A stretch of 64,000 nt of DNA, from positions 42,926 to 106,925 of the forward strand of contig CAYIZI010000001.1 in NCBI GenBank assembly GCA_964368135.1, read 5' to 3'. The notes under the pieces were generated by a model. The model did no database searches. It saw nothing but the letters and a program-made list of their open reading frames with translations, and was not told where the DNA came from. The stretch comes from an uncultured Candidatus Saccharibacteria bacterium (GTDB lineage Bacteria > Patescibacteriota > Minisyncoccia > 2-02-FULL-40-12). Shown here in pieces: positions 1 to 64,000 of this stretch (within the stretch, counting starts at the first letter, position 1; each line of letters starts with the position of its first letter). The position numbers and the translations under genes were made by a program.

Positions 1-2
1 TC

Positions 3-125
3 AAGGTTGAAATCTGTTCTGCTTGCCATCCTTTTTACACCGGCAAAGGTAAGATAGTTGATACTAAAGGAAGAGTGGAAAGATTTAAACGTAGATTAGA
101 AAAAACCCGAAAGAGAAAAAAATAA
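3..125 (+). CDS. rpmE: 50S ribosomal protein L31, 3' end (gene runs off the window start)
   Basis: Frame-3 translation ...[40 protein letters not shown]; C-x-x-C/HPFYTG signature of zinc-type L31; TAA stop at 123-125. Confidence 0.8.
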
Positions 126-135
126 CATCCCAATC

Positions 136-169
136 TACAAATTCGTAAATTGGAATTCATTCGTAAATT
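136..169 (+). promoter_or_regulatory. Two direct TTCGTAAATT boxes (142-151, 160-169) immediately upstream of the prfA TTG start; a third copy lies at 942-951
   Basis: Exact 10-mer repeated three times within 1 kb, each upstream of a plus-strand gene; contains a TAAAT -10-like core. Confidence 0.3.
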
Positions 170-906
170 TGAATGATATGGACGAAGTCATTATGGAAAT
201 CCGGGCCGGAACCGGCGGTGAAGAAGCAGCCCTCTTTGCCTCTAATCTATTCAATATGTATAAAAAATACGCCCTTAAGCAGGGATGGAAATTTAACATT
301 CTTGATTATAGCCCCACTACTTTAGGCGGCTTCAGGCAGATTACTTTTGAAATAGCCGGGCCAGAGGTGTTAAAAAAACTTGCTCGGGAAGCCGGAGTCC
401 ACCGGGTTCAGCGGATCCCTAAAACCGAAAAATCGGGGCGGGTTCACACCTCCACGGCCACGGTGGCCGTCCTGCCTAAAGTAAAAGAAACCGATGTTAA
501 AATAAATCCAAACGACTTAGAGGTCTCTTTCTTCCGTTCATCCGGGCCAGGCGGCCAAAATGTCCAAAAAGTTGAAACCGCCGTCCGGATTAGACATAAA
601 CCGACCGGTATTGTAGTATCCTCTCAAGAAGAACGTTCCCAGCAAAGAAACCGGGATAAAGCCCTGGAAATTCTAAGGTCCAAGCTATGGCAGGCCCGGC
701 AGGAAAAGCAAAGCGGCGAGATAACCGAAGAAAGAAGAAAACAGATCGGGCAAGCCCAAAGGGCGGAAAAAATAAGAACCTATAATTTTCCTCAAGACCG
801 AGTGACTGACCACCGAGTTAAAAAGAGCTGGGGCAATTTAGAAGGAATAATGGATGGTGAATTAGACAAGATCGTTGAAGTTCTTTCAAAAAAGAGTAAT
901 AAATAA
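169..906 (+). CDS. prfA: Peptide chain release factor 1, domains 2-4 only (no N-terminal domain 1)
   Basis: EIRAGTGGEEAALFA, decoding tripeptide P-K-T (QRIPKTEKSGRVHTS), GGQ (SGPGGQNVQKV) and RTYNFPQDRVTDHR all align with RF1 residues ~104-360; TTG start 43 nt after the rpmE stop. Confidence 0.8.
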   Translation: MNDMDEVIMEIRAGTGGEEAALFASNLFNMYKKYALKQGWKFNILDYSPTTLGGFRQITFEIAGPEVLKKLAREAGVHRVQRIPKTEKSGRVHTSTATVAVLPKVKETDVKINPNDLEVSFFRSSGPGGQNVQKVETAVRIRHKPTGIVVSSQEERSQQRNRDKALEILRSKLWQARQEKQSGEITEERRKQIGQAQRAEKIRTYNFPQDRVTDHRVKKSWGNLEGIMDGELDKIVEVLSKKSNK

Positions 907-941
907 CACCAAATATACGAATGTATCCCTATCTGCGAATC

Positions 942-951
942 TTCGTAAATT
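942..951 (+). promoter_or_regulatory. Third TTCGTAAATT box, upstream of the 1025 gene
   Basis: Identical 10-mer to 142-151 and 160-169. Confidence 0.25.
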
Positions 952-1024
952 GATCGTCGAAGGTTCCGCCGATTAGCGAAGCTAATCGTAGCGGAATCGC
1001 TGTTGAATACATTTGTAGATTGGA

Positions 1025-1675
1025 ATGAGATATATGGCCGAAGAACAGCAAAACCAAGGAATGAGAGCTTTGATCCCAGAATCAAGACAATCCGAGTTAA
1101 AGCCAGAGCCGCCTCAACAACCCCCCCAATTACCTGGTCCAGTTTTTGAACCAAAGCCGGGTTGGGGAGGAAAATTCTCAAATTGGTGGAAAAAGAATTT
1201 CATCAAAGTGGCTCTGCCGATAATCATAGCGGCGGTTATAGTAGCAGTAACTATCTTTCTTAGAACCAGGCAAGAACCGGAACAAGAATCCAAGACCCAA
1301 GTTCCCGGAGCTACCGACCAAATTAGGACTGAAGAACAAGTAATCGTTGAAGAAATAACCACTGAAGAAGGCCGGGTTGAAAGCATTTACCGGGCTGCCG
1401 CCCAAAAAGGTGAAGGCACCACTCACTTAGCCAGAAAAGCTTTGAAAGAGTATCTAAAAGAAAACTCATCGGCTGGCGAAGGACTAAGGGCCGAGCATAA
1501 AATTTACATTGAGGACTACCTGAAAGACCAGCACGGAGAAAGATTTTTGGAAATAGGCGAAGAACTGGAATTCTCCTCCAACGACATTACTCAAGCGGTT
1601 GAAATGGCGAAAAGTTTATCGGAAAATCAATTATCCAACTTGAGCCAATTTGTTCCGCTGGTCTCGGGGTTATAG
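1025..1675 (+). CDS. Hypothetical membrane protein (Pro-rich N-terminus, one TM helix, C-terminal soluble domain)
   Basis: ORF with PEPPQQPPQLPGP low-complexity, hydrophobic segment VALPIIIAAVIVAVTIFL; no recognisable family. Confidence 0.4.
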   Translation: MRYMAEEQQNQGMRALIPESRQSELKPEPPQQPPQLPGPVFEPKPGWGGKFSNWWKKNFIKVALPIIIAAVIVAVTIFLRTRQEPEQESKTQVPGATDQIRTEEQVIVEEITTEEGRVESIYRAAAQKGEGTTHLARKALKEYLKENSSAGEGLRAEHKIYIEDYLKDQHGERFLEIGEELEFSSNDITQAVEMAKSLSENQLSNLSQFVPLVSGL

Positions 1676-1704
1676 CAAATTGATTTTTTGCTATAACGGG
1701 CATT

Positions 1705-1798
1705 TTAGGCGAGCGTACTGGCTCGCCGTAAAAATGCCCCGGGTTTCGCCCAGAAGGCGAAAATAAACTAAAAATCCGCCTCACCGGCGGATTTTTAG
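1705..1798. terminator. Cluster of three stem-loops between convergent genes; the last is a bidirectional intrinsic terminator
   Basis: ggcgagc-gtact-ggctcgcc (1709-1727); ttcgcc-cagaa-ggcgaa (1744-1760); aaaaatccgcc-tcacc-ggcggattttt (1770-1796) with A-run and T-run flanks. Confidence 0.55.
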
Positions 1799-1799
1799 T

Positions 1800-2498
1800 T
1801 TATTTCTTTTCCTTGCCCTCCGAAGCCTTGGCGGAGGGAGGTTCTTTCCCTTTTTCCGTAGCCGGCGCTTCTGCCTCTGGTTTTTCCTCCTTTTTAATAA
1901 CCTCAACCTCCTCAACTGACGGCGGCGCCGCTTCTTCAATCTCCTCTTTTCTCGGCTCCTGAACAAGGGCAATCACGTCTTCGGGGTTGGCATTAATTTT
2001 CACCTTATCTGACAAAAGAATATTTTTAATTTTCACTTCATCGCCGAAATTATTTAAAACTGAAATATCAATCTGAAGTTCGTGGGGCAAATCCTGGGGC
2101 AGGGCTTCCACTTCAAGTTCATTGACCGTCTTAACCAAAATACCGCCGCTTTTAACCGCTTCTGATTCGCCTATCACGACAACTTGAACATTTGCCTTTA
2201 TTTTTTCCAAAAGATTAACTTTATAAAAATCGGCGTGAGTAATCTGATCGGTGATCGGATCTCTCTGAATATCTTTTATCACTGCCGGCTCAACTTTCGC
2301 CCCTATTTTTAAATTTATCAAAGTTGACTCACCGGCTTTTTTAAAGACTTTTTCAAAATCTGTGTATTTAATCTGAATCGGAACTGTCGCAAAGTCGTGG
2401 CCATAAACAACCGATGGCAAAAACCCCTCTTTTCTCAAAGAATTAAGCGCCTTCCCGACTGATTCGCGTTTCTGGGCCTGGAGTTCAATACGATCCAT
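1800..2498 (-). CDS. rplY: 50S ribosomal protein L25 / general stress protein Ctc with Lys/Glu-rich C-terminal tail
   Basis: MDRIELQAQKRESVGKALNSLRKEGFLPSVVYG... typical L25/Ctc N-terminus; start trimmed to the ATG at 2498 (the 41-aa ORF extension upstream is not L25-like). Confidence 0.8.
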   Translation of the reverse strand: MDRIELQAQKRESVGKALNSLRKEGFLPSVVYGHDFATVPIQIKYTDFEKVFKKAGESTLINLKIGAKVEPAVIKDIQRDPITDQITHADFYKVNLLEKIKANVQVVVIGESEAVKSGGILVKTVNELEVEALPQDLPHELQIDISVLNNFGDEVKIKNILLSDKVKINANPEDVIALVQEPRKEEIEEAAPPSVEEVEVIKKEEKPEAEAPATEKGKEPPSAKASEGKEKK

Positions 2499-2566
2499 AA
2501 CGAAAAAAGTATAGAGTATCTGATAAAAATTATCAAGTATAAAAAGAGGGTCGTTTTTCGCTTTCC

Positions 2567-4033
2567 TTATTCTTCTGGTAATTCTTCTTTCTGAACCTTG
2601 GGCCTCTGTTTCTCCAACCACTCTTTCACCATCATCGTGGCCCGCGCGTCATCTTCATTGTATTTGATGAGCTTATTTAAAAATTCTTTCTTCTGCGTCT
2701 GAAGCCATTGGTCATACCACAAAACCGCTTCTCCCCCGCCCGCGCCTTCATCCTGCCACTTATAACCGGCATAACCAGCCACATCTTTTAAACTATAAAA
2801 ATACAACGGCAGAACTACTGAACCGGTTGTAATGTAATACAAATCTAAACTATTTTCCCTGAATTTCCTCATTAAGTCTGATTGAGGGCCATATCTTTTT
2901 TCCAACCGATTTAAAACATGCTTCTCATAATATCCGTAATGGTAGAGAACAAAATTTTCCTGCTTCTCTAAAAATTTTAAAAAATCTTGCCAGATTTTTT
3001 CCTCGTCTTTTTTGTTTTTAGCCAAATAGTATTCAAAGCTTGGAGTTTTTCGGTCAGCTTTTTTAATTAATAATCCAAAGAGAAAATCTGTCCCCTGGGT
3101 TGGATCGCTTTCAACATCAAAATAAATTTCGGTTTCTGCTTCCGGAAAATTATATTTTTGGATAATTAGGGGTTGGTCTGAAACCAGGACTTGGGCCTGA
3201 TTATGGAGCCGGACCAACTTATCAAAATTCCAGCTCGAGAGACTGTCGCGCAACCAAGACAAATCTGCTTCGGCCATGTCTTTCAATGTTTTTATACCTA
3301 TTTCATAAAGCTCTTTTTGGTCTCTCTGGCTGATTCCGTGAATTAAAGAAACATCATCACAGCCTCTGGAATCTTGCTCGCAAATTGAAAACCAGGGGCT
3401 TCTTTTGCAGCCACCTTTCAAAAAAGGCACTGGTTTTTCACCATTCAGAACTTTTTCTATTTCCTGCAAAGTAAAATTAAATCTATCCAAAAAAGGCTCA
3501 ATTAAAAAAGATCTGGTTTCACCGTCAGCATTTATGATTACTGCTTCGGCCGGCCGGATGCCCTGGATGTTTTCCAGAATCAAACTGGCGAATACCAAAG
3601 GGAATTTATATTCATCCCGAAGCTCTGGGTCGTTTCTGATATCGTAAGCTACATAGTACCAATCACCGAAATTACTCTTGCGGACTTTCTCGCCAAAGTC
3701 TTTAAGTTCGCTAATCGGCCGGGCTTCAATAAAATCAGGCTCGCCGACCCAGTGATGATGCATTAAAACTGGTTTATAAATATTTTTACCCTGTTTCATC
3801 AGTTCAACTGTGGCTAAAAATGCCTCATCAAGATCATTATAAAGTTCTGGCTTTATTTCCACGAATTCTTTTTGAGACAAGACTTTGTGCGGCTCGCGGA
3901 TGCGGCCAGAATAAAGCATCTCCAAAACCGGCGGAATATGTTTATGCTTTTTCTGGTCTTCGTAAATGTCATACCAAATCCAATGAGGGCAAAGGAAAAA
4001 TTTATAGAAGTGTTCGGATTTTATTTTTTGCAT
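2567..4033 (-). CDS. RecB-family nuclease, TM0106-like (Cys-cluster PD-(D/E)XK nuclease domain plus RNase H-like domain)
   Basis: Cys cluster CKRSPWFSICEQDSRGCDD, PD-(D/E)XK-like core, C-terminal IYFDVESDPTQGTDFLFGLL RNase H-like exonuclease segment; ~490 aa as in the TM0106 family. Confidence 0.5.
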   Translation of the reverse strand: MQKIKSEHFYKFFLCPHWIWYDIYEDQKKHKHIPPVLEMLYSGRIREPHKVLSQKEFVEIKPELYNDLDEAFLATVELMKQGKNIYKPVLMHHHWVGEPDFIEARPISELKDFGEKVRKSNFGDWYYVAYDIRNDPELRDEYKFPLVFASLILENIQGIRPAEAVIINADGETRSFLIEPFLDRFNFTLQEIEKVLNGEKPVPFLKGGCKRSPWFSICEQDSRGCDDVSLIHGISQRDQKELYEIGIKTLKDMAEADLSWLRDSLSSWNFDKLVRLHNQAQVLVSDQPLIIQKYNFPEAETEIYFDVESDPTQGTDFLFGLLIKKADRKTPSFEYYLAKNKKDEEKIWQDFLKFLEKQENFVLYHYGYYEKHVLNRLEKRYGPQSDLMRKFRENSLDLYYITTGSVVLPLYFYSLKDVAGYAGYKWQDEGAGGGEAVLWYDQWLQTQKKEFLNKLIKYNEDDARATMMVKEWLEKQRPKVQKEELPEE

Positions 4034-5289
4034 TATCTAAAAATTGCTTTTAAAAAAATTCTGGTCACGTAAACGGCGCTGAAGATGCTGAAAATTGTGC
4101 CGATGGCCAAGGTTAAGGCAAAACCTTTGACCAGTGAGGCGGCAAAAATGTAAAGAATAACTGCGGCAATCAATGTGGTAATCTGCGAGTCGCGGATTGA
4201 AGACCAGGCCCGGTTAAAACCAATATCAATCGCCGCGGCCCTGTTTTTTCCATCTTTTAATTCTTCTTTAATCCTTGAAAAAATCAAAATGTTGCCGTCC
4301 ACGGCCATACCCAAAGACAAAATGAACCCGGCTATGCCAGATAGAGTCAGGGTCACCGGGATAAGTTTAAAAACAGCAAGAACCAAAACAGTATAAAAAG
4401 CCAGAGCAAAAACTGAAACCAGACCAAAACCGCGGTAAAAAATAATCATAAACAAAACCAAGGCCAATAAACCGTAAACTCCGGCCTGCAAACTTTTTTC
4501 CAAATATTCCCTCCCCAGAGTCGGCCCAATTGTCTGCTGGGAAATAAGACCTATCGGTACCGGCAAAGCTCCAGCTGAAAGCCGCTGAGCCAAGTTTCTA
4601 GCCTCATTAATGGTAAACCGCCCGCTAATTACGGCTTGGCCATTAGCTATCTCATCTTGAACTATGGGAGCGCTGATCGGCTGGCCATCAAGAAAAATAG
4701 CCAGGGGTTTGCCTAAATTTCTTTTTGTAATTTCAGAAAGCAATCTTGTTCCCTCGTCATTAAACTCTAAACTTACCAGCGGCAAATTTGTATTTGGGTC
4801 AAAAGCAAGAAAGGCTCGCTTTAATTGCTTACCGGTTAAGCCGGTTGAAACAAAGCCAGATGCCTCGGCCACAACCTCGCCTTCAGCTTCAATTTCCGGC
4901 AGTTCAATATTAACTAATTCTCTAAACTCCAAAAAAGGCGTTTCCCCTATCAGTTTAATCGCTTCGGCAGTATCTTTGACTTGAGGTAATTCAACAATCA
5001 ATCTATTCTCGCCGCTCACCTGAATATTTGGCTCAGCGACGCCAAAAATATTAACCCGCCTTTCGATAACGTCTCTAACCCCTGCCATTGAATCTTCTCT
5101 ATCGCCCGGCGGCACCGCGGTTAAATCAGCCTCATAAACTAAATGGGCCCCGCCAAGCAAATCAAGGCCTAATCGAAACGGTTTTTCCGGAATTTTTATG
5201 TTTAAAGAAACAAGCCACCCACTGGCCAGTTGCGGATAAACAAAAAAAGCCAGGAGAACTAAAACTATTGTTAAAATTAAAACCTTCAT
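4033..5289 (-). CDS. secD: Protein translocase subunit SecD (no SecF adjacent or fused)
   Basis: LGLDLLGGAHLVYEADL motif, 6-TM C-terminal domain GMAVDGNILIFSRIKEE...; 418 aa, so SecD only. Confidence 0.8.
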   Translation of the reverse strand: MKVLILTIVLVLLAFFVYPQLASGWLVSLNIKIPEKPFRLGLDLLGGAHLVYEADLTAVPPGDREDSMAGVRDVIERRVNIFGVAEPNIQVSGENRLIVELPQVKDTAEAIKLIGETPFLEFRELVNIELPEIEAEGEVVAEASGFVSTGLTGKQLKRAFLAFDPNTNLPLVSLEFNDEGTRLLSEITKRNLGKPLAIFLDGQPISAPIVQDEIANGQAVISGRFTINEARNLAQRLSAGALPVPIGLISQQTIGPTLGREYLEKSLQAGVYGLLALVLFMIIFYRGFGLVSVFALAFYTVLVLAVFKLIPVTLTLSGIAGFILSLGMAVDGNILIFSRIKEELKDGKNRAAAIDIGFNRAWSSIRDSQITTLIAAVILYIFAASLVKGFALTLAIGTIFSIFSAVYVTRIFLKAIFR

Positions 5290-6164
5290 AAATTCAGAAA
5301 TACTTTCACTTTTTTTTCTACGACTTCTTGCATTTTTTCAACCGCTTCTTCTAAGAACTTGTAAGGCGTTGTTTCAGCCGGAGCTTCTTTTAACTTCTCG
5401 TCTAATCCTTTACGATAAGCCACTCTGACTTCGGTGTTTATATGAATATTAATGACGCCGTTTTCAATAGCTTTTTTAAAATCTTTATCGTCCAAACCAG
5501 AACCGCCGTGTAAGACAAGAAAAGTTTGGGGCACGGCCTCGTTTATTTTTCTAAGCAAAGAGAAATCTAATTTTTCTTCTTGTTTGGTGACTACGCCGTG
5601 AATATTGCCGAAAACCACGGCTAATCGGTCAACCCCGGTTTTTTCAACGAACTCCTTAGCTTCCTCGGGTTTAGTAAAATCTTCTGATTTTATCGCAATT
5701 GTTTCCTGAAGTTTTGACTCCCCTTTTAAATAACCCAACTCGCCCTCAACGGTAATTCGTCCATTTTTGGATTTGGCATAATCTCTAACCCGGTGTGCCA
5801 CTTTTATATTTTCTTCAAATGGCAAAGATGAGGAATCAATCAGTACGGTGTCATAACCAGCGTCCAGGGCCTCTTTGCAGGATTCAAAGCTTTTATGGTG
5901 GTCAGCGTTTAAAAAAATAGCTAAGTTAGTGTCTGACTTCCAAGCATCAACCAATTTTCTGGCTTCTTTATAGCCCAAAAACTTCGCCTCGCCCTCGCTT
6001 GTACCGACCATTAAAGCATACTGATCGTAGGGTAAATTATAAAAATCCAAGACCTTCTTAAATCCCAAAACAATGGCCTTCAATTGTTCCGCCGACGCAA
6101 AATTAAAATGCGGGACAGCAAAATGTTTTTCCTTGGCAATTTTTAAATAATCATTTAAATTCAT
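5286..6164 (-). CDS. fba: Class II fructose-bisphosphate aldolase
   Basis: Class II aldolase motifs (ADHHKS, LHGGSG, INIHINTE); ~290 aa. Confidence 0.8.
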   Translation of the reverse strand: MNLNDYLKIAKEKHFAVPHFNFASAEQLKAIVLGFKKVLDFYNLPYDQYALMVGTSEGEAKFLGYKEARKLVDAWKSDTNLAIFLNADHHKSFESCKEALDAGYDTVLIDSSSLPFEENIKVAHRVRDYAKSKNGRITVEGELGYLKGESKLQETIAIKSEDFTKPEEAKEFVEKTGVDRLAVVFGNIHGVVTKQEEKLDFSLLRKINEAVPQTFLVLHGGSGLDDKDFKKAIENGVINIHINTEVRVAYRKGLDEKLKEAPAETTPYKFLEEAVEKMQEVVEKKVKVFLNL

Positions 6165-7441
6165 TAAAGTTCAATATATCCCTTTATGATATTGTCTTCA
6201 ATCAGTTCATTCATTTTCTCGCGGCCCAAATACTCAATAAAAATCTTGTTCCAAAGCGCTTCCTCTTGATGGTATAAATATTTAACTTCTTCTTTTTTGA
6301 CCAAAGTCATTACCAAATCAATCAAATCAAAACTAACCAGCTCATCACCGAAAAAGTCGCCGACAAAATCCAGTTCTTTCCATAAAAAACCAGAACCAAG
6401 TTTGCCTAAGCTTTCCTCGGCTTTAAACCAATGCTCTGCCTCCGGATTAACATGCGGTTCAAAAAGCCGGAAATCATTTTCGTCATCCTTAGCTAAATAT
6501 CTTTGAACAATTCGCCAATTTAATTTTCCCTTATCCGACAAAGGCCCTTCTAAAATATCTCCGCGAAGAAGCGATTTTAACCTCCCAACGAAATCTGACC
6601 CTGTTGAAAAACGCCTGAATAATTTTGAGTAAAACGGAACTTCGTTAAGATAATGGAGAAGTAAAGTAAAGATTCTTAAGATTTCGCCGGGCGTATCCAG
6701 TTTAAGAGGAATTATAAAAATTATTCCGAGTTCTTTAAGATGGCTCACATTATGATATTTCTTTTCCAGAAACTTTCCTACCCCGTAGGGTCGCGAAGCG
6801 ACTCCTTCGGGGTCGGCCACGCCCAACCACTTCTCTTCCAAAACCTTTAATTGTATCGGCCGTTCTTCAAAATCTTCGGGCTTTAAATTATCGTAGGCCT
6901 CGTCAAAAAACTTGTGCATCCACTCGGTATTTTGGGTGAATCGCAAAGCCGCAAAAACCGATTCAAGGGATTCTTTGTCTATCAGTTCGCGAACATCTTT
7001 ATAGCCGAAAAAATCCAAAAGATTCTGCGGCGGATATTCCCCCAGGAGTTCAACTGCCTTATCTTTCTTTATAAAAAAGCCGGCTGTGCCCTCCGAAGCT
7101 TTAGCGAAGGAGGGTTCTTTTACTAAATTAACAGCTACTTCACACATCTTGCCGCAAACCATAGAAATTTTACTTAAATCCGGCCTATCTAAAATCTCAA
7201 AAAGCTCTTTATCTAAATGAATGAGTCTTGCCTGCAAAGCATCGCGGACTTTCTTCGCCCCGGCCTCTTTTGATAAACCCAATTCATCCAAAGTCCGATT
7301 AACCAATAAATCATTCTCCTCAACGATTTTCTCAATCACCCCCCTTTTCCCGGTAATTGAAGACATTTTTTGTTCCAAATCCAAAAGCACCTCCGGCCTT
7401 ACTCGTAAAATTTTTGCTAATCGATTAAACGGATCAAGCAT
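6164..7441 (-). CDS. Conserved hypothetical protein (425 aa), translationally coupled to fba
   Basis: Long clean ORF with no family recognised by eye; its stop overlaps the fba start at 6164. Confidence 0.4.
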   Translation of the reverse strand: MLDPFNRLAKILRVRPEVLLDLEQKMSSITGKRGVIEKIVEENDLLVNRTLDELGLSKEAGAKKVRDALQARLIHLDKELFEILDRPDLSKISMVCGKMCEVAVNLVKEPSFAKASEGTAGFFIKKDKAVELLGEYPPQNLLDFFGYKDVRELIDKESLESVFAALRFTQNTEWMHKFFDEAYDNLKPEDFEERPIQLKVLEEKWLGVADPEGVASRPYGVGKFLEKKYHNVSHLKELGIIFIIPLKLDTPGEILRIFTLLLHYLNEVPFYSKLFRRFSTGSDFVGRLKSLLRGDILEGPLSDKGKLNWRIVQRYLAKDDENDFRLFEPHVNPEAEHWFKAEESLGKLGSGFLWKELDFVGDFFGDELVSFDLIDLVMTLVKKEEVKYLYHQEEALWNKIFIEYLGREKMNELIEDNIIKGYIEL

Positions 7442-7483
7442 GAAACCAGTATAAAATATTTGGTATTAAATATAAAGAAAATG

Positions 7484-7511
7484 GCGGGAACTCTGCAAAA
7501 GAATTCCCGCC
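7484..7511 (-). terminator. Intrinsic terminator of the sigma-factor gene
   Basis: ggcgggaa-N12-ttcccgcc stem directly after the TAA stop (7513-7515); U-rich tract follows on the minus strand. Confidence 0.6.
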
Positions 7512-7512
7512 T

Positions 7513-8193
7513 TTAACTATCTAAAAGTTTGATCCGAATCTTGTTGATGGCTTTGGTGTGAAGTTGCCGGACTTTGCTCTCAACGACCCCGAGAACCTGT
7601 CCGATCTGCTTAAAGGTGGCATCTTCGAAGTAATAAAGATGCACCACAATTCTTTCTTGCCGAGACAGCGTTGCAATTACATTCCTGAGACGCTTTTGGG
7701 TTTCTTTTCTTTCATATATTTTTTCTGGCGACTCAGGTTGGGGCGGGACAACTTCATCCGGCAACATCGCCGTTTCACCATTCAAACCGGCTATTGATTC
7801 CATGGCTCTGATCCGCCAAATCGTTCGCCTTATGCCTTTCTTCCAGCCGAGTCGAGCAGCTAACTCGGCATAAGAAGGTCCTTCTCCCAGTTCGGCTCGC
7901 AAGGATTCTTCAGCCTCCAAAAGCCGCCGCCTTTGTTTACGTATGGACCGCGGCCAAGCATCATGACGCATACCGTCCATCATCGCCCCGCGAATCCGTT
8001 TTGCAGCAAAAGTCTTGAGCTTGATGCCGCGGCTTTCATCAAATCGGCTGAGAGCATCAATCAAACCGATTACGCCGTATTGAACAAGGTCGTTCGCCTC
8101 AACGCTGGACGGCAGTCCTTTTGCCATATTCCAGGCAATCTGCTTAATAAGTGGAAGGGTCTCAACAATTTTCGAAGAATGATCTTCTGTCAA
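7513..8193 (-). CDS. RNA polymerase sigma factor, group 3 (FliA/WhiG/SigB-like)
   Basis: Region 2 DLVQYGVIGLIDALSRFD, region 3, region 4 HTH ATFKQIGQVLGVVESKVRQLHTKAINKIR; 226 aa. Confidence 0.7.
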   Translation of the reverse strand: MTEDHSSKIVETLPLIKQIAWNMAKGLPSSVEANDLVQYGVIGLIDALSRFDESRGIKLKTFAAKRIRGAMMDGMRHDAWPRSIRKQRRRLLEAEESLRAELGEGPSYAELAARLGWKKGIRRTIWRIRAMESIAGLNGETAMLPDEVVPPQPESPEKIYERKETQKRLRNVIATLSRQERIVVHLYYFEDATFKQIGQVLGVVESKVRQLHTKAINKIRIKLLDS

Positions 8194-8369
8194 AGTACAT
8201 CACCTCCTAACCGTTAAACCTACTCTATACCTATCAAAAAATTTCAACTTCTACCTGATAGAGATTGATTCCGGAAAAGCTGACTCTGAATTCACCTTGT
8301 ATACTTCACCTCTTTTCCAATCAAAATATATTACTTTTAAAATAAAGCGGCAAGTTAAAATAAAAAAAT

Positions 8370-8386
8370 GGCGAGGAATACTCGCC
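8370..8386 (-). terminator. Intrinsic terminator downstream of the pfkB-like kinase gene
   Basis: ggcgag-gaata-ctcgcc followed on the minus strand by a T7 run (8363-8369). Confidence 0.55.
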
Positions 8387-8413
8387 CCCACACTATTTCA
8401 AAGTTAGTCAAGA

Positions 8414-9463
8414 TTACAAAACTTCAACCTCCACCAGCGGCCACGGACCAAAGTCGCCTTTGTGAAGAATCCCGGCTTTGGGACCGTATTGAGCCACTAC
8501 CGAAGAAGCATTAGCTGTGGCGAATTGGATTGATTTAGTGATATCGCCATTAGATAAAATGTATTGAGCAGTAAAACCTGAAACAAAAGCGTCGCCGGCG
8601 CCGGTGCGTTCAACTTTCGGCGAATCCGGTGTCCCAGCCCGATAAATATTTTTCTTATCTGAAACCAAAACTCCTTTTGGCCCGAGCGTCAAAACCACAA
8701 TCCCCTTCACCAGCTTATCCAATTCTTTTAAAACATCTTCTTTGGTCATTCCTCCATTAGAGTTTGACTGGTCATTGGGATTTGTAATTTGGGATTTTAG
8801 CAAGCTTTTTGCTTCTTCCAAATTGACGCTGAAAATATCAACCTCCGTCAGATAAGGTCTTAAATTCTCTAACCCATTAGCTATCTCTTTTCCGCCAGGA
8901 TTAAAAGCAATTTTAAAATTCCTGGTACTAATATATTCAAATGCTTTTTGTAATAAATCCAAGTTCCCGCCCAGACTGCCTAAAAAAAACCACTTGGCTT
9001 TTAATTTTTTCCATTTAATTTCCTGAAGATTAAGATGTTGACCCTCGCCTTTGTAGCTTAAAATAGTTCGTTCAGCATTTGGATGGACTAAGATAACCGA
9101 GTAAGCGGTGTAATCATCTTTATGAGTCACAAAAAATAGCTTAACTCTTTCTCGTTTTAACTCTTTAATCACCTCTTTTCCGTTAAAATCATTGCCAACC
9201 ATACTGACACAGCCGGTCTTAAGGCCTTGCCTGGCAAAAGTTACGGCTGTATTGGTTGCTCCACCGCCGGTGGTAAAAACAACCTCTCTTATTTCAATCT
9301 TCGCGCCCAAAGGAAAACACTGCTCCACACCGGTCGGCGAATCAGCCCGGCCTTCACTTGCACGCAAGTGAGGGCCGTGCTTGCGGATTTCAAAACCCTC
9401 GCTTTTCAAAAAGACATCGCGGGTAGCCGAACCAATCGTAATAATATCTAATATACTAAACAT
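8414..9463 (-). CDS. PfkB-family carbohydrate kinase (ribokinase-like)
   Basis: N-terminal DIITIGSATRDVF, GG motif, C-terminal GAGDAFVSGF anion-hole motif; internal low-complexity insert NPNDQSNSNGG. Confidence 0.7.
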   Translation of the reverse strand: MFSILDIITIGSATRDVFLKSEGFEIRKHGPHLRASEGRADSPTGVEQCFPLGAKIEIREVVFTTGGGATNTAVTFARQGLKTGCVSMVGNDFNGKEVIKELKRERVKLFFVTHKDDYTAYSVILVHPNAERTILSYKGEGQHLNLQEIKWKKLKAKWFFLGSLGGNLDLLQKAFEYISTRNFKIAFNPGGKEIANGLENLRPYLTEVDIFSVNLEEAKSLLKSQITNPNDQSNSNGGMTKEDVLKELDKLVKGIVVLTLGPKGVLVSDKKNIYRAGTPDSPKVERTGAGDAFVSGFTAQYILSNGDITKSIQFATANASSVVAQYGPKAGILHKGDFGPWPLVEVEVL

Positions 9464-10091
9464 TGCTCGTCGTTAATTCTTTTAATGCCTCTCCAATATT
9501 ATCGCTCTTAAAAATATAGCTTCCGACTGCTGCCCGGCTAACCCCGACAGCTTCAACCAACTTTACTATTTCGGGTTTAATTCCGCCATCAACCTGAATT
9601 ACCTTATTTGGATATTGGCTTTGGAAATTCTTGATTTTCTCCAAAACTTCTGGCAAAAACGGCGAACCGTAAAAACCAGGGTCTACAGTCATGAACTGGA
9701 CTAAATCAATCCGATCTGTATAAGGTTCCGATACTATCCAGTTTGTTTGGGGATTAAAAACAAGGCCAATCTCTTTACCATTGGTGCTTAATTCATTTAT
9801 AACGGCATCAATCTCGGCGGTACTCTCCCAATGAATTAGAAACCTTATGGCTTTTGTTTTTAGCCAGCGGCCGATCTGGCCCTCCGGATTATTAACCATC
9901 AAATGAACTTCAAAGTTAAGTTTTGTGTTTATTTTTTGCAATTCCTCATAGCCGCCGATAGTTTTATTCGGCACAAATGCACCATCGGCAATATCTAAGT
10001 GGACTAAATCAGTATGAGGCTCTACCGCGCGAATCATTGTTTCAAATTCTTCTGGCGTTTTAGCGAGGATGGCAGGAATAATTTTTATCAT
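9456..10091 (-). CDS. rpe: Ribulose-phosphate 3-epimerase
   Basis: HLDIADGAFVPN, HLMV, MTVDPGF motifs. Confidence 0.85.
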   Translation of the reverse strand: MIKIIPAILAKTPEEFETMIRAVEPHTDLVHLDIADGAFVPNKTIGGYEELQKINTKLNFEVHLMVNNPEGQIGRWLKTKAIRFLIHWESTAEIDAVINELSTNGKEIGLVFNPQTNWIVSEPYTDRIDLVQFMTVDPGFYGSPFLPEVLEKIKNFQSQYPNKVIQVDGGIKPEIVKLVEAVGVSRAAVGSYIFKSDNIGEALKELTTSNV

Positions 10092-11053
10092 ATCAAATTC
10101 GGCGGTGTTTTCCCTTCCAGTGCCTCAATTATATTTTTCGCGGTCAGTTCGGCCATCTTATTTCTTGTTTCTTCGGTGGCCGAAGCAATGTGGGGAGTCA
10201 AAATTATGTTGTTTAATCTTAACAGCTCGGGCTCCACTTTAGGCTCGTTTTCAAAAACATCAATCGCCGCTCCGCGAATCCAGCCATCGCTCAAAGCCCT
10301 GGCTAAAGCTTTTTCATCTATCACCGGCCCTCGGGAAGTATTTACTAAATAAGACGTTCTCTTCATTGACTTTAACCGGTTCTCATTGATTAAGTGGCGA
10401 GTTGATTCAAGAAGCGGAACGTGCAAAGAAACATAATCGCATTGGGGCAGTAGATTATCAATATTATTAAAAAAACTGGCCCCAAATTCTTCTTCAAACT
10501 TCTCGTCCTGTTTTACGTCAGTGTATAAAACTTTCATTCCAAAACCTTTGACCGCATGATAAGCAACCCGCGAACCGATTCGGCCAAGCCCAACCACGCC
10601 CAAATTTTTACCAGACAAATCACTGCCGAGCATTAGCATCGGCCCCCAGGCCTGATACAATCCGGCTCGGGTAAATTTATCGGCTTCGGCAATGCGATGG
10701 CTTATTGCCAACATCAAAGCAAAGGTGTGCTCGGCTACGGTATCGGTCAAGACGCCGGGCGTATTAGTAACCATTATGTTTCTTGTTTTGGCCGCTTCTA
10801 AATCAATATTGTCAAAACCAACCGCCATATTGGCGATTATTTTCAGACTCGGCAAGCCGGCATCCATAACTTCTCCATCAATCTGGTCGGTTAAAACAGA
10901 AAGTAAAGCATCAGCCCCTTTAATGCCAACTAAAATTTCCTCTTTGTCTGCCGGTCGATCCCTTGCCTGTTCGTTAACTAAAATCTCATAGCCCTTGCCG
11001 CGCAGCATTTCCACTCCTGCCTCCGGAATTGGTCTGGTAATAAATATTTTCAT
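10088..11053 (-). CDS. D-isomer-specific 2-hydroxyacid dehydrogenase (glycerate/hydroxypyruvate reductase or PGDH-like)
   Basis: NAD-binding GVVGLGRIGSRVA, catalytic region AIDVFENEP...TPHIAS. Confidence 0.75.
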   Translation of the reverse strand: MKIFITRPIPEAGVEMLRGKGYEILVNEQARDRPADKEEILVGIKGADALLSVLTDQIDGEVMDAGLPSLKIIANMAVGFDNIDLEAAKTRNIMVTNTPGVLTDTVAEHTFALMLAISHRIAEADKFTRAGLYQAWGPMLMLGSDLSGKNLGVVGLGRIGSRVAYHAVKGFGMKVLYTDVKQDEKFEEEFGASFFNNIDNLLPQCDYVSLHVPLLESTRHLINENRLKSMKRTSYLVNTSRGPVIDEKALARALSDGWIRGAAIDVFENEPKVEPELLRLNNIILTPHIASATEETRNKMAELTAKNIIEALEGKTPPNLI

Positions 11054-11493
11054 AATTGATCAATCTTATTGATCCTTCTGACGTGTCTCTCTTCGCCGGT
11101 AAATTTGGTCTTGAACCAAATCTCAAGCGCTTTTTTAGCCGCTTCTTCATTTACAAAAAAAGTGCCAAGCGATAATACATTAGCGTTATTATGCTCGCGA
11201 GCCAGCTTAATGATTTCTTCTGAACCTCCCTCATATACGGCAGCCCTTACTCCTCTATACCGATTAGCCACCATTGCCTCGCCCTGGCCGGACATACCCA
11301 AAACTATAGCTTCCGAGTTTTCCGGGTCTTGAGAAACTTTTTGGGCAGCTTTGTGAACAAAATCCGGATAATCATCGTCTTTATCATAAACGAAAGCACC
11401 CATGTCTACATATGGATAACCCCACTCGGTCAACCATTCTTTAATTTTCTCTTTAAGTTTAAAACCGCGATGATCGGTAGCTAGGTATATCAT
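11050..11493 (-). CDS. rpiB: Ribose-5-phosphate isomerase B (RpiB/LacAB family)
   Basis: MIYLATDHRGFKLKEKI..., 147 aa, RpiB fold signature. Confidence 0.85.
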   Translation of the reverse strand: MIYLATDHRGFKLKEKIKEWLTEWGYPYVDMGAFVYDKDDDYPDFVHKAAQKVSQDPENSEAIVLGMSGQGEAMVANRYRGVRAAVYEGGSEEIIKLAREHNNANVLSLGTFFVNEEAAKKALEIWFKTKFTGEERHVRRINKIDQL

Positions 11494-12497
11494 CTTAGTC
11501 TATTAAGATAATTAACCGCTTGGAGCAGGGCGCAAGTACCCTGTCCGGCGGCAATGACAATCTGCTTAAACGGCACATCAGTCACGTCGCCGGCGGCAAA
11601 AAGACCCGGAATATTAGTTTCACAGTTTTTGGAAACCACAATTTCGCCGAAATTATTCTTCTCGACGCCTTCGGACACAAGACCGCTATTTGGCACCATG
11701 CCGATATGAATAAAAATACCGTCAACTTTCAGCTCCGACGTTTCAGTCGGAGCCCCGACTTCCGACGTCGGGGTTCCTTTATTTATTTGATACATTAATC
11801 CCCTAACAAAACCATCGCCAAAAATACTGGTGGTTTTAGCATTATAAATCACCTCCACATTTTTCTTGTTCAATAAATTATCTATCAAAACCTGGTCGCC
11901 CTTGAAAGCCGGGTTTTTGTTTATAACATAAACTTTTGAAGCAATATCAGCCATCATTATGCCAGCTTCCAAAGCCGAGTTGCCGCCGCCGATTACAGCC
12001 ACAGTTTTCCCCGGAAACAGGGGGCCGTCGCAAACCGTACAATAACTCACCCCTTTGTTTCTTAATTCTTTCTCGCCCGGGACATTCAACTCTCGGGGGT
12101 GGACGCCGGTGGTTACTATCACGGTTTTAGCGATATAATCGCATTTTGGGGCGCTATTTCCATCTTCTGATATCTTCTCGGCGGCCATAGTCGTTTCTTT
12201 TCCGGTCTTGGCGGTTATACAAAAAGTGCCGTCTTCCTGTTTTGAAATTTTTTCAACTTCAACTCCGATTTCCGGCTCAACGCCGTAGTCGGACAGATGC
12301 TTTTTGAATTTATCGGCCAATTCAATGCCGTCGGTATCAGGCACACCCGGATAATTATCTACTTCGCCGGAAGTAGCCACCTCCCCGCCAAAATCCTTGG
12401 AAATTATTTTGAAACTCAAGTTCCGCCGCACCGCATAAATGGCGGCAGCCGTTGCGGCCGCCGAACCACCAATAATAATTAAATCGTATTTATTCAT
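11490..12497 (-). CDS. trxB: Thioredoxin-disulfide reductase
   Basis: FAD motif YDLIIIGGSAAATAA, redox-active CTVCDG, NADPH motif VIGGGNSALEAG; start trimmed to the ATG at 12497. Confidence 0.85.
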   Translation of the reverse strand: MNKYDLIIIGGSAAATAAAIYAVRRNLSFKIISKDFGGEVATSGEVDNYPGVPDTDGIELADKFKKHLSDYGVEPEIGVEVEKISKQEDGTFCITAKTGKETTMAAEKISEDGNSAPKCDYIAKTVIVTTGVHPRELNVPGEKELRNKGVSYCTVCDGPLFPGKTVAVIGGGNSALEAGIMMADIASKVYVINKNPAFKGDQVLIDNLLNKKNVEVIYNAKTTSIFGDGFVRGLMYQINKGTPTSEVGAPTETSELKVDGIFIHIGMVPNSGLVSEGVEKNNFGEIVVSKNCETNIPGLFAAGDVTDVPFKQIVIAAGQGTCALLQAVNYLNRLR

Positions 12498-12560
12498 AAA
12501 ATAATCATAACAGATAATCCCGCAAACAAAAAACCCAACTGGGGTTAAAACCAACTGGGT

Positions 12561-12950
12561 TTAAAAACTGATCGCTATCCTCAAATTATGAGTTCCGGCA
12601 ATGGTGTGGGCAACGGTTATGGCAACAGGCAACAGATACCACAGTTTGTGGTCTCTTTTCTTCATTTCATAGCTAGCATAGAACACCCCGGCGTCGACAG
12701 ATCCTTGAACCACATAGAGCCACGGCTTCCCTGCTTCTACAAAAGGTCTCATCAAGGGATTTAGCTCTCGGCCATTCTCATGCCTGCTAAAGGCAAAATA
12801 GGTGCTCTCCACGTCATAAATTGTGGAGCCGATCATAAGGGAATTCACGGTCCAGAATTTACTGTCGGCCACTTTTTCTTGCGTCTGGGCAAATGCCATA
12901 GAGCCGATCAGTAGTAAAAAAATGCTCAAAATCAGTGTTTTCTTCGGCAT
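12561..12950 (-). CDS. Hypothetical small secreted protein (signal peptide)
   Basis: N-terminal signal-like MPKKTLILSIFLLLIGSMAFAQ; no family recognised. Confidence 0.4.
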   Translation of the reverse strand: MPKKTLILSIFLLLIGSMAFAQTQEKVADSKFWTVNSLMIGSTIYDVESTYFAFSRHENGRELNPLMRPFVEAGKPWLYVVQGSVDAGVFYASYEMKKRDHKLWYLLPVAITVAHTIAGTHNLRIAISF

Positions 12951-13006
12951 TTCCTTCCGCCTTTCTTTTTAAACTGCTAATATATATTATACCACTAAAC
13001 GCCAAA

Positions 13007-14404
13007 ATGAAAAGGTACCTGCTGATAATCCTGGCTCTAAGTATTGCGACTCATTTCGCTTTTTTCGGCTATCCGCCAGAAACGGTCTTTGACGAAGTTC
13101 ACTTTGGGAAGTTTGTTTCCGGCTACTTTACCGGCGAATACTATTTTGACATTCATCCGCCGCTGGGAAAACTTATCATTGCCGGCATGGCTAAAATTTC
13201 GGGCTTTGAGCCGGGCTTTTCTTTTGAAACCATCGGCCAGGAATACCAGGATAACTCTTATAAATGGTTAAGATTTTTACCAAAACTTGCCGGTAGCCTA
13301 TTACCGGCAATTGCTTTCTTAATCGCATTGGAGTTAGGCATCAGCCAGAAATTCGCCTTTCTGGCCGGACTGCTGATTGTTTTTGAAAACTCATTACTTG
13401 TTCAGTCGCGTCTTATTCTACTTGACTCTTTTCTGCTTCTTTTTGGATTTTTAGGAATCCTTTTTTATCTTAAATTTAGAAAAACCGACGATCTAAAACC
13501 TAAAACCTATCCGGCTATCTGGCTTTTTCTTGCTGGTTTCTTCGCCGCCTTAGCCGCCTCAATAAAATGGACTGGCCTTGGCTTTCTGGCTTTAATGGGG
13601 ATTTTTTATTTTATCAATTTACTCAAATCCCCAGTAGCAGAACCTCGCAGACTCGGCTCACTACGGGGCACGGCAGAAGAAAAGTTAAAACTGGCACTTA
13701 AGGGCCTGGTGTTTTTAATAGTCATACCGTTTATGATTTACTTTTTAATTTTCGCTGTTCATTTTACCTTCCTTGATAAACCAGGGCCAGGTCTTGCCTT
13801 CCATCCGCCTAATTTTCAGGAAGATAATATTTTTAAAAAATTTGTTGAACTGAATACTGAACTTTATGCAAGCAATGCCCGGCTTACCGCCACTCATCCC
13901 TATTCCAGCCAGTGGTATGAGTGGCCGCTTATGATTCGCTCGGTTTTTTACTGGCAAGGAGACAACGAACGCATCTATCTTTTAGGCAATCCGCTGATTT
14001 ACTGGCTCTCAACAGTTGCCGTGATTTATTTTTTAGTTAACTTTTTCAAAAATAGAAAAAATTTCAGTTATTCGTCCCGATTCGCTTCCAGCGAATCGAG
14101 GATCCTCGATTTTCGTTTACGAAAATCGGGATTATTAGTTATCGGTTATTTGTTAAACTTATTGCCTTTCATCTTCATCGGCCGGGTGATGTTTCTGTAC
14201 CATTACTTCATCTCCCTGATTTTCGCGGTTTTAATTACGGCTTATTCACTGGATAAACTTGATTTTGAGCATAAAAAAACTGCCTTCAATGCAATTTTAG
14301 CTGGTTCAGTAGTTTTGTTTCTATTTTTCTCGCCATTGACTTACGGCTTCTCGATTCCAGAATGGTATTATAAGCTTTTAGTCTGGTTACCTTCTTGGAG
14401 ATAA
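13007..14404 (+). CDS. Dolichyl/polyprenyl-phosphate-mannose-protein mannosyltransferase family (PMT, GT39-like GT-C)
   Basis: DEVHFGKF and YFDIHPPLGKL PMT motifs, ~11 TM helices; start set at ATG 13007 (MKRYLL), preceded by tatatattat. Confidence 0.7.
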   Translation: MKRYLLIILALSIATHFAFFGYPPETVFDEVHFGKFVSGYFTGEYYFDIHPPLGKLIIAGMAKISGFEPGFSFETIGQEYQDNSYKWLRFLPKLAGSLLPAIAFLIALELGISQKFAFLAGLLIVFENSLLVQSRLILLDSFLLLFGFLGILFYLKFRKTDDLKPKTYPAIWLFLAGFFAALAASIKWTGLGFLALMGIFYFINLLKSPVAEPRRLGSLRGTAEEKLKLALKGLVFLIVIPFMIYFLIFAVHFTFLDKPGPGLAFHPPNFQEDNIFKKFVELNTELYASNARLTATHPYSSQWYEWPLMIRSVFYWQGDNERIYLLGNPLIYWLSTVAVIYFLVNFFKNRKNFSYSSRFASSESRILDFRLRKSGLLVIGYLLNLLPFIFIGRVMFLYHYFISLIFAVLITAYSLDKLDFEHKKTAFNAILAGSVVLFLFFSPLTYGFSIPEWYYKLLVWLPSWR

Positions 14405-14411
14405 AAAAAGA

Positions 14412-14441
14412 GCCTCGTTTCTCCTTGCGAAGAAACGGGGC
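14412..14441. terminator. Stem-loop right after the PMT stop; reads as an intrinsic terminator for the minus-strand glutaredoxin gene
   Basis: gcctcgtttct-N8-agaaacggggc (one mismatch); on the minus strand followed by the T-run 14403-14410. Confidence 0.4.
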
Positions 14442-14606
14442 TGGCGAATCACCTGATATAAAGAAGTTCCTTAGTGGAAATAATAGTACTAAACCTCAAT
14501 TTTTCTTAATTTAATGTTGATTTTTACCATTACTGTCCACTAAGCAACCTCCCCTTTTCCCCTGATAATGCCATTATAACACAGCTATATTTGTTGTCAA
14601 GTTTTG

Positions 14607-14849
14607 TTAATTTACCCCGAGTGCTTCATCTATCGCCCCTCGGTCAAATCCAACAATCACCTTGCCGTCAATTAAAATCAGCGGCACAGCCATTTGGCCG
14701 CTTATCTGAACAAGCTCCTGAATTCTGTCAGGATTCTTGCCCAAATCTATTTCTTCATACTCAACTCCTTTTTCTTTAAAGTATTCTTTAGCCCCCTTGC
14801 AGTAAACGCAAGTCGGAGTGGTGTAAATTTTTACGGTTTTTTGTTCCAT
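14607..14849 (-). CDS. Glutaredoxin-like protein (NrdH/Grx family)
   Basis: 80 aa, CVYC redox motif, thioredoxin-fold pattern (KIYTTPTCVYCKGAKEYF). Confidence 0.7.
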   Translation of the reverse strand: MEQKTVKIYTTPTCVYCKGAKEYFKEKGVEYEEIDLGKNPDRIQELVQISGQMAVPLILIDGKVIVGFDRGAIDEALGVN

Positions 14850-14857
14850 TAATTTAA

Positions 14858-14895
14858 TTATAACAAAAGAAAAAATATCATCAAGATGATATAAT
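14858..14895. promoter_or_regulatory. Divergent promoter region with two TATAAT boxes 6-8 nt from the start codons (leaderless-type) and an ATCATC-AA-GATGAT palindrome
   Basis: Plus-strand tataat 14890-14895, ATG at 14902; minus-strand tataat (attata 14858-14863), ATG at 14849; palindrome 14877-14890. Confidence 0.35.
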
Positions 14896-14901
14896 CAAAA
14901 T

Positions 14902-16050
14902 ATGAGAACAGGAATTGCGAATTTTACTTTAGATTACGGAAAAGCCCCCCGGTGGCTGATTGAACGGATGGTAAAACTCGGCCGGATAATCGGCATTGCT
15001 ATTGTTGAAGAATTCGGAACCGAGGAATTCATAAAACGGCTGTCTGATCCGGTCTGGTTTCAGAGTCTTGGCTGTGTCCTTGCTTTTGACTGGAACGCAT
15101 CGGGTCTCACCACAACCACCATGGGCGCCCTAAAAGAGGCCTTTCGCGGACTTGAGCAAGAATTCGGCATTTATATTTGCGGCGGCAAAGGCAAAACCTC
15201 GCGCAAAACGCCTGATGAAATTTTTGATTGGGGATTAAAAATTGGGCTGGACGAAAACAAGGGTAAACGGTTGATTTTTGCTTCCAAAGCCGCGGCCAAA
15301 GTAGATAGTTCTCTGATTCAAGACGGTTTTCAAATCTATCACCATAATTTTATCTTCACTCATAACGGAAAATGGTCAGTAATCCAGCAAGGCATGAATA
15401 CAATTTGGCAAAAAGCCAGGCGCTACCACTGGTTCGGCGATTTAACTTTGTCTGATTTTGTGAACGAGCCTCATAGCGGTATCGCCAGTCAGGCAAAATT
15501 AAAACAGGTATTAAATCTAACCTCTGGCCATAGCGAGAAAAATAGAGTCATATCAACTCAATTGGTGGATGACCGGAAAAATTTAGTCAAAGATATTAAT
15601 CTTATCCAAACATTCTCAAACCCAACAGCTTCCCTTTTTGAAAATGATGGAGTAAAAATCCTCAACCTGACTGACAATGACTTTAGAACTCATCGGGTGG
15701 TAGATGAAAAAATCAATTTTGAATCGCCGCATCTCAAAAAAAGCTTTGATAAAATTTTCACCGAACAGCCAAAAACCTTTCAAGATTTAATGATGATCCG
15801 CGGCGTCGGGCCAAAAACTATTCGCGCCTTGTCTTTGGTCGCCGAAATAATCTATGGCGCCAAGCCCTCATACGAGGACCCGGCCCGCTACTCATTTGCC
15901 CATGGCGGCAAAGACCATATCCCCTACCCGGTTGACCGCCAGACTTATGACAAAACCATTGACATTATGGGGCGAGCCGTCAGAAACGCTAAGAATCTCT
16001 CCTCAAAAGAAAAAGACGGCGTCCAGCGCCGCCTTGCCCAGATAAATTGA
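14902..16050 (+). CDS. DUF763-family protein (archaeal-type uncharacterised protein with C-terminal HhH-like segment)
   Basis: 382 aa; C-terminal RGVGPKTIRALSLVAEIIYGAKPSYEDPARYSFAHGGKDHIPYP; overall resemblance to DUF763; TGA stop at 16048-16050. Confidence 0.5.
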   Translation: MRTGIANFTLDYGKAPRWLIERMVKLGRIIGIAIVEEFGTEEFIKRLSDPVWFQSLGCVLAFDWNASGLTTTTMGALKEAFRGLEQEFGIYICGGKGKTSRKTPDEIFDWGLKIGLDENKGKRLIFASKAAAKVDSSLIQDGFQIYHHNFIFTHNGKWSVIQQGMNTIWQKARRYHWFGDLTLSDFVNEPHSGIASQAKLKQVLNLTSGHSEKNRVISTQLVDDRKNLVKDINLIQTFSNPTASLFENDGVKILNLTDNDFRTHRVVDEKINFESPHLKKSFDKIFTEQPKTFQDLMMIRGVGPKTIRALSLVAEIIYGAKPSYEDPARYSFAHGGKDHIPYPVDRQTYDKTIDIMGRAVRNAKNLSSKEKDGVQRRLAQIN

Positions 16051-16055
16051 GAGTT

Positions 16056-16813
16056 TCAAAGATTAATGAGCTTCTGGGCCAGCTTTCTCACCCCCTCTTT
16101 CCACAGAGCCGGTTCGGTCGTGTCAATGTCAGCCAGAAGATAAGCCGGCGGTTTTTTCAAAATCCACTTGCCGCCGCCTTCTCTGGACCAGCGATAATGG
16201 TGCGGCGTTCTCCGCCACATCTCCTTGAATTTAATCACTGCTCCTTTCTGCTGTCCCTTGCCTTCTTTCCAGGTGCTCTTTGCACCGCCGAAGAAATCTT
16301 CAGACGAATCTTCGTAAGAGGCTGAGAGCATTCGGCCCAACATCACTTCTGGATCAGTATAGGTTCGGATAAAGAAGAGTTCTGCTCCGGCCTTGGCGAC
16401 TTTTGCTTTCAAGCTGGCTCTTTTTTTCTCATCAGCAAAGTCAGCATCAAAAATGACATTGCCGCCCCGTTTCAAGATTTCAAGAGATACATTTTCGGCA
16501 ATCTGCCGGACATAGAGATACTTCTCGCCGACTTTTCGAAGCTGGACCCTGATCGCATCTCCTTCAATTACCACGCCGCCGATCCTCAAGCCAGCTCTTT
16601 GGCCACCGAGCTCTTGCCCGAACCGACAAGTCCCAAAAGAGCAACAACAACCCTGTTTTTGGTCTTGCGTTTGACAGGCCCAATATCAGACTGAACCTTG
16701 TTGATGAAGGCTTCTTGGGCCTTTTTTGCTTTAGCAGAGAGGGTTTCTTTCCTATGAACCATTACCTTCATGATAAAAGGCAGAATGGCCTCGGTCAATC
16801 TTCTAAACATCAC
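16056..16813 (-). pseudogene. AAA_33/zeta-toxin-like P-loop kinase split into two ORFs at a TTGA junction (16586-16589)
   Basis: ORF 16586..16813 ends in Walker A LLGLVGSGKSSVAKELA*; ORF 16056..16589 continues RIGGVVIEGDAIR...NVIFDADFADEKKR; a one-frame shift restores a single ~250-aa kinase. Confidence 0.5.
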
Positions 16814-16936
16814 TCACCTCCGTATACGTATAAAAGTTTAAAACCAACCCAAACGAGCTAATTTAAAAATACCACGAAAAACTAAGAGTGTCAAAAACAA
16901 AAACTGCAAACATGAAACTTTAGCTTAAGGGCCGCA

Positions 16937-17135
16937 GGGTATAGCCAATTTCCGAGAGTTCGGCCGGAGCAGATACAAATAACCGAAGCGAGTAAAAATT
17001 TGCCGGTAACACAAAGTTGGTGGAGGATCCAATTTTGTCGGCAAATTTTAGTGAGTAAATTCTTATTTACGAACAATACTCGCTGAGGATTATTTGTCTG
17101 CGGAGGTTGCTTGAGGAAATTGGCTATACCCGAGA
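16937..17135. repeat. ~200-nt palindromic structured element with perfect 17-bp terminal inverted repeats
   Basis: gggtatagccaatttcc (16937-16953) versus ggaaattggctataccc (17115-17131), each followed by gagag; nested internal stems (cgagta/tactcg; aaaatttgccg/cggcaaatttt; acaaagttgg/ccaattttgt). Confidence 0.6.
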
Positions 17136-17159
17136 GCCCTAATTGGATGTTTGCGGTTT

Positions 17160-19856
17160 TTAGTGCCTCATTTGCTCCTTAATCCTCACCTTGAAATTTT
17201 TATCGTAATCAATCTCAATGGCGCTGCCCCGCTCCGGTTCTTCTTTTAAAAGCAATTCCGAAATTCTATTCTCAATCTGCCGCTGAATCACCCGGCGAAG
17301 TTCCCTGGCCCCAAAATGCGGGTCATAACCCTCTTCAGCTAATTTTTTAATCGCTTGAGACGAAATATTTAGATTATAGCCGAGCATCTTCAGTTTCTCG
17401 GTCAGCTTTTCCAGCTGAAGAACAACAATCTTTTGAATCTGTTCTTTCTCAAGCGATTTAAAGACAATCACTTCGTCAAAACGATTCAAAAACTCAGGCC
17501 GGAAATAGGTCCTTAAATTGTTTACCAAAAGCTCGCGCAAAGATTCATAGCCCATTCGGTCGCTGTCGGACTTATCAAATTCGCGGTGAATTATATCAGA
17601 ACCGACATTAGAAGTGGCGATAATAATGGTGTTTGAAAAATCAACCTTGCGGCCCTGGCCGTCAGTCAAACGGCCGTCTTCCAAAACCTGAAGCAGAATA
17701 TTAAAAACATCGGGGTGGGCTTTTTCAATTTCATCCAGTAAAATTATTGAATGCGGACGGCGGCGGACAATTTCTGTCAGCTGTCCCCCTTCTTCGTAGC
17801 CGACATATCCGGGCGGCGCGCCGATTAAACGGGAAACATTGTGCTTTTCCATATATTCAGACATATCCAGGCGGGCCATTGCATTTTCATCGCCAAAAAG
17901 CACATTAGCCAAAGTCCGAACCATTTCGGTTTTGCCGACACCGGTCGGCCCAAGAAACAAAAACGAAGCAATCGGCCGGTGAACATCGCCCAATCCGGCC
18001 CGGCCCCGCCTGATTGCTTCAGCCACAGCCTTAACCGCCTCTTCCTGGTCAATTAACCGTTCGTGAATCCTATTTTCCAGATTCAGCAGCTTCTCCTTTT
18101 CGGCCTGGGTCAATTGAGTCACCGGAACTCCGGTCAGCTTAGAGACCACTTCCGCCACATTTTCAAAGGTAACTTCTGGGATAATCTTCGCTTTTTTATT
18201 TTCCCAGGTGTCAAGCTTCTCGGCTCTTTCTTTTTCCAATTCAACAAGTTCCTTTTCAATCAGCGACACTTTTTTGCTTTTAGAATGCTTGGCCGCATCA
18301 AGCTCTTTTTTCAGGCCGCGAATTTTTTCTTCAATTCTTTTCAGCTCATCCGGCTCGGTAGTGAACTTAATCCTGACTCGCGAGGCGGCCTGGTCAATTA
18401 AATCAATAGCTTTGTCCGGCAAGAAGCGGCCGGTGATGTAGCGATGCGAAAGTTCGGCCGCGCCGACAATGGCTTCATCAGAAATCTTAACCCGGTGATG
18501 CGACTCATAGCGGTCGCGTAAACCATGCAATATCTCCACGGTTTCGCCAACTGTCGGCTCACTGACATAAATCGGTTGGAAGCGACGCTCCAGAGCCGCA
18601 TCTTTCTCAATGTGCTTTTGGTACTCTTTCAAAGTGGTGGCGCCGACAATATGAAGCTCGCCCCGAGCCAAAGCCGGCTTAAACATATTAGCCGCGTCCA
18701 TTGCCCCGCCTTCAGCCCGGCCAGCACCGACAAGTAAATGCAATTCATCAATAAAAACAATCAACTTGTTGGAATTGGCAACTATTTCTTCCAAAACTGA
18801 CTTTAGCCGCTCTTCAAACTGGCCGCGAAACTGGGTGCCGGCTAAGATGCCGGACAAATCTAATTCAACCACTCTTTTACCTTGCAAGGGCTCGGGCACA
18901 TTTCCAGAAACGATTCTTTGGGCGAGCCCTTCAATAATGGCTGTTTTACCGACTCCGGGCTCGCCGATTAAAACCGGGTTGTTCTTGGTTCGGCGGGCCA
19001 AAACTTCAATTGCCGTTTCAATCTCTTTGTGCCGGCCAATAACCGGGTCTAACTTCCCTATTCTGGCAAGTTGGGTAAGGTCGCGGGAAAACTGATCCAA
19101 AGCAGGGGTCTGCATCATCGGAATAAAACCTTCTTTGGCTCCCCGGCCCACCGCCTTAACCACCGCGTTCCTTAGTTTCTCGTAATCAAGCTTTTGTTTC
19201 TTTAAAACACGAGCACCCAAACCCTCACCCTCCTGCATCAAAGCCAAAAGCAGATGTTCTGGACCGACATAGTTGTGGTGTAAATTTTGGGCTTCAGGCA
19301 AAGCAATATCCAGAATTCTTTTCATTCGCGGTGAAAACTCTAACTCGTCTTCAGCAGTCCCGCCCTTTTGAATACTTTTTTCAAGATTAGACCTGACTTC
19401 TGTTTCCGAAATTCTTAAATTATTCAAAATCTTTTTGATGACCTGGTCATTTATCAAAGCCAAAAGCAGGTGCTCGGTGTCAACTTCCGAACTGCCGAAA
19501 GCTTGAGCCTGACCGCCGGCCTCTCCTAAAATGTGCTTGGCTGATTCGGAAAGGTAATCCTGGACGTCAACTCTTTCCTGAACTCTTGGCTCGGCCTGAA
19601 ATATGTCGCCGAAAAAATCGCCGAAAATATCGTCGCCAAAAATACTGCCAAACCCAAACGGATCGCGCGGATCGCGGCCGCGACCGCTTGGTTTTTTAGG
19701 GCTATCTCCTTGCCCTGAACCTGCTGAACCGCCAAAACTAAAACTCACTCCTTTGGCAGAGCACTGGTCACAAACATTGGTCACCGACTGGACCCCATTA
19801 ACTATCTTAACCACTCGCCGTGTAGCAGAATTTTTCTTGCAAATATCACAGAGCAT
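17160..19856 (-). CDS. clpC: Clp ATPase of the ClpC/ClpE type (N-terminal zinc ribbon, Gly/Phe-rich linker, Clp-N, two AAA+ modules)
   Basis: C-x2-C...C-x2-C N-terminus, Walker A GEPGVGKTAI (D1) and GPTGVGKTEM (D2), coiled-coil M domain, tripeptide MGY at the ClpP-docking (LGF/IGF) loop position. Confidence 0.8.
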   Translation of the reverse strand: MLCDICKKNSATRRVVKIVNGVQSVTNVCDQCSAKGVSFSFGGSAGSGQGDSPKKPSGRGRDPRDPFGFGSIFGDDIFGDFFGDIFQAEPRVQERVDVQDYLSESAKHILGEAGGQAQAFGSSEVDTEHLLLALINDQVIKKILNNLRISETEVRSNLEKSIQKGGTAEDELEFSPRMKRILDIALPEAQNLHHNYVGPEHLLLALMQEGEGLGARVLKKQKLDYEKLRNAVVKAVGRGAKEGFIPMMQTPALDQFSRDLTQLARIGKLDPVIGRHKEIETAIEVLARRTKNNPVLIGEPGVGKTAIIEGLAQRIVSGNVPEPLQGKRVVELDLSGILAGTQFRGQFEERLKSVLEEIVANSNKLIVFIDELHLLVGAGRAEGGAMDAANMFKPALARGELHIVGATTLKEYQKHIEKDAALERRFQPIYVSEPTVGETVEILHGLRDRYESHHRVKISDEAIVGAAELSHRYITGRFLPDKAIDLIDQAASRVRIKFTTEPDELKRIEEKIRGLKKELDAAKHSKSKKVSLIEKELVELEKERAEKLDTWENKKAKIIPEVTFENVAEVVSKLTGVPVTQLTQAEKEKLLNLENRIHERLIDQEEAVKAVAEAIRRGRAGLGDVHRPIASFLFLGPTGVGKTEMVRTLANVLFGDENAMARLDMSEYMEKHNVSRLIGAPPGYVGYEEGGQLTEIVRRRPHSIILLDEIEKAHPDVFNILLQVLEDGRLTDGQGRKVDFSNTIIIATSNVGSDIIHREFDKSDSDRMGYESLRELLVNNLRTYFRPEFLNRFDEVIVFKSLEKEQIQKIVVLQLEKLTEKLKMLGYNLNISSQAIKKLAEEGYDPHFGARELRRVIQRQIENRISELLLKEEPERGSAIEIDYDKNFKVRIKEQMRH

Positions 19857-19918
19857 AAATATAAAAAACTAACCATTATATTTTATGATTTTTTAAAAAG
19901 AGAGTCAATAGAAGACCG

Positions 19919-20263
19919 CTACTTCATCGCAAATCCGCCGCCGATCAGTGCACCGACCATATTCATTTCAAGGGCAAAAACAGCCAAAGGCCAAACATCG
20001 TTAACGCCCATTGCCTTAACTACTCCCCATCCTAAAACTATTAATATTGCCCAAACCACACCAATCACAACTCCGCTCGAGAATGCTTTGCCCCAGCCCT
20101 GGCCTCCGTTTTGATAACCAACCCAAAGACCAAAAGCCAAAGCAATCAATGCCCAAGTGTCTACCGACATCATTGATTCCACTCCTTCAACATAGCTTAA
20201 AATAACCGCTACAACAGCAACTAAGACGGCTGCGGTAACAGGCACTCTCATCATTCCTCCCAT
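19919..20263 (-). CDS. Hypothetical small integral membrane protein
   Basis: Four hydrophobic helices; ORF track starts at TTG 20275, first ATG is at 20263. Confidence 0.4.
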   Translation of the reverse strand: MGGMMRVPVTAAVLVAVVAVILSYVEGVESMMSVDTWALIALAFGLWVGYQNGGQGWGKAFSSGVVIGVVWAILIVLGWGVVKAMGVNDVWPLAVFALEMNMVGALIGGGFAMK

Positions 20264-20277
20264 ATTTAGTTCCAATT

Positions 20278-20294
20278 ACTTAAGCTGCTTAAGT
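20278..20294. promoter_or_regulatory. Perfect 17-bp palindrome acttaagc-t-gcttaagt just upstream of the membrane-protein gene
   Basis: Read directly from the sequence; candidate operator. Confidence 0.3.
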
Positions 20295-20410
20295 TTAAGT
20301 AACCAGATAAATTATTAAAGTTCCCGAAACACTTATTTTATAAGTGTACGGATAAACAGCTGCTCGACTCGCCTGCTTTTCGCAGACCTTATATCAGCCG
20401 ATTATATCGT

Positions 20411-20438
20411 GAATATATGGATTTGAATCCATATATTC
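20411..20438. promoter_or_regulatory. 28-bp palindrome with 13-bp perfect arms gaatatatggatt-tg-aatccatatattc
   Basis: Read directly; lies between the Cas4-like gene stop (20466) and the membrane-protein gene; candidate operator or AT-rich hairpin. Confidence 0.35.
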
Positions 20439-20465
20439 ATTTCGCTCGGTCGAAATAAATGACAA

Positions 20466-21143
20466 TCATTCATTTCTTCCTCGCTCGTGAATATCATCTA
20501 CCCAGCGGCAGTAATCGCATTTTTCATGCTTGTCCGGTATTGGACCAGCCAGTAAACTGATTGCCTTGTAAAATAACTCTTTGGCGTTTTCTTTTGATGT
20601 CTCTATCCTCTTTGGTATTATATCAAATTCTATCAAATTGTTGCTGTGGATTTTTAAGGGCGCGAAAAAGACCAGGTAGCCGATATCTTTGGTCGGATAG
20701 CCGTTTTCGTCCAAAAGCCAGGTGTAAATATTAAGCTGATTTTGATGAAAGATATGGGAATCATCCCTGATTTCACCTTTTGATTTGTAATCCAAGGGTA
20801 AAAAGCGGTTGTCTTCAGAAACAAGGCAATCGTCCAAAGCACTAACTAACTTTGTATCGGCTTTTTTGTCAATAAAACTTAAACCGGTCCGCCAATTCCG
20901 CCATTTTTTCAAAAGCTCCTGGTTATCCATCAACCGATCTTCAACCAAGTTCTCAAGCTGGGGCGGCAATTTACCTTTGGCTCGGAAACCGTCAAAATAA
21001 CTTTTAATCAAAAGATCCATCTTGGTGTAAAGCGGCATCGGGATGCCCTGGGGCCGCCTGACTCTTTCTTTTACTTGTAAATAAAAACAGCGCGGACACT
21101 CGTTGAACAAAGCTAAACTTGAAGCGGATAAAATAGTCATCAA
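20466..21143 (-). CDS. Cas4/DUF83-like PD-(D/E)XK nuclease with four-Cys Fe-S cluster, standalone
   Basis: N-terminal Cys (FNECPRCFYLQ) plus C-terminal C-x2-C (CDYCRW), LDYKSKG (D...K) and QNQLNIYTW (QhxxY) motifs; 225 aa; no CRISPR array in the window. Confidence 0.55.
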   Translation of the reverse strand: MMTILSASSLALFNECPRCFYLQVKERVRRPQGIPMPLYTKMDLLIKSYFDGFRAKGKLPPQLENLVEDRLMDNQELLKKWRNWRTGLSFIDKKADTKLVSALDDCLVSEDNRFLPLDYKSKGEIRDDSHIFHQNQLNIYTWLLDENGYPTKDIGYLVFFAPLKIHSNNLIEFDIIPKRIETSKENAKELFYKAISLLAGPIPDKHEKCDYCRWVDDIHERGRNE

Positions 21144-21914
21144 TTATTTTTTCCCGAATAAACTCAATAAAAATATGCCGACGCCAATTAAAATAATAAT
21201 CGGGCCAGGCGGCAAGCCATATGTTCTGGCGATCATTAAACCGGACGGTGCGGTCAATAAACCAAAAATAGTACTCAAAGAAGCATATCTTCCAATACTG
21301 CGGCTTAAATTTTTAGCGGCCGTGGCTGAAACTATTATTAAAGCACCCATTAGTAGTGTGCCGACAACCTTTACTCCCAAAGCCACCACGGCCGAGACCA
21401 AAACCAAAAACAATAAGTTAATTTTCCTCAACTTCACGCCATTGGCAATGGCCAAATCCTCGGAAATAGTTCCCAAAACCAGGCCTCTGTAAATTTTAGC
21501 CCCGATAGTAAACACGGCAGCTGAAAGTAAAATCGCCAGCGCGGTATCAAAAAAATCAATTTCGGAAATATCGCCGAAAAGCGCCTCACCAAGCTCTTCC
21601 AAATCAGGAATAAGCATTACGCCAATGGCCAGCGAAGCGACAAAGAAAATACCGATTAAGGCCTCGGTTGGAATTCTGGTCCTGCCTTCAAGCAGCCAAA
21701 TCAGCCACGAGGCGGCAAAGAGAAACACAAAAGCCAGCAAAAACGGATTAAGATTAAAAAGCAAGGCAAGGCCGATACCGGGCAAAGCGACATGGCTTAA
21801 AACATCGCCGGCCAAAGCCAGCCGCCTCAAAACCATTATTGAGCCAAGATATCCGGCGGCCGCGCCGACCACTCCGGCGGTGATTAGCGAAAAAAGTAAA
21901 TTTTGGTCAATCAT
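21144..21914 (-). CDS. ABC-3 family metal (Zn/Mn) transporter permease
   Basis: ZnuB/MntB-like polytopic protein; start trimmed to the ATG at 21914, overlapping the ATPase stop (ATGA). Confidence 0.75.
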   Translation of the reverse strand: MIDQNLLFSLITAGVVGAAAGYLGSIMVLRRLALAGDVLSHVALPGIGLALLFNLNPFLLAFVFLFAASWLIWLLEGRTRIPTEALIGIFFVASLAIGVMLIPDLEELGEALFGDISEIDFFDTALAILLSAAVFTIGAKIYRGLVLGTISEDLAIANGVKLRKINLLFLVLVSAVVALGVKVVGTLLMGALIIVSATAAKNLSRSIGRYASLSTIFGLLTAPSGLMIARTYGLPPGPIIILIGVGIFLLSLFGKK

Positions 21915-22669
21915 ATACGTTTGTGAGTATGCGGATAAATTCCAACTTCTGTTCCATAAAGTTTTTTTAACTCCTCCCTGCTTAACGCCTCCTGGGGAGG
22001 ACCAAAACAAACTTTTTCCTTGTTGATGCACAAAACGCTGGAGGCCTGTTCATAAACAACATGAATGTCATGGGAAATAAAAATTATAGTCAAATCATGC
22101 TCGTCTCTTAACTTACGAAGGAGATTGTAAATCGTTTCTTCACCGCCGATATCTACTCCGGTGGTTGGCTCATCAAAAAGCAAAACTTTTGGATTACCCA
22201 AAAGAGCAAAAGCAATTAAAACCTTCTGAAGCTCACCGCCAGACAGCACCCCAAGTGGCTGGTTTAAAATGTGATGGACTAAGTGGTGCTCATCATGGGT
22301 ACCTGCCCCGTAGCTCGCCGCAGGCGATGGTTCGGGGTGAAAACCGACCCATTTTAAAACCTCGGCTACTTTACTCTTGCCGGCTTTTTTATAGTTCAAA
22401 AACTCTTTGACACTCAAAGGCAGATCGCGTTCAACAATGAAACGCTGGGGCACGTAGCCGACTTTAATATTTTTATACCAAAGGAACTTTCCTGAATAAG
22501 GCACCAGGCCCAGCAAAGTCCGGAATAAAACCGTCTTCCCGGCGCCGTTTGGTCCGACCACGGCCATGATGTCGCCTTTCTTGACTTCAAAACTCAAATC
22601 GCTGATAACTTTATCGCCGTTAAACTGAACATTCAGGTTCTCCACTTTGAGGATTAAATCGTTGGGCAT
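21911..22669 (-). CDS. ABC transporter ATP-binding protein (ZnuC/MntA-like) with a His-rich insert
   Basis: Walker A GPNGAGKT, signature LSGGELQKV, Walker B LLFDEPTTGVD; insert GTHDEHHLVHH. Confidence 0.8.
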   Translation of the reverse strand: MPNDLILKVENLNVQFNGDKVISDLSFEVKKGDIMAVVGPNGAGKTVLFRTLLGLVPYSGKFLWYKNIKVGYVPQRFIVERDLPLSVKEFLNYKKAGKSKVAEVLKWVGFHPEPSPAASYGAGTHDEHHLVHHILNQPLGVLSGGELQKVLIAFALLGNPKVLLFDEPTTGVDIGGEETIYNLLRKLRDEHDLTIIFISHDIHVVYEQASSVLCINKEKVCFGPPQEALSREELKKLYGTEVGIYPHTHKRI

Positions 22670-22691
22670 CGGTTTTAATGATAACAGATTG

Positions 22692-22751
22692 CTCGGGTAT
22701 AGCCAATTTCTTTTCTGACTTTTTTAGACAAATAATCCTCAGAGAGTATCC
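22692..22751 (+). repeat. Partial second copy of the bipartite conserved motif found in the 16937-17135 element
   Basis: ctcgggtatagccaatttc (22692-22710) and agacaaataatcctcag (22726-22742) match the reverse complement of 17116-17134 and 17083-17099 with the same ~15-16-nt spacer. Confidence 0.55.
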
Positions 22752-22831
22752 GGTTTTCGTTTTTTAAAAATTTTATTGACAAATACCTTAAATTATTTTA
22801 CTCTTTCCAAAGCTCAAAAGGAGGTGTAGTA

Positions 22832-23437
22832 ATGGAACCAAAGGAAGAAATAGCCAAAAAGTTGCTGGAAAGACGGATTTTAGTGATGACCGGCGAAATA
22901 ACCAAAGAGAAAGTTGATGAAGTGAGGAGTGGCCTGATATGGCTGAATGCCCTCTCCAATGACGAAATCAAACTGATCATTGACACAAAAGGAGGTGAAT
23001 GTGAGCCTGGGTTTTGGTTGGTAGATTTCGTCCAGATGCTTAGTGCTCCTGTTATAGGTATAGTGAACGGGGAATGTTACTCAATAGGCATCGCCATTCT
23101 CCAAGGATGCCGCAAGAGGCTGGCGACGCCCCATAGCTGGTTCCAAGTTCATTTCACCGGTGGCACCTTCAGGTACGCTCCCCGCGACGAGAAAAGAGAA
23201 AAGAAGTTTGAAATCAGATTGACACAGAGCCAAAAAGTCCAGGAACAGATGCTCCAACTTCTTTCCTCCAGAACCGGCAAAACTCCGAAGGAAATAATCG
23301 CTCTCTGTGAAAAAGGAGAGAAGTACGATTGGAGGTTTTCGGCCTCCGAAGCAAAGGAGCTGGGATTCGTTGACAAGGTAGTGGAAAAGTTCGAGTTATT
23401 TCCTGCTCCACCTTTGACAACACCGCCAACGCCTTAG
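22832..23437 (+). CDS. ClpP-family serine protease, divergent (no N-terminal axial-loop segment)
   Basis: Ser-His-Asp candidates in GECYSIGIA, WFQVHFTGG, LGFVDKV; ClpP core pattern LLERRILVMTGEI...; SD aaaggagg upstream. Confidence 0.6.
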   Translation: MEPKEEIAKKLLERRILVMTGEITKEKVDEVRSGLIWLNALSNDEIKLIIDTKGGECEPGFWLVDFVQMLSAPVIGIVNGECYSIGIAILQGCRKRLATPHSWFQVHFTGGTFRYAPRDEKREKKFEIRLTQSQKVQEQMLQLLSSRTGKTPKEIIALCEKGEKYDWRFSASEAKELGFVDKVVEKFELFPAPPLTTPPTP

Positions 23438-23459
23438 GGCCGCGGCGGTTTTTCGTTTT

Positions 23460-23717
23460 TTATTTATACAAATTCGGGTGAGTATCTAAAGCAATAAAGT
23501 ATGCAGTATTATCATCAACTAACTCATAAACCGCTCGATAATTTCCGGTAATATTAATACTGCGACAGCCTTTATACTTTCCAGTGAGTCCGTGATTATT
23601 CAAAATTGGATCAAACGGGTCTTTCGAAAATAAAACAAGTCGTTCATCGACTTTTTTCTGAATAGCTCGTAGTTTCTTAAACTTCTTCTTAAAATTTTGG
23701 TGAAAAAGAATTTTCAC
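23460..23717 (-). CDS. Type II toxin, RelE/YafQ-family mRNA interferase
   Basis: 85 aa; LTGKYKGCRSINITGNYRAVYELVDDNTAYFIALDTH is a typical YafQ/RelE C-terminal pattern. Confidence 0.7.
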   Translation of the reverse strand: MKILFHQNFKKKFKKLRAIQKKVDERLVLFSKDPFDPILNNHGLTGKYKGCRSINITGNYRAVYELVDDNTAYFIALDTHPNLYK

Positions 23718-24017
23718 TTACGAATGCAGGTAATCAAAGGCTTCTTCAATAGAATCAAAAACAGGAGAAATATTCTTCTTGGCTTTATAATCTTTTCTGG
23801 CCTGACCAATAAGCTTTTCTAATTCCGGAGTCATTTTAGGCATAACTGAAAAGTAAAGTCTTCGGCTTCTAATAAACTGTTTAAGGTTTGCATTTATAAT
23901 TGTACTTAAATTAAGACCTAATTCTTTGGCTAATTTTTGAGCATTCTCTTTAACTTCCTTATCTGCTTTTATATTGATCATCGTCTTCATCCCGTTAGAA
24001 ATTTTACAGACCGTCAA
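23718..24017 (-). CDS. Type II antitoxin, DinJ/RelB family
   Basis: MINIKADKEVKENAQKLAKELGLNLSTIINANLKQ RHH-type antitoxin; abuts the toxin gene; the true start may be an internal Met (MKTMINIK). Confidence 0.65.
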   Translation of the reverse strand: MTVCKISNGMKTMINIKADKEVKENAQKLAKELGLNLSTIINANLKQFIRSRRLYFSVMPKMTPELEKLIGQARKDYKAKKNISPVFDSIEEAFDYLHS

Positions 24018-24075
24018 CCACTCTAAGCTGGTAGCTAAACTTATAAAACTTCATATCACTTAATTTGTGTTTATT

Positions 24076-24100
24076 CCCGTTAGGGCTAACTTCTAACGGG
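24076..24100. promoter_or_regulatory. Hairpin cccgttag-N9-ctaacggg in the upstream region of the toxin-antitoxin pair (candidate autoregulatory operator) or topA 3' stem-loop
   Basis: 8-bp perfect inverted repeat; a further cccgttag copy at 23992-23999. Confidence 0.3.
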
Positions 24101-24136
24101 ATTCATATCTAAAGTATATACAACGGATATTTAATG

Positions 24137-25960
24137 TCAAGGGTTAATATTTTTTAATTCCAAGTTTTTCGTATTCTTGCATTTCGGGAAATTCGAGCAG
24201 GCCAGGAATTTGCCGAAGCGGCCCATCCGAATGACCATCTTGCCGCCGCATTTCTCGCAGATTTCATCGGTCTCCTCCACTTCCTTTCCGCCGACTTCTT
24301 TGTACTTCTTTTCAAGGTTAGCCGAAAACGGTCCGTAAAATTCTCTAATCAAACTAACCCACTTTTCTTTACCTTCAGCCACATCATCCAATTCGTTTTC
24401 CATATTGCTGGTAAATTTTATATCAACCACGTCCGGGAAGTGCTCAACAAGAAGGTCGTTGACCATTTTGCCAATTTCGGTCGGGTGAAAATAACGAGAA
24501 CGGTCTTTTTGAACATAGTTCCTTAGCTGAATGGTGGAAATTATCGGCGCGTAAGTTGAGGGTCGGCCGATTCCGTATTTTTCCAAAATTTTAACCAATG
24601 AGGCTTCGTTATAACGGGCCGGCGGTTTGGTAAAATGCTGTTCCGGCTTTAATTCCAAAAGTCTTAATTTTTCTTTTTCCTCAAGCGGCGGTAACTCGGT
24701 TTCTTCGTATTTAATCGGATAGACTTTTAAAAAGCCGTCAAATTTCAAAGTCTGGCCATTGGAGCTGAAAGTATAATTCTTGGCCAAAATTTCCACGCTC
24801 ATCGTGTCAAACACCGCCTCTTTCATCTGAGTGGCCATAAAGCGCCGCCAGATTAAATCATAGAGTTTGAACTGCTGGGGGGTTAAACCGCTTTTGATGC
24901 TTTCCGGTGTTCGCGAAGGCTCGGTCGGCCGGATAGCTTCGTGAGCTTCTTGGGCCAAACGAGACTTGGTTTTATATTTTCTCGGAAATCCGGCATAGTA
25001 TCTTTGGCCAAACAGATTTATAATCGCCTCTTTAGCCGCAAAAAGTGATTGTTCCGAAAGATTAGTGGAGTCGGTCCTCATATAGGTAATATAGCCGTTT
25101 TCGTAAAGCTGCTGAGCTATCATCATTGTCTGCTTTGAGGAGAATCTTAATTTTTTAAACCCTTCCTGCTGGAGGGTGCTGGTGGTAAATGCCGCCGCCG
25201 GAATTCTTTTCATCTCTTTTCGCTCAATTTTTGAAACGGCATAATCCGCGCCTTCCAAATCTTTCAAAATCTTATCGGCTTCGGCTTTGTTTTTTATCCC
25301 TAATTTTTCTATTGCTTCACCGTTCAATTTTGAAAGCAAAGCTGTAAGTTTGCCTTGTTTTGCTTTCAATAACGCCTCAATACTCCAATATTCCTGGGGT
25401 TTAAAATTCTCAATTTCTCTTTCCCGCTCAACCACCAGCCGCACCGCCACTGACTGAACCCGGCCGGCTGAAAGGCCGCGGGCAACTTTCTTCCATAAAA
25501 ACGGCGAGAGCTTATAACCAACCAAACGGTCAAGTACTCTGCGGGCCTGCTGGGCATCAACCAAATTCATATCAATATCGCGCGGATTTTTGAGAGCTTC
25601 TTCAATTGCCCGCTTGGTGACTTCGTGAAAAACAATTCTTTCAACTGCTTTTTTACCGCCCTTATCCAAACCTAAGGCCTTAACCAAATGCCAGGAAATT
25701 GCCTCCCCTTCTCGGTCTTCATCAGTGGCCATTATCACTTTTTCCGCCTTTGGCAGAAATTTCTTCAAAATAGTAATGGTTTTTCTGGCTTTTGGCGGAA
25801 TCACATACTTTGGCTGAAAATCATTTTCAACATCCACGCCCAAATCGGTCTTGGGCAAATCCCGCACATGGCCAAACGAAGACTGAACCGAATAATCCCG
25901 GCCTAAAAACTGACTTATTGTCCGCGCTTTGATCGGACTCTCAACCACAATCAACTTCAT
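24137..25960 (-). CDS. topA: DNA topoisomerase I (compact, single C-terminal zinc ribbon)
   Basis: TOPRIM N-terminus LIVVESPIKARTISQFLG...DEDREGEAISWHL, active-site GYITYMRTDS, C-terminal CEKCGGKM...CSNFPKC. Confidence 0.85.
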   Translation of the reverse strand: MKLIVVESPIKARTISQFLGRDYSVQSSFGHVRDLPKTDLGVDVENDFQPKYVIPPKARKTITILKKFLPKAEKVIMATDEDREGEAISWHLVKALGLDKGGKKAVERIVFHEVTKRAIEEALKNPRDIDMNLVDAQQARRVLDRLVGYKLSPFLWKKVARGLSAGRVQSVAVRLVVEREREIENFKPQEYWSIEALLKAKQGKLTALLSKLNGEAIEKLGIKNKAEADKILKDLEGADYAVSKIERKEMKRIPAAAFTTSTLQQEGFKKLRFSSKQTMMIAQQLYENGYITYMRTDSTNLSEQSLFAAKEAIINLFGQRYYAGFPRKYKTKSRLAQEAHEAIRPTEPSRTPESIKSGLTPQQFKLYDLIWRRFMATQMKEAVFDTMSVEILAKNYTFSSNGQTLKFDGFLKVYPIKYEETELPPLEEKEKLRLLELKPEQHFTKPPARYNEASLVKILEKYGIGRPSTYAPIISTIQLRNYVQKDRSRYFHPTEIGKMVNDLLVEHFPDVVDIKFTSNMENELDDVAEGKEKWVSLIREFYGPFSANLEKKYKEVGGKEVEETDEICEKCGGKMVIRMGRFGKFLACSNFPKCKNTKNLELKNINP

Positions 25961-25966
25961 AACTTA

Positions 25967-27103
25967 TTATGCTTCTTCATCTTCAACTTCGGTTAAATAT
26001 TTTTCTTCCAAGACATACTGCCCATTGCCTAAGTTCTTGATTATTCCCTTAACTTCCATTGCTGTCAATGCAGAATTAACTTTTTGAACAGTAAAATCCG
26101 AGTTTCTTGCAATTTCGTCAATATTTTTCGGCTCGCCGGTTTTGTTTAAAATGTCAAAAATCCTCTCTTCAATCTGGTTGTCGGGTTTAAATTCTTTTTT
26201 CAAAACAGATCCAAGGTTAAATTTCAAATTCAGCTCCTGAAAAATGTCTTCGGCTCGGGTAACTAAGGCTGCCCCTTGTTTGATGAGCAGATTGGTTCCA
26301 TAAGACATTCTTGAAGAAATATTTCCCGGAATAGCAAAAACCTCGCGGTTTTGCTCAAGGGCATGCCGGGCCGTAATCAAAGCGCCTGACCGCAAAGGTG
26401 CTTCAACAATTAAAACGCCGCGCGATAAACCGCTGATGATTCGGTTTCTGGCAACAAATTTCTCTCTGTCGGCATTCATTCCAAGGGCATGTTCGGAAAT
26501 TAAAGCACCCCGTTCAATAATTTTTCTGGATAGCCCCGCATTTTCCTGCGGAAACAAACTCTTTTCATCCAAACCAGAAGCAACCACGGCGATAGTTCGG
26601 CCTTTGGCGGCTAAAGCCCCTTTATGAGCCTCGGTATCAATCCCTACGGCCATTCCGCTGACAATAGTCAAGCCGGTTTGAGCGAGCTTAAAACCAATCG
26701 TGTAAGCGGTTTCTTTGCCATAACCCGTAGCCAGTCTCGTCCCGACTATCCCGAATGAAAAATCATCTTCTTTCTTTAGCTCTCCTTTGACATAAAAAAA
26801 GAGCGGCGCCGCTGGTATCTGTTTTAAAAGTTTAGGGAACTCCGCCTCATCAGAAACAATCATCTTAACTCTCTCTTTTTCAAGCTTGCGCCACTCTTTT
26901 TCAGGATTTATTTTACTTCGGCCATTCAAAACCGCGGCTAACTCGGTATTTTCTACCGCCCCAGCCCTAAGTTGACTCTCGGATGCTTCAAAACCAGCTT
27001 CAAAATCACCGCCAAAAAAAATTTCAATCTTTTTCAGCGTCTCATAGCCAACACCGGGAACACAATTTAGAGCATTTAAAAATATTTTTTGACTTTGAAT
27101 CAT
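25967..27103 (-). CDS. dprA: DNA processing protein DprA (Smf)
   Basis: Rossmann-like core GIVGTRLATGYG...IVSGMAVGIDTEAHKGALAA; C-terminal winged-helix extension; the dprA-topA linkage is conserved in many bacteria. Confidence 0.8.
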   Translation of the reverse strand: MIQSQKIFLNALNCVPGVGYETLKKIEIFFGGDFEAGFEASESQLRAGAVENTELAAVLNGRSKINPEKEWRKLEKERVKMIVSDEAEFPKLLKQIPAAPLFFYVKGELKKEDDFSFGIVGTRLATGYGKETAYTIGFKLAQTGLTIVSGMAVGIDTEAHKGALAAKGRTIAVVASGLDEKSLFPQENAGLSRKIIERGALISEHALGMNADREKFVARNRIISGLSRGVLIVEAPLRSGALITARHALEQNREVFAIPGNISSRMSYGTNLLIKQGAALVTRAEDIFQELNLKFNLGSVLKKEFKPDNQIEERIFDILNKTGEPKNIDEIARNSDFTVQKVNSALTAMEVKGIIKNLGNGQYVLEEKYLTEVEDEEA

Positions 27104-27666
27104 AAAATAGAAATAATTTTCTGGGCCGTTTCTTTTACTACTTTACTTACTTTTGTTTTTTCGCTCGCGCCGAAAGGGCTAATCACGAATTTGTTCATTT
27201 CACTCAACCTTTTCCTTTTATCTTTGATTTTTCTTATTTTAGCAAGCTGATTATTAAAAGTGCCGATTCTGATTCGGTAGAATTTATCGGTTTTCAAAGC
27301 CCTGATTATTGATTCAACTCCTTTGTGGCCGGCGGAACCACGAGCAAAAGACATTTTTACCTTGCCGAAAGGAATATCCAGATCGTCATGAACGATGACT
27401 AAATTTTCAATTTTAAATTTTAAATTTTCAATTAACTTCTTAATGGCTTGGCCGGAGTTATTCATAAAAATCTGGGGCTTGGCTAATAATATTTTTTTAC
27501 CGTTGACCTTAATTTCCGAAACTTCTGAATCTGATTTTTTATCAAAAGTGAAACTGCGGCCGTACTCTTTATTTAAATAACCGACCACTCTAAACCCAAG
27601 ATTATGACGAGTATTTTCGTATTCTTCACCGGGATTGCCAAGACCAACAATTAATTTCACTTTCAT
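27100..27666 (-). CDS. pth: Peptidyl-tRNA hydrolase
   Basis: MKVKLIVGLGNPGEEYENTRHNLGF...; start trimmed to the ATG at 27666. Confidence 0.85.
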   Translation of the reverse strand: MKVKLIVGLGNPGEEYENTRHNLGFRVVGYLNKEYGRSFTFDKKSDSEVSEIKVNGKKILLAKPQIFMNNSGQAIKKLIENLKFKIENLVIVHDDLDIPFGKVKMSFARGSAGHKGVESIIRALKTDKFYRIRIGTFNNQLAKIRKIKDKRKRLSEMNKFVISPFGASEKTKVSKVVKETAQKIISIL

Positions 27667-27698
27667 TTTTCTGAATTTTATTTTATATTTACAAATGA

Positions 27699-27762
27699 GA
27701 TAGAAATGAATGAAATTCATTTCTATCGAATGAAATAAATATATAGATACTTATCTATATAT
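27699..27762. promoter_or_regulatory. Two perfect palindromes in the pth/lepB divergent intergenic region
   Basis: gatagaaatgaat-gaa-attcatttctatc (27699-27727, 13-bp arms) and aatatagata-ct-tatctatatt (27739-27762, 11-bp arms), the latter ending 6 nt before the lepB ATG. Confidence 0.4.
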
Positions 27763-27767
27763 CATCT

Positions 27768-28370
27768 ATGTTAATGGACGGAGAGATACAAAGTCAAAAG
27801 GAAGAAAGGGGTGGAGGCTTTTTTTTATTTGTCTGGGAAATAGTCAAAATCACTATTCTGGCTTTGGTGATAATCGTGCCGATCCGTTACTTTATCGCCC
27901 AGCCGTTTTTCGTCAAAGGCGCTTCAATGGAGCCGAGTTTTGAGAACGGCGACTATCTAATAATTGACGAAATAAGCTACCGATTCGCAAAGCCCTTGCG
28001 GGGCGATGTGGTTGTTTTCCGTTTCCCCGAAGACCCGAAGCAGTTTTTTATAAAAAGAATTGTCGCTCTGCCCGAGGAAACAATCCAGATAAAAAACGGG
28101 GAAATTATGATTTTCAACGAGTCAAATCCGCTGGGCTTTGTTTTGGACGAATCCGGCTATCTTAGCCCGAATGAAACCACTACCGGCGATTTAAGAATGA
28201 AGCTCGACGATAATGAATACTTTGTTATAGGCGACAATCGCTCCCAAAGCTCTGATTCAAGAAGATGGGGCGCTTTAAACAGACATTTTATTATCGGGAA
28301 AACTTTTATCAGGGCTTGGCCAATAGATAGAGCTAAATATTTCAGGCCAGTCCCCTATCCGGCGAATTAA
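27768..28370 (+). CDS. lepB: Signal peptidase I
   Basis: Catalytic Ser box GASMEPSF, Lys box, GDNRSQSSDSRRWG. Confidence 0.8.
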   Translation: MLMDGEIQSQKEERGGGFFLFVWEIVKITILALVIIVPIRYFIAQPFFVKGASMEPSFENGDYLIIDEISYRFAKPLRGDVVVFRFPEDPKQFFIKRIVALPEETIQIKNGEIMIFNESNPLGFVLDESGYLSPNETTTGDLRMKLDDNEYFVIGDNRSQSSDSRRWGALNRHFIIGKTFIRAWPIDRAKYFRPVPYPAN

Positions 28371-28417
28371 GTTTTTGGAGTAATAAGAGTTGTTCTTTGG
28401 TGAAATTAGACCAAATT

Positions 28418-29212
28418 TTATCTAATCTCGTAAGTAAGAGTAACGTTAATAATTACTTCCTGGGAACCGGGCTCAATTGATGGACCGGCGCCGCCTGCAT
28501 CTTTTGCTATTGTTTCTAATCTAAAAGGAATCGGTCCGCCAAATCCTTCCTGAATTGAAATGAGTTTTCCCAGTCTAAACTTTCCTGCCTTCGACATCAG
28601 TACCGCTTTCTCTCTGGCTTCTTTGATTGCTTTTTCTCGAGCTTCATTTTGAAGTCCAACCGGGTCGTCAATTGTGAAATTAGGACCATAAATCGCATTC
28701 GCCCCGCGCTCAACCGTTCCGGCTAAAATATCCCCGGCTTTATTTAAATCTCTTACCTTAACCGAAAGGCTCTGGCTGATGCTATAACCGATAATTTCCG
28801 GGACATCTGTTGGACAAGGCCGAACTATTTCCGGGAAAGTTTGTAAAATGACCGGCGGACAGTAAACATTGCTGTATCTTGGCGAAATATTATAATACTC
28901 GGTTTTAATATCTTCCTTTTTTATCCCCTGCTCTTTTAAATAATCAATGACTCTATTTATTTTTTCGGTGTTTTGTTTTTGCAAATCAGTCAGATTTTTG
29001 CCGCCTTCAGTCAAGACGCCGATAGAAAGCTGGGCGATATCAGGCACGGCCACCACTTTTCCTTCGCCCGAAACAGTGAAGCTGCGTTCGGGCACCACCG
29101 AACGCGAATAAGCGCTGACGTACCAAAAAACGGCAATTATAAAAAGAAAAAGTAAAACAACTTTTGTTTCTCTAAACCAAAAACCGTGGTAATTTTTAAT
29201 TTCTTTATCCAT
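28418..29212 (-). CDS. SIMPL-domain protein (DUF541, periplasmic immunogenic-protein family)
   Basis: N-terminal TM anchor then SIMPL-type repeats (VSGEGKVVAVPDIAQLSIGV ... SQEVIINVTLTYEI). Confidence 0.65.
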   Translation of the reverse strand: MDKEIKNYHGFWFRETKVVLLFLFIIAVFWYVSAYSRSVVPERSFTVSGEGKVVAVPDIAQLSIGVLTEGGKNLTDLQKQNTEKINRVIDYLKEQGIKKEDIKTEYYNISPRYSNVYCPPVILQTFPEIVRPCPTDVPEIIGYSISQSLSVKVRDLNKAGDILAGTVERGANAIYGPNFTIDDPVGLQNEAREKAIKEAREKAVLMSKAGKFRLGKLISIQEGFGGPIPFRLETIAKDAGGAGPSIEPGSQEVIINVTLTYEIR

Positions 29213-29226
29213 ATTTTAAGTATAGA

Positions 29227-29370
29227 CTATTTCTGCAATTTTTTCCAGAGCCAGCCAATTGCCAAAATCCCGACGATCAGCCAGACAATAGAGTTTAAAC
29301 CAAGAATGAACCCCCAAAAGCCCAGCCATCCGGAGTCCATCATACCGTACCCCCAAAAATTCCCCATCAT
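29227..29370 (-). CDS. Candidate 47-aa Trp-rich small membrane peptide (not in the ORF track)
   Basis: Minus-strand ORF MMGNFWGYGMMDSGWLGFWGFILGLNSIVWLIVGILAIGWLWKKLQK*, packed between the DoxX-like and SIMPL genes. Confidence 0.3.
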   Translation of the reverse strand: MMGNFWGYGMMDSGWLGFWGFILGLNSIVWLIVGILAIGWLWKKLQK

Positions 29371-29376
29371 AAACTT

Positions 29377-29748
29377 TTATATCTTATTTTTAATTCTTCG
29401 ACCTGATAGAAAATAAAGCGCTAACGGCGCTCCCCAATTAGCCCAACGTTCAACAAAATCCCAGACTGGCTGGCCGACAAGCGGCCGGATAAGCGCCGTC
29501 CAAAATCCCCAAAACGCCATCCATAATAAAACGGGGCGAATTGGTTTAACTAACACTAAAATTGCCAAAGCGACATCTATAATGCCGATAAAAACTAAAA
29601 GTTGGGTTGCTAACCCAGTATCATAAACACCAAAATTTAAAAACCAGTTAATCCAATCTTTTTTACCCTGTAAAGCAAGCACGCCATGGCCCAAAAACTC
29701 ACCAAAAACCGCAACCCGTAAAATCCATTCAATAAGTTTTGTATTCAT
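29377..29748 (-). CDS. Small polytopic membrane protein (DoxX-like)
   Basis: 123 aa with four predicted TM helices; stop overlaps the copper-ATPase gene. Confidence 0.4.
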   Translation of the reverse strand: MNTKLIEWILRVAVFGEFLGHGVLALQGKKDWINWFLNFGVYDTGLATQLLVFIGIIDVALAILVLVKPIRPVLLWMAFWGFWTALIRPLVGQPVWDFVERWANWGAPLALYFLSGRRIKNKI

Positions 29749-31781
29749 AAAACTTTCTTTTTTAATAATAGCGCGTTTACCGCCACAATTACAGTTGATA
29801 AAGACATAAACAAAGCGGCTAAAGCCGGTTCAAGTATAATTCCTTTTGAGTACATCGCGCCGGCCGCCAAAGGCAAAGCCACCACATTGTAGCCGGTTGC
29901 CCAGAAAAGATTCTGCATCATTTTGGCATAAGTCAGGTGAGAAAGCTTAATAATCTTAACGATGTCTCTTGGGTCATTTTTAGCTAAAATTATCCCGGCC
30001 GACTCAATCGCCACATTAGTGCCGGCGCCAATGGCAATGCCTAAATCTGCCTGAACCAAGGCCGGAGCATCATTAATCCCATCCCCCACCATTGCCACTT
30101 TAACTCCCTTTGCTTGTAAAGCTCTGATTTTTTCCGACTTCTCATGAGGAAGAACTTTTGAAAAATATTCCTCGATGACAAGCTCTTTTGCCACCCAAGA
30201 AGCAACATCTTCCGAATCGCCGGTAATCATCGAAACTTTTACACCCATTTTCTTCAAATCTTTTATTGCTTCCTTTGATTCGTCTCTGATTAAATCGGCT
30301 AAAGCTAAAACTCCGGCCAACTCTTTTTCTTGAATGACGTAGATAATCGTCTCTCCTTTCCCGCTCTCAGCGTCAACTTCTTTTTTGATTTCCGGCGGAA
30401 CTGAAACTCCGGAATCAATTAAAATAACATAACCGCCCACCATAACTTCCCTGCCGTTCAAAATTCCCTTAACCCCTTTGCCGGGAATCCTGACAAAATC
30501 TTTTACTTCCGAAGTCACTACTCCTACTTCCTTTGCCTTTTTCACAATAGCCCTTGAAATATAATGCTCGGAATGAAAACCTATTGAAGCCGCCAATCGC
30601 AAAACTTCTTTCTCATCTTGGACCTTAAGGGACCAGATTTTGGTTATACCAAACTCACCCTTAGTCAAAGTTCCTGTTTTATCAAAGATAACCAGGTTAA
30701 CTTTTCGAGCAAGCTCTAAAGCAAGGCGTTGTTTCACTAAAAAACCCTGCCTGGCAGCAAGAGTGGTTGAAATCGACGCCACCAAAGGAACAGCCAAACC
30801 CAAAGCATGAGGACAAGCAATGACTAAAACCGCCACTAATCGTTCAAGAGCAAACCCGAACCCAGCTTGTGCCAGAATCCATAATACAAATGTAAGAGCT
30901 CCGCCACCGATGGCGATTATGGTAAGGTAAAAAGCGGCTCGGTCAGAAAGAATCTGAAGCCGCGATTTTGAGGCCTGGGCTTCTTTGACCAGCCGCATCA
31001 CTCCGGCTAAAAACGTCTTCTCGCCTACTTTGATTACTTTGACTTTTAACGAACCGTCACCGTTAATGGTACCGGCAATAACTTCTTTACTGATATCTTT
31101 TTCAACTGGTTTTGATTCTCCAGTAATCGCCGCTTCATTGACATGCGACTTTCCTTCTATAACCCTTCCGTCAGCCGGAATTCTGGCTCCAGGCCTGATG
31201 AAAACAATGTCGCCTTCTTTCAACTCCGCCAACTGAATTGTTTCCAGCTTTCCGTCCCTTTCAATTTCGGCTGTATCCGGCAAAAGTTTTGAAAGTTCTT
31301 TTAATGCCCCTTGAGCCGAACTGACAGCCCGCATTTCCATATAGTGACCAAGGAGCATAACCGTAATTAAAGTGGTCAATTCCCAGAAAAGCGTTTCCCT
31401 CTGACCTAAAATAACGGCTCCAACGCTGTAAAAATAAGCTGTTGAAATGGCCAGACCGATTAAAGTCATCATCCCGGGCAGTCGGGCTTTTAATTCGCGG
31501 GCTGCCCCCTCAAGGAAAATCCAGCCGCCATAGAAAAAAACAATTGAGCCAAAAATAAGCGGAAAAAATACAGGGAATTCCTTAAAAACAAAATTGTAAA
31601 GAACCACTGGAACGGTCAAAACCAAACTGACCCAAAATTTTTTGAGAAACATCTCAGTAGTGTGACCGGCGTGTTTTTTATATTCTTCTTCTCTGGCCGG
31701 CAAAAGATTCATTCCGCACTCACTGCAAATGCCCGGAGTCTCACTCCTTATATTTGGATGCATCGGACAAGTATAAATCAT
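29745..31781 (-). CDS. Copper-translocating P1B-type ATPase (CPH-motif, CopB-like) with N-terminal CPMHP metal-binding domain
   Basis: YTCPMHPNIRSETPGICSECGM N-terminal domain, TM6 CPH (IACPHALGLAV), DKTGTLT, GDGINDAPAL. Confidence 0.85.
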   Translation of the reverse strand: MIYTCPMHPNIRSETPGICSECGMNLLPAREEEYKKHAGHTTEMFLKKFWVSLVLTVPVVLYNFVFKEFPVFFPLIFGSIVFFYGGWIFLEGAARELKARLPGMMTLIGLAISTAYFYSVGAVILGQRETLFWELTTLITVMLLGHYMEMRAVSSAQGALKELSKLLPDTAEIERDGKLETIQLAELKEGDIVFIRPGARIPADGRVIEGKSHVNEAAITGESKPVEKDISKEVIAGTINGDGSLKVKVIKVGEKTFLAGVMRLVKEAQASKSRLQILSDRAAFYLTIIAIGGGALTFVLWILAQAGFGFALERLVAVLVIACPHALGLAVPLVASISTTLAARQGFLVKQRLALELARKVNLVIFDKTGTLTKGEFGITKIWSLKVQDEKEVLRLAASIGFHSEHYISRAIVKKAKEVGVVTSEVKDFVRIPGKGVKGILNGREVMVGGYVILIDSGVSVPPEIKKEVDAESGKGETIIYVIQEKELAGVLALADLIRDESKEAIKDLKKMGVKVSMITGDSEDVASWVAKELVIEEYFSKVLPHEKSEKIRALQAKGVKVAMVGDGINDAPALVQADLGIAIGAGTNVAIESAGIILAKNDPRDIVKIIKLSHLTYAKMMQNLFWATGYNVVALPLAAGAMYSKGIILEPALAALFMSLSTVIVAVNALLLKKKVL

Positions 31782-31790
31782 ATAAAGAAA

Positions 31791-32249
31791 CTACTTAAAC
31801 CAAATTGGTATTTCCAGGGCGTCATCATATTCCGGTAGACCGGAGGGATTGCTTTTTTGTAAAATCAAGTACCCGCGCCGACTAAAATGGTTTTCATCTG
31901 CCCCGGGGAAGGCCGGACTTTCAAATTCCAGCACCGCCTTAAACGGCACATACTCTTCGGTCATCCATTCGTCTTGGGCCTGGGCATAATGCTGGGCGAT
32001 TATCAGACCGTCCCAGTTTGTGAGCACCACCGGAAAAGTGGCTTCAAAAAACCAATAACCCCGCGCCTCGCCTTCTATTATAAGAGGGCTTGAGATGGCT
32101 TGGTTTGGCCTGGGCGTAAAAACTCTGATTAAACCGGGTTTTTCAGCAATGGGTTCTACTTTTTCACCTTCTTTAGAAAAAAAGGAAAACCACGAAGCCA
32201 AGGCAGCCGCAGCGATAATTATTAAAATAACAGGTAATCTCTTAGACAT
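31791..32249 (-). CDS. Secreted Gmad2 immunoglobulin-like domain protein
   Basis: Signal/TM anchor then GEARGYWFFEATFPVVLTNWDG...EYVPFKAVLEF, typical Gmad2 pattern. Confidence 0.5.
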   Translation of the reverse strand: MSKRLPVILIIIAAAALASWFSFFSKEGEKVEPIAEKPGLIRVFTPRPNQAISSPLIIEGEARGYWFFEATFPVVLTNWDGLIIAQHYAQAQDEWMTEEYVPFKAVLEFESPAFPGADENHFSRRGYLILQKSNPSGLPEYDDALEIPIWFK

Positions 32250-32261
32250 TATTTGAAAATA

Positions 32262-33482
32262 CTATAATGCTTCTTCGGTGTAAATATTGGCCGGGTTCCA
32301 GAGCATAAAGCCGCGGTACTGTTCGGCATCTTCTCCGCCAAAAGCATCAATCACCGCCTGAATCTGGGCCTGGACTTTTTCAACGTCATAATCAGCGCCA
32401 AGGTCAAAATCCTGAAGCCAAGGCCGCAAAGAAACACTGGCCTTGCTATTATTTAATCTAACCAAAGCCGCATCCATTGACTTGCGAACCACTTCATAAG
32501 GATATTCGGCCGGTTTTCTCTGTCCTTCGGAGGCGATTCCCGTGCCTTCGGCACGTGAACCTTCGCCTGAACCTGGCGGGTCAAGAAACGACAGCGGGAA
32601 ATGGGACGGATAAAGCATCGGTGAAACAAAATCAAAATAATCATAGGCATCTTCAATCATCTGGCCGACTCCAAAATCATAAAAAGTGTCGGCGGCCAAA
32701 CCGAAAAGGTCTACTGAAAGCGTCGCGTCAGGCATTTGGCGCCGAATCTCTTTGTAAAAATCTTTTATCACTAAACTCATCAGCCGTTTGCCGTCCCAAA
32801 CCGGAAACTTTCGGTCGTCCAAATCGCCATCGGTCGGAAAACGGATGTAGTCAAAATTTATCTCGTCAAAGCCGCGGTCCCAGGTATCGCGGGCAATTTT
32901 AATATTGTAATCCCATGAGACGCTGGCCGCCGGGTCAATCCAAGCCAAACCTTTGTAATCGCGCCAAATATCGTCGGAGGCAGTAGCACTTTCGCTCAAC
33001 TTTATGCTTTTAACCGCCAGCTCTGGCCGAGCCGCAGCTAAAACTGGATCCTGAAACACCGCGAGCCGGGCAATGACATAAATATTTTCATCATGAAGCC
33101 GCTTGATTAAAGCATTGGGTCTCGGGAAAAGATACGTTTTACCGGAAAAATCTTTTATGTCTATGACCACCGCGTTTATTTTCCCGGCCCGGGCCAAATT
33201 TATCACCTCCTGAATCTTGGCTTCTTTGCCGCCTGACCAGCCGGTCAAATAAATTGCTCTCACCACCTTTGGCGGGTCTTCAATTTGCTTTTGCGCTTCA
33301 ATATCCGGAAGAAAAGCGGTTCTTAAAACTGTTGGTAAAGGAGTAGCCGGAGTTGGAGAAACTAAAGATTCGGCCTCGGATAATGAATTTTCCACCTCAA
33401 TCATTCTACCGGGCAGATAAAAGAAAAAAAATCCGACTGCGGCCAGAGCCAAAATTATTAAGATCAGAATCAGAAACTTCAC
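32262..33482 (-). CDS. Putative glycoside hydrolase-like protein (GHL10/DUF4015 family), membrane-anchored
   Basis: N-terminal TM, VRAIYLTGWSG...INAVVIDIKDFSGK TIM-barrel GH-like pattern. Confidence 0.5.
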   Translation of the reverse strand: MKFLILILIILALAAVGFFFFYLPGRMIEVENSLSEAESLVSPTPATPLPTVLRTAFLPDIEAQKQIEDPPKVVRAIYLTGWSGGKEAKIQEVINLARAGKINAVVIDIKDFSGKTYLFPRPNALIKRLHDENIYVIARLAVFQDPVLAAARPELAVKSIKLSESATASDDIWRDYKGLAWIDPAASVSWDYNIKIARDTWDRGFDEINFDYIRFPTDGDLDDRKFPVWDGKRLMSLVIKDFYKEIRRQMPDATLSVDLFGLAADTFYDFGVGQMIEDAYDYFDFVSPMLYPSHFPLSFLDPPGSGEGSRAEGTGIASEGQRKPAEYPYEVVRKSMDAALVRLNNSKASVSLRPWLQDFDLGADYDVEKVQAQIQAVIDAFGGEDAEQYRGFMLWNPANIYTEEAL

Positions 33483-33523
33483 TCTTTAATTATTATATAG
33501 AGTATTGAAAAAAACCGCCAAAC

Positions 33524-34279
33524 TCATAGAGTATGACCAAAATCAAGCGGATATATTCCGCCCGAAGAACGGACAAAACAAAACCGTATGACGGTATCAA
33601 CAAATTCCTGAACCCCTTCTTTATCACTTATCGGGTATTTGATAATTGAGCCGGCTCGAATCTCCTGCCACTCTTTATCAGTAATATCATCTGGCTTTAG
33701 AACCGGCCCGGGGGCAATTGAATTTATGAAAATACCTCTCGGCCCGAGTTCAACCGCCAAAGCCCGGGTCATGGCCGCGACTGCCGATTTAGTAACCACA
33801 TAGGGCAGATGATCCGCATAGATTTTTCCGATTGAAGTCCGGTCAGCCACGGTAATAATGTGTGAACCGGCTGGCATCAAAGGCAAACTCAACTGAACCG
33901 GCCAGAAAGTGCCTTTAATGTGGGCCGCGAAATTTCCATCCCAGTCCTTGTCTAAAATTTCTTCCAGCTTCACCGGCTTAAACATAGATGCCAGTAAAAT
34001 CAGGATATCCAATTTGCCAAACTTGTTTTTGATTTGCTTAACGGCTGTGACAACACTTTCCCGATCACTTACATCAACCTGAATCAATAAAACTTTTCTT
34101 TTAAATTTTTTGACTTTTTTGGCAGTCTGGTCAGCTTCTTCTTTTGATGACCGATAGCTGATCGCTAAATCCGCACCCAGCTCGGCCAAAGCCGCAGCAA
34201 TTTCCTGGCCAATCCGTTTTCCGCCGGTAATCCAGACAGTCTTGCCTCTTAGAGAGTGTCGTTTTAAAAATTCAGTCAT
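33524..34279 (-). CDS. SDR-family oxidoreductase
   Basis: GKTVWITGGKRIGQEIA Rossmann motif; 251 aa. Confidence 0.75.
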   Translation of the reverse strand: MTEFLKRHSLRGKTVWITGGKRIGQEIAAALAELGADLAISYRSSKEEADQTAKKVKKFKRKVLLIQVDVSDRESVVTAVKQIKNKFGKLDILILLASMFKPVKLEEILDKDWDGNFAAHIKGTFWPVQLSLPLMPAGSHIITVADRTSIGKIYADHLPYVVTKSAVAAMTRALAVELGPRGIFINSIAPGPVLKPDDITDKEWQEIRAGSIIKYPISDKEGVQEFVDTVIRFCFVRSSGGIYPLDFGHTL

Positions 34280-34328
34280 AACTATATCCTACCAGATTTT
34301 TGAACTAAAATATGCAGGCTAAAAACGA

Positions 34329-35579
34329 TTAGTGTCTAAAACTGAAAATCATCTTAATAAATGAAAGTAAGTAATAGACAAAATTTCCCCCTTGTTTAAC
34401 AAGAGTTATCTCAACTTGCTGGTTTTGAGTCGCTACGTTTAAAACCTCGTCCAAGTAGCCTTCAGCAGAAACGTTTAACTGAAGGAGGCTGTCATTTTTC
34501 AGATAAGGAAGCTCAAAATAACCGTTGCTTCTGGTTGTCGCGGACCTGTAATTATTTTTAACAATGGCTCCGGCAATGGGCCTATCCAGCCTATCTTTAA
34601 CAAAACCGGAAATAAGTAAAGGTTTATAAAAAGACTTTATGACTTCAACTGCCGGGGCAGGCATTCCTTTTTCATTCCACAACTGGGTTGAACCTCCGAT
34701 ATTAGTCCAATAGTTTATGCCTTTTAATTCTTCAATTTTTACTAACTCTTCCAGGGCGCTTTCTATCCAAGCCGCCTGGCCAGCTTTAGAAAGCCGGCCG
34801 TGGATATCCGGAATCGGAGCCCCGAACTCGCCCAAAACAACTTCTCCTCCGCTTATCTTGGCAAAATTTTTGATATCGCTGACGAGTTTCTCCACGGTTC
34901 TTACATAGTGGTCAATAGTAACTGCGCCGCCAAGGTTTTCAGTCGTGCTTTTATTCATAACCAACCTGGCAACATCTCCGTTCATTGAAAAATAGCTGGC
35001 TTTGACATCCTTATCTATTTTTTCAAAGGCGGCTTGGACTTTGTTGTACTCGTTGATCAAAAACTGCCTGTGGCCTGAAACATCGCCGTTATGCCTTGGG
35101 TCGCCCGGCCCGCCGTTCTCGCATTCAGGACAAGCGGTAAATATGTCGCCGTCTTCAAATAAGTTTTCGTTGTTCAATATAAACTTTTCGGTCAAAGCAA
35201 TATGGTTAGCCCTTGATATAATAGGATAATCAAACCAACCTTCCCAGCCTGACCAGTTACCCCTGAACCAAACATTAAGGTTATATTTTCTCGCCGCCGC
35301 CACCCACCGCCTAAGCATCGGCAGAAACTCCGCGTCATAAGGCGTGCCGACGGCCACATGGGTGGCGCCGGTGCCAGCGATAGCTTTTATTTGTTGGTCT
35401 ATTACCGCGTCAAAAGAACGGACATTAAGTTTTTCTCTGGCCAAATCTCTTGAATACTTCATTGTGTCTATGGATTGGACTTCCCAGAAAGTTGTCCTGC
35501 TCTCTTCCTGCGCATTTGAAATAGAAAAAACCGTAAATAGATAGATGATAAAAACAAAAATAAACGATTTGATTTTCAT
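34329..35579 (-). CDS. Secreted glycoside-hydrolase-like protein with C-terminal CarboxypepD_reg-like domain
   Basis: Signal peptide, TIM-barrel-like core with conserved Glu/Trp/Asn residues, C-terminal ISGFVKDRLDRPIAGAIVKNNYRSATTRSNGYFELPYL. Confidence 0.45.
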   Translation of the reverse strand: MKIKSFIFVFIIYLFTVFSISNAQEESRTTFWEVQSIDTMKYSRDLAREKLNVRSFDAVIDQQIKAIAGTGATHVAVGTPYDAEFLPMLRRWVAAARKYNLNVWFRGNWSGWEGWFDYPIISRANHIALTEKFILNNENLFEDGDIFTACPECENGGPGDPRHNGDVSGHRQFLINEYNKVQAAFEKIDKDVKASYFSMNGDVARLVMNKSTTENLGGAVTIDHYVRTVEKLVSDIKNFAKISGGEVVLGEFGAPIPDIHGRLSKAGQAAWIESALEELVKIEELKGINYWTNIGGSTQLWNEKGMPAPAVEVIKSFYKPLLISGFVKDRLDRPIAGAIVKNNYRSATTRSNGYFELPYLKNDSLLQLNVSAEGYLDEVLNVATQNQQVEITLVKQGGNFVYYLLSFIKMIFSFRH

Positions 35580-35580
35580 A

Positions 35581-37206
35581 TTAATCTTGGTTTTCCAAAA
35601 TTGGCTCGGTATTCAAAATATCCAAATACTCATCCCTTAATTGGTAAATATCGGCAAACGGATAAGAATCAACTAAATCGTATCTTTCAAATCCGGGCGT
35701 TCTTGAAACAAAACTCCATACCGAATCATTATCATCATGAGTCCGCATCACTATCCATCTTGCCCAATGGTCAGGCAGAGTTGTCGCCTCTTTCCAATAA
35801 TCGCCTGTTCCTTCATGGATGAATTTTTTCATCGGCATGCCGGACGAGAATATGATGGCGTCATGCGAAGCGGCGGATATTAATACAAATCCATCTTTAC
35901 CAGCGGCGTTTTGAGCCAGCCAGCCGCTTACTTCGGCGACGTTCTTCTGGCTTGAACCGACTCTGGCATCATCTATAGTAACCGCATCACCGCTTGAAAA
36001 CTGGAAAAAGAGAACAAAAAGAATCAATCCGATGATGACCGGCCTTAATTTTGAAACATAATGAATAAGATATCCGACAAATATCGCGATTGTCGGCATC
36101 AGCATTACTCCGTATCGGGCGTTAAACCAGGTGTCTCCTGATAAACCCTGAATAAATAATACCGAATGGCCAAGATAAAGAGCTAATATATTGAAGAAAA
36201 GGGGGGCCAACAAAACAAAAGTGGCAAAACGCACGCCTCGTCTTATATTCCCTGAAAACCAAAGAGCGACCGCCCCAACAAGACCCATAAGCGCTAAAAA
36301 CGCATTGGAATTATATGCCAAAGCGTAGAAATAGACTTTTAATGAAAAAAACCAATCCCCTTTTGTTGAAAGAACTCCGGCCGCTTCAAGCTGGGTCTGC
36401 TGGGTTCTGGCCGAATAAGGCCCGAAGGCAAAGTAAAGAGGATCGCCGAATATCAAAAGATTCCATAAAAACCACAATACTATGCCAAGCCCGGCCAGAG
36501 TAATGAATAAAATAAGCTTGCCCTCGGCCTGCTTATAGCCGTTTTTCTTCCATACGTAAAAAACAATCATCATTGAGGCTAAAACTAAAAGGAGCCAGCC
36601 GTCATACCTGACCAAGGTTGAAAGCATTATCCAAAAAGCTGACTTGACCAAGTCTACAACCTTGTCATCTTTGAACCACAGCATCAGATAATACGCACCC
36701 GCGGTCATAGCGGCGACAAGCGTTAATTCAGTCATGGCCGTTGACTGAAGATAAAGAACATTCAAATTTGAAGCAAATATCCCCACCCCGATTAATCTGC
36801 CGGTCATTTTAACTCCTATTTTTTCTAAGAACTTATAGATTATCAACCCGGTCAAAACAAAACCAAACATTGACCAGATCGTGCCGGCTAAGCCGGAATG
36901 CCACATAAAATCATTCCAGATTGTCAGGACCATAAGAAGGTGGGTAAGCGGCAGCCAGACGCTTCCCAACTGGGCAAACCCCGGCTTTAATCCCTCAACG
37001 ACCCGGCGGCCAATATCCAAGTGAGAACGGGCATCGTTATAAGCCAAGCTAAGCCCGTTCTGGAAATAAAACATGAAACTTAACACCGAGATAACTGATA
37101 GTATCGCCGCCACAATGGCAAAACCGTTTCTTTCAAAGAAAACTCCGACTCTATTTAGAGCATCGCTGCTTATATTGATTTTAATTACGCCCTTACTTTT
37201 GTTCAT
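35581..37206 (-). CDS. GT-C fold membrane glycosyltransferase (ArnT/PMT/YfhO-like), putative
   Basis: 541 aa, ~12 TM helices, first periplasmic loop with YNDARSHLDIGRR acidic motif. Confidence 0.45.
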   Translation of the reverse strand: MNKSKGVIKINISSDALNRVGVFFERNGFAIVAAILSVISVLSFMFYFQNGLSLAYNDARSHLDIGRRVVEGLKPGFAQLGSVWLPLTHLLMVLTIWNDFMWHSGLAGTIWSMFGFVLTGLIIYKFLEKIGVKMTGRLIGVGIFASNLNVLYLQSTAMTELTLVAAMTAGAYYLMLWFKDDKVVDLVKSAFWIMLSTLVRYDGWLLLVLASMMIVFYVWKKNGYKQAEGKLILFITLAGLGIVLWFLWNLLIFGDPLYFAFGPYSARTQQTQLEAAGVLSTKGDWFFSLKVYFYALAYNSNAFLALMGLVGAVALWFSGNIRRGVRFATFVLLAPLFFNILALYLGHSVLFIQGLSGDTWFNARYGVMLMPTIAIFVGYLIHYVSKLRPVIIGLILFVLFFQFSSGDAVTIDDARVGSSQKNVAEVSGWLAQNAAGKDGFVLISAASHDAIIFSSGMPMKKFIHEGTGDYWKEATTLPDHWARWIVMRTHDDNDSVWSFVSRTPGFERYDLVDSYPFADIYQLRDEYLDILNTEPILENQD

Positions 37207-38764
37207 TTTTTAAGAAAAATAAACTAACCATTAATGATAAAGTCACGGCTATTACTAAAGCTGTCATCATCTGATGATACTCTTGAGCGGTTAGGTATTG
37301 GCTGGCATATCTTTGGAATATAAACGACTTGGATTTATTCTTTTTCAATAAATCAAAATTTCTCTCATAAGTGAACTTTTCTTCTTTTCCTGACACCTCT
37401 TCAAGAGAAAGGACCTGCGCTTGCGGAGGATTAGTATCAGAAGTTATTGCTCCAAGAACATTAACCCAAACTGAATAGCTTACTAAAACAATAAATATTA
37501 TGCCGAATAAATAATTTTTCCTGAATTTAGTAAGAGCGAGTGAAAGGCCTATCCCTCCCAAGGCATAAGACGGAATCAGATATCTTGAACCAAATGCCCA
37601 CCCACCCCAAGGATCTCCCCAAAGAGAATAAAGAATTATATTAAATCCAATAGTTGCCAAAATTAAATTAGCGGCGGATCTATTTAACTTATACAAATAA
37701 GCAAAGCCCAAAATGCTTAAAAGAATAACCGGCGTGAACCAGACAATTCCCCTATCCGGACTTATGAAGTGGATATAAAATCCGTTAAGTAAATTCCTGG
37801 TTTTGAAAAATCCGACTGCTGTTTTCTCTTTATGGTAAGTTTTCTGTAGATTTAATAACTTGCTTATTTCTGATTGGGTTGGTAAACCTTTTTCATCTAT
37901 GGCCTCGACTGATTGAAGCGTACCGGGCAACTGGAATGGGTTGCCGGTAGAAGCCTGGTTAAACCATAGAAATAAAACGATGGGGGGGATAACGGCAAGT
38001 AGGGTTAAAAACCCGAGTATGTTGAAATTAATCTTTAATTTGAATTTTTCTTTTTCAATCCAGATTATTCTGGCCAAGGCAAAAACTCCAAGCGGAATCA
38101 TAAAAAATATGTTCGGGTTGTCCACCACGACCGAAAAGGCGATTAAAAACCATATCAAAGCCACTGACCAAAGATTATTCCAGCGGATAAGCGCATAAAT
38201 ACCCAATAGAATCAAAAAAGTTGATATATGATGCTGGTATAAAGTGGCGGCATAAGCAAAAGCCGGCGAAGCAAAAGCAAAAACAAGAGCCCCGATACTG
38301 GCCGCCAAAGGATTAGACCCTAACCTTATCGCTATCAACCTCACAAAGATTATATTCAAAAGAGCGAATAAAGCTGCGGTTGAAAATGCTCCCACTTGTG
38401 ATAATCCAAACTCTCTTCCTATCACGTAACCAGGTATAGCCAAAAAAGAAACACCCGGATTAAAAAGAGAAACATAACCGCCATTAACATAAGCAACATC
38501 TGGGGTAGTGAATTTGGCTAATGGCACTGAAAACTGAAAAGACTTATCCTCAACTAAAGAATAAGTCAAAGCAAATCTGCCCCTTTCCGGAGATAATTCA
38601 AAAGGCGCGCTTTCTGTAGGTTCATTAGGCTTCCACTGAGAAGTATTTAAGGCATCTTTGTTTGGATTTCCGGGAATGCCGCGCAAACCAAGAATTAAGA
38701 TAGCGGCGCAAAATAGTATAAACAATATGGCCGGAATTAATTGTAATATTTTAATTTTATCCAT
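37193..38764 (-). CDS. GT-C fold membrane glycosyltransferase (ArnT/PMT-like), putative
   Basis: 523 aa polytopic; loop-1 motif SPERGRFALTYSLVEDKSF. Confidence 0.45.
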   Translation of the reverse strand: MDKIKILQLIPAILFILFCAAILILGLRGIPGNPNKDALNTSQWKPNEPTESAPFELSPERGRFALTYSLVEDKSFQFSVPLAKFTTPDVAYVNGGYVSLFNPGVSFLAIPGYVIGREFGLSQVGAFSTAALFALLNIIFVRLIAIRLGSNPLAASIGALVFAFASPAFAYAATLYQHHISTFLILLGIYALIRWNNLWSVALIWFLIAFSVVVDNPNIFFMIPLGVFALARIIWIEKEKFKLKINFNILGFLTLLAVIPPIVLFLWFNQASTGNPFQLPGTLQSVEAIDEKGLPTQSEISKLLNLQKTYHKEKTAVGFFKTRNLLNGFYIHFISPDRGIVWFTPVILLSILGFAYLYKLNRSAANLILATIGFNIILYSLWGDPWGGWAFGSRYLIPSYALGGIGLSLALTKFRKNYLFGIIFIVLVSYSVWVNVLGAITSDTNPPQAQVLSLEEVSGKEEKFTYERNFDLLKKNKSKSFIFQRYASQYLTAQEYHQMMTALVIAVTLSLMVSLFFLKNEQK

Positions 38765-40010
38765 TATATTGGTGATTTATCCTGCTATACGACTGAATAC
38801 CTATATCCTTTGAACTATTAGGGTTTTTGACTATCTGTTTATATAAACTATTCATACTATCGGCAACTTCCCTCCAAGAATTTCCAAGACTAAAGTTCAC
38901 GCAGTTTTTTTGCATATCTTTTATAAATTTGGAGCCATTATTTTTAAGGACAAAATCTATTTTCTTAGCTAAGGCTTTGTGATCACGAATCCCGATGCAG
39001 TATCCGTTTATTCCATTCTTAATCAAATATGTCAGGGCTTCATTATTAGAAACAATACATATTAAACCTTGACTTAAACCTTCATTTATAACATTTGGAT
39101 AAGCTTCTTTAATAGACATCAGAATCATCATCCCGGCCTTTTTAATTATATAGTACTTATCTATGCCTTTTATCAGCCCAGTAAATACCACTCTGTCTTG
39201 TAAACCTAATTTTTCTATAAGCTCCTGGAGGTATTTTTTATAAGAATTATCATCTTCTGGCCCTACAATCACAAACTTAAGATTTTTAGGCAGTATGGCC
39301 AGGGCTTTAATAGCGGTTTCGTAATTTTTAATTGGGTGGATCCTGCCTACCTGAATTATGTAATTACCTAATCCCTCAACTATTTTCTTTATTTCGGGAC
39401 TGGCCTTAGTTTCAACATCTTCAAAGGCCTCGCTTTCAATCCCGTTCTCAATAACCACAACAAGTTCTGGTTTTACTCCTTTTTCAATTATTTCAGATTT
39501 TTCTAATTCAGAAACAGCCCTGACCGCATCAACAACAAGATTTATAAAAAGTATTCCCGCTGTATAATGGTAGACTATTTTTATTATCTTCTGGATGGGA
39601 TTGAATATGGACCAGTCTGGAGTAAAGCCGCCGTGAGGAGTTAAAACCAAAGCAAAATTCTTTTTGCCTAAGATTTTTAGGAACAAAGCTTTAAACAAAA
39701 TGTGGAAGTGCGGAAAGATATTAAAATTGTGAAGGCAAACAAGGTTTGTATTTTTCCAGTTTATACTTGGCAAATAGCCATACCATTTAAAAGGATATCT
39801 TCTAATCTTGATGCTTCTAACTTCGTCTGTGTTAGGCAGATAATTTTTATTCGTAAACGTGTCTTTAGAAGTGTGGATAGTAACATCCCATCCTTTTTCG
39901 GCAAGAACGCTGTAAGTCTCCAAAATATTTGTCTCGGCGCCGGCTACAACCGGATAGAAGTACTTTTGTACTATATCAATATGACCAAGTTTTTCTGATT
40001 TTATATTCAT
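38757..40010 (-). CDS. Glycosyltransferase family 4 (GT-B)
   Basis: E-x7-E region ...EAYPNVINEGLSQGLICIVS...; GT4 C-terminal domain pattern. Confidence 0.7.
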   Translation of the reverse strand: MNIKSEKLGHIDIVQKYFYPVVAGAETNILETYSVLAEKGWDVTIHTSKDTFTNKNYLPNTDEVRSIKIRRYPFKWYGYLPSINWKNTNLVCLHNFNIFPHFHILFKALFLKILGKKNFALVLTPHGGFTPDWSIFNPIQKIIKIVYHYTAGILFINLVVDAVRAVSELEKSEIIEKGVKPELVVVIENGIESEAFEDVETKASPEIKKIVEGLGNYIIQVGRIHPIKNYETAIKALAILPKNLKFVIVGPEDDNSYKKYLQELIEKLGLQDRVVFTGLIKGIDKYYIIKKAGMMILMSIKEAYPNVINEGLSQGLICIVSNNEALTYLIKNGINGYCIGIRDHKALAKKIDFVLKNNGSKFIKDMQKNCVNFSLGNSWREVADSMNSLYKQIVKNPNSSKDIGIQSYSRINHQYNG

Positions 40011-40019
40011 GATAATTTT

Positions 40020-40961
40020 TTATTCAGTTTGTTTATAAATTAATGTTTTGGATGACCTGTGAGGCATAAATAGAGGATCAAATTTTGAAACTTTTAATGT
40101 CGTAATCCTATTGATACATACCTCCAATAAATACAAGACGATCAAAACAGGATTCCTGAAAAAGCTTGATAAAACAGACTTAACGACCAACCCGAACGGC
40201 GGGCTATATTCCTTTTTAATCCAGGCTGGTTCAAAATACTTACAAAATGATCTTCGGCCGCTTATGAATTTAGTGCACTGCTTTTTCCTATCTTTGAAAT
40301 TGGTAACATTCCTAAAATAAAATCTTGCGCGATGTTGTTTAACCATTTTTAAATTCAACTGTTTTAACCTGAAATAAGTGTAAACGTCTTCTGGAAGGTC
40401 TAATGGCCATGTGAGATTTTGGGTAAAGTTCCTTGATAAAATTTTGGCTGAATTGCAACAATAAATATTATCGCCTCCTCGCCACTCACTGAACATCTTA
40501 CTTTTCATACGACTACCTTGAGTCATTACCTTTTCAAATAAACCAACGGGTTTAACCGGCTCTGCATTGCCGACTGCAATGCCCAGATTTTTAATACTTG
40601 ATTTCTTAAATGGATGCACCAACTCATCAATAACTCCTGTGTCGGCGGGCAAGGCGTCGCCTTCCACTATCATTAATAAGTCGCCGGAATATTTTTTAAG
40701 CATCAAGTTCTGCATAGCTTGCTGGCCTGATCTTTTTTTAAAGATAAACATTTTAATTATCTTAAATCTATTTGCCAAAGATTTAACAATATCTACAGAA
40801 TTATCTGTGGTGCCATCAAAGAAAACCATAATTTCTTTAAGCATATAATTATCCTGTTCCTGTTTAACCAGCCTCAAAATAAGCTCTTTAATATTGGCTT
40901 CCTCGTTGTAAACCGGAATGCCTATAGAAACCGTCAATTTTCTTGTTTTTTTCTGGTTCAT
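40020..40961 (-). CDS. Glycosyltransferase family 2
   Basis: VSIGIPVYNEEANIKELI N-terminus, D-x-D region, GT-A fold. Confidence 0.7.
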   Translation of the reverse strand: MNQKKTRKLTVSIGIPVYNEEANIKELILRLVKQEQDNYMLKEIMVFFDGTTDNSVDIVKSLANRFKIIKMFIFKKRSGQQAMQNLMLKKYSGDLLMIVEGDALPADTGVIDELVHPFKKSSIKNLGIAVGNAEPVKPVGLFEKVMTQGSRMKSKMFSEWRGGDNIYCCNSAKILSRNFTQNLTWPLDLPEDVYTYFRLKQLNLKMVKQHRARFYFRNVTNFKDRKKQCTKFISGRRSFCKYFEPAWIKKEYSPPFGLVVKSVLSSFFRNPVLIVLYLLEVCINRITTLKVSKFDPLFMPHRSSKTLIYKQTE

Positions 40962-40962
40962 T

Positions 40963-41871
40963 TTATTTATTTATTTGCTTAGTCGACGCATCAACATCCC
41001 AAACAGGATCAATAACTTTCTTTTCCGGTTGTTTATTTAATCTGGTATAAATAAACACACCCATATAAGAAACCAAAGATATAGGATGCCTAATAAATTC
41101 CTCTAAAAAGCTTAAAACTAATGCCTTGATTGGGATTTTATATTCGGCTGCTACTTGCTGACCAAAATAAGACACCATTTCTTTTAGAGCATATTGGTAG
41201 CGGCTGCTTGGACCCACCTGGTCGCTAATTTTTTGGGGACAGCGGATTTTAACAATAGCTTTGTCTGCTAAGGCAAACCTTCCGCCTAATCTCCTGTTTT
41301 CCAAGTACATATACATATCGCCGGTTACAATATTTTCGCGAAGATTAAACCTTTTAAAATGCTCGGTTCTAAATGCAAGACAACGACCGCTGGCCAATAG
41401 ATGGTTGCTCTTGCCTTTTAATTTTAAGACCATGTGGTCAATAACCCTGACCATACTTGCCATTGCCGACTCAAAAAAAGTTTCAGGCGGCAAAGGCAAA
41501 ACTCTTGCCCCAACCATGGTTGCTTCTGGATTACTCTGAAAAACAGACAGTATTTCTTTTAAAGTCCCGGGTTCAAAGGTTATATCGTCTTGAGTGGAAA
41601 CATAAATATCGCTATTGCATACATCAACCGTCTGCTTAATTTTTTTAAGCTGGCTCCCCTCTTTTTCATTCCAAATCAATTCAACTCCCAATTTGGAAAG
41701 CTCGGATTTAATTTCAGGCGATATCGGCGTGCGGTCAGCGCAAATTATAAATCTGAAGTTGCCCACTCCTTTTGAATTTCTAAGACCTTTGGCGGTGTCC
41801 GAAAGAGATTCGCCTCCGTAGCAAGTGGGTATAGCGACGGTTAATGTCAATTGTTTTTCTTTGTTATCCAT
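40963..41871 (-). CDS. Glycosyltransferase family 2-like
   Basis: LTVAIPTCYGGESL N-terminus, QDD acidic motif. Confidence 0.6.
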   Translation of the reverse strand: MDNKEKQLTLTVAIPTCYGGESLSDTAKGLRNSKGVGNFRFIICADRTPISPEIKSELSKLGVELIWNEKEGSQLKKIKQTVDVCNSDIYVSTQDDITFEPGTLKEILSVFQSNPEATMVGARVLPLPPETFFESAMASMVRVIDHMVLKLKGKSNHLLASGRCLAFRTEHFKRFNLRENIVTGDMYMYLENRRLGGRFALADKAIVKIRCPQKISDQVGPSSRYQYALKEMVSYFGQQVAAEYKIPIKALVLSFLEEFIRHPISLVSYMGVFIYTRLNKQPEKKVIDPVWDVDASTKQINK

Positions 41872-43150
41872 TTTTGAAATGTTTGGTTTGTTCTTCTCTT
41901 AACTTATCTGATAAACGACCGTCCGGCCGCTCAACATCGGCATATGTAATTACTTCATCTTGTTTTATATCTCTCTTTAAAACACAGCCGTCCGTTAAAC
42001 CCATCGACAAGAGATTTTCTTTCAAACTGACATCATAATTTTCAATAACTCCATAACAGGTGAATCCGCCGATTCCGTCCAAAACTTCTCCTTTCTTAAG
42101 ATCTTTTTTGGCTAAAGTAATGACATCACAAAATGGCCTGCCGACTGGAGCCAAGGTGGCGTCTTTCATTAATACGGCTCTGGCCACACTGGCTGGTGTC
42201 TCAATAGGACTTAAATGATATGGCCTGTAAAATGTATATACTGGGCCATTGCCCATCTTATAGACCTTCATATACCTCTGTTTTATCGGGTGCTCGCTAT
42301 AAGCCAAGACAAAAACTCCAAAACTTGGTTCGGCTCCCAAGATATAATCCACTATCGGCCTGTCTTTTATTTCTTCAAACGGAAATAAATTAACGGCTTG
42401 CTCCACTCTCTCACAGCGATGGCCGAACATTCCTCTTTTTCCGACTCCAAACCCGACGGCATTGCCGATTGTGGCCATTTCCATGGCTATCTTTGTGCCA
42501 TCGGCAAAAGAAGTAATCATTTTCGGCCTCTGGAAATGGGCTTCGGCAAACGCCTTCTGGGTCTCCGGAGTTCTCCTCGCATCAATCAAGCTTTTTATAT
42601 TGCCCGCTAATATGGGTTTAAACCCCCACATTTTTACTTCCCTAATCAAATTCATTAAAACCGCAGGCTGGTCTCCGTCTCCTTGGGTATAGATAACTCC
42701 GGCAGCGTCAGCGTACTTTTTTAATATCGGCCCCAAAGTTGCATCAAGCTCGGCATTTATCAAAACGATGTGCTTTTTATTTTTTATCGCCTCCATCGCC
42801 ACTTTTGCCCCAAATTCAACTTCTCCGGTAGCATCAACAATTGCATCAATATAGGAAGAATTGCATAACAGCATTGGATTATCGGTGATAACATATTCTC
42901 CTGACTTAATAGCCGAATCTAAATCATTTTGATTATCCGCGCGCCTAATCGGACTGGCATTAAGTTCTTTCAGCGCCTCCTCCGCCGTATCTATAGTCCT
43001 ATTGGAAACTGCGCTCAACTTCATCCCCGGAGTTGAAGTAATAAGCTGAAGCATAAAACCCTTAGCCGCAAAGCCGGCGCCAACAAGGCCTACTCTTATG
43101 AGTTGGCTGTTGTTCTTTAATTCCTCTAATTTTTTATCAATGATAATCAT
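41864..43150 (-). CDS. NAD(P)-binding oxidoreductase with C-terminal SAF domain (COG4091-like)
   Basis: Rossmann motif VGLVGAGFAAKG, SAF-like C-terminal domain; sits inside a sugar-modification cluster. Confidence 0.5.
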   Translation of the reverse strand: MIIIDKKLEELKNNSQLIRVGLVGAGFAAKGFMLQLITSTPGMKLSAVSNRTIDTAEEALKELNASPIRRADNQNDLDSAIKSGEYVITDNPMLLCNSSYIDAIVDATGEVEFGAKVAMEAIKNKKHIVLINAELDATLGPILKKYADAAGVIYTQGDGDQPAVLMNLIREVKMWGFKPILAGNIKSLIDARRTPETQKAFAEAHFQRPKMITSFADGTKIAMEMATIGNAVGFGVGKRGMFGHRCERVEQAVNLFPFEEIKDRPIVDYILGAEPSFGVFVLAYSEHPIKQRYMKVYKMGNGPVYTFYRPYHLSPIETPASVARAVLMKDATLAPVGRPFCDVITLAKKDLKKGEVLDGIGGFTCYGVIENYDVSLKENLLSMGLTDGCVLKRDIKQDEVITYADVERPDGRLSDKLREEQTKHFKNG

Positions 43151-43159
43151 ATTTATTTA

Positions 43160-43690
43160 TTAGCTTTTAAAATCCGGCCAAGATGAATCTTTTTCAGAAA
43201 CATGCTCTACCGCTACCGGCCAATCAAAATTAAATTTCTTATCATTAAATCTAATTCCTTTTTCACATTCGGCCGTAAACGGCGCCGTATATAAATTTAT
43301 AAATTCAACATCGTCTCCCAGGGTTAAAAATCCGTGGGCAACGCCTTTAGGAACATACAGTGATTTCATATCTGAATCGCTAAGCTTAAAACCCTGCCAC
43401 TTCAGGTATGTCGGAGAGTTAGGTCTTACATCAACAATAACTTCATAGATAGAACCCCTGGTAACTCTGGTCAACTGGGCCATCTCTTGAGGTTTAATCT
43501 GATAATGGATTCCTCTGATTGTGCCTTTATTTTTTGTAAAAGAAATATAGCCCTGAACAATTTCATTGCTTATATTTACTTTTTTAAACTCATCCTTGCC
43601 GAATATGCGGGTTAAATTGCCTCGGTCATCCTCTCGCTTGGCAAGTTGAATTAAATACGAACCTTCAATGTTTGTTTTTATAAATTCCAT
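43160..43690 (-). CDS. dTDP/CDP-4-dehydro-6-deoxy-sugar 3,5-epimerase (RmlC-like cupin)
   Basis: RmlC cupin pattern ...RGIHYQ...YVPKGVAHGF... Confidence 0.75.
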   Translation of the reverse strand: MEFIKTNIEGSYLIQLAKREDDRGNLTRIFGKDEFKKVNISNEIVQGYISFTKNKGTIRGIHYQIKPQEMAQLTRVTRGSIYEVIVDVRPNSPTYLKWQGFKLSDSDMKSLYVPKGVAHGFLTLGDDVEFINLYTAPFTAECEKGIRFNDKKFNFDWPVAVEHVSEKDSSWPDFKS

Positions 43691-43691
43691 A

Positions 43692-44723
43692 TTATTTTTT
43701 AACTTTCCAATTAAGCATATTGTCCAACTGGCCAGTTTCCATCAGGTATTTTATTTCTTTTAATCTGGTGAATGGATTCGACTCAAATACCTCCTTGGTC
43801 ATGGAAATTTTTTCAAATATTTGTTTTAACTGCTCGGCCCCGTCTTTAATGCTCCACTGGCATTTAAATCCGGGCAGTTTAGAATATATTTTGTCAAAAT
43901 TTACTCTGTAACTTCTGTTGTCGCTGCCGGCCTGGTCCATTGTAATTTTGCAATTGGGGAATACGTCAGATATTACTTTGGCAATATCTCTGACCTGATA
44001 ATTCCCTTTGTTGCTCCCAACATTGAATACTTGATTATGGACGACTTCTTTAGGCGCTTTAGCGGCGCAAATCATTGCCTGGCAAATATCAAGAATATGA
44101 ACCAATGGCCTCCAGGGAGTACCGTCGCTATTTAGTTTTATCTCTTTATCAACCCAGGCCAAGCCACTAAGGTTATTCAATACGATATCAAATCTCATTC
44201 TTGGAGAGGGTCCGTAAGCCGTGGCATTTCTTAAAAATACGGGCGAAAAATTATCATCGGCCAGTTTAAATAATTCTTTTTCCACCAATATTTTGCATTT
44301 AGCATAAGCTGTCTGGGGATTGACGGCAGACTCTTCAGTCACCAAATCATCTTTGGCAATGCCGTAAACGCTGCACGAAGACGAATATATAAACCTTTTG
44401 ACACCGGCTTTCTTGCATTTTTCAGCCAGTGAAACCGAGCCATGATAGTTTATGGAATAGGTTAAATCAGGGTTAATTTCGCCGAGAGGATCATTAGACA
44501 GCTCGGCCAGATGAATAACAACGTCAAATCCTCTTAAATCATCTTCGGTCACATCACGGGTATCTTTGCGCAGAATTTCCGGCTGTTTGCCAAAACCGTT
44601 ATAAAGCTGGCCGGACTTATAAAATCCGGCATCTAAACCAACCACCTCATATCCTTTTTCGATCATTTTAGGAGCTAAGACAGAACCGATATATCCGTCT
44701 GCTCCGGTTATTAATATTTTCAT
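43692..44723 (-). CDS. NAD-dependent nucleotide-sugar epimerase/dehydratase (GalE-like extended SDR)
   Basis: MKILITGADGYIGS, SSSCSVYG and YAKCK (YxxxK) motifs; start trimmed to the ATG at 44723. Confidence 0.75.
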   Translation of the reverse strand: MKILITGADGYIGSVLAPKMIEKGYEVVGLDAGFYKSGQLYNGFGKQPEILRKDTRDVTEDDLRGFDVVIHLAELSNDPLGEINPDLTYSINYHGSVSLAEKCKKAGVKRFIYSSSCSVYGIAKDDLVTEESAVNPQTAYAKCKILVEKELFKLADDNFSPVFLRNATAYGPSPRMRFDIVLNNLSGLAWVDKEIKLNSDGTPWRPLVHILDICQAMICAAKAPKEVVHNQVFNVGSNKGNYQVRDIAKVISDVFPNCKITMDQAGSDNRSYRVNFDKIYSKLPGFKCQWSIKDGAEQLKQIFEKISMTKEVFESNPFTRLKEIKYLMETGQLDNMLNWKVKK

Positions 44724-44725
44724 AA

Positions 44726-45439
44726 TTACCAAACCTTCCAAAGGGCCTGGCCTTTTTGCCAAAGCTCCTCCAGAATATTTTTATCTCTTAGCGTATCCAG
44801 ACACATCCAAAATCCTTTGTGGCGATACGCGGCTAATTTACCGTCTTCGACCAACTGCTTCATTGGTTCTTGTTCAAAAACAGTTTCATCTCCTTGGATG
44901 TAATCAATTACTTTCGGGTCAAGAATAAAAAATCCGCCGTTTATCCACGAACCCCCATTTTTTGGTTTTTCCCTGAAACTTGATACCAATCCATTCTTGC
45001 CCTCAATTTTTAAAATACCGAACCTCCCTTCCGGCTGAACTGCTGTTACGGTGGCTGGTAAATTATGGCCATTATGGAATTCTAAAAGTTTTTTTAAATC
45101 AACATCGGCAACACCGTCGCCATAAGTAAGGAAAAACTGGCCATTACCAAGATAATCTTTTATTCTCTTTATCCTGCCGCCGGTCATGGTTTCCTGTCCG
45201 GTATCAACAATGGTTATATTCCAATTTTCATTATCAATCCCTTTGCTAAAATACTCCTTTATCATGTCGCCTTTGTAGCCGGCACAAATGATAAAGTCGT
45301 TAAAACCCTGGGTTGAAAATATTTTCATAACATGCCAAAGCATCGGTTTGCCGCCGATTTCAACCATTGGCTTAGGCCTGACCGAAGTTTCCTCGGCTAT
45401 CCTGGTGCCATAACCGCCTGCTAAAATTACCACTTTCAT
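44726..45439 (-). CDS. rfbF: Glucose-1-phosphate cytidylyltransferase
   Basis: MKVVILAGGYGTRIAEETSVRPKPMVEIGGKPMLWHVMKIF... Confidence 0.8.
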   Translation of the reverse strand: MKVVILAGGYGTRIAEETSVRPKPMVEIGGKPMLWHVMKIFSTQGFNDFIICAGYKGDMIKEYFSKGIDNENWNITIVDTGQETMTGGRIKRIKDYLGNGQFFLTYGDGVADVDLKKLLEFHNGHNLPATVTAVQPEGRFGILKIEGKNGLVSSFREKPKNGGSWINGGFFILDPKVIDYIQGDETVFEQEPMKQLVEDGKLAAYRHKGFWMCLDTLRDKNILEELWQKGQALWKVW

Positions 45440-45452
45440 ATCATTCATATAG

Positions 45453-46364
45453 TTAATTATTCTTACAAAAATCTTTGACGTAATTTATGTCTTCCTGGGA
45501 CAGCTTCGGCCAATACGAACTCACCAGCCACTTGCCGCCTAACATCACTGAATTACTGTTAAAAGCTTCCTGCGTCTTCAGATTGGACAGACCAATGGCG
45601 TGACCAAAACCGTGAATCATTTCTCTTATCAAGGCGGATTCTATTAATTTCCCTTCATCTGCTAAACTGCCTAAATAAACATTACTGTTGGCTGCATAGT
45701 CAAATAAGGCCGTAAAAATATTCAGCATAAAATGATCCACGGTTCCATTGCTATATATCTTTTGATACGAAACATCAGTATAATCATAATCTTCCCCATT
45801 CTTAAATTTAAAGGCCGGGTCAAGAATAAAGTTAACCGTATTTACGGTTCCTTGGTAATTATTGAATAAATCAATACCCAAAGCATCTTCCCACTGTTTT
45901 TCGGCATAACCGAGAAGCTCGTTAAGCCGCTGGCGGCTATAACCCAGTTCAAATAATCTCACATCAACATTCCCTAATTTGTAGGTTAGTTGAATTGAAC
46001 AATGAGCCGGAGGCGGCAGAGGCGTAGGCGTGGGAGTTGGAGTTGGGGTCGGAGTTGGAGTTGGGGTCGGTTTCGGAACTGGTTTTGGTTTTTGCGTAGA
46101 ACTTGGAGTAGAAACCGGCCCAATCGGCGATTCAGACGGTTCTGACGTAGCCGATGGACTTAAAATAGGAGTCGGCGTCGGAGTTGATTCTTCAAATAAT
46201 TGGGCAATGAGGGCCGCCGGGTTATTATCAGTATTCATTATCTTACTTAAACCAAAAGTAAATCCGACTGAAATAATCAATGCAAAAGCAGGAACTAATA
46301 CAGACAGTGGGATGAAACCTGACTTTATGCTTATTATTTTTTTGTTTTTGTTGGTTTTATTCAT
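45453..46364 (-). CDS. Membrane-anchored secreted protein with a Pro/Thr-repeat linker and a degenerate zincin-like domain
   Basis: N-terminal TM, KPKPVPKPTPTPTPTPTPTPTPTPLPPP linker, C-terminal REMIHGFGHAIGL resembling a metzincin motif without its first His. Confidence 0.5.
   Translation of the reverse strand: MNKTNKNKKIISIKSGFIPLSVLVPAFALIISVGFTFGLSKIMNTDNNPAALIAQLFEESTPTPTPILSPSATSEPSESPIGPVSTPSSTQKPKPVPKPTPTPTPTPTPTPTPTPLPPPAHCSIQLTYKLGNVDVRLFELGYSRQRLNELLGYAEKQWEDALGIDLFNNYQGTVNTVNFILDPAFKFKNGEDYDYTDVSYQKIYSNGTVDHFMLNIFTALFDYAANSNVYLGSLADEGKLIESALIREMIHGFGHAIGLSNLKTQEAFNSNSVMLGGKWLVSSYWPKLSQEDINYVKDFCKNN
46033..46068. repeat. Perfect 18-nt tandem duplication built from GGAGTT/GGGGTC hexamers; encodes the (TP)n linker
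   Basis: ggagttggagttggggtc x2, read directly; coding, not a CRISPR array. Confidence 0.7.
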
Positions 46365-46370
46365 ATTTTT

Positions 46371-49300
46371 TTACTTACTGATTATTGATAAAAACGCCTT
46401 GCTTGTTTTACTCCAGTCAAAATTACTGGCCCATTTTACTGCTTCCTGGCTCATCCGGTCGCGGAGATCCTTGTCTCGAATTATCGTTAAGATACTCTCC
46501 GCGAATGCATCGCTATTGCCGTAAGAAACAAGGCGGCCAGTTTCCATATTTTTCACAGAATCCCTTAAGCCCGGTACGTCAGAAGCCACTATCGGGGTGC
46601 CGCAAGCATTGGCTTCAATCGTGGTAATGCCCCACCCTTCCATAAACGAAGGATTTACAAATACCCAGGCTTTTTGAAAAAGTTCTATTTTCTCTTTTTC
46701 AGAAACCTTTCCTCTAAATACTACTTTGCCGTTAAGATTAAGTTCAGAGGCTAATCTTTTTAACGAATTTTCTTCTTCGCCGCTGCCGACAATGACCAAC
46801 CGGGCATCATCAACTTGTCTTATAACCTTTTCAAAAGCTCTTACTAAAACATCAACCGACTTATAGGCTTTAAGCCTTCCCAAATAAAGAATAGTCGGTT
46901 CCGGACTCTTTCTCCCAAGAGTTAAATTTTTAGAATTGACTCCGGGATGGACTATTTCAATTCCTTTCTTAGTTCCAAGGCCAAAACTCTGAATATCTTT
47001 TTTGCTTGATTCCGAAACCGTAATAAACTTTACATTCCGGTAGACTATGGGCATCAAATCCTTCTCTAAAAATATTGCCAGCTTTGCTAAGGGTTTAGGC
47101 AAAGAATGCCTGAAGACTTCCTGATGGATATGATGGATAAGACAATAAATCGGCTTCCTTGAATAGATGGGCGTAAAAAAAGGAATGCCGTTATGACAAT
47201 CAACTATGATGTCATATTTGCCTCTGAATTGGGTCAGGTAGTAAATAAAAGCCCAGAGGTAAACAAAGTAAAACCCGCCTCTTCTTATGATTTCAACCCC
47301 ATCTATAATTTCTCTTCTCTTTGAATAACTGTCATTGCCGCAAAAAACAGTGACCTGGTGTCCATCCTTGACCCACTGTTTGGCGATTTCGTGGACATAA
47401 AGTTCTGCTCCGCCACCATATATATGCCTTGTGTCTCTCCAGTTAAATATAAGAATCCTCTTGCCGAGCTTCGCCATCGGAGCCTCGGTTTCAATAGGTC
47501 TAAACGCATCTTTCAAATCAATAATGCCCCTCCAGACAAACTTAAGCCTGCCCTCAAGTACGTGGAATAAATAAACCAGGCCCAACCCAAAGATGCTGGC
47601 CCATAAAATAACATTGACTATCTCTTCGACGCTGCCGTGATTTAGGATTATGCCGATAGACATAAACAATGAAGCAGTCATTGAAATAATCGGGAATATA
47701 AATTGCCTTTTAGCCAAATGATAGACGACTATAGAATTTGAAATCGTGAAAACAGTAAGCGCGAGAGTGTAAATATTAAGATAAGGCAGAATGGCCAGCG
47801 TCTTGGAGCCAAAAAGTATCGGCACGGTTAAATTGCCCAGAGGGCCCAAAAAAATAAACCCGGCTAATGACAAAAGGACGGTTGAACCAACCAGCAGCTC
47901 AAATGTCTTTTTAGTATTTCTCTTTAATCCCTCGTCTCGGCCAATCAAAGTAATCATAAATATATTGGGCAGAGAGCCGAGAAAATATATCATCTTGCCG
48001 ACAAGCGATATTAGAGTGTACTCGCCGGCCAAACGCGGCGATAAAAAGTGTTTGACTAAAATAATGTCAATGCTTAAAAATATCGTCGCCGACATTAAAG
48101 TAAGTATTGAGGCGTAGAAAAACCTGCCCGGAAACTTATGGTTTTTAGTCTGAATAAAATCTTCAGAATGCCTTGAAACAGCCAAAACAGAAGCCATTGA
48201 AGCAACCGCTATGGATATCGGAATTGAAAGATAAACTAAATGATTTAACCCATACCAGGCGAAAAGAGCCGCCGCAATAAACTTACTTACTGATTCAAAA
48301 AGAATAACGAAAGCAACACTGGTAAAGTAAAGATTGCCATTAAGAAACCCCCTGTTTGCCGACGCAATCACTCCCAAAGTCAGAACCGGAGTGAACATAA
48401 AAAGGATGGACTGGCTGCTTATGTTAAAGAAATTAGAAAGGAATGAAACTGAAACTATCCACATTACCGATATGCCTAAGGCAATAGGAATTGCTTTGTT
48501 CAAAGTTGATTTGAGAAACGCAAGCGCCGACCCCTCACCCTTTTCAACGGCCAGATGAGCAGTCTTATGGTTTACCGTTGAGGAAACCGCGCCCATAAAT
48601 ATCGCCGCTACTGACCATAAAGTATTAACCAGTATCACTAGACTAAGTTCTTCAAAAGACAAAACCCTTCCCAGGAAAGCGTTAAAAAGAAAATTAAGGA
48701 AATTGGCGAACATCATCGCCGCAATCATAAGCGCCGCTCCCGAAAGAGCATTTTCGGTCAGCGATAACGGCAAAAATTTATTAGTGGTTTTTTTCAGCCA
48801 AGAATCTTTCTTTATAAAATTAAGAGTCAATTCAGGTTTCGGGGCCGGTCCCGATTTTATCGTCCCTAAAACAGGTAAGGGTTTTAATTTCTTTAAATGC
48901 AGGCCGTGCTTGGTCTTTTCCCAGAAATGCGGCTTAATGAAAAGCTGGTAAGTTGCCATTACCGCGGCAATACTCATAAAGAACCAATAGAAAGGTATTA
49001 AAAAGACATATTTTATTATTGGCCAGTGGCCCCTTTTGGCACAGCCGATCATGTAATAGTAAAAATAGAGAAAATTCCCGAAGACCAGAGAAAAAACGGC
49101 GATATAAAAGACCGGGGTCGGATATATTGATTCTATGGTCGGACCGACAACGGAACGCAGGGCGAAATAAGAGATCGTCATAAACCACAAAATTGGATTT
49201 ATAAGCATAAAGACAATTTTGCCGCCGATGTTAAGCTGGAAAAGAAAAGTATGGATGCCGCTTTTTTTCAAAAATTCCATCGGCTTTCTCATATGAACCA

Positions 49301-51047
49301 GATATGTCTGCATATAGCCCTTAATCCACCTTGACCTCTGCCTTATCCAGTTCCAAACCTGACTATTTGCTTCTTCAAGAGTTATTGAATCAATAATCGC
49401 CGTGTTGAAACCCTGTTTAAATAACCGCACCCCCAAGTCGGCGTCTTCGGTAACGTTGAAGGGATCCCAACCCTTAAGATTCCTTAAGTCGGCGGTCCGG
49501 AAATGGTTGCTGGTGCCGCCAAGAGGAATTGAAGTATTAATTGACTGAAGACCCGGCAGAATGATTTCAAACCACAACGAGTACTCGGCCGTAAAAAGCC
49601 GGGTCAAAAGATTTTGATTGGTGTTATAATAATTGAGTTTTGCCTGAAGACATTTAACTTTTTCTGGCACTCTTTGAAAAGCCAAATAAGCTTTCTTAAG
49701 CTGCTGGGGTTCGGGCATATCTTCGGCGTCGTAAACGACAAGATACTCACCCTTGGCTGAATTAAGACCATAATTGCAGGCCTTGGGCTTGGTCTTAGGC
49801 AAAGAGTGAGGAACGATTACTATCCTTACGTAGCTTGGCAAATCTATTGACCTGGCAGTATCTATTGTCTCTAAGTCGTTTTCTTCTAAAAGCAGCTGGA
49901 CATCCAATTTATCCTTAGGCCACTCCAATTTGCTTATTGAATTTAAAAATTTTGGAAGAACCGCTGATTCCCGATAAAGCGGGCAGAGAATCGCATAAAC
50001 CGGCAGAGAACTTTCGTCTATCCGGGAAAGTTCCTCATCAGTAAAACTAAGTTCCGGAGGATTATGCAGACTTTTTGTGATAAGGAATAAATTAAACAAA
50101 ACGTCAAAAAAGTATAGAGAGCTTAAAACAGCCATTAAAGCTATGGCCGTATAGAGCGGGAAAAATAAAAATCCGGCAACAGCCAAAATAACGGATAGAA
50201 ATATTAAAAATTTCTGGCTGGCGGTAAATGTGATTAGGGCCGAGGTTTCACTGTCAAGATTAGAATGAGTAATGAACCTTCTGCCTTTATGGGCCATTCC
50301 GGCGCCGATCATACTTGATTCGTCTTGCGGCGGTATTTGAATCGGCTTTTTCTTTTTTAACTTGTTGGCCAACGCGTTAGTGCCTATTTCCCAACTGGCT
50401 TTTATGACATTGATTTTTGATTCACCGGAATGCCTCTTTTCAAAATCTATATTAACGGTGGCTATTTCATGGCCGGCGTATCTGGCGTTAACCAAGAATT
50501 CCAGATCAAAGGTCCACTGGGACGGATTAACTGCTATTTCCTTGGTTATCTGTTTTTTAAAAACTTTTAACCCTGACTGGACATCGCACTTAAGCCCGTG
50601 AAGAATCCGGCCAAAAACAAAATTAAAACCTTTGCTGGCCAGCTTTCTTAAGGGGCTTATGCCTTTATAACGTCTATTGGCCACAACTACGCCGGCGCCA
50701 TCTCTAATTTTTCTCACCATTTCCGGTATCGCTTCCGGCGGGTACTGCAGGTCAGCGTCAATCATCCCGACAGTGTCATACTTGGCATAATCAAAACCCT
50801 CAAGAATAGAAAAGGCCTTACCCTTTTTGCCTTTCTTCAAATGACAACTAATTGGATATTCGTCGGCCAGATTATTGGCAATCTTAACCGTATTATCGGT
50901 TGAGTGGTCATCTATTGTGACTATTTCATACTCAATACCGCCTTTTTTTAAAGCATTATCAATCCTCTTGACTAACTTCTGGATATTTCCTTCTTCATTA
51001 AAAGTAGGAATAATTATTGATACTTTTTCAGTGTTTTTGGCCTCCAT
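46371..51047 (-). CDS. 1558-aa multi-domain glycan-assembly fusion: GT2 (DPM1-like) + processive QxxRW GT2 + Wzx/MOP-like flippase domain + GT4
   Basis: aa 8-230 GT2 (IIIPTFNEE, DDHSTDN, DADLQYPP); aa ~345-715 cellulose-synthase-like GT2 (DAEDMP, QRSRWIKG, C-terminal TMs); aa ~755-1175 12-14 TM MOP-like; aa ~1195-1558 GT4 (E-x7-E: FMEGWGITTIEANACGTPIV). Confidence 0.75.
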   Translation of the reverse strand: MEAKNTEKVSIIIPTFNEEGNIQKLVKRIDNALKKGGIEYEIVTIDDHSTDNTVKIANNLADEYPISCHLKKGKKGKAFSILEGFDYAKYDTVGMIDADLQYPPEAIPEMVRKIRDGAGVVVANRRYKGISPLRKLASKGFNFVFGRILHGLKCDVQSGLKVFKKQITKEIAVNPSQWTFDLEFLVNARYAGHEIATVNIDFEKRHSGESKINVIKASWEIGTNALANKLKKKKPIQIPPQDESSMIGAGMAHKGRRFITHSNLDSETSALITFTASQKFLIFLSVILAVAGFLFFPLYTAIALMAVLSSLYFFDVLFNLFLITKSLHNPPELSFTDEELSRIDESSLPVYAILCPLYRESAVLPKFLNSISKLEWPKDKLDVQLLLEENDLETIDTARSIDLPSYVRIVIVPHSLPKTKPKACNYGLNSAKGEYLVVYDAEDMPEPQQLKKAYLAFQRVPEKVKCLQAKLNYYNTNQNLLTRLFTAEYSLWFEIILPGLQSINTSIPLGGTSNHFRTADLRNLKGWDPFNVTEDADLGVRLFKQGFNTAIIDSITLEEANSQVWNWIRQRSRWIKGYMQTYLVHMRKPMEFLKKSGIHTFLFQLNIGGKIVFMLINPILWFMTISYFALRSVVGPTIESIYPTPVFYIAVFSLVFGNFLYFYYYMIGCAKRGHWPIIKYVFLIPFYWFFMSIAAVMATYQLFIKPHFWEKTKHGLHLKKLKPLPVLGTIKSGPAPKPELTLNFIKKDSWLKKTTNKFLPLSLTENALSGAALMIAAMMFANFLNFLFNAFLGRVLSFEELSLVILVNTLWSVAAIFMGAVSSTVNHKTAHLAVEKGEGSALAFLKSTLNKAIPIALGISVMWIVSVSFLSNFFNISSQSILFMFTPVLTLGVIASANRGFLNGNLYFTSVAFVILFESVSKFIAAALFAWYGLNHLVYLSIPISIAVASMASVLAVSRHSEDFIQTKNHKFPGRFFYASILTLMSATIFLSIDIILVKHFLSPRLAGEYTLISLVGKMIYFLGSLPNIFMITLIGRDEGLKRNTKKTFELLVGSTVLLSLAGFIFLGPLGNLTVPILFGSKTLAILPYLNIYTLALTVFTISNSIVVYHLAKRQFIFPIISMTASLFMSIGIILNHGSVEEIVNVILWASIFGLGLVYLFHVLEGRLKFVWRGIIDLKDAFRPIETEAPMAKLGKRILIFNWRDTRHIYGGGAELYVHEIAKQWVKDGHQVTVFCGNDSYSKRREIIDGVEIIRRGGFYFVYLWAFIYYLTQFRGKYDIIVDCHNGIPFFTPIYSRKPIYCLIHHIHQEVFRHSLPKPLAKLAIFLEKDLMPIVYRNVKFITVSESSKKDIQSFGLGTKKGIEIVHPGVNSKNLTLGRKSPEPTILYLGRLKAYKSVDVLVRAFEKVIRQVDDARLVIVGSGEEENSLKRLASELNLNGKVVFRGKVSEKEKIELFQKAWVFVNPSFMEGWGITTIEANACGTPIVASDVPGLRDSVKNMETGRLVSYGNSDAFAESILTIIRDKDLRDRMSQEAVKWASNFDWSKTSKAFLSIISK

Positions 51048-51070
51048 TTCTCAAATTTAACCAAATAAAA

Positions 51071-51088
51071 ATCCCATATTATGGGATA
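51071..51088. promoter_or_regulatory. Palindrome ATCCCATA-TT-ATGGGAT 24 nt upstream of the fusion-protein start
   Basis: 8-bp perfect arms read directly; candidate operator or GNAT-gene 3' hairpin. Confidence 0.3.
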
Positions 51089-51146
51089 TTAGGTATCTAT
51101 CTAACCTATCGCCCTACTTTACATCATCTTAATGAAAACAGTCAAG

Positions 51147-51614
51147 TTAGAGGTTTGGCCTGAATTCAAGACGATGAAACTTATGGCCATTATACTGGCC
51201 TGGCTCATCCAGCAGTTGAAAGCCATTTTTTATGTAAAAATCTTTCACGCCGTACTCGTAAAAAGAAGTTGTCCGTAAAATTTTAAAGCCATTTTCCCGA
51301 GCAAATTGTTTGGCAAACTCAATTAGCCTTGAACCGACTCCCTTGGCCTGCCCCCCACTTGCGGGCAAGCGGGGGGCCTGAATATCTTTGGCCACAGCCA
51401 ATGTTTCAATATAAAGCATCTTGTTTCTTTCTCTTAAACTCATTACTCCGGTTGTTTTACCATTCTCTTCGCTTAAATAATACTCCCCTTTCTCAATTTG
51501 CTTCCTAATAAATTTTTCGGTCGTCCACACAAAATCAGGTATCTCTAAATAAAGAACTTGGGCTATTTCAACGACTCTTTCTACATCTTCAGAAACTGCT
51601 TTTCTTATACTCAT
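51147..51614 (-). CDS. GNAT-family N-acetyltransferase
   Basis: Acetyl-CoA motif QAKGVGSRLIEFAKQFA. Confidence 0.7.
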   Translation of the reverse strand: MSIRKAVSEDVERVVEIAQVLYLEIPDFVWTTEKFIRKQIEKGEYYLSEENGKTTGVMSLRERNKMLYIETLAVAKDIQAPRLPASGGQAKGVGSRLIEFAKQFARENGFKILRTTSFYEYGVKDFYIKNGFQLLDEPGQYNGHKFHRLEFRPNL

Positions 51615-52159
51615 TTCTTTAATCTATCCTTGAACTTTTTTCTGAATTTTTCCAGCTTCGGATTAATCACTGCCTGGCAATAAGGCGCCTCTGGATTATG
51701 GGAATAATAATCCTGATGATATTGTTCGGCCGGGTAAAATTTATCAAGCGGCACAATTTCGGTAACGATTGGTTTTTCAAATTCACCCGAATCACCCAAC
51801 CGCTTCTTTGACTCCTCGGCCAACCTCTTTTGTTCATCATCATAGTAAAAAATCATTGACCGATACTGATGACCCACATCCGGCCCCTGGCGGTTTACTT
51901 GGGTCGGATCATGAGTCGCCCAGAAAACTTCCAGTAAATCTGCATAAGAAATCTTTTCCGGGTCATAAGTTATCTGAATGGCTTCGGCATGGCCGGTTCG
52001 GCCGCCGGAAACTTTTTCGTAAGTTGGTTTTTCTTTACCGCCGCCAGCATAACCGTTCTCAACTAAAACTACGCCTTCAAGTTCCTCAAATATTGCCTCT
52101 CCGCACCAAAAACAGCCGGAGGCAAAAGTCGCTTTTTCAAAATTTTTATTTTCACTCAT
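51611..52159 (-). CDS. msrA: Peptide methionine sulfoxide reductase MsrA
   Basis: Active-site ATFASGCFWCGEA. Confidence 0.85.
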   Translation of the reverse strand: MSENKNFEKATFASGCFWCGEAIFEELEGVVLVENGYAGGGKEKPTYEKVSGGRTGHAEAIQITYDPEKISYADLLEVFWATHDPTQVNRQGPDVGHQYRSMIFYYDDEQKRLAEESKKRLGDSGEFEKPIVTEIVPLDKFYPAEQYHQDYYSHNPEAPYCQAVINPKLEKFRKKFKDRLKK

Positions 52160-52587
52160 TGTAAAAATTCTATCATGCCACCAATTCTAATTCCGTTCTT
52201 TTCGGTAAAACCGGCGTTGACTTCCAGAATATATAGGGCCGGCGCTCGCGGTTCAAATACTTCCGGAAACGAATCTGACTGAACATCAGAAGCAATGTCT
52301 ACCACCCGGTAATTTCCGTCCAGCCAAATCACATCAATCGGAAACTTCATATCTTTCATCCAGATGCCGTAGATGCCAGGTTTATCGTGGATAAAAAGAA
52401 GACCGGTGCTCTTATCTAAACTCTCACGGCCGGAAAGGCCTTTAGCTCTTTCGTCAGGCGTATCAGCTATTTCAATAGTGATATCAATATCCCTGACCCC
52501 TGCCATTTCACCTTTATTCTCGTTTCGGCTGAAAACATAAAATCCAAGCCCAATGATAATTACTATTATTAATAATAAAATCTTCAT
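52156..52587 (-). CDS. DUF192-domain protein (COG1430)
   Basis: Signal/TM then LLFIHDKPGIYGIWMKDMKFPIDVIWLDGNYRVV pattern; start trimmed to MKILLL at 52587. Confidence 0.55.
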   Translation of the reverse strand: MKILLLIIVIIIGLGFYVFSRNENKGEMAGVRDIDITIEIADTPDERAKGLSGRESLDKSTGLLFIHDKPGIYGIWMKDMKFPIDVIWLDGNYRVVDIASDVQSDSFPEVFEPRAPALYILEVNAGFTEKNGIRIGGMIEFLQ

Positions 52588-52630
52588 ATATCTTAGATTA
52601 TACCTATGAAATGGGATACTGAAAATTAGA

Positions 52631-52694
52631 ATCATAAAACCGCCTCTTGGGTGGTTTTATGATTTAGTTTACCCACTCATATATGAGTGAGGGG
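52631..52694 (-). terminator. Twin stem-loops downstream of the major pilin gene
   Basis: atcataaaaccgcc-tcttg-ggtggttttatgat (52631-52663, 14-bp stem with one G-U) then U-rich on the minus strand; second hairpin cactcat-at-atgagtg (52673-52688). Confidence 0.6.
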
Positions 52695-52702
52695 TTGCTC
52701 TC

Positions 52703-53179
52703 TTAACGAGTGACTTCGATTATTTGTCCAAGCTCAGCTGAAGGCGCACTAATTGTAACCCTTCCAGCTGAATCAACTTCTAAATCATAGCCAGTATCGT
52801 CTCCTACTGCTGATGTTGGATCTGTAGGAAATGACGGAACGTATGTTGGTGTAAGGCAAGAAAGATCAATATCTCCTGCCACGGCACCAGAAGTAACAAT
52901 ATCGACTGCCGAACCGGCAGCTGGAAGCGATGGACATGTATATGTAGTGCCGCCGATTGTGAATGAACCGCTGAAAATTCCTTTATTATCAGCAATCCTT
53001 TGGCCAACTGAGTTCAAAATAGTGTTAGCATTACTGGTTCTCTGGGTATTTCTGCCTTGGGCAAACTGTCTGGCTGGGTTTATGGCGATCAAGACAATAG
53101 TTGCTAAAATAGCAATAATCCCGATAACTACCAGAATTTCAATAAGGGTAAAGCCCCTATTTTTTCTTTGATTTTTCAT
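52703..53179 (-). CDS. Type IV major pilin (prepilin with class III signal peptide)
   Basis: MKNQRKNRG|FTLIEILVVIGIIAILATIVLIAI canonical prepilin leader and N-methylation domain. Confidence 0.8.
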   Translation of the reverse strand: MKNQRKNRGFTLIEILVVIGIIAILATIVLIAINPARQFAQGRNTQRTSNANTILNSVGQRIADNKGIFSGSFTIGGTTYTCPSLPAAGSAVDIVTSGAVAGDIDLSCLTPTYVPSFPTDPTSAVGDDTGYDLEVDSAGRVTISAPSAELGQIIEVTR

Positions 53180-53239
53180 AATCTCCTGATTTTTTAAACT
53201 ATATCAATTTATCGACCTGATTTTTAAAGATAAAGAGAG

Positions 53240-53266
53240 GTTATAATGGGATATGGGTCTTGTCAA
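53240..53266 (-). promoter_or_regulatory. Candidate sigma-70-type promoter of the major pilin gene
   Basis: Minus strand TTGACA (53266-53261) - 15 nt - TATAAC (53245-53240), then aggag SD before the ATG at 53179. Confidence 0.4.
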
Positions 53267-53269
53267 TAT

Positions 53270-53719
53270 TTATGGAAAATTTCCTATCTCTTCCCAAGAT
53301 TCAACTTCTATTTTGCCAAATGGTTTTGAAACAATTATTTCAAGATTAGTATAGGAACTTTTATTGCCGTCTTGAGGGTATTTGCCTTGAACTTGGATTG
53401 TCTTAGTCCCAGAGCCGGATATTGAATAAATAATACATGAATCATCACCAACCGGAATAGTTTCGCCAGGCGGCGAAAGCGAGTAATCATTAAATTCGTC
53501 ATCATTTAGCGCCTGTAATTTTAAAATCGCGGTGTCGGCGCAGGCCTCGGCCAAGCCAATGCTTTTTTCCTTAAACTCTGAATCAAGAACATTTATCCTG
53601 GCGAAAAAACTGCGAAAGCCCAAAGCAAAAGTAATAGTCATCAAAATAATGGCAATAATGACCGTAGAAATCAAAGCAATATAGCCGTTTTTATTTCCGG
53701 ATAAATTTGGTGGTCTCAT
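53270..53719 (-). CDS. Pilin-like protein with non-canonical N-terminal hydrophobic segment
   Basis: NKNGYIALISTVIIAIILMTITFALG hydrophobic N-terminus without Glu+5; lies in the pilin gene row. Confidence 0.4.
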   Translation of the reverse strand: MRPPNLSGNKNGYIALISTVIIAIILMTITFALGFRSFFARINVLDSEFKEKSIGLAEACADTAILKLQALNDDEFNDYSLSPPGETIPVGDDSCIIYSISGSGTKTIQVQGKYPQDGNKSSYTNLEIIVSKPFGKIEVESWEEIGNFP

Positions 53720-54176
53720 AATAAAAATCATTTAAGTAAAAGTTGGTCTTGACTGCTGGGGGCTGGCCAGTGGCTGAAGGAGGAATATACTCAAAGCTCA
53801 AAGTGGCGGCTTTTACGCTATCGCTGTCTAAGGCCAAAAAAACTCCTATCCCTGGATCAATCTCAATATTTTCGTTAACCAATCTAAATTTGACTCGTTG
53901 GGATAAACCATATTTATCAACTGACAGTTCATCCCCTTCTGGCGGGATAATTATTGGAGTTGGGTTTGATAAATCTATTCCAGTCAACGCCCAATTTATT
54001 TTCCGCAAAACAAAGTTGGCCTCGTCGCTGATTAAAACCTTAATGTTGGAACGGTCGGTTGCTTCAATAACTGAATAAACCGAAACAATCACTCCGGCCA
54101 TTAATAGAGAAAAAAGAGCTATATATATTAGCACTTCAATAATGGTAAATCCATTTTCGTGACTAAATTTAGACAT
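53691..54176 (-). CDS. Type IV minor pilin (prepilin-type N-terminal cleavage/methylation domain)
   Basis: ENG|FTIIEVLIYIALFSLLMAGV; start trimmed to MSKF at 54176. Confidence 0.65.
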   Translation of the reverse strand: MSKFSHENGFTIIEVLIYIALFSLLMAGVIVSVYSVIEATDRSNIKVLISDEANFVLRKINWALTGIDLSNPTPIIIPPEGDELSVDKYGLSQRVKFRLVNENIEIDPGIGVFLALDSDSVKAATLSFEYIPPSATGQPPAVKTNFYLNDFYYETTKFIRK

Positions 54177-54183
54177 CAGAAAA

Positions 54184-55785
54184 TCAATTGCAAACTGGTG
54201 ATGGTTCAATAATCCGCAGTTTGCTTTGTTGGTTAGTTACTGTGTAGATAACGTCGTTCTCATAAGCAAAGTTTTGCGGGTCTACTGAAAAGTTATAGGG
54301 ACAGGTATCCCATCTCTCAATATTGGCCGGATCACTTACATCTAAAACAAGAAAGGGGTCGTTGGGATCTCTTGTTGTAACAAAAGCTAACTGTCCTGAA
54401 ACTTTAATGCCGGTAATGCCCGCACCCTGGTTATAATTAAAAAAATCATTAAAGTTTACTGACCCAGGAGCAGAAGATAAGTCGTTAGTATCAACAACGT
54501 AAAAATCTCGGTCATTCCCTGGATTTGAACGTCCTATTCCAAGATAAATTTTATTTCCAATAACATATAAATCTCTCCCGTCTTTTGAACTTGCCGAACC
54601 GTCGGCTCTTTCCGCATCAAAGGTACCGGCAATAGTTATATTTAAAGGATTGGCTATATTAAGAACGATAATTTCCTCGTTATTAGAAGAAGTGGCAAGA
54701 TAGGCCCTATCCTCTCTTACTTCAATATCATTGATATTATGATCTACTTGGGTAGAGCCTGTATTCCCAAGGTGAACGGGGTTTGTTGGATCAGTTACAT
54801 CAAAAATGTGAAACTCCGAACCGCCAACTCTATGGGTACCTATATAAATGCGGTTATTGTAATAAGCAATGCTTCGTCCGCCGGGACAAGTAAAATTACA
54901 AGTTCCACTTACTCCGGGTAAAGACACAGAAGCAATTTGAATAGGCGCCGCGGGGTCAGTCACATCAATTACCTGGAGTTGGCCGCTGGCTTTTTCATTG
55001 CCGCTGCCACTGCCGTCATCCGGATCGTAAAAATCTCCGTGGATACTGGCCGCAAAAATATAACGTTTATTTAACGATTGAAAATCAACGGCCACTAAAT
55101 CAACAATCCCGTTTAGTTTTTTACCTGGTCCCCAATCCACCCCGATACTCCCTAAAAAAACTGGGTTTGAAGTATTAGCCGCATCATAAATAAATAGGTC
55201 ATCTAAATTTTCATTAGAATCATAGACCCCTAAGTAAACAATCTTATTCAGGACGGCAATACTTTCACCGTTAACAGTATTTATAATAATATTGTCGTGA
55301 TTGGTTACGGGATTCCTCCAATTATCATTTGACGGAGATATTATGGAACAATTACTGCCAGCATCAATAAAAGCTTTTAGACTGCCGATAATACTAGAAA
55401 TACTTATTGATTGAGGCCTGTTTTCCACATCCCAATCAATAGTACTTTTAATTTCTTTGACACAGGGAGAGATATCTAATACTTCTAAAGTTTTAGTGTA
55501 AATGTCAGTCGTAGTCGGAGTTGTAGAAATAATGGAGTTAAATTCTCCGACTGTACCACGAGATTGAGCTCGAGTATTCTCAAGTTCCTCTTGAGCAAAA
55601 TACAAAGCTTCCTGATTTGTCTCGGTGTCTATTTCGGTTGACTGACCGCCAAACAAAACCATTATCACCGCGGAAATCGTCAAAACGAAAATAAACATCG
55701 CAATCATAATTTCCATTGTGGTCAGACCGCTTTCTAACCCGCTCTGGCGCTTAAGTTTCTTAGTAATTGATCCGGCCTTGTTCAT
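54184..55785 (-). CDS. Large pilin-like protein: prepilin N-terminus fused to an LVIVD-repeat beta-propeller-like domain (candidate pilus tip adhesin)
   Basis: SG|LTTMEIMIAMFIFVLTI prepilin signal with Glu+5; repeated (D/N)(I/V)xV.... segments (AYLATSSNNEEIIVLNIANP, LAFVTTRDPNDPFLVLDVSDP) typical of LVIVD propellers; 533 aa. Confidence 0.6.
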   Translation of the reverse strand: MNKAGSITKKLKRQSGLESGLTTMEIMIAMFIFVLTISAVIMVLFGGQSTEIDTETNQEALYFAQEELENTRAQSRGTVGEFNSIISTTPTTTDIYTKTLEVLDISPCVKEIKSTIDWDVENRPQSISISSIIGSLKAFIDAGSNCSIISPSNDNWRNPVTNHDNIIINTVNGESIAVLNKIVYLGVYDSNENLDDLFIYDAANTSNPVFLGSIGVDWGPGKKLNGIVDLVAVDFQSLNKRYIFAASIHGDFYDPDDGSGSGNEKASGQLQVIDVTDPAAPIQIASVSLPGVSGTCNFTCPGGRSIAYYNNRIYIGTHRVGGSEFHIFDVTDPTNPVHLGNTGSTQVDHNINDIEVREDRAYLATSSNNEEIIVLNIANPLNITIAGTFDAERADGSASSKDGRDLYVIGNKIYLGIGRSNPGNDRDFYVVDTNDLSSAPGSVNFNDFFNYNQGAGITGIKVSGQLAFVTTRDPNDPFLVLDVSDPANIERWDTCPYNFSVDPQNFAYENDVIYTVTNQQSKLRIIEPSPVCN

Positions 55786-56233
55786 TGATGGTTATGGTTA
55801 AGGGAGGTTTACCCACGCTAATCAGAGTAATCTCAAGCGGCGCCGCCGCTACATTCCCAGTCAGCTGCTCAAAATTTATAATCCCGGACCAGGCTATCCC
55901 TAATCTTTCTATCGGGATACTTTCATTGCTTGGATCATTTGGAACGTAAACTGAACCTTCAAAAATTACAAGCTCTTTTTTAGCGTCATCATAATAAACG
56001 CTGTAAGACGACTGATTAATATTGCTGACGGCCTGATTCCTGGCTTTCTGCAAAATACTTATCACTATATCTTTGTCGTAATTAAAAGAATAGGTTCGGT
56101 AAAAATCCATACTCAAAAAAAGGCCGATGCCCATTAGCAGAACCAAAATACCGATGGCAACCAGAATTTCAATAATAGAGAATCCGTTACTACGCCGGCC
56201 GGCTAAATTAAGGCGAGAGGTTCCTGGTAATTT
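55760..56233 (-). CDS. Type IV minor pilin
   Basis: SNG|FSIIEILVAIGILVLLMGIGL; start trimmed to MKLPG at 56233. Confidence 0.65.
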   Translation of the reverse strand, partial: KLPGTSRLNLAGRRSNGFSIIEILVAIGILVLLMGIGLFLSMDFYRTYSFNYDKDIVISILQKARNQAVSNINQSSYSVYYDDAKKELVIFEGSVYVPNDPSNESIPIERLGIAWSGIINFEQLTGNVAAAPLEITLISVGKPPLTITINEQGRINY

Positions 56234-57278
56234 CATAAATCGGGGTAATGATTGAAACAGCAATAAAGCCGACAATCAAACCCATAAACACCATCAAAGC
56301 CGGCTCAAGGATCGTAGATAAATTCTTAGTCAGTTCGTCCATCTCGGCCTCATACATTTCGGCCAGATAAAGTAAAGTTTCATCCAAGCGGCCGGTTGAT
56401 TCGCCGATTTCAATCAAATGAGTCAAAATATGCGGGAAAAGGTCTGGCCTTCTTTCCATCTGACTGACTATTTTTTCGCCCTTAACCACGCACTTTGAAA
56501 TCTTCACAAGTTCGTTTCGGTAGACCAGATTAGTGGTCGTCTGCGAGGCAATTAAAAAAGCATTAATCACTCTGATGTCGCTTTTGATCAAAATTCCAAG
56601 GGTCCGGCAAATATTGGCCAAGTGATAATTCTTGAATATCGGACCAATCAAAGGCATTTTAAAGCTGGCCAGGTGCAGAAGATAGCGAAACTTATCCGAA
56701 GTCCTAAAAAAAACAATTAAACCAACCGCCAAAACAATAATCCCGGCAACTAAAAACAACCCATAGGCCTTCAAAAAATCAACGCTGGCAATCAGGGCCC
56801 GGGTAGTAAGGGGCAGGTTCACATTCAAACTGGCGAAAATCGGCAAAATCTTCGGGAAAATATAAAGAGTTAAAAGGCCGGCCAAACCTAAAGTAGCAAT
56901 AATTATAAAAATCGGATAAACCAGCGCGCCCATCACTTTACGCTGCAGGGCCTGCTTTTTCTTCATCTCATCGGCCAAATAGTTCAGGTTCTCGTCCAGA
57001 GTACCGCTCTCTTCGCCGACCCGAATCAAATTAATGGCCAGCTGGTCAAAGTTATGCCGAAACTTAGCCAAACTGCTTGAAAGATACTGACCGTTGGAAA
57101 CGTCTTTAATCACCTGGTCAAGAACCAATGACTTGGCGCCCGATGGACTTTGTTTTCTTAAAATATTTAAACTCTGGAGCAAGGGCACGCCGGCCTTAAC
57201 CAAAAAAGACAGCCGCTTGGCAAAAAGGGTTTTCTCTTTTACGGAAATTCTGGTAAATAACTCTCTTAATCTACTCAT
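56208..57278 (-). CDS. pilC: Type IV pilus assembly platform protein PilC (GspF family)
   Basis: Two T2SSF repeats, three TM helices; 356 aa. Confidence 0.8.
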   Translation of the reverse strand: MSRLRELFTRISVKEKTLFAKRLSFLVKAGVPLLQSLNILRKQSPSGAKSLVLDQVIKDVSNGQYLSSSLAKFRHNFDQLAINLIRVGEESGTLDENLNYLADEMKKKQALQRKVMGALVYPIFIIIATLGLAGLLTLYIFPKILPIFASLNVNLPLTTRALIASVDFLKAYGLFLVAGIIVLAVGLIVFFRTSDKFRYLLHLASFKMPLIGPIFKNYHLANICRTLGILIKSDIRVINAFLIASQTTTNLVYRNELVKISKCVVKGEKIVSQMERRPDLFPHILTHLIEIGESTGRLDETLLYLAEMYEAEMDELTKNLSTILEPALMVFMGLIVGFIAVSIITPIYEITRNLSP

Positions 57279-58503
57279 TGATCACTCTCAAAACTTCCTC
57301 CAGAGTGGTAATGCCTTCTTTGGCTTTCCTGATGCCGTCCTCAACTATAGTGGTCATCCCATTGCCGGAAGCGATTAACTTAATCTCATTGGCCGAAGCC
57401 CTCCTTAAAAAAGCTTCTCTGACCATATTGTCTACAACCATCACTTCAAATATGCCGACTCGGCCCTGAAAACCGGTCTCGCCGCATTTCTCACAGCCCC
57501 TGCCGTAATAAAACTGCCAGTTGGAATCTGAACCCAAAACCGAATTCTGGAAAAAATTTTCCAAGCTCTTCTTTTCGGCGTCGGTCAGCTTTCTTAAAGT
57601 TTTGCATTTGGGGCAAATTTTCCTGACCAATCTCTGGGCAATGGCCAAGTTGACCGTTGAAGCAACCAGGTACGGCTCAACTTTCATATCTAATAATCTG
57701 GGCAAAGTGGTGGCCGCGTCATTGGTATGCAAAGTGGACAAAAGCAGGTGGCCGGTTAAAGCGGTGTTGACAGCTAAGGCCGCGGTCTCAACATCTCTGA
57801 TTTCGCCAACCATTATTATATCGGGGTCCTGCCGTAAAATTGACCTTAGTCCGTTGGCAAAGTTTAAGCCGACCCGGGAATTAACCTGAATCTGTTCAAT
57901 TCCTTCAACCGCGTATTCAATCGGGTCCTCCACCGTGACAATTGAAACATCTTTGTTGTTTAAAAATTTTAAAACGGTGTAAAGAGTGGTGGTTTTGCCA
58001 GATCCGGTCGGTCCGGTGGCTAAAATCATGCCGTGACTTTTTTTGGCGGCCCTCAAAACCTTTTCCTTGTCTGACGGACTAAAGCCAAGTTTATCCAAAG
58101 TGTATTCTTCTTCCTTATCTGATAAAAGACGCAAAACCGCGTTCTCGCCGTAATAGGTTGGAGCTACGGAAACGCGAATATCAATCGGCGCCTGCCCGTC
58201 AAAAGCAATACTGAACCGGCCGTCTTGAGCAGTCTGGTGTTCGTCAGTCCTTAAGTTTGATAAAATTTTAATTCTGGAAACCACCTCTGATTTGATTTCT
58301 CTTGGAAAAGTAAAAAAATCCTGCAAAACGCCGTCAATTCTAAACCTGATTCTGACTCCCTTTGTGCCCGGGTCAATATGAATATCCGAAGCCCGCGAGT
58401 TGTGGGCGTATTCTATTAAGTTGTCCACCAGGCTGATTAAGGAAATCTGTTCAGAGTTTTGCTCAATTTCCCGCTCAATTTTATTTCTTAGTTCTGTTGA
58501 CAT
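57271..58503 (-). CDS. pilB: Type IV pilus assembly ATPase PilB/GspE (no N1 domain)
   Basis: Walker A GPTGSGKTTTL, Asp/His boxes, tetracysteine CPKC...CEKC zinc motif characteristic of PilB/GspE rather than PilT; 410 aa. Confidence 0.8.
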   Translation of the reverse strand: MSTELRNKIEREIEQNSEQISLISLVDNLIEYAHNSRASDIHIDPGTKGVRIRFRIDGVLQDFFTFPREIKSEVVSRIKILSNLRTDEHQTAQDGRFSIAFDGQAPIDIRVSVAPTYYGENAVLRLLSDKEEEYTLDKLGFSPSDKEKVLRAAKKSHGMILATGPTGSGKTTTLYTVLKFLNNKDVSIVTVEDPIEYAVEGIEQIQVNSRVGLNFANGLRSILRQDPDIIMVGEIRDVETAALAVNTALTGHLLLSTLHTNDAATTLPRLLDMKVEPYLVASTVNLAIAQRLVRKICPKCKTLRKLTDAEKKSLENFFQNSVLGSDSNWQFYYGRGCEKCGETGFQGRVGIFEVMVVDNMVREAFLRRASANEIKLIASGNGMTTIVEDGIRKAKEGITTLEEVLRVINE

Positions 58504-58583
58504 TAGAGAAAAATTAATCTTAATCGTATAATCTTATATCTTTCCTTTGAATATAGTCAACAAAAAAAGCCCAAAGAGCCATG

Positions 58584-58614
58584 GAACATAATAAATTCAG
58601 AAAAGGTGCGGGGT
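58584..58614 (+). repeat. 31-nt repeat copy A (gaacataataaattcagaaaaggtgcggggt), overlapping the 3' end of the DedA-like gene
   Basis: Identical to 59430-59460. Confidence 0.7.
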
Positions 58615-59181
58615 GTATAGGCCAATAAACGCAGCCAGGGTGTTAAAAACGATATTGCCTAAAGTCATCGGAATCATCAGCCGCCAGTAAGGATAGTGAA
58701 TAAAACCAAGGGGCATGACCACCAAATCATCAGGCAGAGGGATAAAAGCGCCGTAGCTGAAAATGGCCAGACTGGCCAGCCACTTGGGATGAGACAAAGA
58801 CCATTCATAAGCCCGGTCAATGGTTTTTTGAATTCTTGAAGGGATAATTTCCCGGCCATGATATGCAATAACATAAGAAGTTGAATCACCCAAGAAAAGG
58901 CCGATGCCGGCCACAAAACCCAAAAGAAATGGGTTTAACCCGCCGGCGGCAAAAGTCATCACAAAGAGATAATAAGGAATCGGAACAAAGGTTGAGATGC
59001 CGCCCAAGAAAGCCAAAACAAAGGTAATCAAATAGCCGTTTCGGACGCCCAGAATCTCAATAATGTCAGCCGGCGGAATCCGGTAAATAAAAACTGTCCA
59101 GGCGACAAAAAGAGCAATCAGGATTAAAAAAGGAAATTGGGCTTTACTAACTATCCCCCGCACCTTTTCTGAATAGGTCAA
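58597..59181 (-). CDS. DedA/VTT-domain family membrane protein (YqaA-like)
   Basis: GLFLGDSTSYVIAYHG DedA-type motif, 5-6 TM; both its TTG start region and its last codons are encoded by copies of the 31-nt repeat. Confidence 0.55.
   Translation of the reverse strand: MTYSEKVRGIVSKAQFPFLILIALFVAWTVFIYRIPPADIIEILGVRNGYLITFVLAFLGGISTFVPIPYYLFVMTFAAGGLNPFLLGFVAGIGLFLGDSTSYVIAYHGREIIPSRIQKTIDRAYEWSLSHPKWLASLAIFSYGAFIPLPDDLVVMPLGFIHYPYWRLMIPMTLGNIVFNTLAAFIGLYTPHLF
59155..59174 (-). repeat. Inverted partial copy B of the 31-nt repeat (ccccgcaccttttctgaat), at the GIY-YIG stop / DedA start
   Basis: Reverse complement matches attcagaaaaggtgcgggg of copies A and C (19-20 nt). Confidence 0.6.
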
Positions 59182-59435
59182 GACGACAAACTGCCGAGTA
59201 TTCTTCTCTTAAGCTGAGAATATACTTTACCGAACTGTTTCAGTTTTTTCTCACGGTTTCTGACGTCTTGACCGTTTAGATAACCTTCACAATAAACTAA
59301 CTTCCAAGGAATGAAAGCTTTAGTCGACCGATTATATCCTAAATTATGTTCTCTTATCCTTTTTAAAATATTAGTTGTTATGCCAATATATAATTTCTTG
59401 TTTTTATCGCTTTTCAATAAATAGACATAGAACAT
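59178..59435 (-). CDS. Small GIY-YIG nuclease-family protein (COG2827/YhbQ-like)
   Basis: MFYVYLLKSDKNKKLYIGITTNILKRIREHNLGYNRSTKAFIPWKLVYCE; 85 aa; the N-terminal 110 codons of the tracked ORF overlap the upstream gene out of frame and were trimmed. Confidence 0.7.
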   Translation of the reverse strand: MFYVYLLKSDKNKKLYIGITTNILKRIREHNLGYNRSTKAFIPWKLVYCEGYLNGQDVRNREKKLKQFGKVYSQLKRRILGSLSS

Positions 59436-59460
59436 AATAAATTCAGAAAAGGTGCGGGGT
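59430..59460 (+). repeat. 31-nt repeat copy C, between the membrane-protein stop (59464) and the GIY-YIG start (59435)
   Basis: Identical to 58584-58614. Confidence 0.7.
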
Positions 59461-59463
59461 TCA

Positions 59464-60501
59464 CTATTTGTTTTGATTCTTGAAAGACGGATAGCGGTCT
59501 GGGTCAATGGTTCGGCTGAAGCAAGTTCTTTCAGCGTCATGGAGCCAGCTTTCTTCAGTAATGCCAGGGTAAGGATAATAAAGCTCGCGGGGGGCCAAAG
59601 GCACTGGTTTTGCTCCGCTCTTTTCCGGCTCCTGCTTGTTTGAGGTCTTAAAAGTGGCGCAAAGCTCAAACTGCAAAGTACCGCGAACTCGGTATTCATA
59701 CGAGTCCCCTGTTTCCGGGTCAGCCGGCGGGATGAAGCCACGGATATCGTCGCGAAGCTGATCAAGATTTTGAGGCAATGTTTCTTTGGCCTGCCAAAAG
59801 TTTATAATTTCATTCTGAATCGCCTGTAGATCCGAAATTCTCCGCTCATCAAATCTCTTCAAGCGCTGGGCAATTGGCGAACCGGCCGTAACAAAGCCGA
59901 TGACGATGAAAAAAATGCCAGCCAGGGAAACCAACCAAACGAACCATCTCATTTTCGGGTCTTTAGCGGCCGGAACTTTCCGCCGGATATTCCACAAGTA
60001 ATAGGTAAACACCGCTAAAGCAATAACCAGAACGGTCAAAATCTTAAGCACAAATTGAGTGGTTAAATCTCCATTAAGATAGCGATAAATAAGAGCGATT
60101 AAATCAGCGACAATAATGATGGCGGCAACAAAAAGCGTAAAATGCAAAAGCCATTTCCTGACTTTTAATTCTTTTTTCTCGGGATTCCGTTCAAGGTCTT
60201 TCTGAAGATAGGAGTTATACCAAAGATACAAAGGGAAAACCACGATCAGGGTAGCCAAAGGCCATCTGATGGCCTGGCGGTTATAAAAATCGTAGCTTAA
60301 AACATCGGGGAAATATATATCAATCAAACCGAAAATTAAAACACCAAAAGAAATTACCAGGACATAAAGGCCGATAATGACCAAGAGTTGGCCAAACACG
60401 TCTTTGCTCGTCGAAGGTTCCGCCCCCGACGTAAGTCGGGGTTGCGGAATCGCTGTCGGCCCGGTTTTTGCAGAATCAGTCATTGTTTTAAATTCTACCA
60501 A
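59464..60501 (-). CDS. Hypothetical polytopic membrane protein
   Basis: 345 aa with ~6 TM helices and a C-terminal soluble domain; no family recognised. Confidence 0.45.
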   Translation of the reverse strand: MVEFKTMTDSAKTGPTAIPQPRLTSGAEPSTSKDVFGQLLVIIGLYVLVISFGVLIFGLIDIYFPDVLSYDFYNRQAIRWPLATLIVVFPLYLWYNSYLQKDLERNPEKKELKVRKWLLHFTLFVAAIIIVADLIALIYRYLNGDLTTQFVLKILTVLVIALAVFTYYLWNIRRKVPAAKDPKMRWFVWLVSLAGIFFIVIGFVTAGSPIAQRLKRFDERRISDLQAIQNEIINFWQAKETLPQNLDQLRDDIRGFIPPADPETGDSYEYRVRGTLQFELCATFKTSNKQEPEKSGAKPVPLAPRELYYPYPGITEESWLHDAERTCFSRTIDPDRYPSFKNQNK

Positions 60502-60522
60502 ACTTATCTAATTTTTACAAAT

Positions 60523-61005
60523 TTATTTCTTTAACTTATCATAATTTTTCCTAAACTCTTCCAGTACTTCTTGGGCGTGGATTTCCGGCTTCACCTTTTC
60601 GTAAATTTTGGCGATTTTGCCTTTAGGGTCAATTAAAAAAGAAGTGCGCAAGGTTCCGTAATACTCGCGGCCCATCATTTTTTTCTTAGCCCAAACACCG
60701 TATTTTTTAAGTACTTCTTCCCCTTCGTCAGCTAAAATCGTGAAGGGCAAGCTGTATTTTTCGGAAAATTTTTTGTGGCTTTTAACCGAATCCGCGCTCA
60801 GGCCTAAAACCTTGACCTTTATTTTTTTGAAATCCGGAAAGTTGTCGCGGATGGCGCAGGCCTCTTTGGTGCAGCCAGGCGTATCGTCTTTAGGATAAAA
60901 ATACAAAAGCACCCACTGACCCCGATAATCGGAAAGTTTGTGAATTTTACTATCTTGGTCCGGCAAATTGAAATCCGGCGCAACTTGCCCTATTTTCAGC
61001 TTCAT
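60523..61005 (-). CDS. bcp: Peroxiredoxin, Bcp/PrxQ type
   Basis: [21 protein letters not shown] peroxidatic Cys motif. Confidence 0.8.
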
Positions 61006-61029
61006 ATAAAAATTCTATCATAATATCAT

Positions 61030-61647
61030 ATGAATCCAAAAACTATTAGATACTTTATAATAGGATTTGCCTATCTGGCGGTGGCTTATCCTTTATGGGT
61101 GAGATTTAGAAGTTTAACCTGGGTTTTTGATTTTGATTTGCTGCTGTCCAATCTCTTTCCGATGTTCGGGCTGGCCGCTTTTGCAATTTTATGGCTTCAT
61201 GTTGTAAGCGGCGTGTTTGAACCGTGGCTAAGAGAAAATTTTGACTTTGACCGCTTCGTCAACAACACCTCGTTTCTGCTTTTTATTTTTATAATCCTCC
61301 ACCCGCTTTTACTGCTGATCAGTTTGAATTTCAGTTTCAGCAATTTGTTTCTGGCTTACGGCGTTCGCTCCGTTTGGCTTGGCATTATCGCCTGGCTTTT
61401 GCTTATCACCTATGACATTGGCAAGGCCTTTAAAAAACGGGGCTTCTTTAGCTCAAATTGGAATAATATTTTAATCATAAGCACAGTTGGAATTATATTG
61501 ATATTTTTCCACTCTTTAGATTTAGGAAGCGATTTGCAGTCAGGACACTTGAGAGTTATTTGGCTTTTTTACGGCCTGACCGCCATCATTGCCGCGATTT
61601 ATGTTTATGGAATAAAAAGATTTTTGATCTCCTCTCATAAAATTTGA
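61030..61647 (+). CDS. Hypothetical polytopic membrane protein
   Basis: 205 aa, ~6 hydrophobic helices; no family recognised. Confidence 0.4.
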   Translation: MNPKTIRYFIIGFAYLAVAYPLWVRFRSLTWVFDFDLLLSNLFPMFGLAAFAILWLHVVSGVFEPWLRENFDFDRFVNNTSFLLFIFIILHPLLLLISLNFSFSNLFLAYGVRSVWLGIIAWLLLITYDIGKAFKKRGFFSSNWNNILIISTVGIILIFFHSLDLGSDLQSGHLRVIWLFYGLTAIIAAIYVYGIKRFLISSHKI

Positions 61648-61712
61648 TTTCCCATTTTTACTCAACAATCCGGAAAATCTCTGGATTTAGAGTATTAACA
61701 ACAAGGACTCAT

Positions 61713-61868
61713 TTATATCCCAAGAAATCTCAGCAACTCGTAAACAAGAAAAGCTGGCCAGAGAATCGCTTTTAGCAGACCTAAAACTATCGCCCCAAAG
61801 CCATCAGCTTGGGACAAATAGTATATCGCCGCGCCAATGAAGCCTAATCCGTAGACAGGACTTTTCAT
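61713..61868 (-). CDS. Candidate 51-aa small membrane protein (not in the ORF track)
   Basis: Minus-strand ORF MKSPVYGLGFIGAAIYYLSQADGFGAIVLGLLKAILWPAFLVYELLRFLGI*. Confidence 0.25.
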   Translation of the reverse strand: MKSPVYGLGFIGAAIYYLSQADGFGAIVLGLLKAILWPAFLVYELLRFLGI

Positions 61869-61875
61869 AGCTGCA

Positions 61876-62100
61876 CTATCTTTGTGAAAAAAGCCAATCC
61901 ATCAACCGCTTGCGGTGCTTCTCAATTGACCAATCTTCAGATTTTTTGAAAAGCGAAGAGTGGGTAATCTGAAATTCTTTCAAGGCTTTGCTTGTTGCTT
62001 GCGGAAAATCTTCGGGAATACTCTTATTATAATTTTCAATAAAAACACCTAAAGATGTAGTAATTTGATTTTGCTCAAATTCGTTGCTCTTAGATCTCAT
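61876..62100 (-). CDS. Hypothetical 74-aa protein
   Basis: ORF only; no family recognised. Confidence 0.3.
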   Translation of the reverse strand: MRSKSNEFEQNQITTSLGVFIENYNKSIPEDFPQATSKALKEFQITHSSLFKKSEDWSIEKHRKRLMDWLFSQR

Positions 62101-62170
62101 CAGTTTAAGATAGCATAAATCACTCGAAAATGAAAGAGATAACTTACTTATTAGATAAGGCGCGAGCTTC

Positions 62171-62198
62171 TTGAAAAAAAATGCAAAAAGACTATAGT
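62171..62198 (+). promoter_or_regulatory. Candidate sigma-70-type promoter for the DUF1059 gene
   Basis: TTGAAA (62171-62176) - 16 nt - TATAGT (62193-62198). Confidence 0.4.
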
Positions 62199-62245
62199 AT
62201 TTTCAATTAGGTCGATTCAGGTTTATTAAAGAAAACCCAACAAAT

Positions 62246-62449
62246 ATGAGCAAATTCTCAATGACCTGTTCCTGCGGCCACACAATGGCGGTTGAAGCAG
62301 CCAGCCAGGCCGAAGCAGTCAAAAAGCTTAAAGGCATGATGAATAAAGCAGCGGTTAAAGCTCACCTGGCTGAAAAACACGCTGGCCAGCCAATGATGAC
62401 CGTGGCAGACGTTCACGCCGCAATTGAAAAGACCACTGTTCTCGTCTAA
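62246..62449 (+). CDS. DUF1059-family small protein
   Basis: MSKFSMTCSCGHTMAVEAASQAEA...AHLAEKHAGQP pattern typical of DUF1059. Confidence 0.55.
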   Translation: MSKFSMTCSCGHTMAVEAASQAEAVKKLKGMMNKAAVKAHLAEKHAGQPMMTVADVHAAIEKTTVLV

Positions 62450-62460
62450 GTTTTTATCAG

Positions 62461-62503
62461 CATAAATAAAACCGCTTAAAAATTAAAAGCGGTTTTATTT
62501 ATG
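62461..62503. terminator. Bidirectional intrinsic terminator (17-bp perfect stem)
   Basis: cataaataaaaccgctt-aaaaattaa-aagcggttttatttatg with T-rich tails on both strands; lies between convergent genes. Confidence 0.7.
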
Positions 62504-62573
62504 CTCCGACTGTTGGATGCGTTTAGAATGGAGTTATGGACTAGGAGTCGGGGTTGGACTGGGGCTTCCTATT

Positions 62574-63062
62574 TTATGGTTTCACCTCGCCTGGTTCGGT
62601 TGCATCCTTGGTCACTATAAAAATCGTCATCACCGATTCGCCGCTGATAGAATCCTTTGCGGGGTAGTCTTCCCCGGCCTCAAATACTTTGTCTCCGTCA
62701 TCGAGATGAATCATGGCGTAGAGCGTCTCACCATCCACGGTCATCCGGGAAAAAACGACCAAGACATCTTTTGTTTCGCCTTTAGAGAGTAAAGCGCTGG
62801 CGCCCAAAATTTTGCCGGGCCTGCCGTTTATATCTTCATGAATAACCACAAAACCAGGTCTCTCAAATTGGACAACCGCCACTGACACATTTTTGGCCGG
62901 TACCTGCTCCGCAACATAGATCGCATTTTTCGCGATAATAAGACCGGTGGAGTCTCCATTAAGGCGGCCGGGCTCGGGAGTTTCTCTAAGGAATAAAAAT
63001 GTTGCGCCGAGGCCAATAGCAATAAGAATAACAAGAATAAAGAAGGTTTTTGTATTCATCAT
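62574..63062 (-). CDS. Hypothetical exported protein with N-terminal TM anchor
   Basis: MMNTKTFFILVILIAIGLGATFLFL anchor then a soluble domain; no family recognised. Confidence 0.4.
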   Translation of the reverse strand: MMNTKTFFILVILIAIGLGATFLFLRETPEPGRLNGDSTGLIIAKNAIYVAEQVPAKNVSVAVVQFERPGFVVIHEDINGRPGKILGASALLSKGETKDVLVVFSRMTVDGETLYAMIHLDDGDKVFEAGEDYPAKDSISGESVMTIFIVTKDATEPGEVKP

Positions 63063-63137
63063 ATTAAGAATATATAATCTACAAAAATAAACAACCCCTT
63101 GCAAGGGATTGTTTATTTTTATTCTCTCAAAGCAATT

Positions 63138-63917
63138 TTAGTCAGCCCAGATAATAAAGGTGAATACCTTCTCGTTATTTCCGAGCTCATGGACATAAAG
63201 CGAAGTCCTGCCTTTTGAATCTTTTCGAAGCTCTTTACCCCATTCAGCCGCCTCTGCCCCATTACCATTTCCGAAGCGGTTAGAAACCGTCTGATTAATC
63301 GTGGTTATGGAATCAACATGGCTGTAAATTGCCTCAAGCTGTTCATAGTCGTGCGAATTGGGATGCTCGTTTGAAGGCGGACCATCTGGATCGCTGGTGT
63401 AGTCCATGCAGGTGCCGAGATTCGGATTCGAAAAGTTTTCATCTTGGTGATCAAGACCAAACTCATGACCAACTTCCTGGCACATTACCAGACGCCTCCA
63501 AGCTGGAGTATTATAGGCAGAAGTATCGAAGTAGTTATCATTCATCTTCACGGTACCTTGGACAATGTGGCTGCCGCTTACCCAAATTGAAGCAACCCCA
63601 AGCCAACCGTTAAAACCATATCTGTAGTTACAAACCTCAACGCGGCCATTCGTCGCTCGACACCTTCGAGGGGTCGTGCCGCCTCCAACAACTGTAGTAT
63701 TCAAGACACTTGATTTACTCCAGTCACTCGAGGCCTCGGCCAGATAGGCATCCCAGGCCGTGGAAACATTATCACCCAATTTCAGAGTAAAGGGATTGGC
63801 TGTCCGCGCCCAGTGGTAAGAACCCCATGAATGAAACGCATATGCCGCCGTCCCTGCTGTCAGAACCGCGATAAGAACCAAAAGTCCGACTGTTTTCCCG
63901 CGATAATTTGAAAACAT
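63138..63917 (-). CDS. Secreted putative zinc metalloprotease with an atypical zincin-like motif
   Basis: Signal peptide, Cys-rich core, MCQEVGHEFGLDHQDE motif (snapalysin-like HExGHxLGLxDH pattern with the third position shifted). Confidence 0.45.
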   Translation of the reverse strand: MFSNYRGKTVGLLVLIAVLTAGTAAYAFHSWGSYHWARTANPFTLKLGDNVSTAWDAYLAEASSDWSKSSVLNTTVVGGGTTPRRCRATNGRVEVCNYRYGFNGWLGVASIWVSGSHIVQGTVKMNDNYFDTSAYNTPAWRRLVMCQEVGHEFGLDHQDENFSNPNLGTCMDYTSDPDGPPSNEHPNSHDYEQLEAIYSHVDSITTINQTVSNRFGNGNGAEAAEWGKELRKDSKGRTSLYVHELGNNEKVFTFIIWAD

Positions 63918-64000
63918 AAATTATAAAGTTATGAAATAAAATTTAATTAATTTTCGACCCTGGTTTTATATTAGTGTCAATTATAGCAAATCTATAAATC

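What the first reader, a model, noticed from the sequence alone, without database searches (positions are those of the whole stretch)
52703..58503. Minimal type IV pilus operon (PilB-PilC-four pilins-major pilin) without PilM/N/O/Q, PilD or PilT in the window
The gene order on the minus strand is pilB (lacking the N1 domain), pilC, minor pilin, pilin-propeller fusion, minor pilin, non-canonical pilin-like protein, then the major pilin. The major pilin has its own strong promoter-like sequence and twin terminators. This is the streamlined arrangement expected for a cell-wall-simple organism. The prepilin peptidase and any retraction ATPase must be encoded elsewhere. The next gene downstream of pilB is a DedA-like protein, not pilD.
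Basis: partly seen in the sequence, partly recalled or inferred. Interest (0 to 1): 0.5.

Follow-up and report, generated by a model that had tools for sequence, protein, structure and literature searches.

The report
Minimal pilus cassette with propeller-tipped pilin
This is a real seven-gene type IV pilus operon from an ultra-small groundwater bacterium (Candidate Phyla Radiation); it is a conserved, stripped-down pilus kit whose tip subunits carry adhesin-like domains, so it is an interesting variant of a known machine but not a new kind of system.

Summary
On the minus strand, 58503-52703 encodes:
- a short PilB-type ATPase with no N1 domain
- a PilC platform
- three pilins with canonical class III signals, one fused to a seven-bladed LVIVD beta-propeller
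- a pilin-fold protein lacking Glu5
- a major pilin set off by a 90-nt spacer and followed by two stable hairpins

No pilD, pilT, pilM/N/O or secretin occurs in about 81 kb of the source contig. That contig comes from a Hainich groundwater 0.1-um metagenome, and the closest relatives are Ca. Yanofskybacteria.

The same ordered cassette recurs in 50 of 63 sufficiently long related loci across Parcubacteria-type lineages, never next to pilMNO, pilD or pilT. Its make-up (ATPase, platform, four H-I-J-K-like minor pilins, major pilin, peptidase elsewhere) equals the "minimalistic" Com pilus of Firmicutes. The proteins themselves are PilB/GspE- and T4a-like and fail the ComG thresholds.

The propeller-bearing minor pilin parallels PilX2 of Saccharibacteria TM7x, a host-binding adhesin. 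In relatives, the Glu5-less cap pilin gains vWA and SpaA modules.

Most likely this is an adhesive, tip-modular type IV filament. Whether PilMNO, PilT and PilD exist elsewhere in the genome could not be tested. I rate it a new variant of a known kind, of moderate interest.

The parts
58531..58580 (-). Operon boundary. A terminator-like hairpin plus T-run (58580-58568) follows the upstream VTT/DedA-like gene. A promoter-like TTGACT-18-TAAGAT (58560-58531) lies ahead of pilB.
   Evidence: Consensus scan; sequence read. These are consensus matches only, and their number is not above the shuffled expectation.
57271..58503 (-). PilB/GspE-type extension ATPase, 410 aa, made of the N2 and C-terminal ATPase domains only. 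It has no N1/T2SSE_N domain. Walker A, Asp box, Walker B, His box and the tetracysteine Zn site (C297, C300, C337, C340) are all present.
   Evidence: Orthologs are 56-70% identical and have the same short N-terminus.
56208..57278 (-). PilC/GspF-type platform protein, 356 aa, with two T2SSF repeats. It overlaps pilB by 8 nt.
55760..56236 (-). Minor pilin 1 (H position), 158 aa. The leader MKLPGTSRLNLAGRRSNG is followed by FSIIE, giving Glu at +5. The longest possible ORF runs to 56275.
   Evidence: N_methyl scores 23.9 bits against a 21.2 cutoff. Weak ComGD hit. Gene call. Motif. The profile matches only the alpha1 helix of T4a pilins.
54184..55785 (-). Modular minor pilin (I position), 533 aa. 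It has a class III signal (G20|LTTME), a pilin alpha1 helix (18-75), a small pilin sheet (91-134) and a seven-bladed LVIVD beta-propeller (about 170-527). Six cysteines.
53691..54176 (-). Minor pilin 3 (J position), 161 aa. The leader MSKFSHENG is followed by FTIIE. The longest ORF runs to 54209.
   Evidence: N_methyl 28.7 bits. Weak GspI and GspJ hits..
53270..53719 (-). Cap-type (K position) pilin-fold protein, 149 aa. The leader MRPPNLSGNKNG is followed by YIALIS, with no Glu at +5. C60 and C95 are invariant. The longest ORF runs to 53731.
   Evidence: No Pfam or NCBIfam hit. None of the 37 homologs has Glu5. The AF2 model (pLDDT 88.6) shows helix 10-70 plus a five-stranded sheet. The family has 1,472 representatives at E <= 1e-10. 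Foldseek against PDB gave no significant match.
53180..53269 (-). A 90-nt spacer before the major pilin gene. It contains TTGACA (53266-53261), a 15-nt gap, TATAAC (53245-53240), and an AGGAGA ribosome-binding site just 5' of the ATG.
   Evidence: Sequence read. This is the only junction in the operon that is not overlapping or tight. In 41 colinear relatives the same junction has a median gap of +94 nt and is at least 40 nt in 85% of them, against -4 to -29 nt at all other junctions. Strong consensus hexamers are not conserved in relatives.
52703..53179 (-). Major pilin, 158 aa. The leader MKNQRKNRG is followed by FTLIE. The mature protein is 149 aa with C82 and C108. Gly/Ala/Ser/Thr content is 38.6%, against 24-30% for the other six proteins.
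   Evidence: N_methyl 37.8 bits. TIGR02532 33.3 bits against a 16.3 cutoff.. Median identity to orthologs is 51%, much higher than for the minor pilins. The profile matches the alpha1 helices of T4a pilins.
52630..52691 (-). Two stem-loops downstream of the major pilin, at 52691-52672 and 52664-52630. The second ends in UUUUAU and overlaps the annotated ATG (52635) of the DUF192 gene.
   Evidence: RNA fold: MFE -28.5 kcal/mol, z = -5.37, 0 of 200 shuffles fold as well.

Best explanation
The locus is a self-contained, minimal type IV filament cassette typical of Parcubacteria/Paceibacteria-type CPR bacteria.

Shown:
- It encodes an extension ATPase reduced to its N2 and ATPase domains, a PilC platform, four minor pilins and one major pilin.
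- This ordered set is conserved across many lineages without any adjacent PilM/N/O, PilT, PilD or secretin.

Inferred mechanism:
- A prepilin peptidase encoded elsewhere cleaves the five class III leaders.
- The four minor pilins pre-assemble in the membrane into an H-I-J-K-type priming complex.
- The Glu5-less last minor pilin (p6) caps this complex, and the second minor pilin displays a disulfide-rich seven-bladed beta-propeller.
- The PilB hexamer and PilC then polymerise the major pilin beneath this complex. The major pilin is over-produced from its own promoter region, and its transcript ends at the downstream hairpins.
- The result is a pilus whose tip carries the propeller.

Inferred function: adhesion to a host cell or surface. 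The fast-evolving, domain-swapping tip subunits set the specificity, and the conserved shaft pilin and motor are reused. No dedicated retraction ATPase belongs to the cassette.
For: Components and motifs:
- The ATPase has all catalytic boxes and the Zn site. It scores as PilB/GspE (359 bits to Geobacter PilB), not PilT (134 bits).

Tip complex:
- There are four minor pilin genes in a row, and the last one lacks Glu5 in all 37 family members.
- These are the hallmarks of the H-I-J-K/ComGD-GG tip complex described in PMC10790768.
- p6 is predicted to have a pilin lollipop fold.
- Weak N-terminal profile hits follow the H-I-J order: ComGD for pilin 1, ComGE/PilV for the fusion, GspI/GspJ for pilin 3.

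Propeller pilin:
- The model is confident, with a pilin helix, a sheet and a seven-bladed propeller.
- Glu5 is conserved. The six cysteines point to an extracellular protein.
- The propeller hits LVIVD and choice-of-anchor B, both families of surface proteins.

Conservation:
- 41 of 82 related loci are fully colinear and 9 more nearly so, giving 50 of the 63 loci with enough downstream sequence.
- No flanking family recurs in more than 14 loci, and none of the recurrent ones checked is a pilus assembly gene.
- No locus has a second T2SSE ATPase.

Adhesin signature:
- Median identity to the window is 61% for PilB, 47% for PilC and 51% for the major pilin, but only 28-34% for the four minor pilins.
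- In 9 loci the K-position pilin is enlarged to 826-1497 aa. All four of those scanned carry vWA, and two of them also carry SpaA-type domains.

Major pilin:
- It has the highest Gly/Ala/Ser/Thr content (38.6%).
- A conserved spacer precedes it, and stable hairpins follow it.

Precedents:
- The TM7x minor pilin PilX2 carries a heptabladed propeller and is needed for host binding (PMC11623550).
- The Com pilus shows that core components alone suffice for assembly and that the peptidase can be a distant loner (PMC10790768).
Against: - Nothing here is experimental.
- p6 has no significant match to any solved pilin.
- The H-I-J assignments rest on gene order and sub-threshold N-terminal hits.
- No prepilin peptidase was found in 81 kb, and the rest of the genome could not be searched.
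- Published CPR pili, including the propeller-bearing T4P-2 of TM7x, have PilM/N/O (PMC6744442, PMC11623550). This cassette may therefore depend on PilMNO encoded elsewhere rather than being truly minimal.
- A role in DNA uptake cannot be excluded.
Confidence: 0.6

Rival explanations
1. It is the pilin and motor half of a conventional CPR T4aP. PilM/N/O, PilD and PilT are encoded at another locus and are required for assembly and retraction. On this reading the pilus is a retractile twitching and attachment pilus, and 'minimal' is only an artefact of gene scattering.
For: - Surveys report PilM, PilN, PilO, PilT and PilD as widespread in CPR. PilC, PilM and PilO were found in about 88% of small-celled Hainich Patescibacteria MAGs (PMC6744442, PMC8672522).
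- In TM7x, the pilins of T4P-2 sit in a different locus from its machinery (PMC11623550).
- The ATPase and the pilin N-termini are T4a/GspE-like rather than ComG-like.
Against: - In none of 82 related loci is pilM/N/O, pilD or a second ATPase within 10 kb.
- A second cassette type in the same lineages is equally devoid of them.
- The cassette's PilB lacks N1.
- Tight conservation of exactly the Com-like core set suggests a self-sufficient module.
Confidence: 0.22
2. It is a competence (DNA-uptake) pilus analogous to ComG. It captures extracellular DNA for ComEC-dependent import, which nucleotide-auxotrophic CPR bacteria need.
For: - Its composition is identical to the Com pilus: ATPase, platform, five pilins, peptidase elsewhere, no PilT (PMC10790768).
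- CPR are rich in competence genes (PMC6744442).
- dprA lies in the same window, at 25967-27103.
Against: - The proteins score below the ComGA, ComGB and ComGC thresholds and score better as GspE/PilB/GspF.
- The gene order differs from comG.
- No competence gene recurs next to the cassette in 82 loci, and dprA is 26 kb away.
- The tip modules (propeller, vWA, SpaA) are adhesin-type.
- In TM7x, pilus mutants kept wild-type competence (PMC11623550).
Confidence: 0.12
3. It is a T2SS-like pseudopilus (endopilus) that pushes proteins through the cell envelope rather than forming a surface pilus.
For: - The best curated-model scores are to GspE and GspF.
- There are four minor (pseudo)pilins with a Glu5-less K-type member.
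Against: - There is no secretin, GspC, GspL or GspM here or in any related locus.
- CPR lack an outer membrane (PMC6744442).
- A 38.6% Gly/Ala/Ser/Thr major pilin and bulky tip adhesin domains fit an exposed filament.
Confidence: 0.04

Closest known systems
Com pilus of Firmicutes (ComGA-ComGG plus ComC), the 'minimalistic' type 4 filament (PMC10790768)
   Same: - A seven-gene operon: extension ATPase without N1, platform, one major pilin and four minor pilins.
- The last minor pilin lacks Glu5.
- No PilMNO and no PilT.
- The prepilin peptidase is encoded away from the operon.
- The host is a monoderm.
   Different: - The proteins are not ComG orthologs. ComGA scores 251 against a cutoff of 300, ComGB 139 against 240, and ComGC 21 against 75. 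GspE, PilB and GspF models score higher.
- The major pilin is the last gene, behind its own spacer, not the third gene.
- One minor pilin carries a 360-residue beta-propeller.
- The pilin N-termini resemble T4a pilins.
- The system occurs in CPR, not Firmicutes.
- A DNA-uptake role is not indicated.
T4P-2 of Saccharibacteria Nanosynbacter lyticus TM7x, with its PilX2 minor pilin (PMC11623550)
   Same: - A CPR type IV pilus with five pilins.
- One of them is a large minor pilin carrying a seven-bladed beta-propeller, proposed as the tip adhesin.
- No dedicated PilT.
- A small, highly expressed major pilin with high Gly/Ala/Ser/Thr content.
   Different: - TM7x T4P-2 has PilM2/N2/O2, and its pilins sit in a separate locus.
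- The PilX2 propeller is RCC1-type, and PilX2 lacks a predicted class III signal.
- Here the propeller is LVIVD-type, on a pilin with a canonical G|LTTME signal, and everything is in one operon.
Canonical T4aP (PilBCD, PilMNOPQ, PilT; FimU-PilVWX minor pilins plus PilY1)
   Same: - A PilB/PilC motor and T4a-like pilin N-termini with short leaders.
- A four-minor-pilin priming set.
- A beta-propeller adhesin associated with the tip.
   Different: - No PilMNOPQ or PilT in the cassette.
- PilB lacks N1 and scores below the TIGR02538 cutoff.
- The propeller is fused to a pilin instead of being a separate PilY1 protein, and it shows no specific PilY1 similarity.
Modular minor pilins of Streptococcus sanguinis T4P (for example PilB with a grafted vWA module; PMC8179133)
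   Same: A type IV pilin scaffold with a bulky adhesin module grafted on its C-terminus. vWA modules occur on the K-position pilin of relatives.
   Different: In the window the grafted module is a beta-propeller. The S. sanguinis system also has PilMNO and PilT.

Membership tests
Type IV filament superfamily (core machinery) | Hexameric extension ATPase of the T2SSE family with Walker A/B, Asp and His boxes | tested here: met
   PF00437, E = 8e-123. All motifs found. 359 bits to the solved Geobacter PilB.
Type IV filament superfamily (core machinery) | Polytopic platform protein with two T2SSF repeats | tested here: met
   PF00482, two stretches, E = 4.8e-51.
Type IV filament superfamily (core machinery) | Pilins with a class III signal peptide (G-1, hydrophobic +1, Glu+5, hydrophobic alpha1N) | tested here: met
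   N_methyl scores above cutoff for three pilins. The motif is found in four proteins. The fifth protein has the motif without Glu5.
Type IV filament superfamily (core machinery) | Prepilin peptidase (Peptidase_A24) | tested here: not met
   Absent from contig positions 9.6-91 kb and from the recurrent flanking families checked in 82 related loci. The rest of the genome could not be searched, so this shows only that it is not linked to the operon.
Type IVa pilus (T4aP) | PilM/PilN/PilO alignment subcomplex (plus PilP/PilQ in diderms) | tested here: not met
   None in the window or the flanking 81 kb. None is among the recurrent flanking families checked in 82 related loci. Presence elsewhere in the genome was not testable.
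Type IVa pilus (T4aP) | PilT retraction ATPase | tested here: not met
   tblastn with PilB finds no paralog in the window. No related locus has a second T2SSE ORF.
Type IVa pilus (T4aP) | PilB equivalog (TIGR02538), including the N-terminal N1/MshEN region | tested here: not met
   487 bits against a cutoff of 675.65, and only model positions 169-563 are matched. Orthologs have either no N-terminal domain or a receiver domain in its place.
Com pilus (ComG) | Operon of ATPase, platform and five pilins with no other assembly genes; peptidase unlinked | tested here: met
   Gene content. Conserved in 50 of 63 informative loci. Definition taken from PMC10790768.
Com pilus (ComG) | Orthology to ComGA, ComGB and ComGC (NCBIfam equivalog cutoffs) | tested here: not met
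   ComGA 251.3 against 300. ComGB 138.6 against 240. ComGC 20.9 against 75.
Com pilus (ComG) | Major pilin with an all-helical globular head, encoded third in the operon | tested here: inconclusive
   Gene order is not met, since the major pilin is last.
H-I-J-K minor-pilin tip complex | Four consecutive minor pilin genes, the last lacking Glu5 | tested here: met
   Criterion taken from PMC10790768.
H-I-J-K minor-pilin tip complex | The four proteins form a complex capped by K | not testable with these tools
   No multimer prediction was available. The p6 monomer has a pilin fold but no significant PDB match.
Type II secretion system | Secretin plus the GspC/L/M assembly platform | tested here: not met
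   None in 81 kb, and none among the recurrent flanking families checked in related loci. GspE scores 509 bits against a cutoff of 630.
PilY1/PilC-type tip adhesin | C-terminal beta-propeller specifically similar to PilY1, on a non-pilin protein | tested here: not met
TM7x PilX2-type propeller pilin | Minor pilin with a C-terminal heptabladed propeller | tested here: met
TM7x PilX2-type propeller pilin | RCC1-repeat propeller / sequence orthology to PilX2 | tested here: not met
   Pfam finds LVIVD and Beta_propel, and no RCC1 hit was returned. A direct comparison with the PilX2 sequence was not possible.

The most novel reading that the evidence does not exclude
Parcubacteria-type CPR bacteria carry a widespread, self-sufficient type IV pilus that works without PilMNO. 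It would be a second natural 'core-only' filament besides the Firmicute Com pilus, but built from T4a/GspE-like parts. Its tip complex would act as a plug-in adhesin platform: a propeller on the I subunit, and vWA/SpaA modules on the Glu5-less K subunit. That platform would determine which host or surface each ultra-small bacterium can attach to.
Probability: 0.3. Interest if true: 0.6.

Novelty: new variant of a known kind. Interest (0 to 1): 0.4.

Why it matters
CPR bacteria make up a large share of bacterial diversity. Those that have been cultivated live attached to other cells. How the environmental lineages (Parcubacteria and relatives) attach is unknown, and their pilus genes are mostly annotated as hypothetical.

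This cassette offers a compact, recurring and easily recognised unit. It contains about 1,500 diverged clusters of the cap pilin alone, a conserved motor and shaft, and rapidly diversifying tip modules. That makes host-specificity hypotheses testable.

If the cassette really functions without PilMNO, it would also provide a second minimal model for how type IV filaments assemble. This model would be built from T4a-like proteins, complementing the Com pilus.

Tried and rejected
- Using the fusion-protein alignments (58 and 12 sequences) to find related loci failed because no stretch was conserved enough. I used a three-sequence PilB alignment instead. That consumed the only genome-contig scan, so whole-genome searches for pilD, pilT and pilM were no longer possible.
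- A look-up of window ORF 1025-1675 found nothing on record.
- The promoter/terminator consensus scan gave counts no higher than shuffled sequence. A search for a conserved strong sigma-70 consensus before the major pilin in relatives found only 8 of 58 sites with at least 10 of 12 matches. The 'own promoter' idea therefore rests on the conserved spacer, not on a conserved motif.
- Foldseek of the p6 model against PDB gave no significant hit (best E = 0.02, NTF2-like).
- Profile searches of the major pilin, pilin 1 and pilin 3 against PDB matched only the N-terminal helix, so they could not assign H, I or J identities.
- A relaxed Pfam scan of the unannotated membrane proteins, looking for a divergent prepilin peptidase, was negative.
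- There are no tRNA genes or Rfam families in the window.
- Literature searches for an LVIVD or propeller pilin in Patescibacteria returned only the TM7x study.
- I considered that the long PilB ORFs in some relatives carry N1. They carry a response-regulator receiver domain, or nothing.

Full report
**What is in the sequence**

ORF listing and domain scans confirm seven co-directional genes on the minus strand between 58503 and 52703.
- Gene 1 (57271-58503, 410 aa) is a T2SSE ATPase (E = 8e-123).
  - It aligns to curated PilB and GspE models only from model positions 169 and 93 onward. It aligns to solved Geobacter PilB residues 193-583.
  - It therefore consists of the N2 and ATPase domains only. 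The N1 region is absent, and the ORF cannot be extended.
  - Walker A, Asp box, Walker B, His box and the tetracysteine zinc site are intact.
  - It scores 359 bits to PilB structures against about 134 bits to PilT, so it is an extension motor.
- Gene 2 (56208-57278) is a PilC/GspF platform with two T2SSF repeats.
- Genes 3, 5 and 7 pass the Pfam N_methyl threshold.
- A six-frame motif search finds exactly four class III signals in the whole 64-kb window, all of them in this operon.
- Using the gene callers' starts, the leaders and mature N-termini are:
  - MKLPGTSRLNLAGRRSNG|FSIIE (pilin 1)
  - ...GLESG|LTTME (the 533-aa protein)
  - MSKFSHENG|FTIIE (pilin 3)
  - MKNQRKNRG|FTLIE (major pilin)
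  - MRPPNLSGNKNG|YIALI (sixth protein, no Glu at +5)

**Where it comes from**

- The exact proteins are found on a 126,877-bp contig from a Hainich groundwater 0.1-um-filter metagenome (ENA ERZ1292643).
- The nearest named relatives of the 533-aa protein (62-66% identity) and of PilB (70%) are Candidatus Yanofskybacteria.

**What is not there**

- tblastn with PilB finds no second ATPase in the window.
- Walking the contig gave precomputed Pfam annotation for every called gene from 9.6 to 91 kb. There is no Peptidase_A24, PilM, PilN, PilO, secretin or second T2SSE.
- A relaxed scan of the unannotated membrane proteins was also negative.
It lies upstream of pilB, not downstream, and is separated from it by a terminator-like hairpin and a promoter-like site.

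**The propeller pilin**

- The 533-aa protein has 152 detectable homologs. Nearly all are from Patescibacteria and nearly all are annotated as hypothetical.
- An AlphaFold2 model built on 58 sequences is confident (pLDDT 88.6, pTM 0.86). It shows a 58-residue pilin alpha1 helix, a small pilin sheet, and then 27-28 strands forming a propeller.
- PilY1 does not appear in either list, so the fold is generic and no ligand can be read from it.
- Glu at +5 is conserved in at least 90% of family members. The protein has six cysteines. Its propeller hits LVIVD and choice-of-anchor B, both families of surface proteins.

**The sixth protein (p6)**

- It has no Pfam or NCBIfam match. Its 37 closest homologs share G|[Y/F][I/V/M]AL.S, two invariant cysteines, and never a Glu at +5.
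- AlphaFold2 (pLDDT 88.6) predicts a pilin lollipop: helix 10-70 followed by a five-stranded sheet.
- Foldseek finds no significant solved relative.
- A profile search of 1.84 billion cluster representatives finds 1,472 family members at E <= 1e-10, mostly 125-145 aa. This is a large, unnamed family.
- The literature on T2SS, T4aP and Com pili (PMC10790768) describes four minor pilins encoded in a row that form an H-J-I-K tip complex. The last-encoded subunit lacks Glu5 because it caps the filament. The arrangement here fits that rule exactly.
- Sub-threshold N-terminal hits follow the expected order: ComGD for pilin 1, ComGE/PilV for the fusion, GspI/GspJ for pilin 3. I treat these only as weak support.

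**Conservation**

- A PilB-based scan of one genome per GTDB species returned 80 loci with 57-70% identical PilB.
  - By record title, the lineages include Yanofsky-, Doudna-, Sung-, Taylor-, Nomura-, Kaiser-, Jorgensen-, Harrison-, Wolfe-, Lipton- and Colwellbacteria, plus Paceibacteria and Minisyncoccia.
  - Two further loci came from contig look-ups.
- I classified the ORFs of all 82 loci with phmmer.
  - 41 loci have all seven genes in the same order.
  - 9 more have the cassette with one member undetected or displaced.
  - 19 are cut by contig ends. Nearly all of those that reach past pilC are consistent as far as they go.
  - 12 carry a second cassette type, and one is ambiguous.
  - So 50 of the 63 loci with enough downstream sequence carry this cassette.
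- The second cassette type has a PilB that in the examined cases is fused to a receiver domain, then PilC, large pilins and a related major pilin. It likewise lacks PilMNO.
- Clustering all 1,228 flanking ORFs shows no non-cassette family in more than 14 loci.
  - The recurrent families are a PaaX-like regulator, a histidine kinase next to the receiver-PilB loci, and housekeeping genes.
  - None of the ten representatives scanned is a pilus assembly protein.
- No locus has a second T2SSE ORF.
- Among the PilB proteins examined, none has the canonical N1 domain. They have nothing, or a receiver domain, in its place.

**Evolutionary pattern**

- Median identity to the window is 61% for PilB, 47% for PilC and 51% for the major pilin. 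It is only 28-34% for the four minor pilins.
- In nine loci the K-position protein is enlarged to 826-1497 aa. All four scanned carry von Willebrand A domains, and two of them also carry SpaA-type domains.
- A conserved motor and shaft combined with fast-evolving, module-swapping tip subunits is the signature expected of an adhesin platform.

**Expression signals**

- Within the operon all junctions overlap or are within 7 nt, except p6 to the major pilin, which is 90 nt.
- Across 41 colinear relatives that junction has a median of +94 nt and is at least 40 nt in 85% of them. Every other junction has a median of -4 to -29 nt.
- In the window the spacer holds a perfect TTGACA, a 15-nt gap, TATAAC, and an AGGAGA ribosome-binding site.
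- The spacing is sub-optimal. The consensus scan is not enriched over shuffles, and strong hexamers are not conserved in relatives.
- Downstream of the major pilin, two hairpins fold far better than shuffled controls (z = -5.4). The second ends in a U-run but overlaps the next gene's annotated start codon.
- The major pilin also has the highest Gly/Ala/Ser/Thr content (38.6% against 24-30%), the criterion used for TM7x and Pseudomonas major pilins (PMC11623550).
- Separate over-expression of the shaft subunit is therefore plausible. It is supported mainly by the conserved spacer.

**Comparison with known systems**

- By composition, the cassette equals the Com pilus. That is the 'minimalistic' type 4 filament with eight components, whose peptidase gene is a distant loner (PMC10790768).
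- By sequence it is not a Com system. The ComGA, ComGB and ComGC models score below threshold, while GspE, PilB and GspF score higher, though also below their equivalog cutoffs.
  - The pilin N-termini match T4a pilins.
  - The gene order differs.
- Published CPR pili are described as PilB, PilT, PilC, PilM, PilN, PilO and PilD, often co-localised, without PilQ (PMC6744442).
- The best-studied case, Saccharibacteria TM7x, has two systems that both include PilMNO (PMC11623550).
  - Its T4P-2 has a minor pilin, PilX2, with a heptabladed RCC1 propeller that is needed for host binding.
  - That is the closest functional precedent for the fusion here. The propeller type, the signal peptide and the locus organisation all differ.
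- I found no paper describing an LVIVD-propeller pilin or this cassette.

**Verdict**

The operon is real and minimal as a locus, but the missing PilMNO is a property of this conserved cassette type, not a general consequence of a simple envelope.
- The most likely function is an adhesive type IV filament with a modular tip (confidence about 0.6).
- The main uncertainty is whether the cassette borrows PilMNO or PilT from elsewhere.
- It is a new variant of a known kind, of moderate interest.

Noticed in passing
window 59178-59438 (-): A small uncalled GIY-YIG nuclease ORF (86 aa, Pfam E = 9e-15) sits between the DedA-like gene and the DUF5671 gene. GIY-YIG modules also sit inside the cassette in relatives. 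The L010 fusion ortholog (624 aa, P0006) carries PF01541, and L009 has a 260-aa GIY-YIG ORF at 12079-12861 that also scores as p6. This suggests mobile endonuclease genes move through these loci.
   Followed up: partly
window 169-906 (+): The release factor 1 gene is only about 237-245 aa. It matches RF1 models from position 101 of 347 onward. rpmE ends 67 nt upstream on the source contig. The N-terminal domain 1 therefore appears to be missing.
   Followed up: partly
L038 9476-11215; L050 9437-11176; L061 2474-4159; L064 1706-3466: In a subset of related loci PilB carries an N-terminal response-regulator receiver domain in place of N1. A 7TM histidine kinase is often upstream (L038 3848-5485). 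This suggests phosphorelay control of pilus extension in some lineages.
   Followed up: partly
L022, L030, L036, L040, L043, L048, L049, L058, L087 (K-position gene): The Glu5-less cap pilin is enlarged to 826-1497 aa in these nine loci. All four scanned (L022, L040, L043, L058) contain von Willebrand A domains, and L040 and L058 also contain SpaA-type prealbumin domains.
   Followed up: partly
L034 15406-15984 and 13 other loci; also L008 13175-13642 and L009 6305-6844: A PaaX_M (Cas2-like domain) regulator-type gene is the only non-pilus gene that recurs next to the cassette. It is sometimes inserted between the cap pilin and the major pilin. It is absent from the window.
   Followed up: no
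window 46371-51047 (-): A 1558-aa single ORF fuses several glycosyltransferase domains (GT2, GT2_3, GT4/GT1) with a long polytopic membrane region. It sits at the head of a sugar-nucleotide and glycosyltransferase gene cluster (38757-51047).
   Followed up: no
window 25967-27103 (-): The DNA-processing gene dprA lies in the same window, about 26 kb from the pilus operon. No comEC or comEA was seen in the 81 kb inspected.
   Followed up: no
L084 (JAUYPG010000027.1); many CAY*/CAZ* loci: One cassette-bearing contig is deposited as 'Nanoarchaeota archaeon', and many are deposited as 'uncultured Candidatus Saccharibacteria'. Given their PilB identity and synteny with Parcubacteria-type loci, these labels look like mis-binning or generic naming.
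   Followed up: no
window 52630-52664 (-): The second hairpin after the major pilin encloses the annotated ATG (52635) and a GAGG just upstream of the DUF192 gene. Either the true start of that gene is the downstream Met17 (MKILLL...), or the hairpin also gates its translation.
   Followed up: no

What the first reader, a model, noticed from the sequence alone, without database searches (positions are those of the whole stretch)
54184..55785. Pilin fused to an LVIVD-type beta-propeller: candidate pilus-tip adhesin
A bona fide class III prepilin signal (G|LTTME, hydrophobic helix) is followed by ~480 residues with multiple D/N-x-hydrophobic-V strands (...IIVLNIANP, ...FLVLDVSDP, ...LQVIDVTDP, ...FHIFDVTDP) typical of LVIVD/propeller repeats. 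Such a protein would be incorporated into the pilus through its N-terminal helix and would display a propeller, playing a PilY1- or tip-adhesin-like role in host attachment.
Basis: partly seen in the sequence, partly recalled or inferred. Interest (0 to 1): 0.65.

Follow-up and report, generated by a model that had tools for sequence, protein, structure and literature searches.

The report
Pilus subunit carrying a propeller head
This gene from an ultrasmall (Patescibacteria) bacterium encodes a type IV pilus subunit whose outer end is a seven-bladed propeller, most likely a tip-mounted attachment device. This protein design has already been catalogued, and a similar one has been tested in a related group of bacteria.

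Summary
ORF 54184-55785 (-) encodes 533 aa:
- a 20-aa basic leader;
- the prepilin site G20|LTTME25 followed by a hydrophobic helix;
- a small GspI/PilV-like pilin head;
- a seven-bladed LVIVD beta-propeller (aa 160-527).

Supporting results:
- Pfam LVIVD passes its cut-off.
- The isolated N-terminal module matches minor pseudopilins first.
- G(-1) and E(+5) are at least 90% conserved in 48 homologues.

The gene is second of four minor-pilin genes, between pilB/pilC and the major pilin gene. That order recurs in 46-49 of 53 Patescibacteria species genomes.

A tip-adhesin role is inferred, not shown. It rests on four points:
- the precedent of Saccharibacteria PilX2;
- an acidic propeller (pI 4.3), which argues against general DNA binding;
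- more variable loops on the assumed top face;
- a clear recombination mosaic, in which the closest operon relative has a 37%-identical propeller between about 90-100%-identical flanks.

Novelty is modest. Pilin+LVIVD architectures (30 proteins) are listed in Raynaud et al. 2021.

Seen in passing, and more novel: mobile GIY-YIG nuclease genes inserted in frame exactly at the prepilin cleavage-site codons in related operons.

The parts
54184..55785 (-). Whole gene: modular minor pilin, 533 aa (prepilin leader + GspI/PilV-like pilin module + 7-bladed LVIVD beta-propeller)
   Evidence: ORF. Pfam LVIVD above cut-off. AF2 model pLDDT 87.1. About 100 full-length homologues.
55726..55785 (-). Leader peptide, aa 1-20 (MNKAGSITKKLKRQSGLESG), basic, ending in Gly(-1)
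   Evidence: Sequence. G20 is at least 90% conserved in the family. Low pLDDT, as expected for a leader.
55711..55728 (-). Prepilin cleavage motif G20|L21-T-T-M-E25 (Gly -1, Glu +5)
   Evidence: The family profile aligns in register with the Geobacter PilA prepilin.
55561..55725 (-). Alpha1 helix of the mature pilin (aa 21-75). The hydrophobic N-terminal half is the presumed filament-assembly interface.
   Evidence: Hydropathy. Continuous helix 20-75 in both models.
55336..55560 (-). Pilin head: antiparallel beta-sheet (aa 91-134) plus linker. Contains invariant W118 and the conserved Cys108/Cys146 pair, a possible disulfide.
54205..55308 (-). Seven-bladed beta-propeller, aa 160-527. The N-terminal strand 160-162 closes blade 7. 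LVIVD-type strands start at aa 196, 269, 324, 371, 427, 477 and 522.
57271..58503 (-). PilB-type assembly ATPase (T2SSE), first gene of the operon
   Evidence: Pfam T2SSE, 410 bits
56208..57278 (-). PilC-type platform protein (T2SSF)
   Evidence: Pfam T2SSF, 172 bits
55760..56275 (-). Minor pilin 1 (G|FSIIE), at the GspH/FimU position. Its 3' end overlaps the target's start by 26 nt.
   Evidence: Pfam N_methyl above cut-off. Weak ComGD/GspH-type hits.
53691..54209 (-). Minor pilin 3 (G|FTIIE), at the GspJ/PilW position
   Evidence: Pfam N_methyl, 28.7 bits. Weak GspI/GspJ hits.
53270..53731 (-). Minor pilin 4 (NG|YIALIS, no Glu at +5), at the GspK/PilX position
   Evidence: Sequence. No family hit. 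Absence of E5 is the hallmark of GspK/PilX-type cap subunits (established knowledge).
52703..53179 (-). Presumed major pilin (RG|FTLIE), last gene of the pilus operon
   Evidence: Pfam N_methyl, 37.8 bits. TIGR02532, 33 bits.

Best explanation
The gene encodes a modular minor type IV pilin of a Patescibacteria (Yanofskybacteria-like) pilus.

The steps that follow are inferred from how type IV pilins generally behave. The basic 20-aa leader holds the protein N-in in the membrane. A prepilin peptidase cuts after Gly20. The mature protein (L21...) uses its hydrophobic alpha1 helix and Glu5 to dock with the three other minor pilins encoded beside it. These sit at the GspH-, GspJ- and GspK-like positions, and the target occupies the GspI/PilV position. 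Together the four form the priming complex that ends up at the pilus tip.

The C-terminus of the small pilin head continues directly into a seven-bladed LVIVD beta-propeller. The propeller would therefore be displayed at the distal end of the filament.

The propeller most likely acts as the ligand-binding (adhesin) head. It would recognise a surface structure of the host or partner cell, probably through its variable D-A and B-C loop face.

The propeller coding part is exchanged between lineages by recombination within conserved flanks, as expected of a specificity determinant.

Shown here: gene, motifs, fold, family conservation, operon position, mosaicism. Inferred: cleavage, tip location, adhesion, nature of the ligand.
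For: Prepilin signal:
- G(-1), E(+5) and a hydrophobic helix are present.
- G20 and E25 are at least 90% conserved and W118 is invariant in 48 homologues.
- The family N-terminal profile matches the Geobacter PilA prepilin in register (E 7e-4).
- 15 of 33 members hit Pfam N_methyl at E <= 0.1.

Pilin fold:
- The model has helix 20-75 and a beta-sheet at 91-134.

Propeller:
- Pfam LVIVD is above its cut-off.
- There are seven blades.

Operon:
- The order pilB-pilC-pilin-TARGET-pilin-pilin(no E5)-major pilin is seen here and in L001-L004 and L006.
- Of 53 species genomes, 46 have pilB and 49 have pilC directly upstream.

Specificity-determinant signature:
- The closest operon (L005) has PilB 88%, flanking minor pilins 88% and target alpha1 95% identity, but the propeller is only 37% identical.
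- More distant operons (PilB 67-70%) have 68-78%-identical propellers.

Further points:
- On the assumed top face, loops are less conserved and more length-variable than strands and C-D loops.
- Some relatives add C-terminal Ig-like Big_3_5 domains, typical of adhesins.
- A natural experiment supports leader removal: in homologue P0006 a ~95-aa GIY-YIG domain sits in frame immediately before ...LTG|FSTLE. This is tolerable if the leader is cut off.
- Functional precedent: the propeller-bearing pilin PilX2 of TM7x is needed for efficient host binding but not for filament extrusion or competence (PMC11623550).
Against: - No experiment exists for this family.
- The Pfam and TIGRFAM prepilin HMMs do not hit this particular sequence. 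Residue +1 is Leu and the motif is degenerate.
- No prepilin peptidase, PilT or PilMNO gene was found in the 64-kb window. Cleavage and retraction therefore cannot be supported locally.
- No ligand-binding site could be identified. The nearly invariant propeller residues (Q269, Y314, E324, AYLAT 361-365) look structural or repeat-related.
- Outside the L005 mosaic, the propeller is the best-conserved part of the minor-pilin set. That fits a conserved function (a priming or structural role, or a conserved ligand) at least as well as a rapidly evolving adhesin.
- Tip location is by analogy only.
- The top/bottom loop assignment uses the WD40 convention from memory and was not checked on coordinates.
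Confidence: 0.6

Rival explanations
1. DNA-receptor tip subunit of a competence pilus. The pilus serves DNA uptake, on which Patescibacteria may depend for nucleotides, and the propeller captures DNA at the tip, as proposed for ComZ of Thermus or ComP-type pilins.
For: - Weak N-terminal similarity to ComGE-type competence minor pilins.
- Thermus competence pilins are among the structural matches of the pilin module.
- DprA is encoded in the window at 25967-27103.
Against: - The propeller is strongly acidic: pI 4.34 and net charge -25 here, with a family median pI of 4.4 and range 4.05-5.65. This is unlike known electropositive DNA-binding pilins.
- The YncE match is no better than matches to generic WD40 propellers.
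- In TM7x the propeller-pilin pilus did not contribute to competence.
- Module swapping between lineages is not expected for a sequence-unspecific DNA receptor.
Confidence: 0.12
2. Structural or priming subunit only. The propeller acts, like part of PilY1's role, as a plug or primer that nucleates and stabilises the minor-pilin complex or controls extension and retraction, without itself binding an external ligand.
For: - The gene occupies a fixed position inside the minor-pilin cassette in nearly all operons.
- In non-mosaic comparisons the propeller is as conserved as PilB (68-78% against 67-70%) and far more conserved than the other minor pilins (39-58%).
- The PilY1 precedent for priming (PMC7541494, cited from the listing).
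Against: - A mosaic with a 37%-identical propeller in an otherwise ~90%-identical cassette shows the module can be replaced wholesale without co-changing the partner pilins. This argues that its main contacts are external.
- Variable top-face loops and added Ig-like domains in relatives point outward.
- TM7x lacking pilX2 still extrudes pili.
Confidence: 0.15
3. Tip-delivered enzyme. The propeller is a catalytic module, for example a metal-dependent hydrolase or lyase acting on the host envelope, rather than a passive binder.
For: - The best Foldseek hit and the best PDB sequence hit is the seven-bladed phosphotriesterase Sb-PTE (5hrm), which shares LVIVD-like strands.
- Raynaud et al. list peptidase-bearing modular pilins.
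Against: - No conserved His/Asp/Glu cluster exists. Among 48 homologues the only nearly invariant charged residue in the propeller is E324, and no His is conserved. Sb-PTE needs a binuclear metal centre with several His and carboxylate ligands (from memory).
- Sequence similarity to 5hrm is marginal (E 0.008) and limited to repeat strands.
Confidence: 0.05
4. Not a pilin. The protein is an ordinary surface propeller held in the membrane by an uncleaved N-terminal transmembrane anchor that merely lies in a pilus operon.
For: - The prepilin HMMs do not hit this sequence.
- No prepilin peptidase gene was found in the window.
- TM7x PilX2 is likewise not predicted to carry a PilD signal.
Against: - G(-1) and E(+5) are conserved in at least 90% of homologues, which an anchor would not require.
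- The fold is a 56-residue alpha1 plus a pilin-type sheet whose top structural matches are GspI-class pseudopilins.
- The gene holds the second position of a four-gene minor-pilin set.
- Relatives tolerate a 95-aa domain inserted immediately before the G|F site.
Confidence: 0.06

Closest known systems
PilX2 of Nanosynbacter lyticus TM7x (Saccharibacteria), Grossman et al. 2024, PMC11623550
   Same: It is also a Patescibacteria type IV pilus protein. It has an N-terminal pilin-like helix and head followed by a C-terminal seven-bladed beta-propeller. It is encoded in a pilin locus and is proposed to be the tip adhesin. Its deletion halves host binding but leaves pili and competence intact.
   Different: - The PilX2 propeller is built of RCC1 repeats. 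No RCC1 hit appears here at E<=1, and the repeat here is LVIVD.
- PilX2 is reported to lack a predicted PilD signal, whereas this family conserves G(-1)/E(+5).
- The lineage differs (Parcubacteria-type rather than Saccharibacteria).
- No experiments exist for this protein.
Pilin + LVIVD architectures (IPR012902-IPR013211 x1-13) in Dataset S1 of Raynaud et al. 2021, PNAS (PMC8179133)
   Same: The domain architecture is the same: a prepilin N-terminal motif followed by LVIVD repeats. 30 proteins are listed, including a Candidatus Falkowbacteria protein singled out in the text. IPR013211 = LVIVD is confirmed in PMC10210494.
   Different: There the architecture is only catalogued, as a 'motif of unknown function'. 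No fold, operon position, pilin-module class, distribution or mosaicism was described. This particular protein would escape that survey because its N-terminal motif is below the HMM threshold.
PilY1 / PilC tip adhesins of T4aP (Pseudomonas, Neisseria, Myxococcus)
   Same: A beta-propeller is presented at the pilus tip together with a set of four minor pilins, and it has roles in adhesion and priming (PMC7541494, PMC8179133).
   Different: - PilY1 is not a pilin. It has no class III signal or alpha1 and rides on the minor pilins non-covalently.
- Its propeller is the PF05567/IPR008707 family, which does not hit here.
- Here the propeller is covalently fused to the GspI/PilV-position pilin.
Characterised modular pilins: S. 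sanguinis PilB (vWA) and PilC (lectin), ETEC CofB, Thermus ComZ
   Same: A small pilin module carries a bulky effector module joined by a short linker and presumed to be exposed at the tip. S. sanguinis PilB (7b7p) and PilA (7o5y) appear among the structural matches of the pilin module. The concept is described.
   Different: The effector module here is an LVIVD propeller, for which no ligand is known. The organisms are monoderm-like ultrasmall episymbionts.
Minor pseudopilins GspI/EpsI/XcpV (T2SS) and PilV (T4aP)
Sb-PTE phosphotriesterase of Sphingobium sp. TCM1 (PDB 5hrm)
   Same: It is a seven-bladed propeller with LVIVD-like strand motifs. It is the best Foldseek hit (E 5.7e-11, TM about 0.5) and the best PDB sequence hit.
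   Different: It is an enzyme with a binuclear metal centre. No conserved metal-ligand set exists in this family. It has no pilin module.

Membership tests
Type IV pilin / class III (prepilin) signal peptide proteins | Short basic leader ending in Gly(-1), Glu at +5 of the mature protein, followed by ~20 hydrophobic residues | tested here: met
   G20|LTTME25 plus the hydrophobic run 26-46. G20 and E25 are at least 90% conserved in 48 homologues.
Type IV pilin / class III (prepilin) signal peptide proteins | Match to the curated N-terminal methylation-motif models (Pfam PF07963, TIGR02532) | tested here: not met
   No hit for this sequence at E<=1. 15 of 33 homologous N-termini do hit PF07963 at E <= 0.1, and the family profile matches the Geobacter PilA prepilin (E 7e-4).
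Type IV pilin / class III (prepilin) signal peptide proteins | Pilin fold: long N-terminal alpha1 packed on an antiparallel beta-sheet | tested here: met
Type IV pilin / class III (prepilin) signal peptide proteins | Encoded with type IV filament machinery (ATPase, platform protein, other pilins) | tested here: met
   pilB, pilC and four other prepilin-type genes lie in one minus-strand cluster. The arrangement is conserved in 46-49 of 53 species genomes.
Type IV pilin / class III (prepilin) signal peptide proteins | Cleavage and N-methylation by a prepilin peptidase, and incorporation into filaments | not testable with these tools
   No prepilin peptidase was found in the window by Pfam scans of about 46 ORFs or by a motif regex. 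Biochemistry is needed.
LVIVD repeat beta-propellers (Pfam PF08309 / IPR013211) | HMM score above the gathering threshold | tested here: met
   26.2 bits against 20.2, E 4.9e-6, stretch 459-488. Most homologues carry precomputed PF08309 hits.
LVIVD repeat beta-propellers (Pfam PF08309 / IPR013211) | Tandem ~45-aa four-stranded repeats forming a propeller | tested here: met
Modular pilins sensu Raynaud et al. 2021 | N-terminal pilin module fused through a short linker to a distinct functional module | tested here: met
   Pilin module aa 21-~150, linker ~141-159, propeller 160-527. The same architecture is listed in their Dataset S1.
PilY1 / PilC family | C-terminal PilY1-type propeller (Pfam PF05567 / IPR008707) | tested here: not met
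PilY1 / PilC family | Non-pilin protein (Sec-type signal) that associates with the minor pilins | tested here: not met
   This protein has its own prepilin-type N-terminus and pilin module.
RCC1-propeller pilins (TM7x PilX2 type) | Propeller built of RCC1 repeats (PF00415 / IPR000408) | tested here: not met
   No RCC1 family appears among the Pfam hits at E<=1. PilX2 is described.
GspI / PilV class of core minor (pseudo)pilins | Match to the equivalog models (TIGR01707 gspI, TIGR02523 pilV) | tested here: not met
Choice-of-anchor B (TIGR04312) LVIVD surface proteins | Score above the NCBIfam cut-off | tested here: not met
   33.3 bits against a cut-off of 100, partial match 326-490.

The most novel reading that the evidence does not exclude
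The LVIVD-propeller pilin is the host-range determinant of Parcubacteria-type episymbionts. Discrete propeller 'types' would recognise different host-surface glycans or proteins. They would be swapped as cassettes between lineages by homologous recombination in the near-identical flanks (the alpha1 codons upstream, the next minor-pilin gene downstream), much as phage tail-fibre tips are exchanged. If so, propeller type could predict the hosts of uncultivated Patescibacteria from sequence alone.
Probability: 0.3. Interest if true: 0.65.

Novelty: new member of a known kind. Interest (0 to 1): 0.4.

Why it matters
Most Patescibacteria are uncultivated and their hosts are unknown. Type IV pili are their best-supported host-contact organelle. 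This work identifies a widespread pilin family: at least 201 clusters at 50% identity match the pilin-module profile at E<=1e-30, and 53 species genomes were recovered with a single search pattern. The family carries a dedicated propeller head at a fixed position in the pilus operon. That gives a concrete, clonable candidate for the host-recognition step in the large Parcubacteria/Paceibacteria radiation. The module swapping seen here suggests a route by which host range could change. The finding extends a precedent (TM7x PilX2) rather than opening a new category.

Tried and rejected
- Foldseek against afdb50 was not available on the machine.
- The search for related loci with the 48-sequence alignment failed for lack of a conserved stretch. 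It was repeated with 13 closer sequences.
- The promoter and terminator scan of 51500-59500 gave counts no higher than in shuffles, so it was not used.
- A regex search for a prepilin peptidase motif found nothing in the window. Pfam scans of about 46 window ORFs found no PilD, PilT or PilMNO.
- PDB profile searches with the whole-family alignment gave only marginal hits.
- I considered and rejected filing the protein as PilY1 (no PF05567 hit), as choice-of-anchor B (33 of 100 bits), or as an Sb-PTE-like metalloenzyme (no conserved His cluster).
- I considered whether the in-frame GIY-YIG 'leaders' in relatives are gene-calling artefacts. The DNA is a continuous ORF in three genes, with sharp and identical element boundaries. 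An internal TTG/CTG start just upstream of the G|F site cannot be excluded.
- The window's own leader tail (KKLKRQSGLESG|L) loosely resembles the element's tail (NRLKRSLSLTG|F). I judged this too weak to interpret.
Full report
**The gene and its motifs**

The minus-strand ORF 54184..55785 (533 aa, ATG start) is present as described. Its N-terminus reads MNKAGSITKKLKRQSGLESG|LTTMEIMIAMFIFVLTISAVIMVLFGG. That is a 20-residue basic leader ending in Gly, Glu at +5 of the presumed mature protein, and a ~21-residue hydrophobic stretch.

Three more degenerate copies at aa 196, 427 and 522 complete one per blade. Pfam LVIVD (PF08309) scores 26.2 bits against a gathering cut-off of 20.2. Beta_propel and NCBIfam choice-of-anchor B give sub-threshold matches.

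The curated prepilin models (PF07963, TIGR02532) do not hit this sequence. There are only weak ComGE, PilV and GspH N-terminal similarities.

**Is the N-terminus a prepilin signal?**

The protein has about 100 full-length homologues of roughly 460-570 aa, nearly all from Patescibacteria. The closest named ones are Candidatus Yanofskybacteria.

- In an alignment of 48 homologues, Gly(-1) and Glu(+5) are at least 90% conserved, and a Trp in the head domain is invariant.
- A profile of the first ~150 residues matches the Geobacter PilA prepilin in register through leader, G|F and alpha1 (E 7e-4).
- 15 of 33 family N-termini individually hit Pfam N_methyl at E <= 0.1.

The motif is therefore genuine for the family, and this member is a degenerate version (Leu at +1).

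**Fold**

AlphaFold2 with the 48-sequence alignment gives a confident model (pLDDT 87.1, pTM 0.85). It has a 56-residue helix (20-75), a beta-sheet (91-134), and then 28 strands arranged as seven four-stranded blades (aa 160-527). The N-terminal strand 160-162 closes the last blade.

- Foldseek's best hit is the Sphingobium phosphotriesterase 5hrm. This is also the best, though marginal, PDB sequence hit, and it shares LVIVD-like strands.

The propeller is about 370 aa.

**Genomic context**

The gene lies in a tight minus-strand cluster, with overlaps consistent with one operon:
- pilB-type ATPase (57271-58503);
- pilC-type platform protein (56208-57278);
- a prepilin (55760-56275, G|FSIIE);
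- the target;
- a prepilin (53691-54209, G|FTIIE);
- a 153-aa protein with G|YIALIS and no Glu5 (53270-53731), the hallmark of GspK/PilX-type cap subunits;
- a canonical pilin (52703-53179, G|FTLIE).

The order mimics gspH-I-J-K and fimU-pilV-W-X, with the target at the I/V position. This agrees with its structural matches.

The same order is seen in contigs of Jorgensenbacteria, Pacebacteria and others. In a scan of one genome per species, 53 loci were found with a single peptide pattern. They span Yanofsky-, Nomura-, Lipton-, Kaiser-, Sung-, Zambryski-, Giovannoni-, Vogel-, Taylor- and Colwellbacteria, Paceibacteria and others. Many are generically labelled 'uncultured Candidatus Saccharibacteria'. 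Of these 53 loci:
- 46 have pilB directly upstream;
- 49 have pilC directly upstream;
- 40 show a strict prepilin regex in the same ORF.

A profile of the pilin module alone retrieves 201 clusters (50% identity) at E<=1e-30 and 2803 at E<=1e-10. Most are about 500 aa long. The longer ones add C-terminal Ig-like Big_3_5 domains behind the LVIVD propeller.

No prepilin peptidase, PilT or PilMNO gene was found in the window.

**Evidence bearing on function**

1. The propeller is strongly acidic: pI 4.34 and net charge -25 here, with a family median pI of 4.4. This argues against non-specific DNA binding.

2. No conserved His/Asp/Glu cluster exists. This argues against an Sb-PTE-like metalloenzyme.

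3. Loops on the conventionally 'top' face (B-C, D-A) are less conserved (0.43-0.44 against 0.54-0.55) and more length-variable than strands and C-D loops. The face assignment is from memory and was not checked on coordinates.

4. The propeller part is mosaic.
   - The closest operon (L005) shares 88% PilB, 88% of each flanking minor pilin and 95% of the target's alpha1, with the first 65 residues identical. It shares only 37% of the propeller.
   - At the DNA level, identity rises to 94-100% at window 55986-55587, collapses to about 50-65% over 55586-54201, and returns to 95% at 54102-54003.
   - Conversely, operons with only 67-70% PilB identity carry 68-78%-identical propellers.
   - The head-plus-propeller coding part has therefore been exchanged by recombination between conserved flanks. 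This behaviour is typical of specificity determinants.
   - Outside that event, the propeller is the best-conserved part of the minor-pilin set, so it is under purifying selection within a 'type'.

**Comparison with what is known**

- Raynaud et al. (PMC8179133) defined modular pilins. Their Dataset S1 lists IPR012902-IPR013211 architectures for 30 proteins (8+8+7+4+1+1+1), calling IPR013211 a motif of unknown function. IPR013211 is the LVIVD repeat (PMC10210494). The architecture is therefore already catalogued, but it is uncharacterised.
- Grossman et al. (PMC11623550) showed that PilX2 of Saccharibacteria TM7x is needed for efficient host binding and competition but not for pilus extrusion or competence. 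PilX2 is a pilin-like protein with a seven-bladed RCC1 propeller.
- PilY1 is the classical propeller at T4aP tips, but it is not a pilin and belongs to a different propeller family. No PF05567 hit is found here.
- I found no paper linking LVIVD to pilins functionally.

**Verdict**

- The protein is a modular minor pilin: a GspI/PilV-like module plus a seven-bladed LVIVD propeller. I hold this with high confidence (about 0.9).
- It most likely acts as a tip-displayed adhesin (about 0.55-0.6).
- It is a new member of a known kind, not a new category.
- The added value here is the fold, the pilin-module class, the fixed operon position across the radiation, and the module-swapping signature.

**Seen in passing**

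In the Yanofskybacteria relative L007, three consecutive minor-pilin genes, including the target's orthologue P0006, each carry an in-frame ~95-aa GIY-YIG nuclease domain immediately before the cleavage site (...KNRLKRSL(P/S)LTG|F(T/S)..E).

The three copies share sharp boundaries. The element begins inside a first G-F-T(-P-L-E) site and ends by regenerating T-G|F-T. The leaders upstream and the pilin sequences downstream are unrelated. Two copies are 98.8% identical.

At least 23 clusters from several Patescibacteria lineages (including Komeilibacteria and Lloydbacteria), Omnitrophica and others show the same GIY-YIG...LTG|FTLIE-pilin fusion, on GspG-like, DUF1559-type, PilV-like, PilX-like and lectin-bearing pilins.

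This looks like a mobile nuclease gene that targets the conserved prepilin cleavage-site codons and is removed from the host protein by prepilin peptidase. I found no description of it. It also gives indirect support for leader cleavage in this family.

Noticed in passing
L007 6264-9633 (three genes). Proteins P0259-P0321. Not in the window.: Mobile GIY-YIG nuclease genes are inserted in frame exactly at the prepilin cleavage-site codons.
- In a Yanofskybacteria relative, three consecutive minor-pilin genes (including the orthologue of the target) read leader-GFTPLETT-[~86-aa GIY-YIG]-...KRSL(P/S)LTG|F(T/S)..E-pilin.
- The element boundaries are identical in all three, with a G-F-T site on both sides. 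The flanks are unrelated, and two copies are 98.8% identical.
- At least 23 further clusters from several phyla show the same fusion on diverse pilin types.
- Prepilin peptidase would release a cytoplasmic nuclease and a normal pilin. This would be a protein-level analogue of intein or intron removal for a homing endonuclease.
- No literature was found.
   Followed up: partly
window 54003-55986 compared with L005 (CAYHZG010000029.1): There is a recombination mosaic. Identity to L005 is 94-100% at 55986-55587 and 95% at 54102-54003, but only about 50-65% across the pilin-head and propeller coding part (55586-54201). The background in pilB and pilC is about 70-88%. The window's propeller is closer (68-78% aa) to operons that are otherwise more distant.
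   Followed up: yes
window 58504-59463, with the GIY-YIG ORF at about 59178-59435 (-): A free-standing ~85-aa YhbQ-like GIY-YIG gene (MFYVYLLKSDKNKKLY...) and a VTT-domain membrane protein gene (58597-59181) lie in a ~960-bp segment upstream of pilB. This segment is absent from the otherwise collinear L005. A GIY-YIG gene also sits inside the pilin operon of L001 (8079-8861). GIY-YIG genes therefore recur around these pilus operons.
   Followed up: partly
window 38757-51047 (-): A large glycan-synthesis locus lies a few genes downstream of the pilus operon (past the DUF192, MsrA and GNAT genes). It includes a 1558-aa single ORF (46371-51047) that fuses two GT2 modules and a GT4/GT1 module. It also has a dTDP-4-dehydrorhamnose 3,5-epimerase, an NDP-sugar epimerase/dehydratase, a nucleotidyl transferase and further GT2/GT4 genes. 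This is possibly a rhamnose-containing cell-wall polymer. Rhamnose glycans were implicated in TM7x host binding.
   Followed up: no
window 12935-14404 (+): A PMT-family protein O-mannosyltransferase (PF02366 + PMT_4TMC) is encoded here. It is a candidate for glycosylating surface proteins such as pilins.
   Followed up: no
window 25967-27103 (-) and 24137-25960 (-): DprA (DNA-processing protein A, a competence marker) lies directly upstream of topoisomerase I. This is relevant to the rival idea that the pilus serves DNA uptake.
   Followed up: no
Proteins P0167, P0241, P0163 and P0240; loci L016, L035 and L037: Longer family members (about 660-1073 aa) keep the same pilin module and, in most of those scanned, the LVIVD propeller. 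They add one to four C-terminal Ig-like Big_3_5 domains, which looks like an adhesin-style extension.
   Followed up: partly
window 34329-38764 (-): Three large adjacent ORFs lie here: 523 aa and 541 aa with no Pfam hit, and 416 aa with only a CarboxypepD_reg-like domain. They may be further surface proteins and are uncharacterised.
   Followed up: no
window 55726-55770 (leader of the target): The leader tail KKLKRQSGLESG|L, shared only with P0009, differs from the family's usual MKA.LTGK.K.G leader. It loosely resembles the GIY-YIG element tail NRLKRSLSLTG|F. This could be a footprint of a lost insertion or could be coincidence.
   Followed up: no

What the first reader, a model, noticed from the sequence alone, without database searches (positions are those of the whole stretch)
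58584..59460. GIY-YIG nuclease gene flanked by copies of a 31-nt repeat that also supplies the start and stop regions of the neighbouring DedA gene
Identical 31-mers (gaacataataaattcagaaaaggtgcggggt) sit at 58584-58614 and 59430-59460. A 20-nt inverted partial copy sits at 59155-59174. Copy C contains the GIY-YIG start codon. The inverted copy B begins exactly at the GIY-YIG stop and encodes the DedA N-terminus (TTG start). Copy A encodes the DedA C-terminus and stop. The pattern looks like a small mobile GIY-YIG cassette, or a repeat-mediated rearrangement that inserted between, and re-shaped the ends of, resident genes.
Basis: seen in the sequence. Interest (0 to 1): 0.6.

Follow-up and report, generated by a model that had tools for sequence, protein, structure and literature searches.

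The report
Tiny palindrome-bounded GIY-YIG mobile element
The repeats are the ends of a 304-bp selfish DNA element that carries only a small nuclease gene, one of a large and apparently undescribed family in ultra-small (CPR) bacteria that inserts beside or into host genes and rewrites their starts and stops.

Summary
The 31-mer is exact at 58584-58614 and 59430-59460, and a perfect 19-nt inverted copy lies at 59156-59174.

The unit is not "a gene between two direct repeats". It is a 304-bp element (59156-59459, minus strand): a 19-bp terminal inverted repeat (copies C and B) enclosing an 85-aa single-domain GIY-YIG nuclease. Copy A is a solo left end of a second, truncated copy.

- **Family-wide repeat.** Nearly every homologue in 44 metagenomic loci has the same architecture: a 13-bp conserved core (CCCCGCACCTTTT) plus 6 hypervariable but complementary bases.
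- **Transposon hallmarks.** 30 of 43 elements carry a 4-bp or longer target duplication, mostly at T-N-N-A sites, and ORF-less derivatives exist.
- **Empty site.** A related strain (L003) has DUF5671 directly followed by DedA, with no nuclease gene and no repeat.
- **Effect on DedA.** The insertion supplies DedA's start (TTG or GTG in or next to B), and the solo end supplies its last codons and stop.

The closest known system is the Ssn/NTS family of ssDNA nucleases flanked by hairpin repeats (2025). Here a single hairpin is split around the gene, and transposon-type duplications are visible. A sister lineage inserts at the Phe(+1) codon of prepilin genes. The transposition mechanism is inferred, not shown.

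The parts
59156..59459 (-). Complete GIY-YIG element (304 bp): left arm, 5-nt leader, 85-aa ORF, 3-nt spacer, right arm.
   Evidence: define the arms and ends. As a single strand it folds into a panhandle closed by the 19-bp stem (RNA z -9.0, DNA z -6.5). The same architecture is seen in 32 aligned homologous elements.
59441..59459 (-). It reads CCCCGCACCTTTTCTGAAT on the minus strand.
   Evidence: Positions 1-13 are conserved and positions 14-19 covary across 41 elements.
59178..59435 (-). GIY-YIG nuclease gene: 85 aa, single domain, stop codon included.
   Evidence: Pfam PF01541, 55.2 bits against a cutoff of 22.6. All invariant family residues are present. The AlphaFold model has pLDDT 91.6. 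The nearest structures are UPF0213 BH0048 and the Slx1 nuclease domain. hhalign to an SRM-flanked Azospirillum homologue gives probability 98.7% and E 1.8e-16.
59156..59174 (-).
   Evidence: The same GAAAAGGTGCGGGG is the ...EKVRG C-terminal tail of many homologues.
58597..59181 (-). DedA/VTT-domain membrane protein gene. It is 194 aa from the TTG at 59181, or 188 aa from the GTG at 59163. This is a host gene whose two ends are supplied by element sequence.
   Evidence: PF09335, 43.5 bits against a cutoff of 33.9. Orthologue termini differ. The empty-site relative L003 is aligned.
58584..58614 (-). It provides DedA codons TPHLF and the TGA stop.
   Evidence: No GIY-YIG coding remnant lies downstream (tblastn). 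The left junction TACA|CCCC fits the T-N-N-A target pattern.
59464..60501 (-). Upstream host gene (DUF5671 membrane protein). Its stop codons TAG TGA end 1 nt before the element.
   Evidence: In L003 the same gene's C-terminus is followed after 17 nt by the DedA ATG.
58531..58580 (-). Weak terminator-like hairpin (58568-58580) and a sigma-70-like promoter (TTGACT-18-TAAGAT, 58531-58560) between copy A and the PilB gene (57271-58503).
   Evidence: These are consensus matches only.

Best explanation
**What it is.** The window holds one complete copy and one solo end of a compact transposon-like element that encodes only a single-domain GIY-YIG nuclease. The element runs from 59459 to 59156 on the minus strand. 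It consists of a 19-bp perfect terminal inverted repeat around a 5-nt leader and an 85-aa ORF.

**Insertion history.** It inserted between the DUF5671 gene and the DedA gene and replaced DedA's native ATG region. DedA now starts at a TTG or GTG in or next to the right arm. A second copy inserted at DedA's 3' end and was later truncated. Only the left arm plus 12 nt remain (copy A), and these now encode DedA's last five residues and its stop.

**How it most likely works (inferred).** In single-stranded DNA, at replication forks or in incoming transforming DNA, the two arms pair into a hairpin or panhandle. The nuclease is a relative of the Ssn ssDNA nucleases, which bind hairpin repeats and cut beside them. 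It would recognise this stem and cut at its base. Integration would occur at T-N-N-A sites with a 4-nt stagger, and host repair and ligation would complete the event.

**Shown:** the element anatomy, family-wide conservation, covariation of the arms, 4-bp target duplications, ORF-less derivatives, empty sites, and the re-shaping of neighbouring gene ends.

**Inferred:** that the GIY-YIG protein is the mobilising enzyme, that the substrate is ssDNA, and how strand joining occurs.
For: **The repeat is real and non-random**.

**Empty site.** L003 comes from the same aquifer sample and its DedA is 85% identical. There the DUF5671 C-terminus is followed by 17 nt and then the DedA ATG. It has no GIY-YIG gene and no repeat at either DedA end.

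**Family-wide architecture.** Of the 44 loci with a GIY-YIG homologue, virtually every one shows CCCCGCACCTTTT+N6 upstream and N6'+AAAAGGTGCGGGG downstream.

**Arm structure.**
- The repeat is exactly 19 bp. Pairs 1-19 are 80-100% Watson-Crick, and pairing drops to 29% at position 20.
- Positions 14-19 show all pair types. There are 133 double-change cells against 53 in shuffles (0 of 500 shuffles reach this), and slid controls pair at about 50% against 89.7%.
- RNAalifold on 32 full elements robustly recovers only this terminal stem; the only other predicted helix is a weak internal one.

**Target duplications.**
- 30 of 43 elements have a direct repeat of 4 bp or more immediately outside the arms, against 14.6% for mismatched flank pairs.
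- Excluding TTGA sites, the figures are 14 of 27 against 4.4%.
- 30 of 43 left flanks are T-N-N-A against a 7.7% background (p = 6e-24).

**ORF-less derivatives.** Nine elements of 28-142 bp share the same arms, and most (7 of 9) carry a 4-5-bp flanking duplication. One is a 30-nt hairpin present in L024 but absent from the related L011, flanked by a TAAA duplication.

**Clean insertions in a sister lineage.** In L077 and L078 the original prepilin leader is retained upstream and a 4-bp TTTA lies on both sides. L069 is an empty orthologous site for L065.

**Protein.** It has the GIY-YIG fold with all family-invariant residues. It is closest to UPF0213 and Slx1 structures. It is homologous to an Azospirillum gene flanked by canonical Ssn-related hairpins. 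The ssDNA hairpin-directed cleavage of Ssn proteins is described in PMC11893778.
Against: - The window's own element has no recognisable target duplication: the left flank is ..AGTGAA and the right flank is GATAGTT... Relative to L003 it looks like a plain insertion with one T missing.
- Only one complete copy and one solo end occur in 64 kb. Genome-wide copy number could not be measured.
- One homologue seen on many contigs (P0058) always sits in the same context, so there is no evidence of recent jumps there.
- GIY-YIG enzymes hydrolyse DNA and are not known to catalyse strand transfer (established knowledge). An integration or ligation activity is therefore missing from the model.
- Arm mismatches show no strand bias (13 G-T/T-G, 8 A-C/C-A, 4 other). 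Complementarity could also be selected at the RNA level.
- The published SRM search pattern does not match at this locus.
Confidence: 0.72

Rival explanations
1. This is a domesticated Ssn-like ssDNA restriction system rather than an active transposon. The GIY-YIG nuclease is a host function that cuts incoming single-stranded DNA at its cognate repeat. Copies A, B and C are recognition sites placed around genes in a repeat-gene-repeat layout, as NTS repeats are in Neisseria. They would modulate natural transformation or recombination of the flanked DedA and T4P region.
For: - The protein is homologous to an SRM-flanked Ssn-type gene.
- SsnA reduces transformation by NTS-containing DNA (PMC11893778).
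- DedA is bracketed by copies B and A, and the locus abuts the type IV pilus (DNA-uptake-type) operon.
- Canonical SRM hairpins exist in other CPR contigs.
- Only three copies occur in 64 kb, and the window element has no target duplication.
Against: - The family shows target duplications, empty sites, ORF-less derivatives and insertions inside prepilin ORFs. These are signatures of transposition, not of placed regulatory sites.
- The two readings are not exclusive: a mobile element can also act as such a system.
Confidence: 0.2
2. The inverted repeat works at the RNA level. The 5' and 3' arms pair in the transcript and form an RNase III-type processing stem or a stabilising or translational-control stem. 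This would excise or insulate the GIY-YIG message from host transcripts. The covariation would then reflect RNA structure, with DNA mobility secondary.
For: - The sense RNA folds with the 19-bp stem closing the element (z -9.0).
- Covariation is strong.
- The element sits inside a co-oriented gene string, where read-through transcription is likely.
- GIY-YIG ORFs occur in non-intron insertions in CPR rRNA genes, where removal at the RNA level would be needed (PMC11270868).
Against: - A-C mismatches, which do not pair in sense RNA, are nearly as frequent as G-U-compatible ones (8 against 13).
- ORF-less derivatives keep the arms and duplications, which is hard to explain by mRNA control.
- SsnA does not bind RNA.
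- No Rfam family matches.
Confidence: 0.08
3. This is a local duplication or rearrangement with no mobile element. A 31-42-nt segment was duplicated 846 bp apart by slippage or illegitimate recombination, and the inverted copy is a by-product.
For: - The window element lacks a target duplication.
- Copies A and C are identical over 31 nt, as expected for a recent local copy.
Against: The same 19-bp arms bound homologous genes in dozens of unrelated contigs and phylum-level CPR groups. The empty site L003 lacks all three copies.
Confidence: 0.02

Closest known systems
Ssn nucleases with NTS/SRM hairpin repeats (Chenal et al., Nat Commun 2025, PMC11893778)
   Same: - The protein is a single-domain GIY-YIG of about 85-97 aa.
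- The gene is bracketed by sequences that form a hairpin.
- The outer stem (T/C)CCCGCAC resembles the SRM stem TCCCGCG/TCCCGCA.
- The reverse complement of the common right junction, GTCAA|CCCC, resembles the oriented NTS flank CGTCAT|TCCC.
- hhalign to an SRM-flanked Azospirillum homologue gives probability 98.7%.
- The authors already noted that NTS-ssnA-NTS looks like an insertion sequence.
   Different: - Here a single 19-bp hairpin is split and the gene sits in its loop, instead of complete short hairpins on each side.
- The published SRM pattern does not match this locus.
- A 4-bp target duplication, empty sites and ORF-less derivatives are demonstrable.
- The hosts are CPR/Patescibacteria, which that paper does not mention.
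- CDD cd10448 membership could not be tested.
REP sequences with RAYT (REP-associated tyrosine transposase) genes, and IS200/IS605
   Same: A small nuclease or transposase gene is flanked by inverted palindromic repeats that also occur without the gene. Hairpins in ssDNA are the presumed substrate.
   Different: The enzyme class differs: HUH/Y1 there, GIY-YIG here (Pfam). From established knowledge, IS200/IS605 elements have subterminal hairpins, no terminal inverted repeats and no target duplication. This family has both.
Bacterial MITEs such as Neisseria Correia elements, and Rickettsia palindromic elements (RPEs)
   Same: These are short elements with terminal inverted repeats and short target duplications (Correia). 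RPEs are palindromic insertions that become part of host coding sequences. Both compare with the ORF-less 28-142-bp derivatives here, and with arms read as DedA termini or pilin leaders.
   Different: From established knowledge, those elements have no cognate gene inside them. Here the full-length form carries its own nuclease gene within 304 bp.
Free-standing and intron-encoded GIY-YIG homing endonucleases (I-TevI, Seg proteins)
   Same: They share the GIY-YIG catalytic fold (I-TevI catalytic domain TMq 0.55) and selfish behaviour.
   Different: This protein has no DNA-binding extension (85 aa against about 245 aa). It has terminal repeats and target duplications rather than homing by recombination into an allelic site, and it inserts at many different sites.
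GIY-YIG ORFs in non-intron insertions of CPR rRNA genes (Tsurumaki et al. 2024, PMC11270868)
   Same: They occur in the same host group and encode small GIY-YIG ORFs in insertions that are neither group I nor group II introns. The authors judged them not to spread by homing.
   Different: Whether those insertions carry these arms was not tested here. That paper describes no terminal repeats or duplications in the passages read.

Membership tests
Ssn nuclease / SRM repeat system | Single-domain GIY-YIG protein of roughly 85-100 aa with intact catalytic residues. | tested here: met
   PF01541 is the only domain, with residues 1-67 of 85 matched. The family-invariant residues Y5, Y16, G18, R26, H30, N31 and E62 are present. 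The model has the GIY-YIG fold with pLDDT 91.6.
Ssn nuclease / SRM repeat system | Protein falls in the CDD cd10448 (GIY-YIG_unchar_3) clade. | tested here: inconclusive
   No CDD tool was available. Proxy results: the best plasmid hit is an Azospirillum gene flanked by canonical SRM hairpins (38.6% identity; hhalign probability 98.7%, E 1.8e-16). The best solved relatives are UPF0213 proteins (E 4.4e-10). No NCBIfam model passes its cutoff.
Ssn nuclease / SRM repeat system | Gene flanked on both sides by self-contained SRM hairpins matching HGTCWYN(0-2)YYVSBRHN(0-5)WNVSBRGN(0-2)RNCYNB. | tested here: not met
   A regex scan finds no SRM near the window gene or at the arms of any element examined; the SRM matches found (L021, L052-L060) lie away from the GIY-YIG genes. 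The flanks are the two halves of one 19-bp inverted repeat.
Ssn nuclease / SRM repeat system | Site-specific cleavage of ssDNA only, next to the hairpin. | not testable with these tools
   This needs purified protein and oligonucleotide assays.
Ssn nuclease / SRM repeat system | Cognate repeat present in many copies in the genome. | tested here: inconclusive
   The 64-kb window holds three copies, all at this locus. Related contigs carry up to four elements within 2.4 kb (L024). The whole genome was not available.
Insertion sequence / TIR transposon (generic) | Terminal inverted repeats bounding the unit. | tested here: met
   The window has 19 bp at 100% complementarity. The repeat is conserved and covarying in 41 elements.
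Insertion sequence / TIR transposon (generic) | Target-site duplication flanking the repeats. | tested here: inconclusive
   Met for the family: 30 of 43 elements have 4 bp or more, against 14.6% in the control, and TTTA lies on both sides in L077 and L078. Not met for the window copy itself.
Insertion sequence / TIR transposon (generic) | Presence/absence polymorphism at orthologous sites. | tested here: met
   Window against L003. L065 against L069. The L024 mini-element against L011.
Insertion sequence / TIR transposon (generic) | Encodes a transposase of a recognised class (DDE, HUH, serine or tyrosine recombinase). | tested here: not met
   The only ORF is a GIY-YIG nuclease.
REP-RAYT units | Y1/HUH transposase gene between inverted REPs. 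| tested here: not met
   Pfam gives GIY-YIG, not Y1_Tnp.
GIY-YIG homing endonucleases (I-TevI type) | Catalytic domain joined to a sequence-specific DNA-binding domain. | tested here: not met
   The 85-aa protein is the catalytic domain plus one long C-terminal helix. TIGR01453 scores 19.4 bits against a cutoff of 56.
DedA/VTT family (neighbouring gene) | VTT domain above the Pfam gathering score. | tested here: met
   PF09335, 43.5 bits against 33.9.

The most novel reading that the evidence does not exclude
These are autonomous transposons of about 300 bp whose only protein is a single-domain GIY-YIG nuclease acting on the hairpin formed by its own ends. That would be a transposase class not represented among known prokaryotic insertion sequences, and it would be among the smallest autonomous mobile elements.

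A sister lineage has specialised in inserting at the Phe(+1) codon of type IV prepilin genes. Its right arm plus the 4-bp duplication rebuild the ...G-A-G|F-T-L-I-E cleavage site in frame with the nuclease. The host prepilin peptidase would then cut the parasite's protein off the pilin. The insertion would be phenotypically silent, a protein-level analogue of intron or intein removal.
Probability: 0.3. Interest if true: 0.9.

Novelty: new variant of a known kind. Interest (0 to 1): 0.75.

Why it matters
- **A possible new transposase class.** If the GIY-YIG protein mobilises the element, a hydrolytic single-domain nuclease of 85 aa would suffice for transposition with host repair. That would add a new enzyme class to prokaryotic mobile DNA.
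- **Direct support for an open hypothesis.** It would give direct evidence, in the form of target duplications and empty sites, for the idea left open in the 2025 Ssn paper that hairpin-flanked ssn genes are insertion-sequence-like.
- **Annotation of CPR genomes.** The elements are numerous: 5,035 protein clusters at 50% identity score E <= 1e-10. They systematically rewrite starts, stops and leader peptides of neighbouring genes. Gene callers miss them or merge them: the nuclease gene was not called in the source contig, and there are many called extensions and fusions.
- **Biotechnology.** The paired arm-and-enzyme variants, with a 6-bp hypervariable segment, could be a natural library of hairpin-specific ssDNA nucleases.

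Tried and rejected
- **Rfam scan of 58300-59800.** Only a sub-threshold snoRNA chance hit.
- **NCBIfam.** No model passes its cutoff.
- **Exact look-up of the window nuclease protein.** Not on record; the gene was not called in the source contig.
- **Scan of GTDB genomes with the 19-mer.** Only 4 hits, and my own estimate is about 4 chance hits for a 19-mer in 596 Gb. It still yielded L007, an ORF-less pair of the same arms, and L004, a solo end. The Liberibacter hit is probably chance.
- **Contexts of distant DedA homologues P0009 and P0010.** No conserved synteny, so they are uninformative about copy A.
- **P0058, found on many contigs (24 read, 10 places shown).** All shown places have essentially the same toxin-antitoxin-island context, with small upstream differences, and it has a different inverted repeat (GTGCTCCAC/GTGGAGCAC). 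This gives no evidence of recent jumps.
- **Viral contigs.** Only distant GIY-YIG genes. One lies between two tRNA genes and is not this element.
- **Is the L007 ORF-less element an internal-deletion derivative of the gene-bearing form?** No convincing interior homology.
- **Is TTGAC at the right junction simply a host -35 box?** 11 of 34 right flanks form a good TTGACA-N16-18-TATAAT promoter. The same four bases are duplicated on the left, and other duplicated sequences occur, so target duplication is the better reading.
- **Is the published SRM pattern present at the locus?** No.
- **Literature searches.** Six searches found no description of repeat-bounded GIY-YIG elements in CPR.
Full report

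Yes. The 31-mer occurs exactly twice, at 58584-58614 and 59430-59460, and never in 100 shuffles. Its 18-nt core occurs a third time, inverted, at 59156-59173. The repeat finder reports 19-nt, 100% complementary arms between 59156-59174 and each direct copy.

All genes here are on the minus strand. In order they are:
- DUF5671 protein (60501..59464)
- copy C
- an 85-aa GIY-YIG protein (59435..59178)
- copy B
- a DedA/VTT protein (59181..58597)
- copy A
- PilB (58503..57271) and the rest of a type IV pilus operon

B is 19 nt, not 20, and it begins 3 nt after the GIY-YIG stop.

The source is a Hainich groundwater metagenome contig from a 0.1-µm filter fraction; the neighbouring genes and the closest named homologues point to a CPR bacterium. 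The identical arrangement is present in a second, independent assembly.

**2. What is the unit?**

Read on the coding strand, copy C is CCCCGCACCTTTTCTGAAT followed by TTATT and the ATG. Copy B is ATTCAGAAAAGGTGCGGGG, 3 nt after the stop. C and B are therefore terminal inverted repeats enclosing the nuclease gene, giving a 304-bp unit.

The first hint that this is general came from the protein alignment. Many homologues end in ...(E/Q)KVRG, which is GAAAAGGTGCGGGG translated. Several gene-caller N-terminal extensions read DPAPF or TPHLL, which is ACCCCGCACCTTTT translated.

I then fetched 44 loci with homologues and printed their flanks. Virtually every gene has CCCCGCACCTTTT plus six variable bases upstream, and the complementary six bases plus AAAAGGTGCGGGG downstream.

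Anchored counts on 41 elements show the following:
- Pairs 1-13 are conserved.
- Pairs 14-19 are hypervariable, with all four pair types, yet 80-95% Watson-Crick.
- Pairing collapses to 29% at position 20.
- The count of structure pairs gives 133 cells changed on both sides against 53 in shuffles (0 of 500 reach this).
- Slid controls pair at about 50% against 89.7%.

RNAalifold on 32 whole elements finds the terminal stem as the only robust conserved structure, plus one weak internal helix that may be coding-driven. The window element folds as a panhandle closed by it, both as RNA (z -9.0) and as DNA (z -6.5).

The element is extremely compact:
- The leader is 0-18 nt in 31 of the 32 elements where an ORF could be placed; L024, which has a mini-element inserted in its leader, has 52 nt.
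- In 24 of 32 cases the stop codon lies inside the right arm.
- In five cases the ORF reads through the arm and stops at the TGA of the flanking TTGA.

**3. Is it mobile?**

Four lines of evidence say it is.

(a) *Empty site.* L003 is a short contig from the same sample whose DedA is 85% identical. The DUF5671 C-terminus is followed by 17 nt and then ATG AAA GTT..., with no nuclease gene and none of the three copies. DedA ends LYAPI* there, against LYTPHLF* in the window.

(b) *Target duplications.* Element ends were fixed at NCCCGCACC...GGTGCGGGN'.
- 30 of 43 elements carry a direct repeat of 4 bp or more immediately outside the arms. The mode is 4 bp.
- TTGA occurs in 16. Others include TCAA, TAAA, TGTG, TTAT, GTTTA, CATGAA, CTGTGG and GCAGGGC.
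- The control of mismatched flank pairs gives 14.6%. In the non-TTGA subset the figures are 14 of 27 against 4.4%.
- 30 of 43 left flanks are T-N-N-A against a background of 7.7%.

(c) *ORF-less derivatives.* Nine elements of 28-142 bp have the same arms; seven of them carry a 4-5-bp flanking duplication. One is in an Azambacteria genome and has exactly the window's 19-mer, flanked by TCAA. Another is a 30-nt hairpin present in L024 but absent from the related L011, with TAAA duplicated.

(d) *Solo and truncated ends* occur elsewhere too (L004, L008).

The window copy itself shows no duplication. Relative to L003 it is an insertion between TGAA and (T)GATAGTT with one T missing. That missing T happens to put the arm's GTG and TTG in frame with DedA. 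I cannot tell whether this is secondary.

**4. Copy A.**

Copy A is the left arm plus TTATTATGTTC, which runs through the ATG and one more codon. Its left junction, TACA|CCCC, fits the target pattern. Nothing of the ORF follows it. Instead there is a weak terminator-like hairpin and the PilB promoter-like site.

The simplest reading is a second insertion at the DedA 3' end that was later truncated by a deletion. That deletion also removed DedA's native last codons. The 31 of 31 identity with copy C argues that the two copies belong to the same young sub-lineage.

**5. The protein and the closest known system.**

The protein is a bare GIY-YIG domain plus one long helix. Its nearest solved relatives are UPF0213 proteins and the Slx1 nuclease domain.

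Literature searches found no description of such elements in CPR bacteria. They did surface the Ssn family (read). Its properties are:
- single-domain GIY-YIG proteins of about 94 aa
- site-specific cleavage of ssDNA next to a hairpin repeat (NTS/SRM)
- genes flanked by those repeats
- modulation of natural transformation in Neisseria
- an architecture the authors noted to be IS-like

A tblastn against plasmids hit an Azospirillum gene inserted between sufB and sufC. It is flanked on both sides by pairs of canonical SRM hairpins. hhalign of my family profile to it gives probability 98.7% and E 1.8e-16.

The outer stem of my arms, (T/C)CCCGCAC, resembles the SRM stem. The reverse complement of the common right junction, GTCAA|CCCC, resembles the oriented NTS flank CGTCAT|TCCC.

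The published SRM pattern does not match at this locus, and the geometry differs. Here one long hairpin is split around the gene.

I therefore treat this as a CPR relative that works like an Ssn/hairpin pair. I do not treat it as a demonstrated member of cd10448, which I could not test.

**6. Mechanism.**

*Shown:* anatomy, covariation, duplications, empty sites, and the effects on neighbouring genes.

*Inferred by homology with SsnA:* the arms pair in single-stranded DNA, and the nuclease recognises the stem and cuts at its base. Insertion at T-N-N-A sites with a 4-nt stagger would give the duplication.

*The weak point:* GIY-YIG enzymes hydrolyse DNA and are not known to join it, so host ligation or repair, or an unknown partner, must be invoked.

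The near-perfect complementarity of a fast-evolving 6-bp segment argues that pairing itself is selected or regenerated. This is expected if the hairpin is the substrate. An RNA-level role cannot be excluded, although A-C mismatches are nearly as common as G-U-compatible ones.

**7. An unexpected extension.**

A profile search of 1.84 billion representative proteins finds 5,035 clusters at E <= 1e-10. Of the best 150, 44 are in-frame fusions of the nuclease to a type IV prepilin, with junctions such as ...KSGAG|FTLIE.

DNA of four such genes shows the same kind of element, with arm variant CCCCGCACCATTT. In L078 and L077 the original leader (MNKG...ISG) is still upstream. The element is inserted after TTTA of the Phe-Thr codons, and TTTA is duplicated on the right. 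L076 shows the same pattern with TTCA on the left and TTTA on the right. The right arm (GGTGCGGGG = G-A-G) then rebuilds a Gly|Phe cleavage site in frame with the nuclease.

An orthologous pilin gene without the element exists (L069, leader MKKG|FTLIE).

In L005, which is syntenic with the window's pilus operon, a solo right end with the window's exact 19-mer encodes FRKGAG|FSIIEV in a pseudopilin leader.

This is strong evidence for transposon-type insertion. It also suggests that the prepilin peptidase could make such insertions harmless. That last step is speculation.

**8. Verdict.**

The finding is real, and the mobile-cassette reading is essentially right once the unit is re-parsed as C...B with A a solo end. 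It belongs to a large, compact family of hairpin-bounded GIY-YIG elements in CPR bacteria. I could not find this family described. It is related to, but architecturally distinct from, the Ssn/NTS system.

Noticed in passing
P0082-P0222 (representative proteins); L065:2480-2775, L076:1485-1800, L077:311-640, L078:270-600: 44 of the best 150 representative clusters are in-frame GIY-YIG-prepilin fusions with junctions like ...KSGAG|FTLIE. At the DNA level the element is inserted after TTTA or TTCA of the Phe(+1)-Thr codons. In three of the four loci read the original short leader is left upstream with a 4-bp TTYA repeat on both sides (TTTA/TTTA in L077 and L078, TTCA/TTTA in L076); L065 has no leader remnant and no duplication. 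In all four the right arm rebuilds a Gly|Phe cleavage site.
   Followed up: partly
L005:3693-3760: In a contig syntenic with the window's PilC-pseudopilin genes, the leader of the pseudopilin contains four tandem AATTTTC units followed by a solo right arm with the window's exact 19-mer. It is translated as ...FKFRKGAG|FSIIEV. The window orthologue (55760-56275, minus strand) has ...RRSNG|FSIIE instead.
   Followed up: partly
L021:737-765 and about 596-623 of L052 (similar positions in L053-L058 and L060): Canonical Ssn-related (NTS-like) hairpins occur in CPR contigs, for example TGTCATCCCGCACTTGATGCGGGATCCAG. In L021 it is followed by a dRS3-like hairpin, ATTCCTGCTTTCGCAGGAAT.
   Followed up: no
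L072:477-563 and 903-989 (Azospirillum lipoferum plasmid AZO_p3): A 97-aa GIY-YIG gene sits between sufB and sufC. It is flanked on each side by a head-to-head pair of 28-nt SRM hairpins, a textbook Ssn-type unit inserted inside an operon.
   Followed up: partly
L016:1675-1720 compared with L014:3271-3280: Two contigs share the same GIY-YIG element but differ by an extra segment of about 42 nt downstream in L016. It contains the hairpin CCGCCAGTTGGCGG and is bracketed by AAACCCAGTA/AAATCCAGTA. This may be a different small mobile hairpin.
   Followed up: no
L004:4886-4895, L012:3271-3280, L008:about 1320: Several element ends are directly followed by TGTGGATAA, the reverse complement of the DnaA-box consensus TTATCCACA. 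This may be chance or a target preference.
   Followed up: no
L074:1400-1860 (viral contig): A distant GIY-YIG gene (43% identity) lies between two tRNA genes whose identical 3' ends (...GGTCGGGAGTTCGAGTCCCCCCGGGCGCACCA) form direct repeats around it. The tRNA 3' end ...CGCACCA loosely resembles the element's arm core.
   Followed up: no
L052:2380-2900: The more divergent homologue P0058 is flanked by a different inverted repeat (GTGCTCCAC just before the ATG, GTGGAGCAC about 70 nt after the stop). It sits in a toxin-antitoxin gene island (PIN, HicB, DUF433/DUF5615).
   Followed up: no
L077:1-275: A Y1_Tnp (IS200/IS605-type) transposase gene lies immediately upstream of a GIY-YIG-prepilin fusion.
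   Followed up: no
window 59178-59435: The gene caller used for the source contig did not call the GIY-YIG gene at all, leaving a gap between genes at L001:4718-5001. Such elements are probably under-annotated in CPR metagenome-assembled genomes.
   Followed up: no
L011:3273-3385, L024:115-224, L032:946-1056, L038:1416-1526: ORF-less elements of about 110 bp share a small internal GC hairpin with a CTTC or GAAG loop (for example GGCGGCTTCGCC). They occur in either orientation next to GIY-YIG elements. Whether they encode a small RNA is unknown.
   Followed up: no
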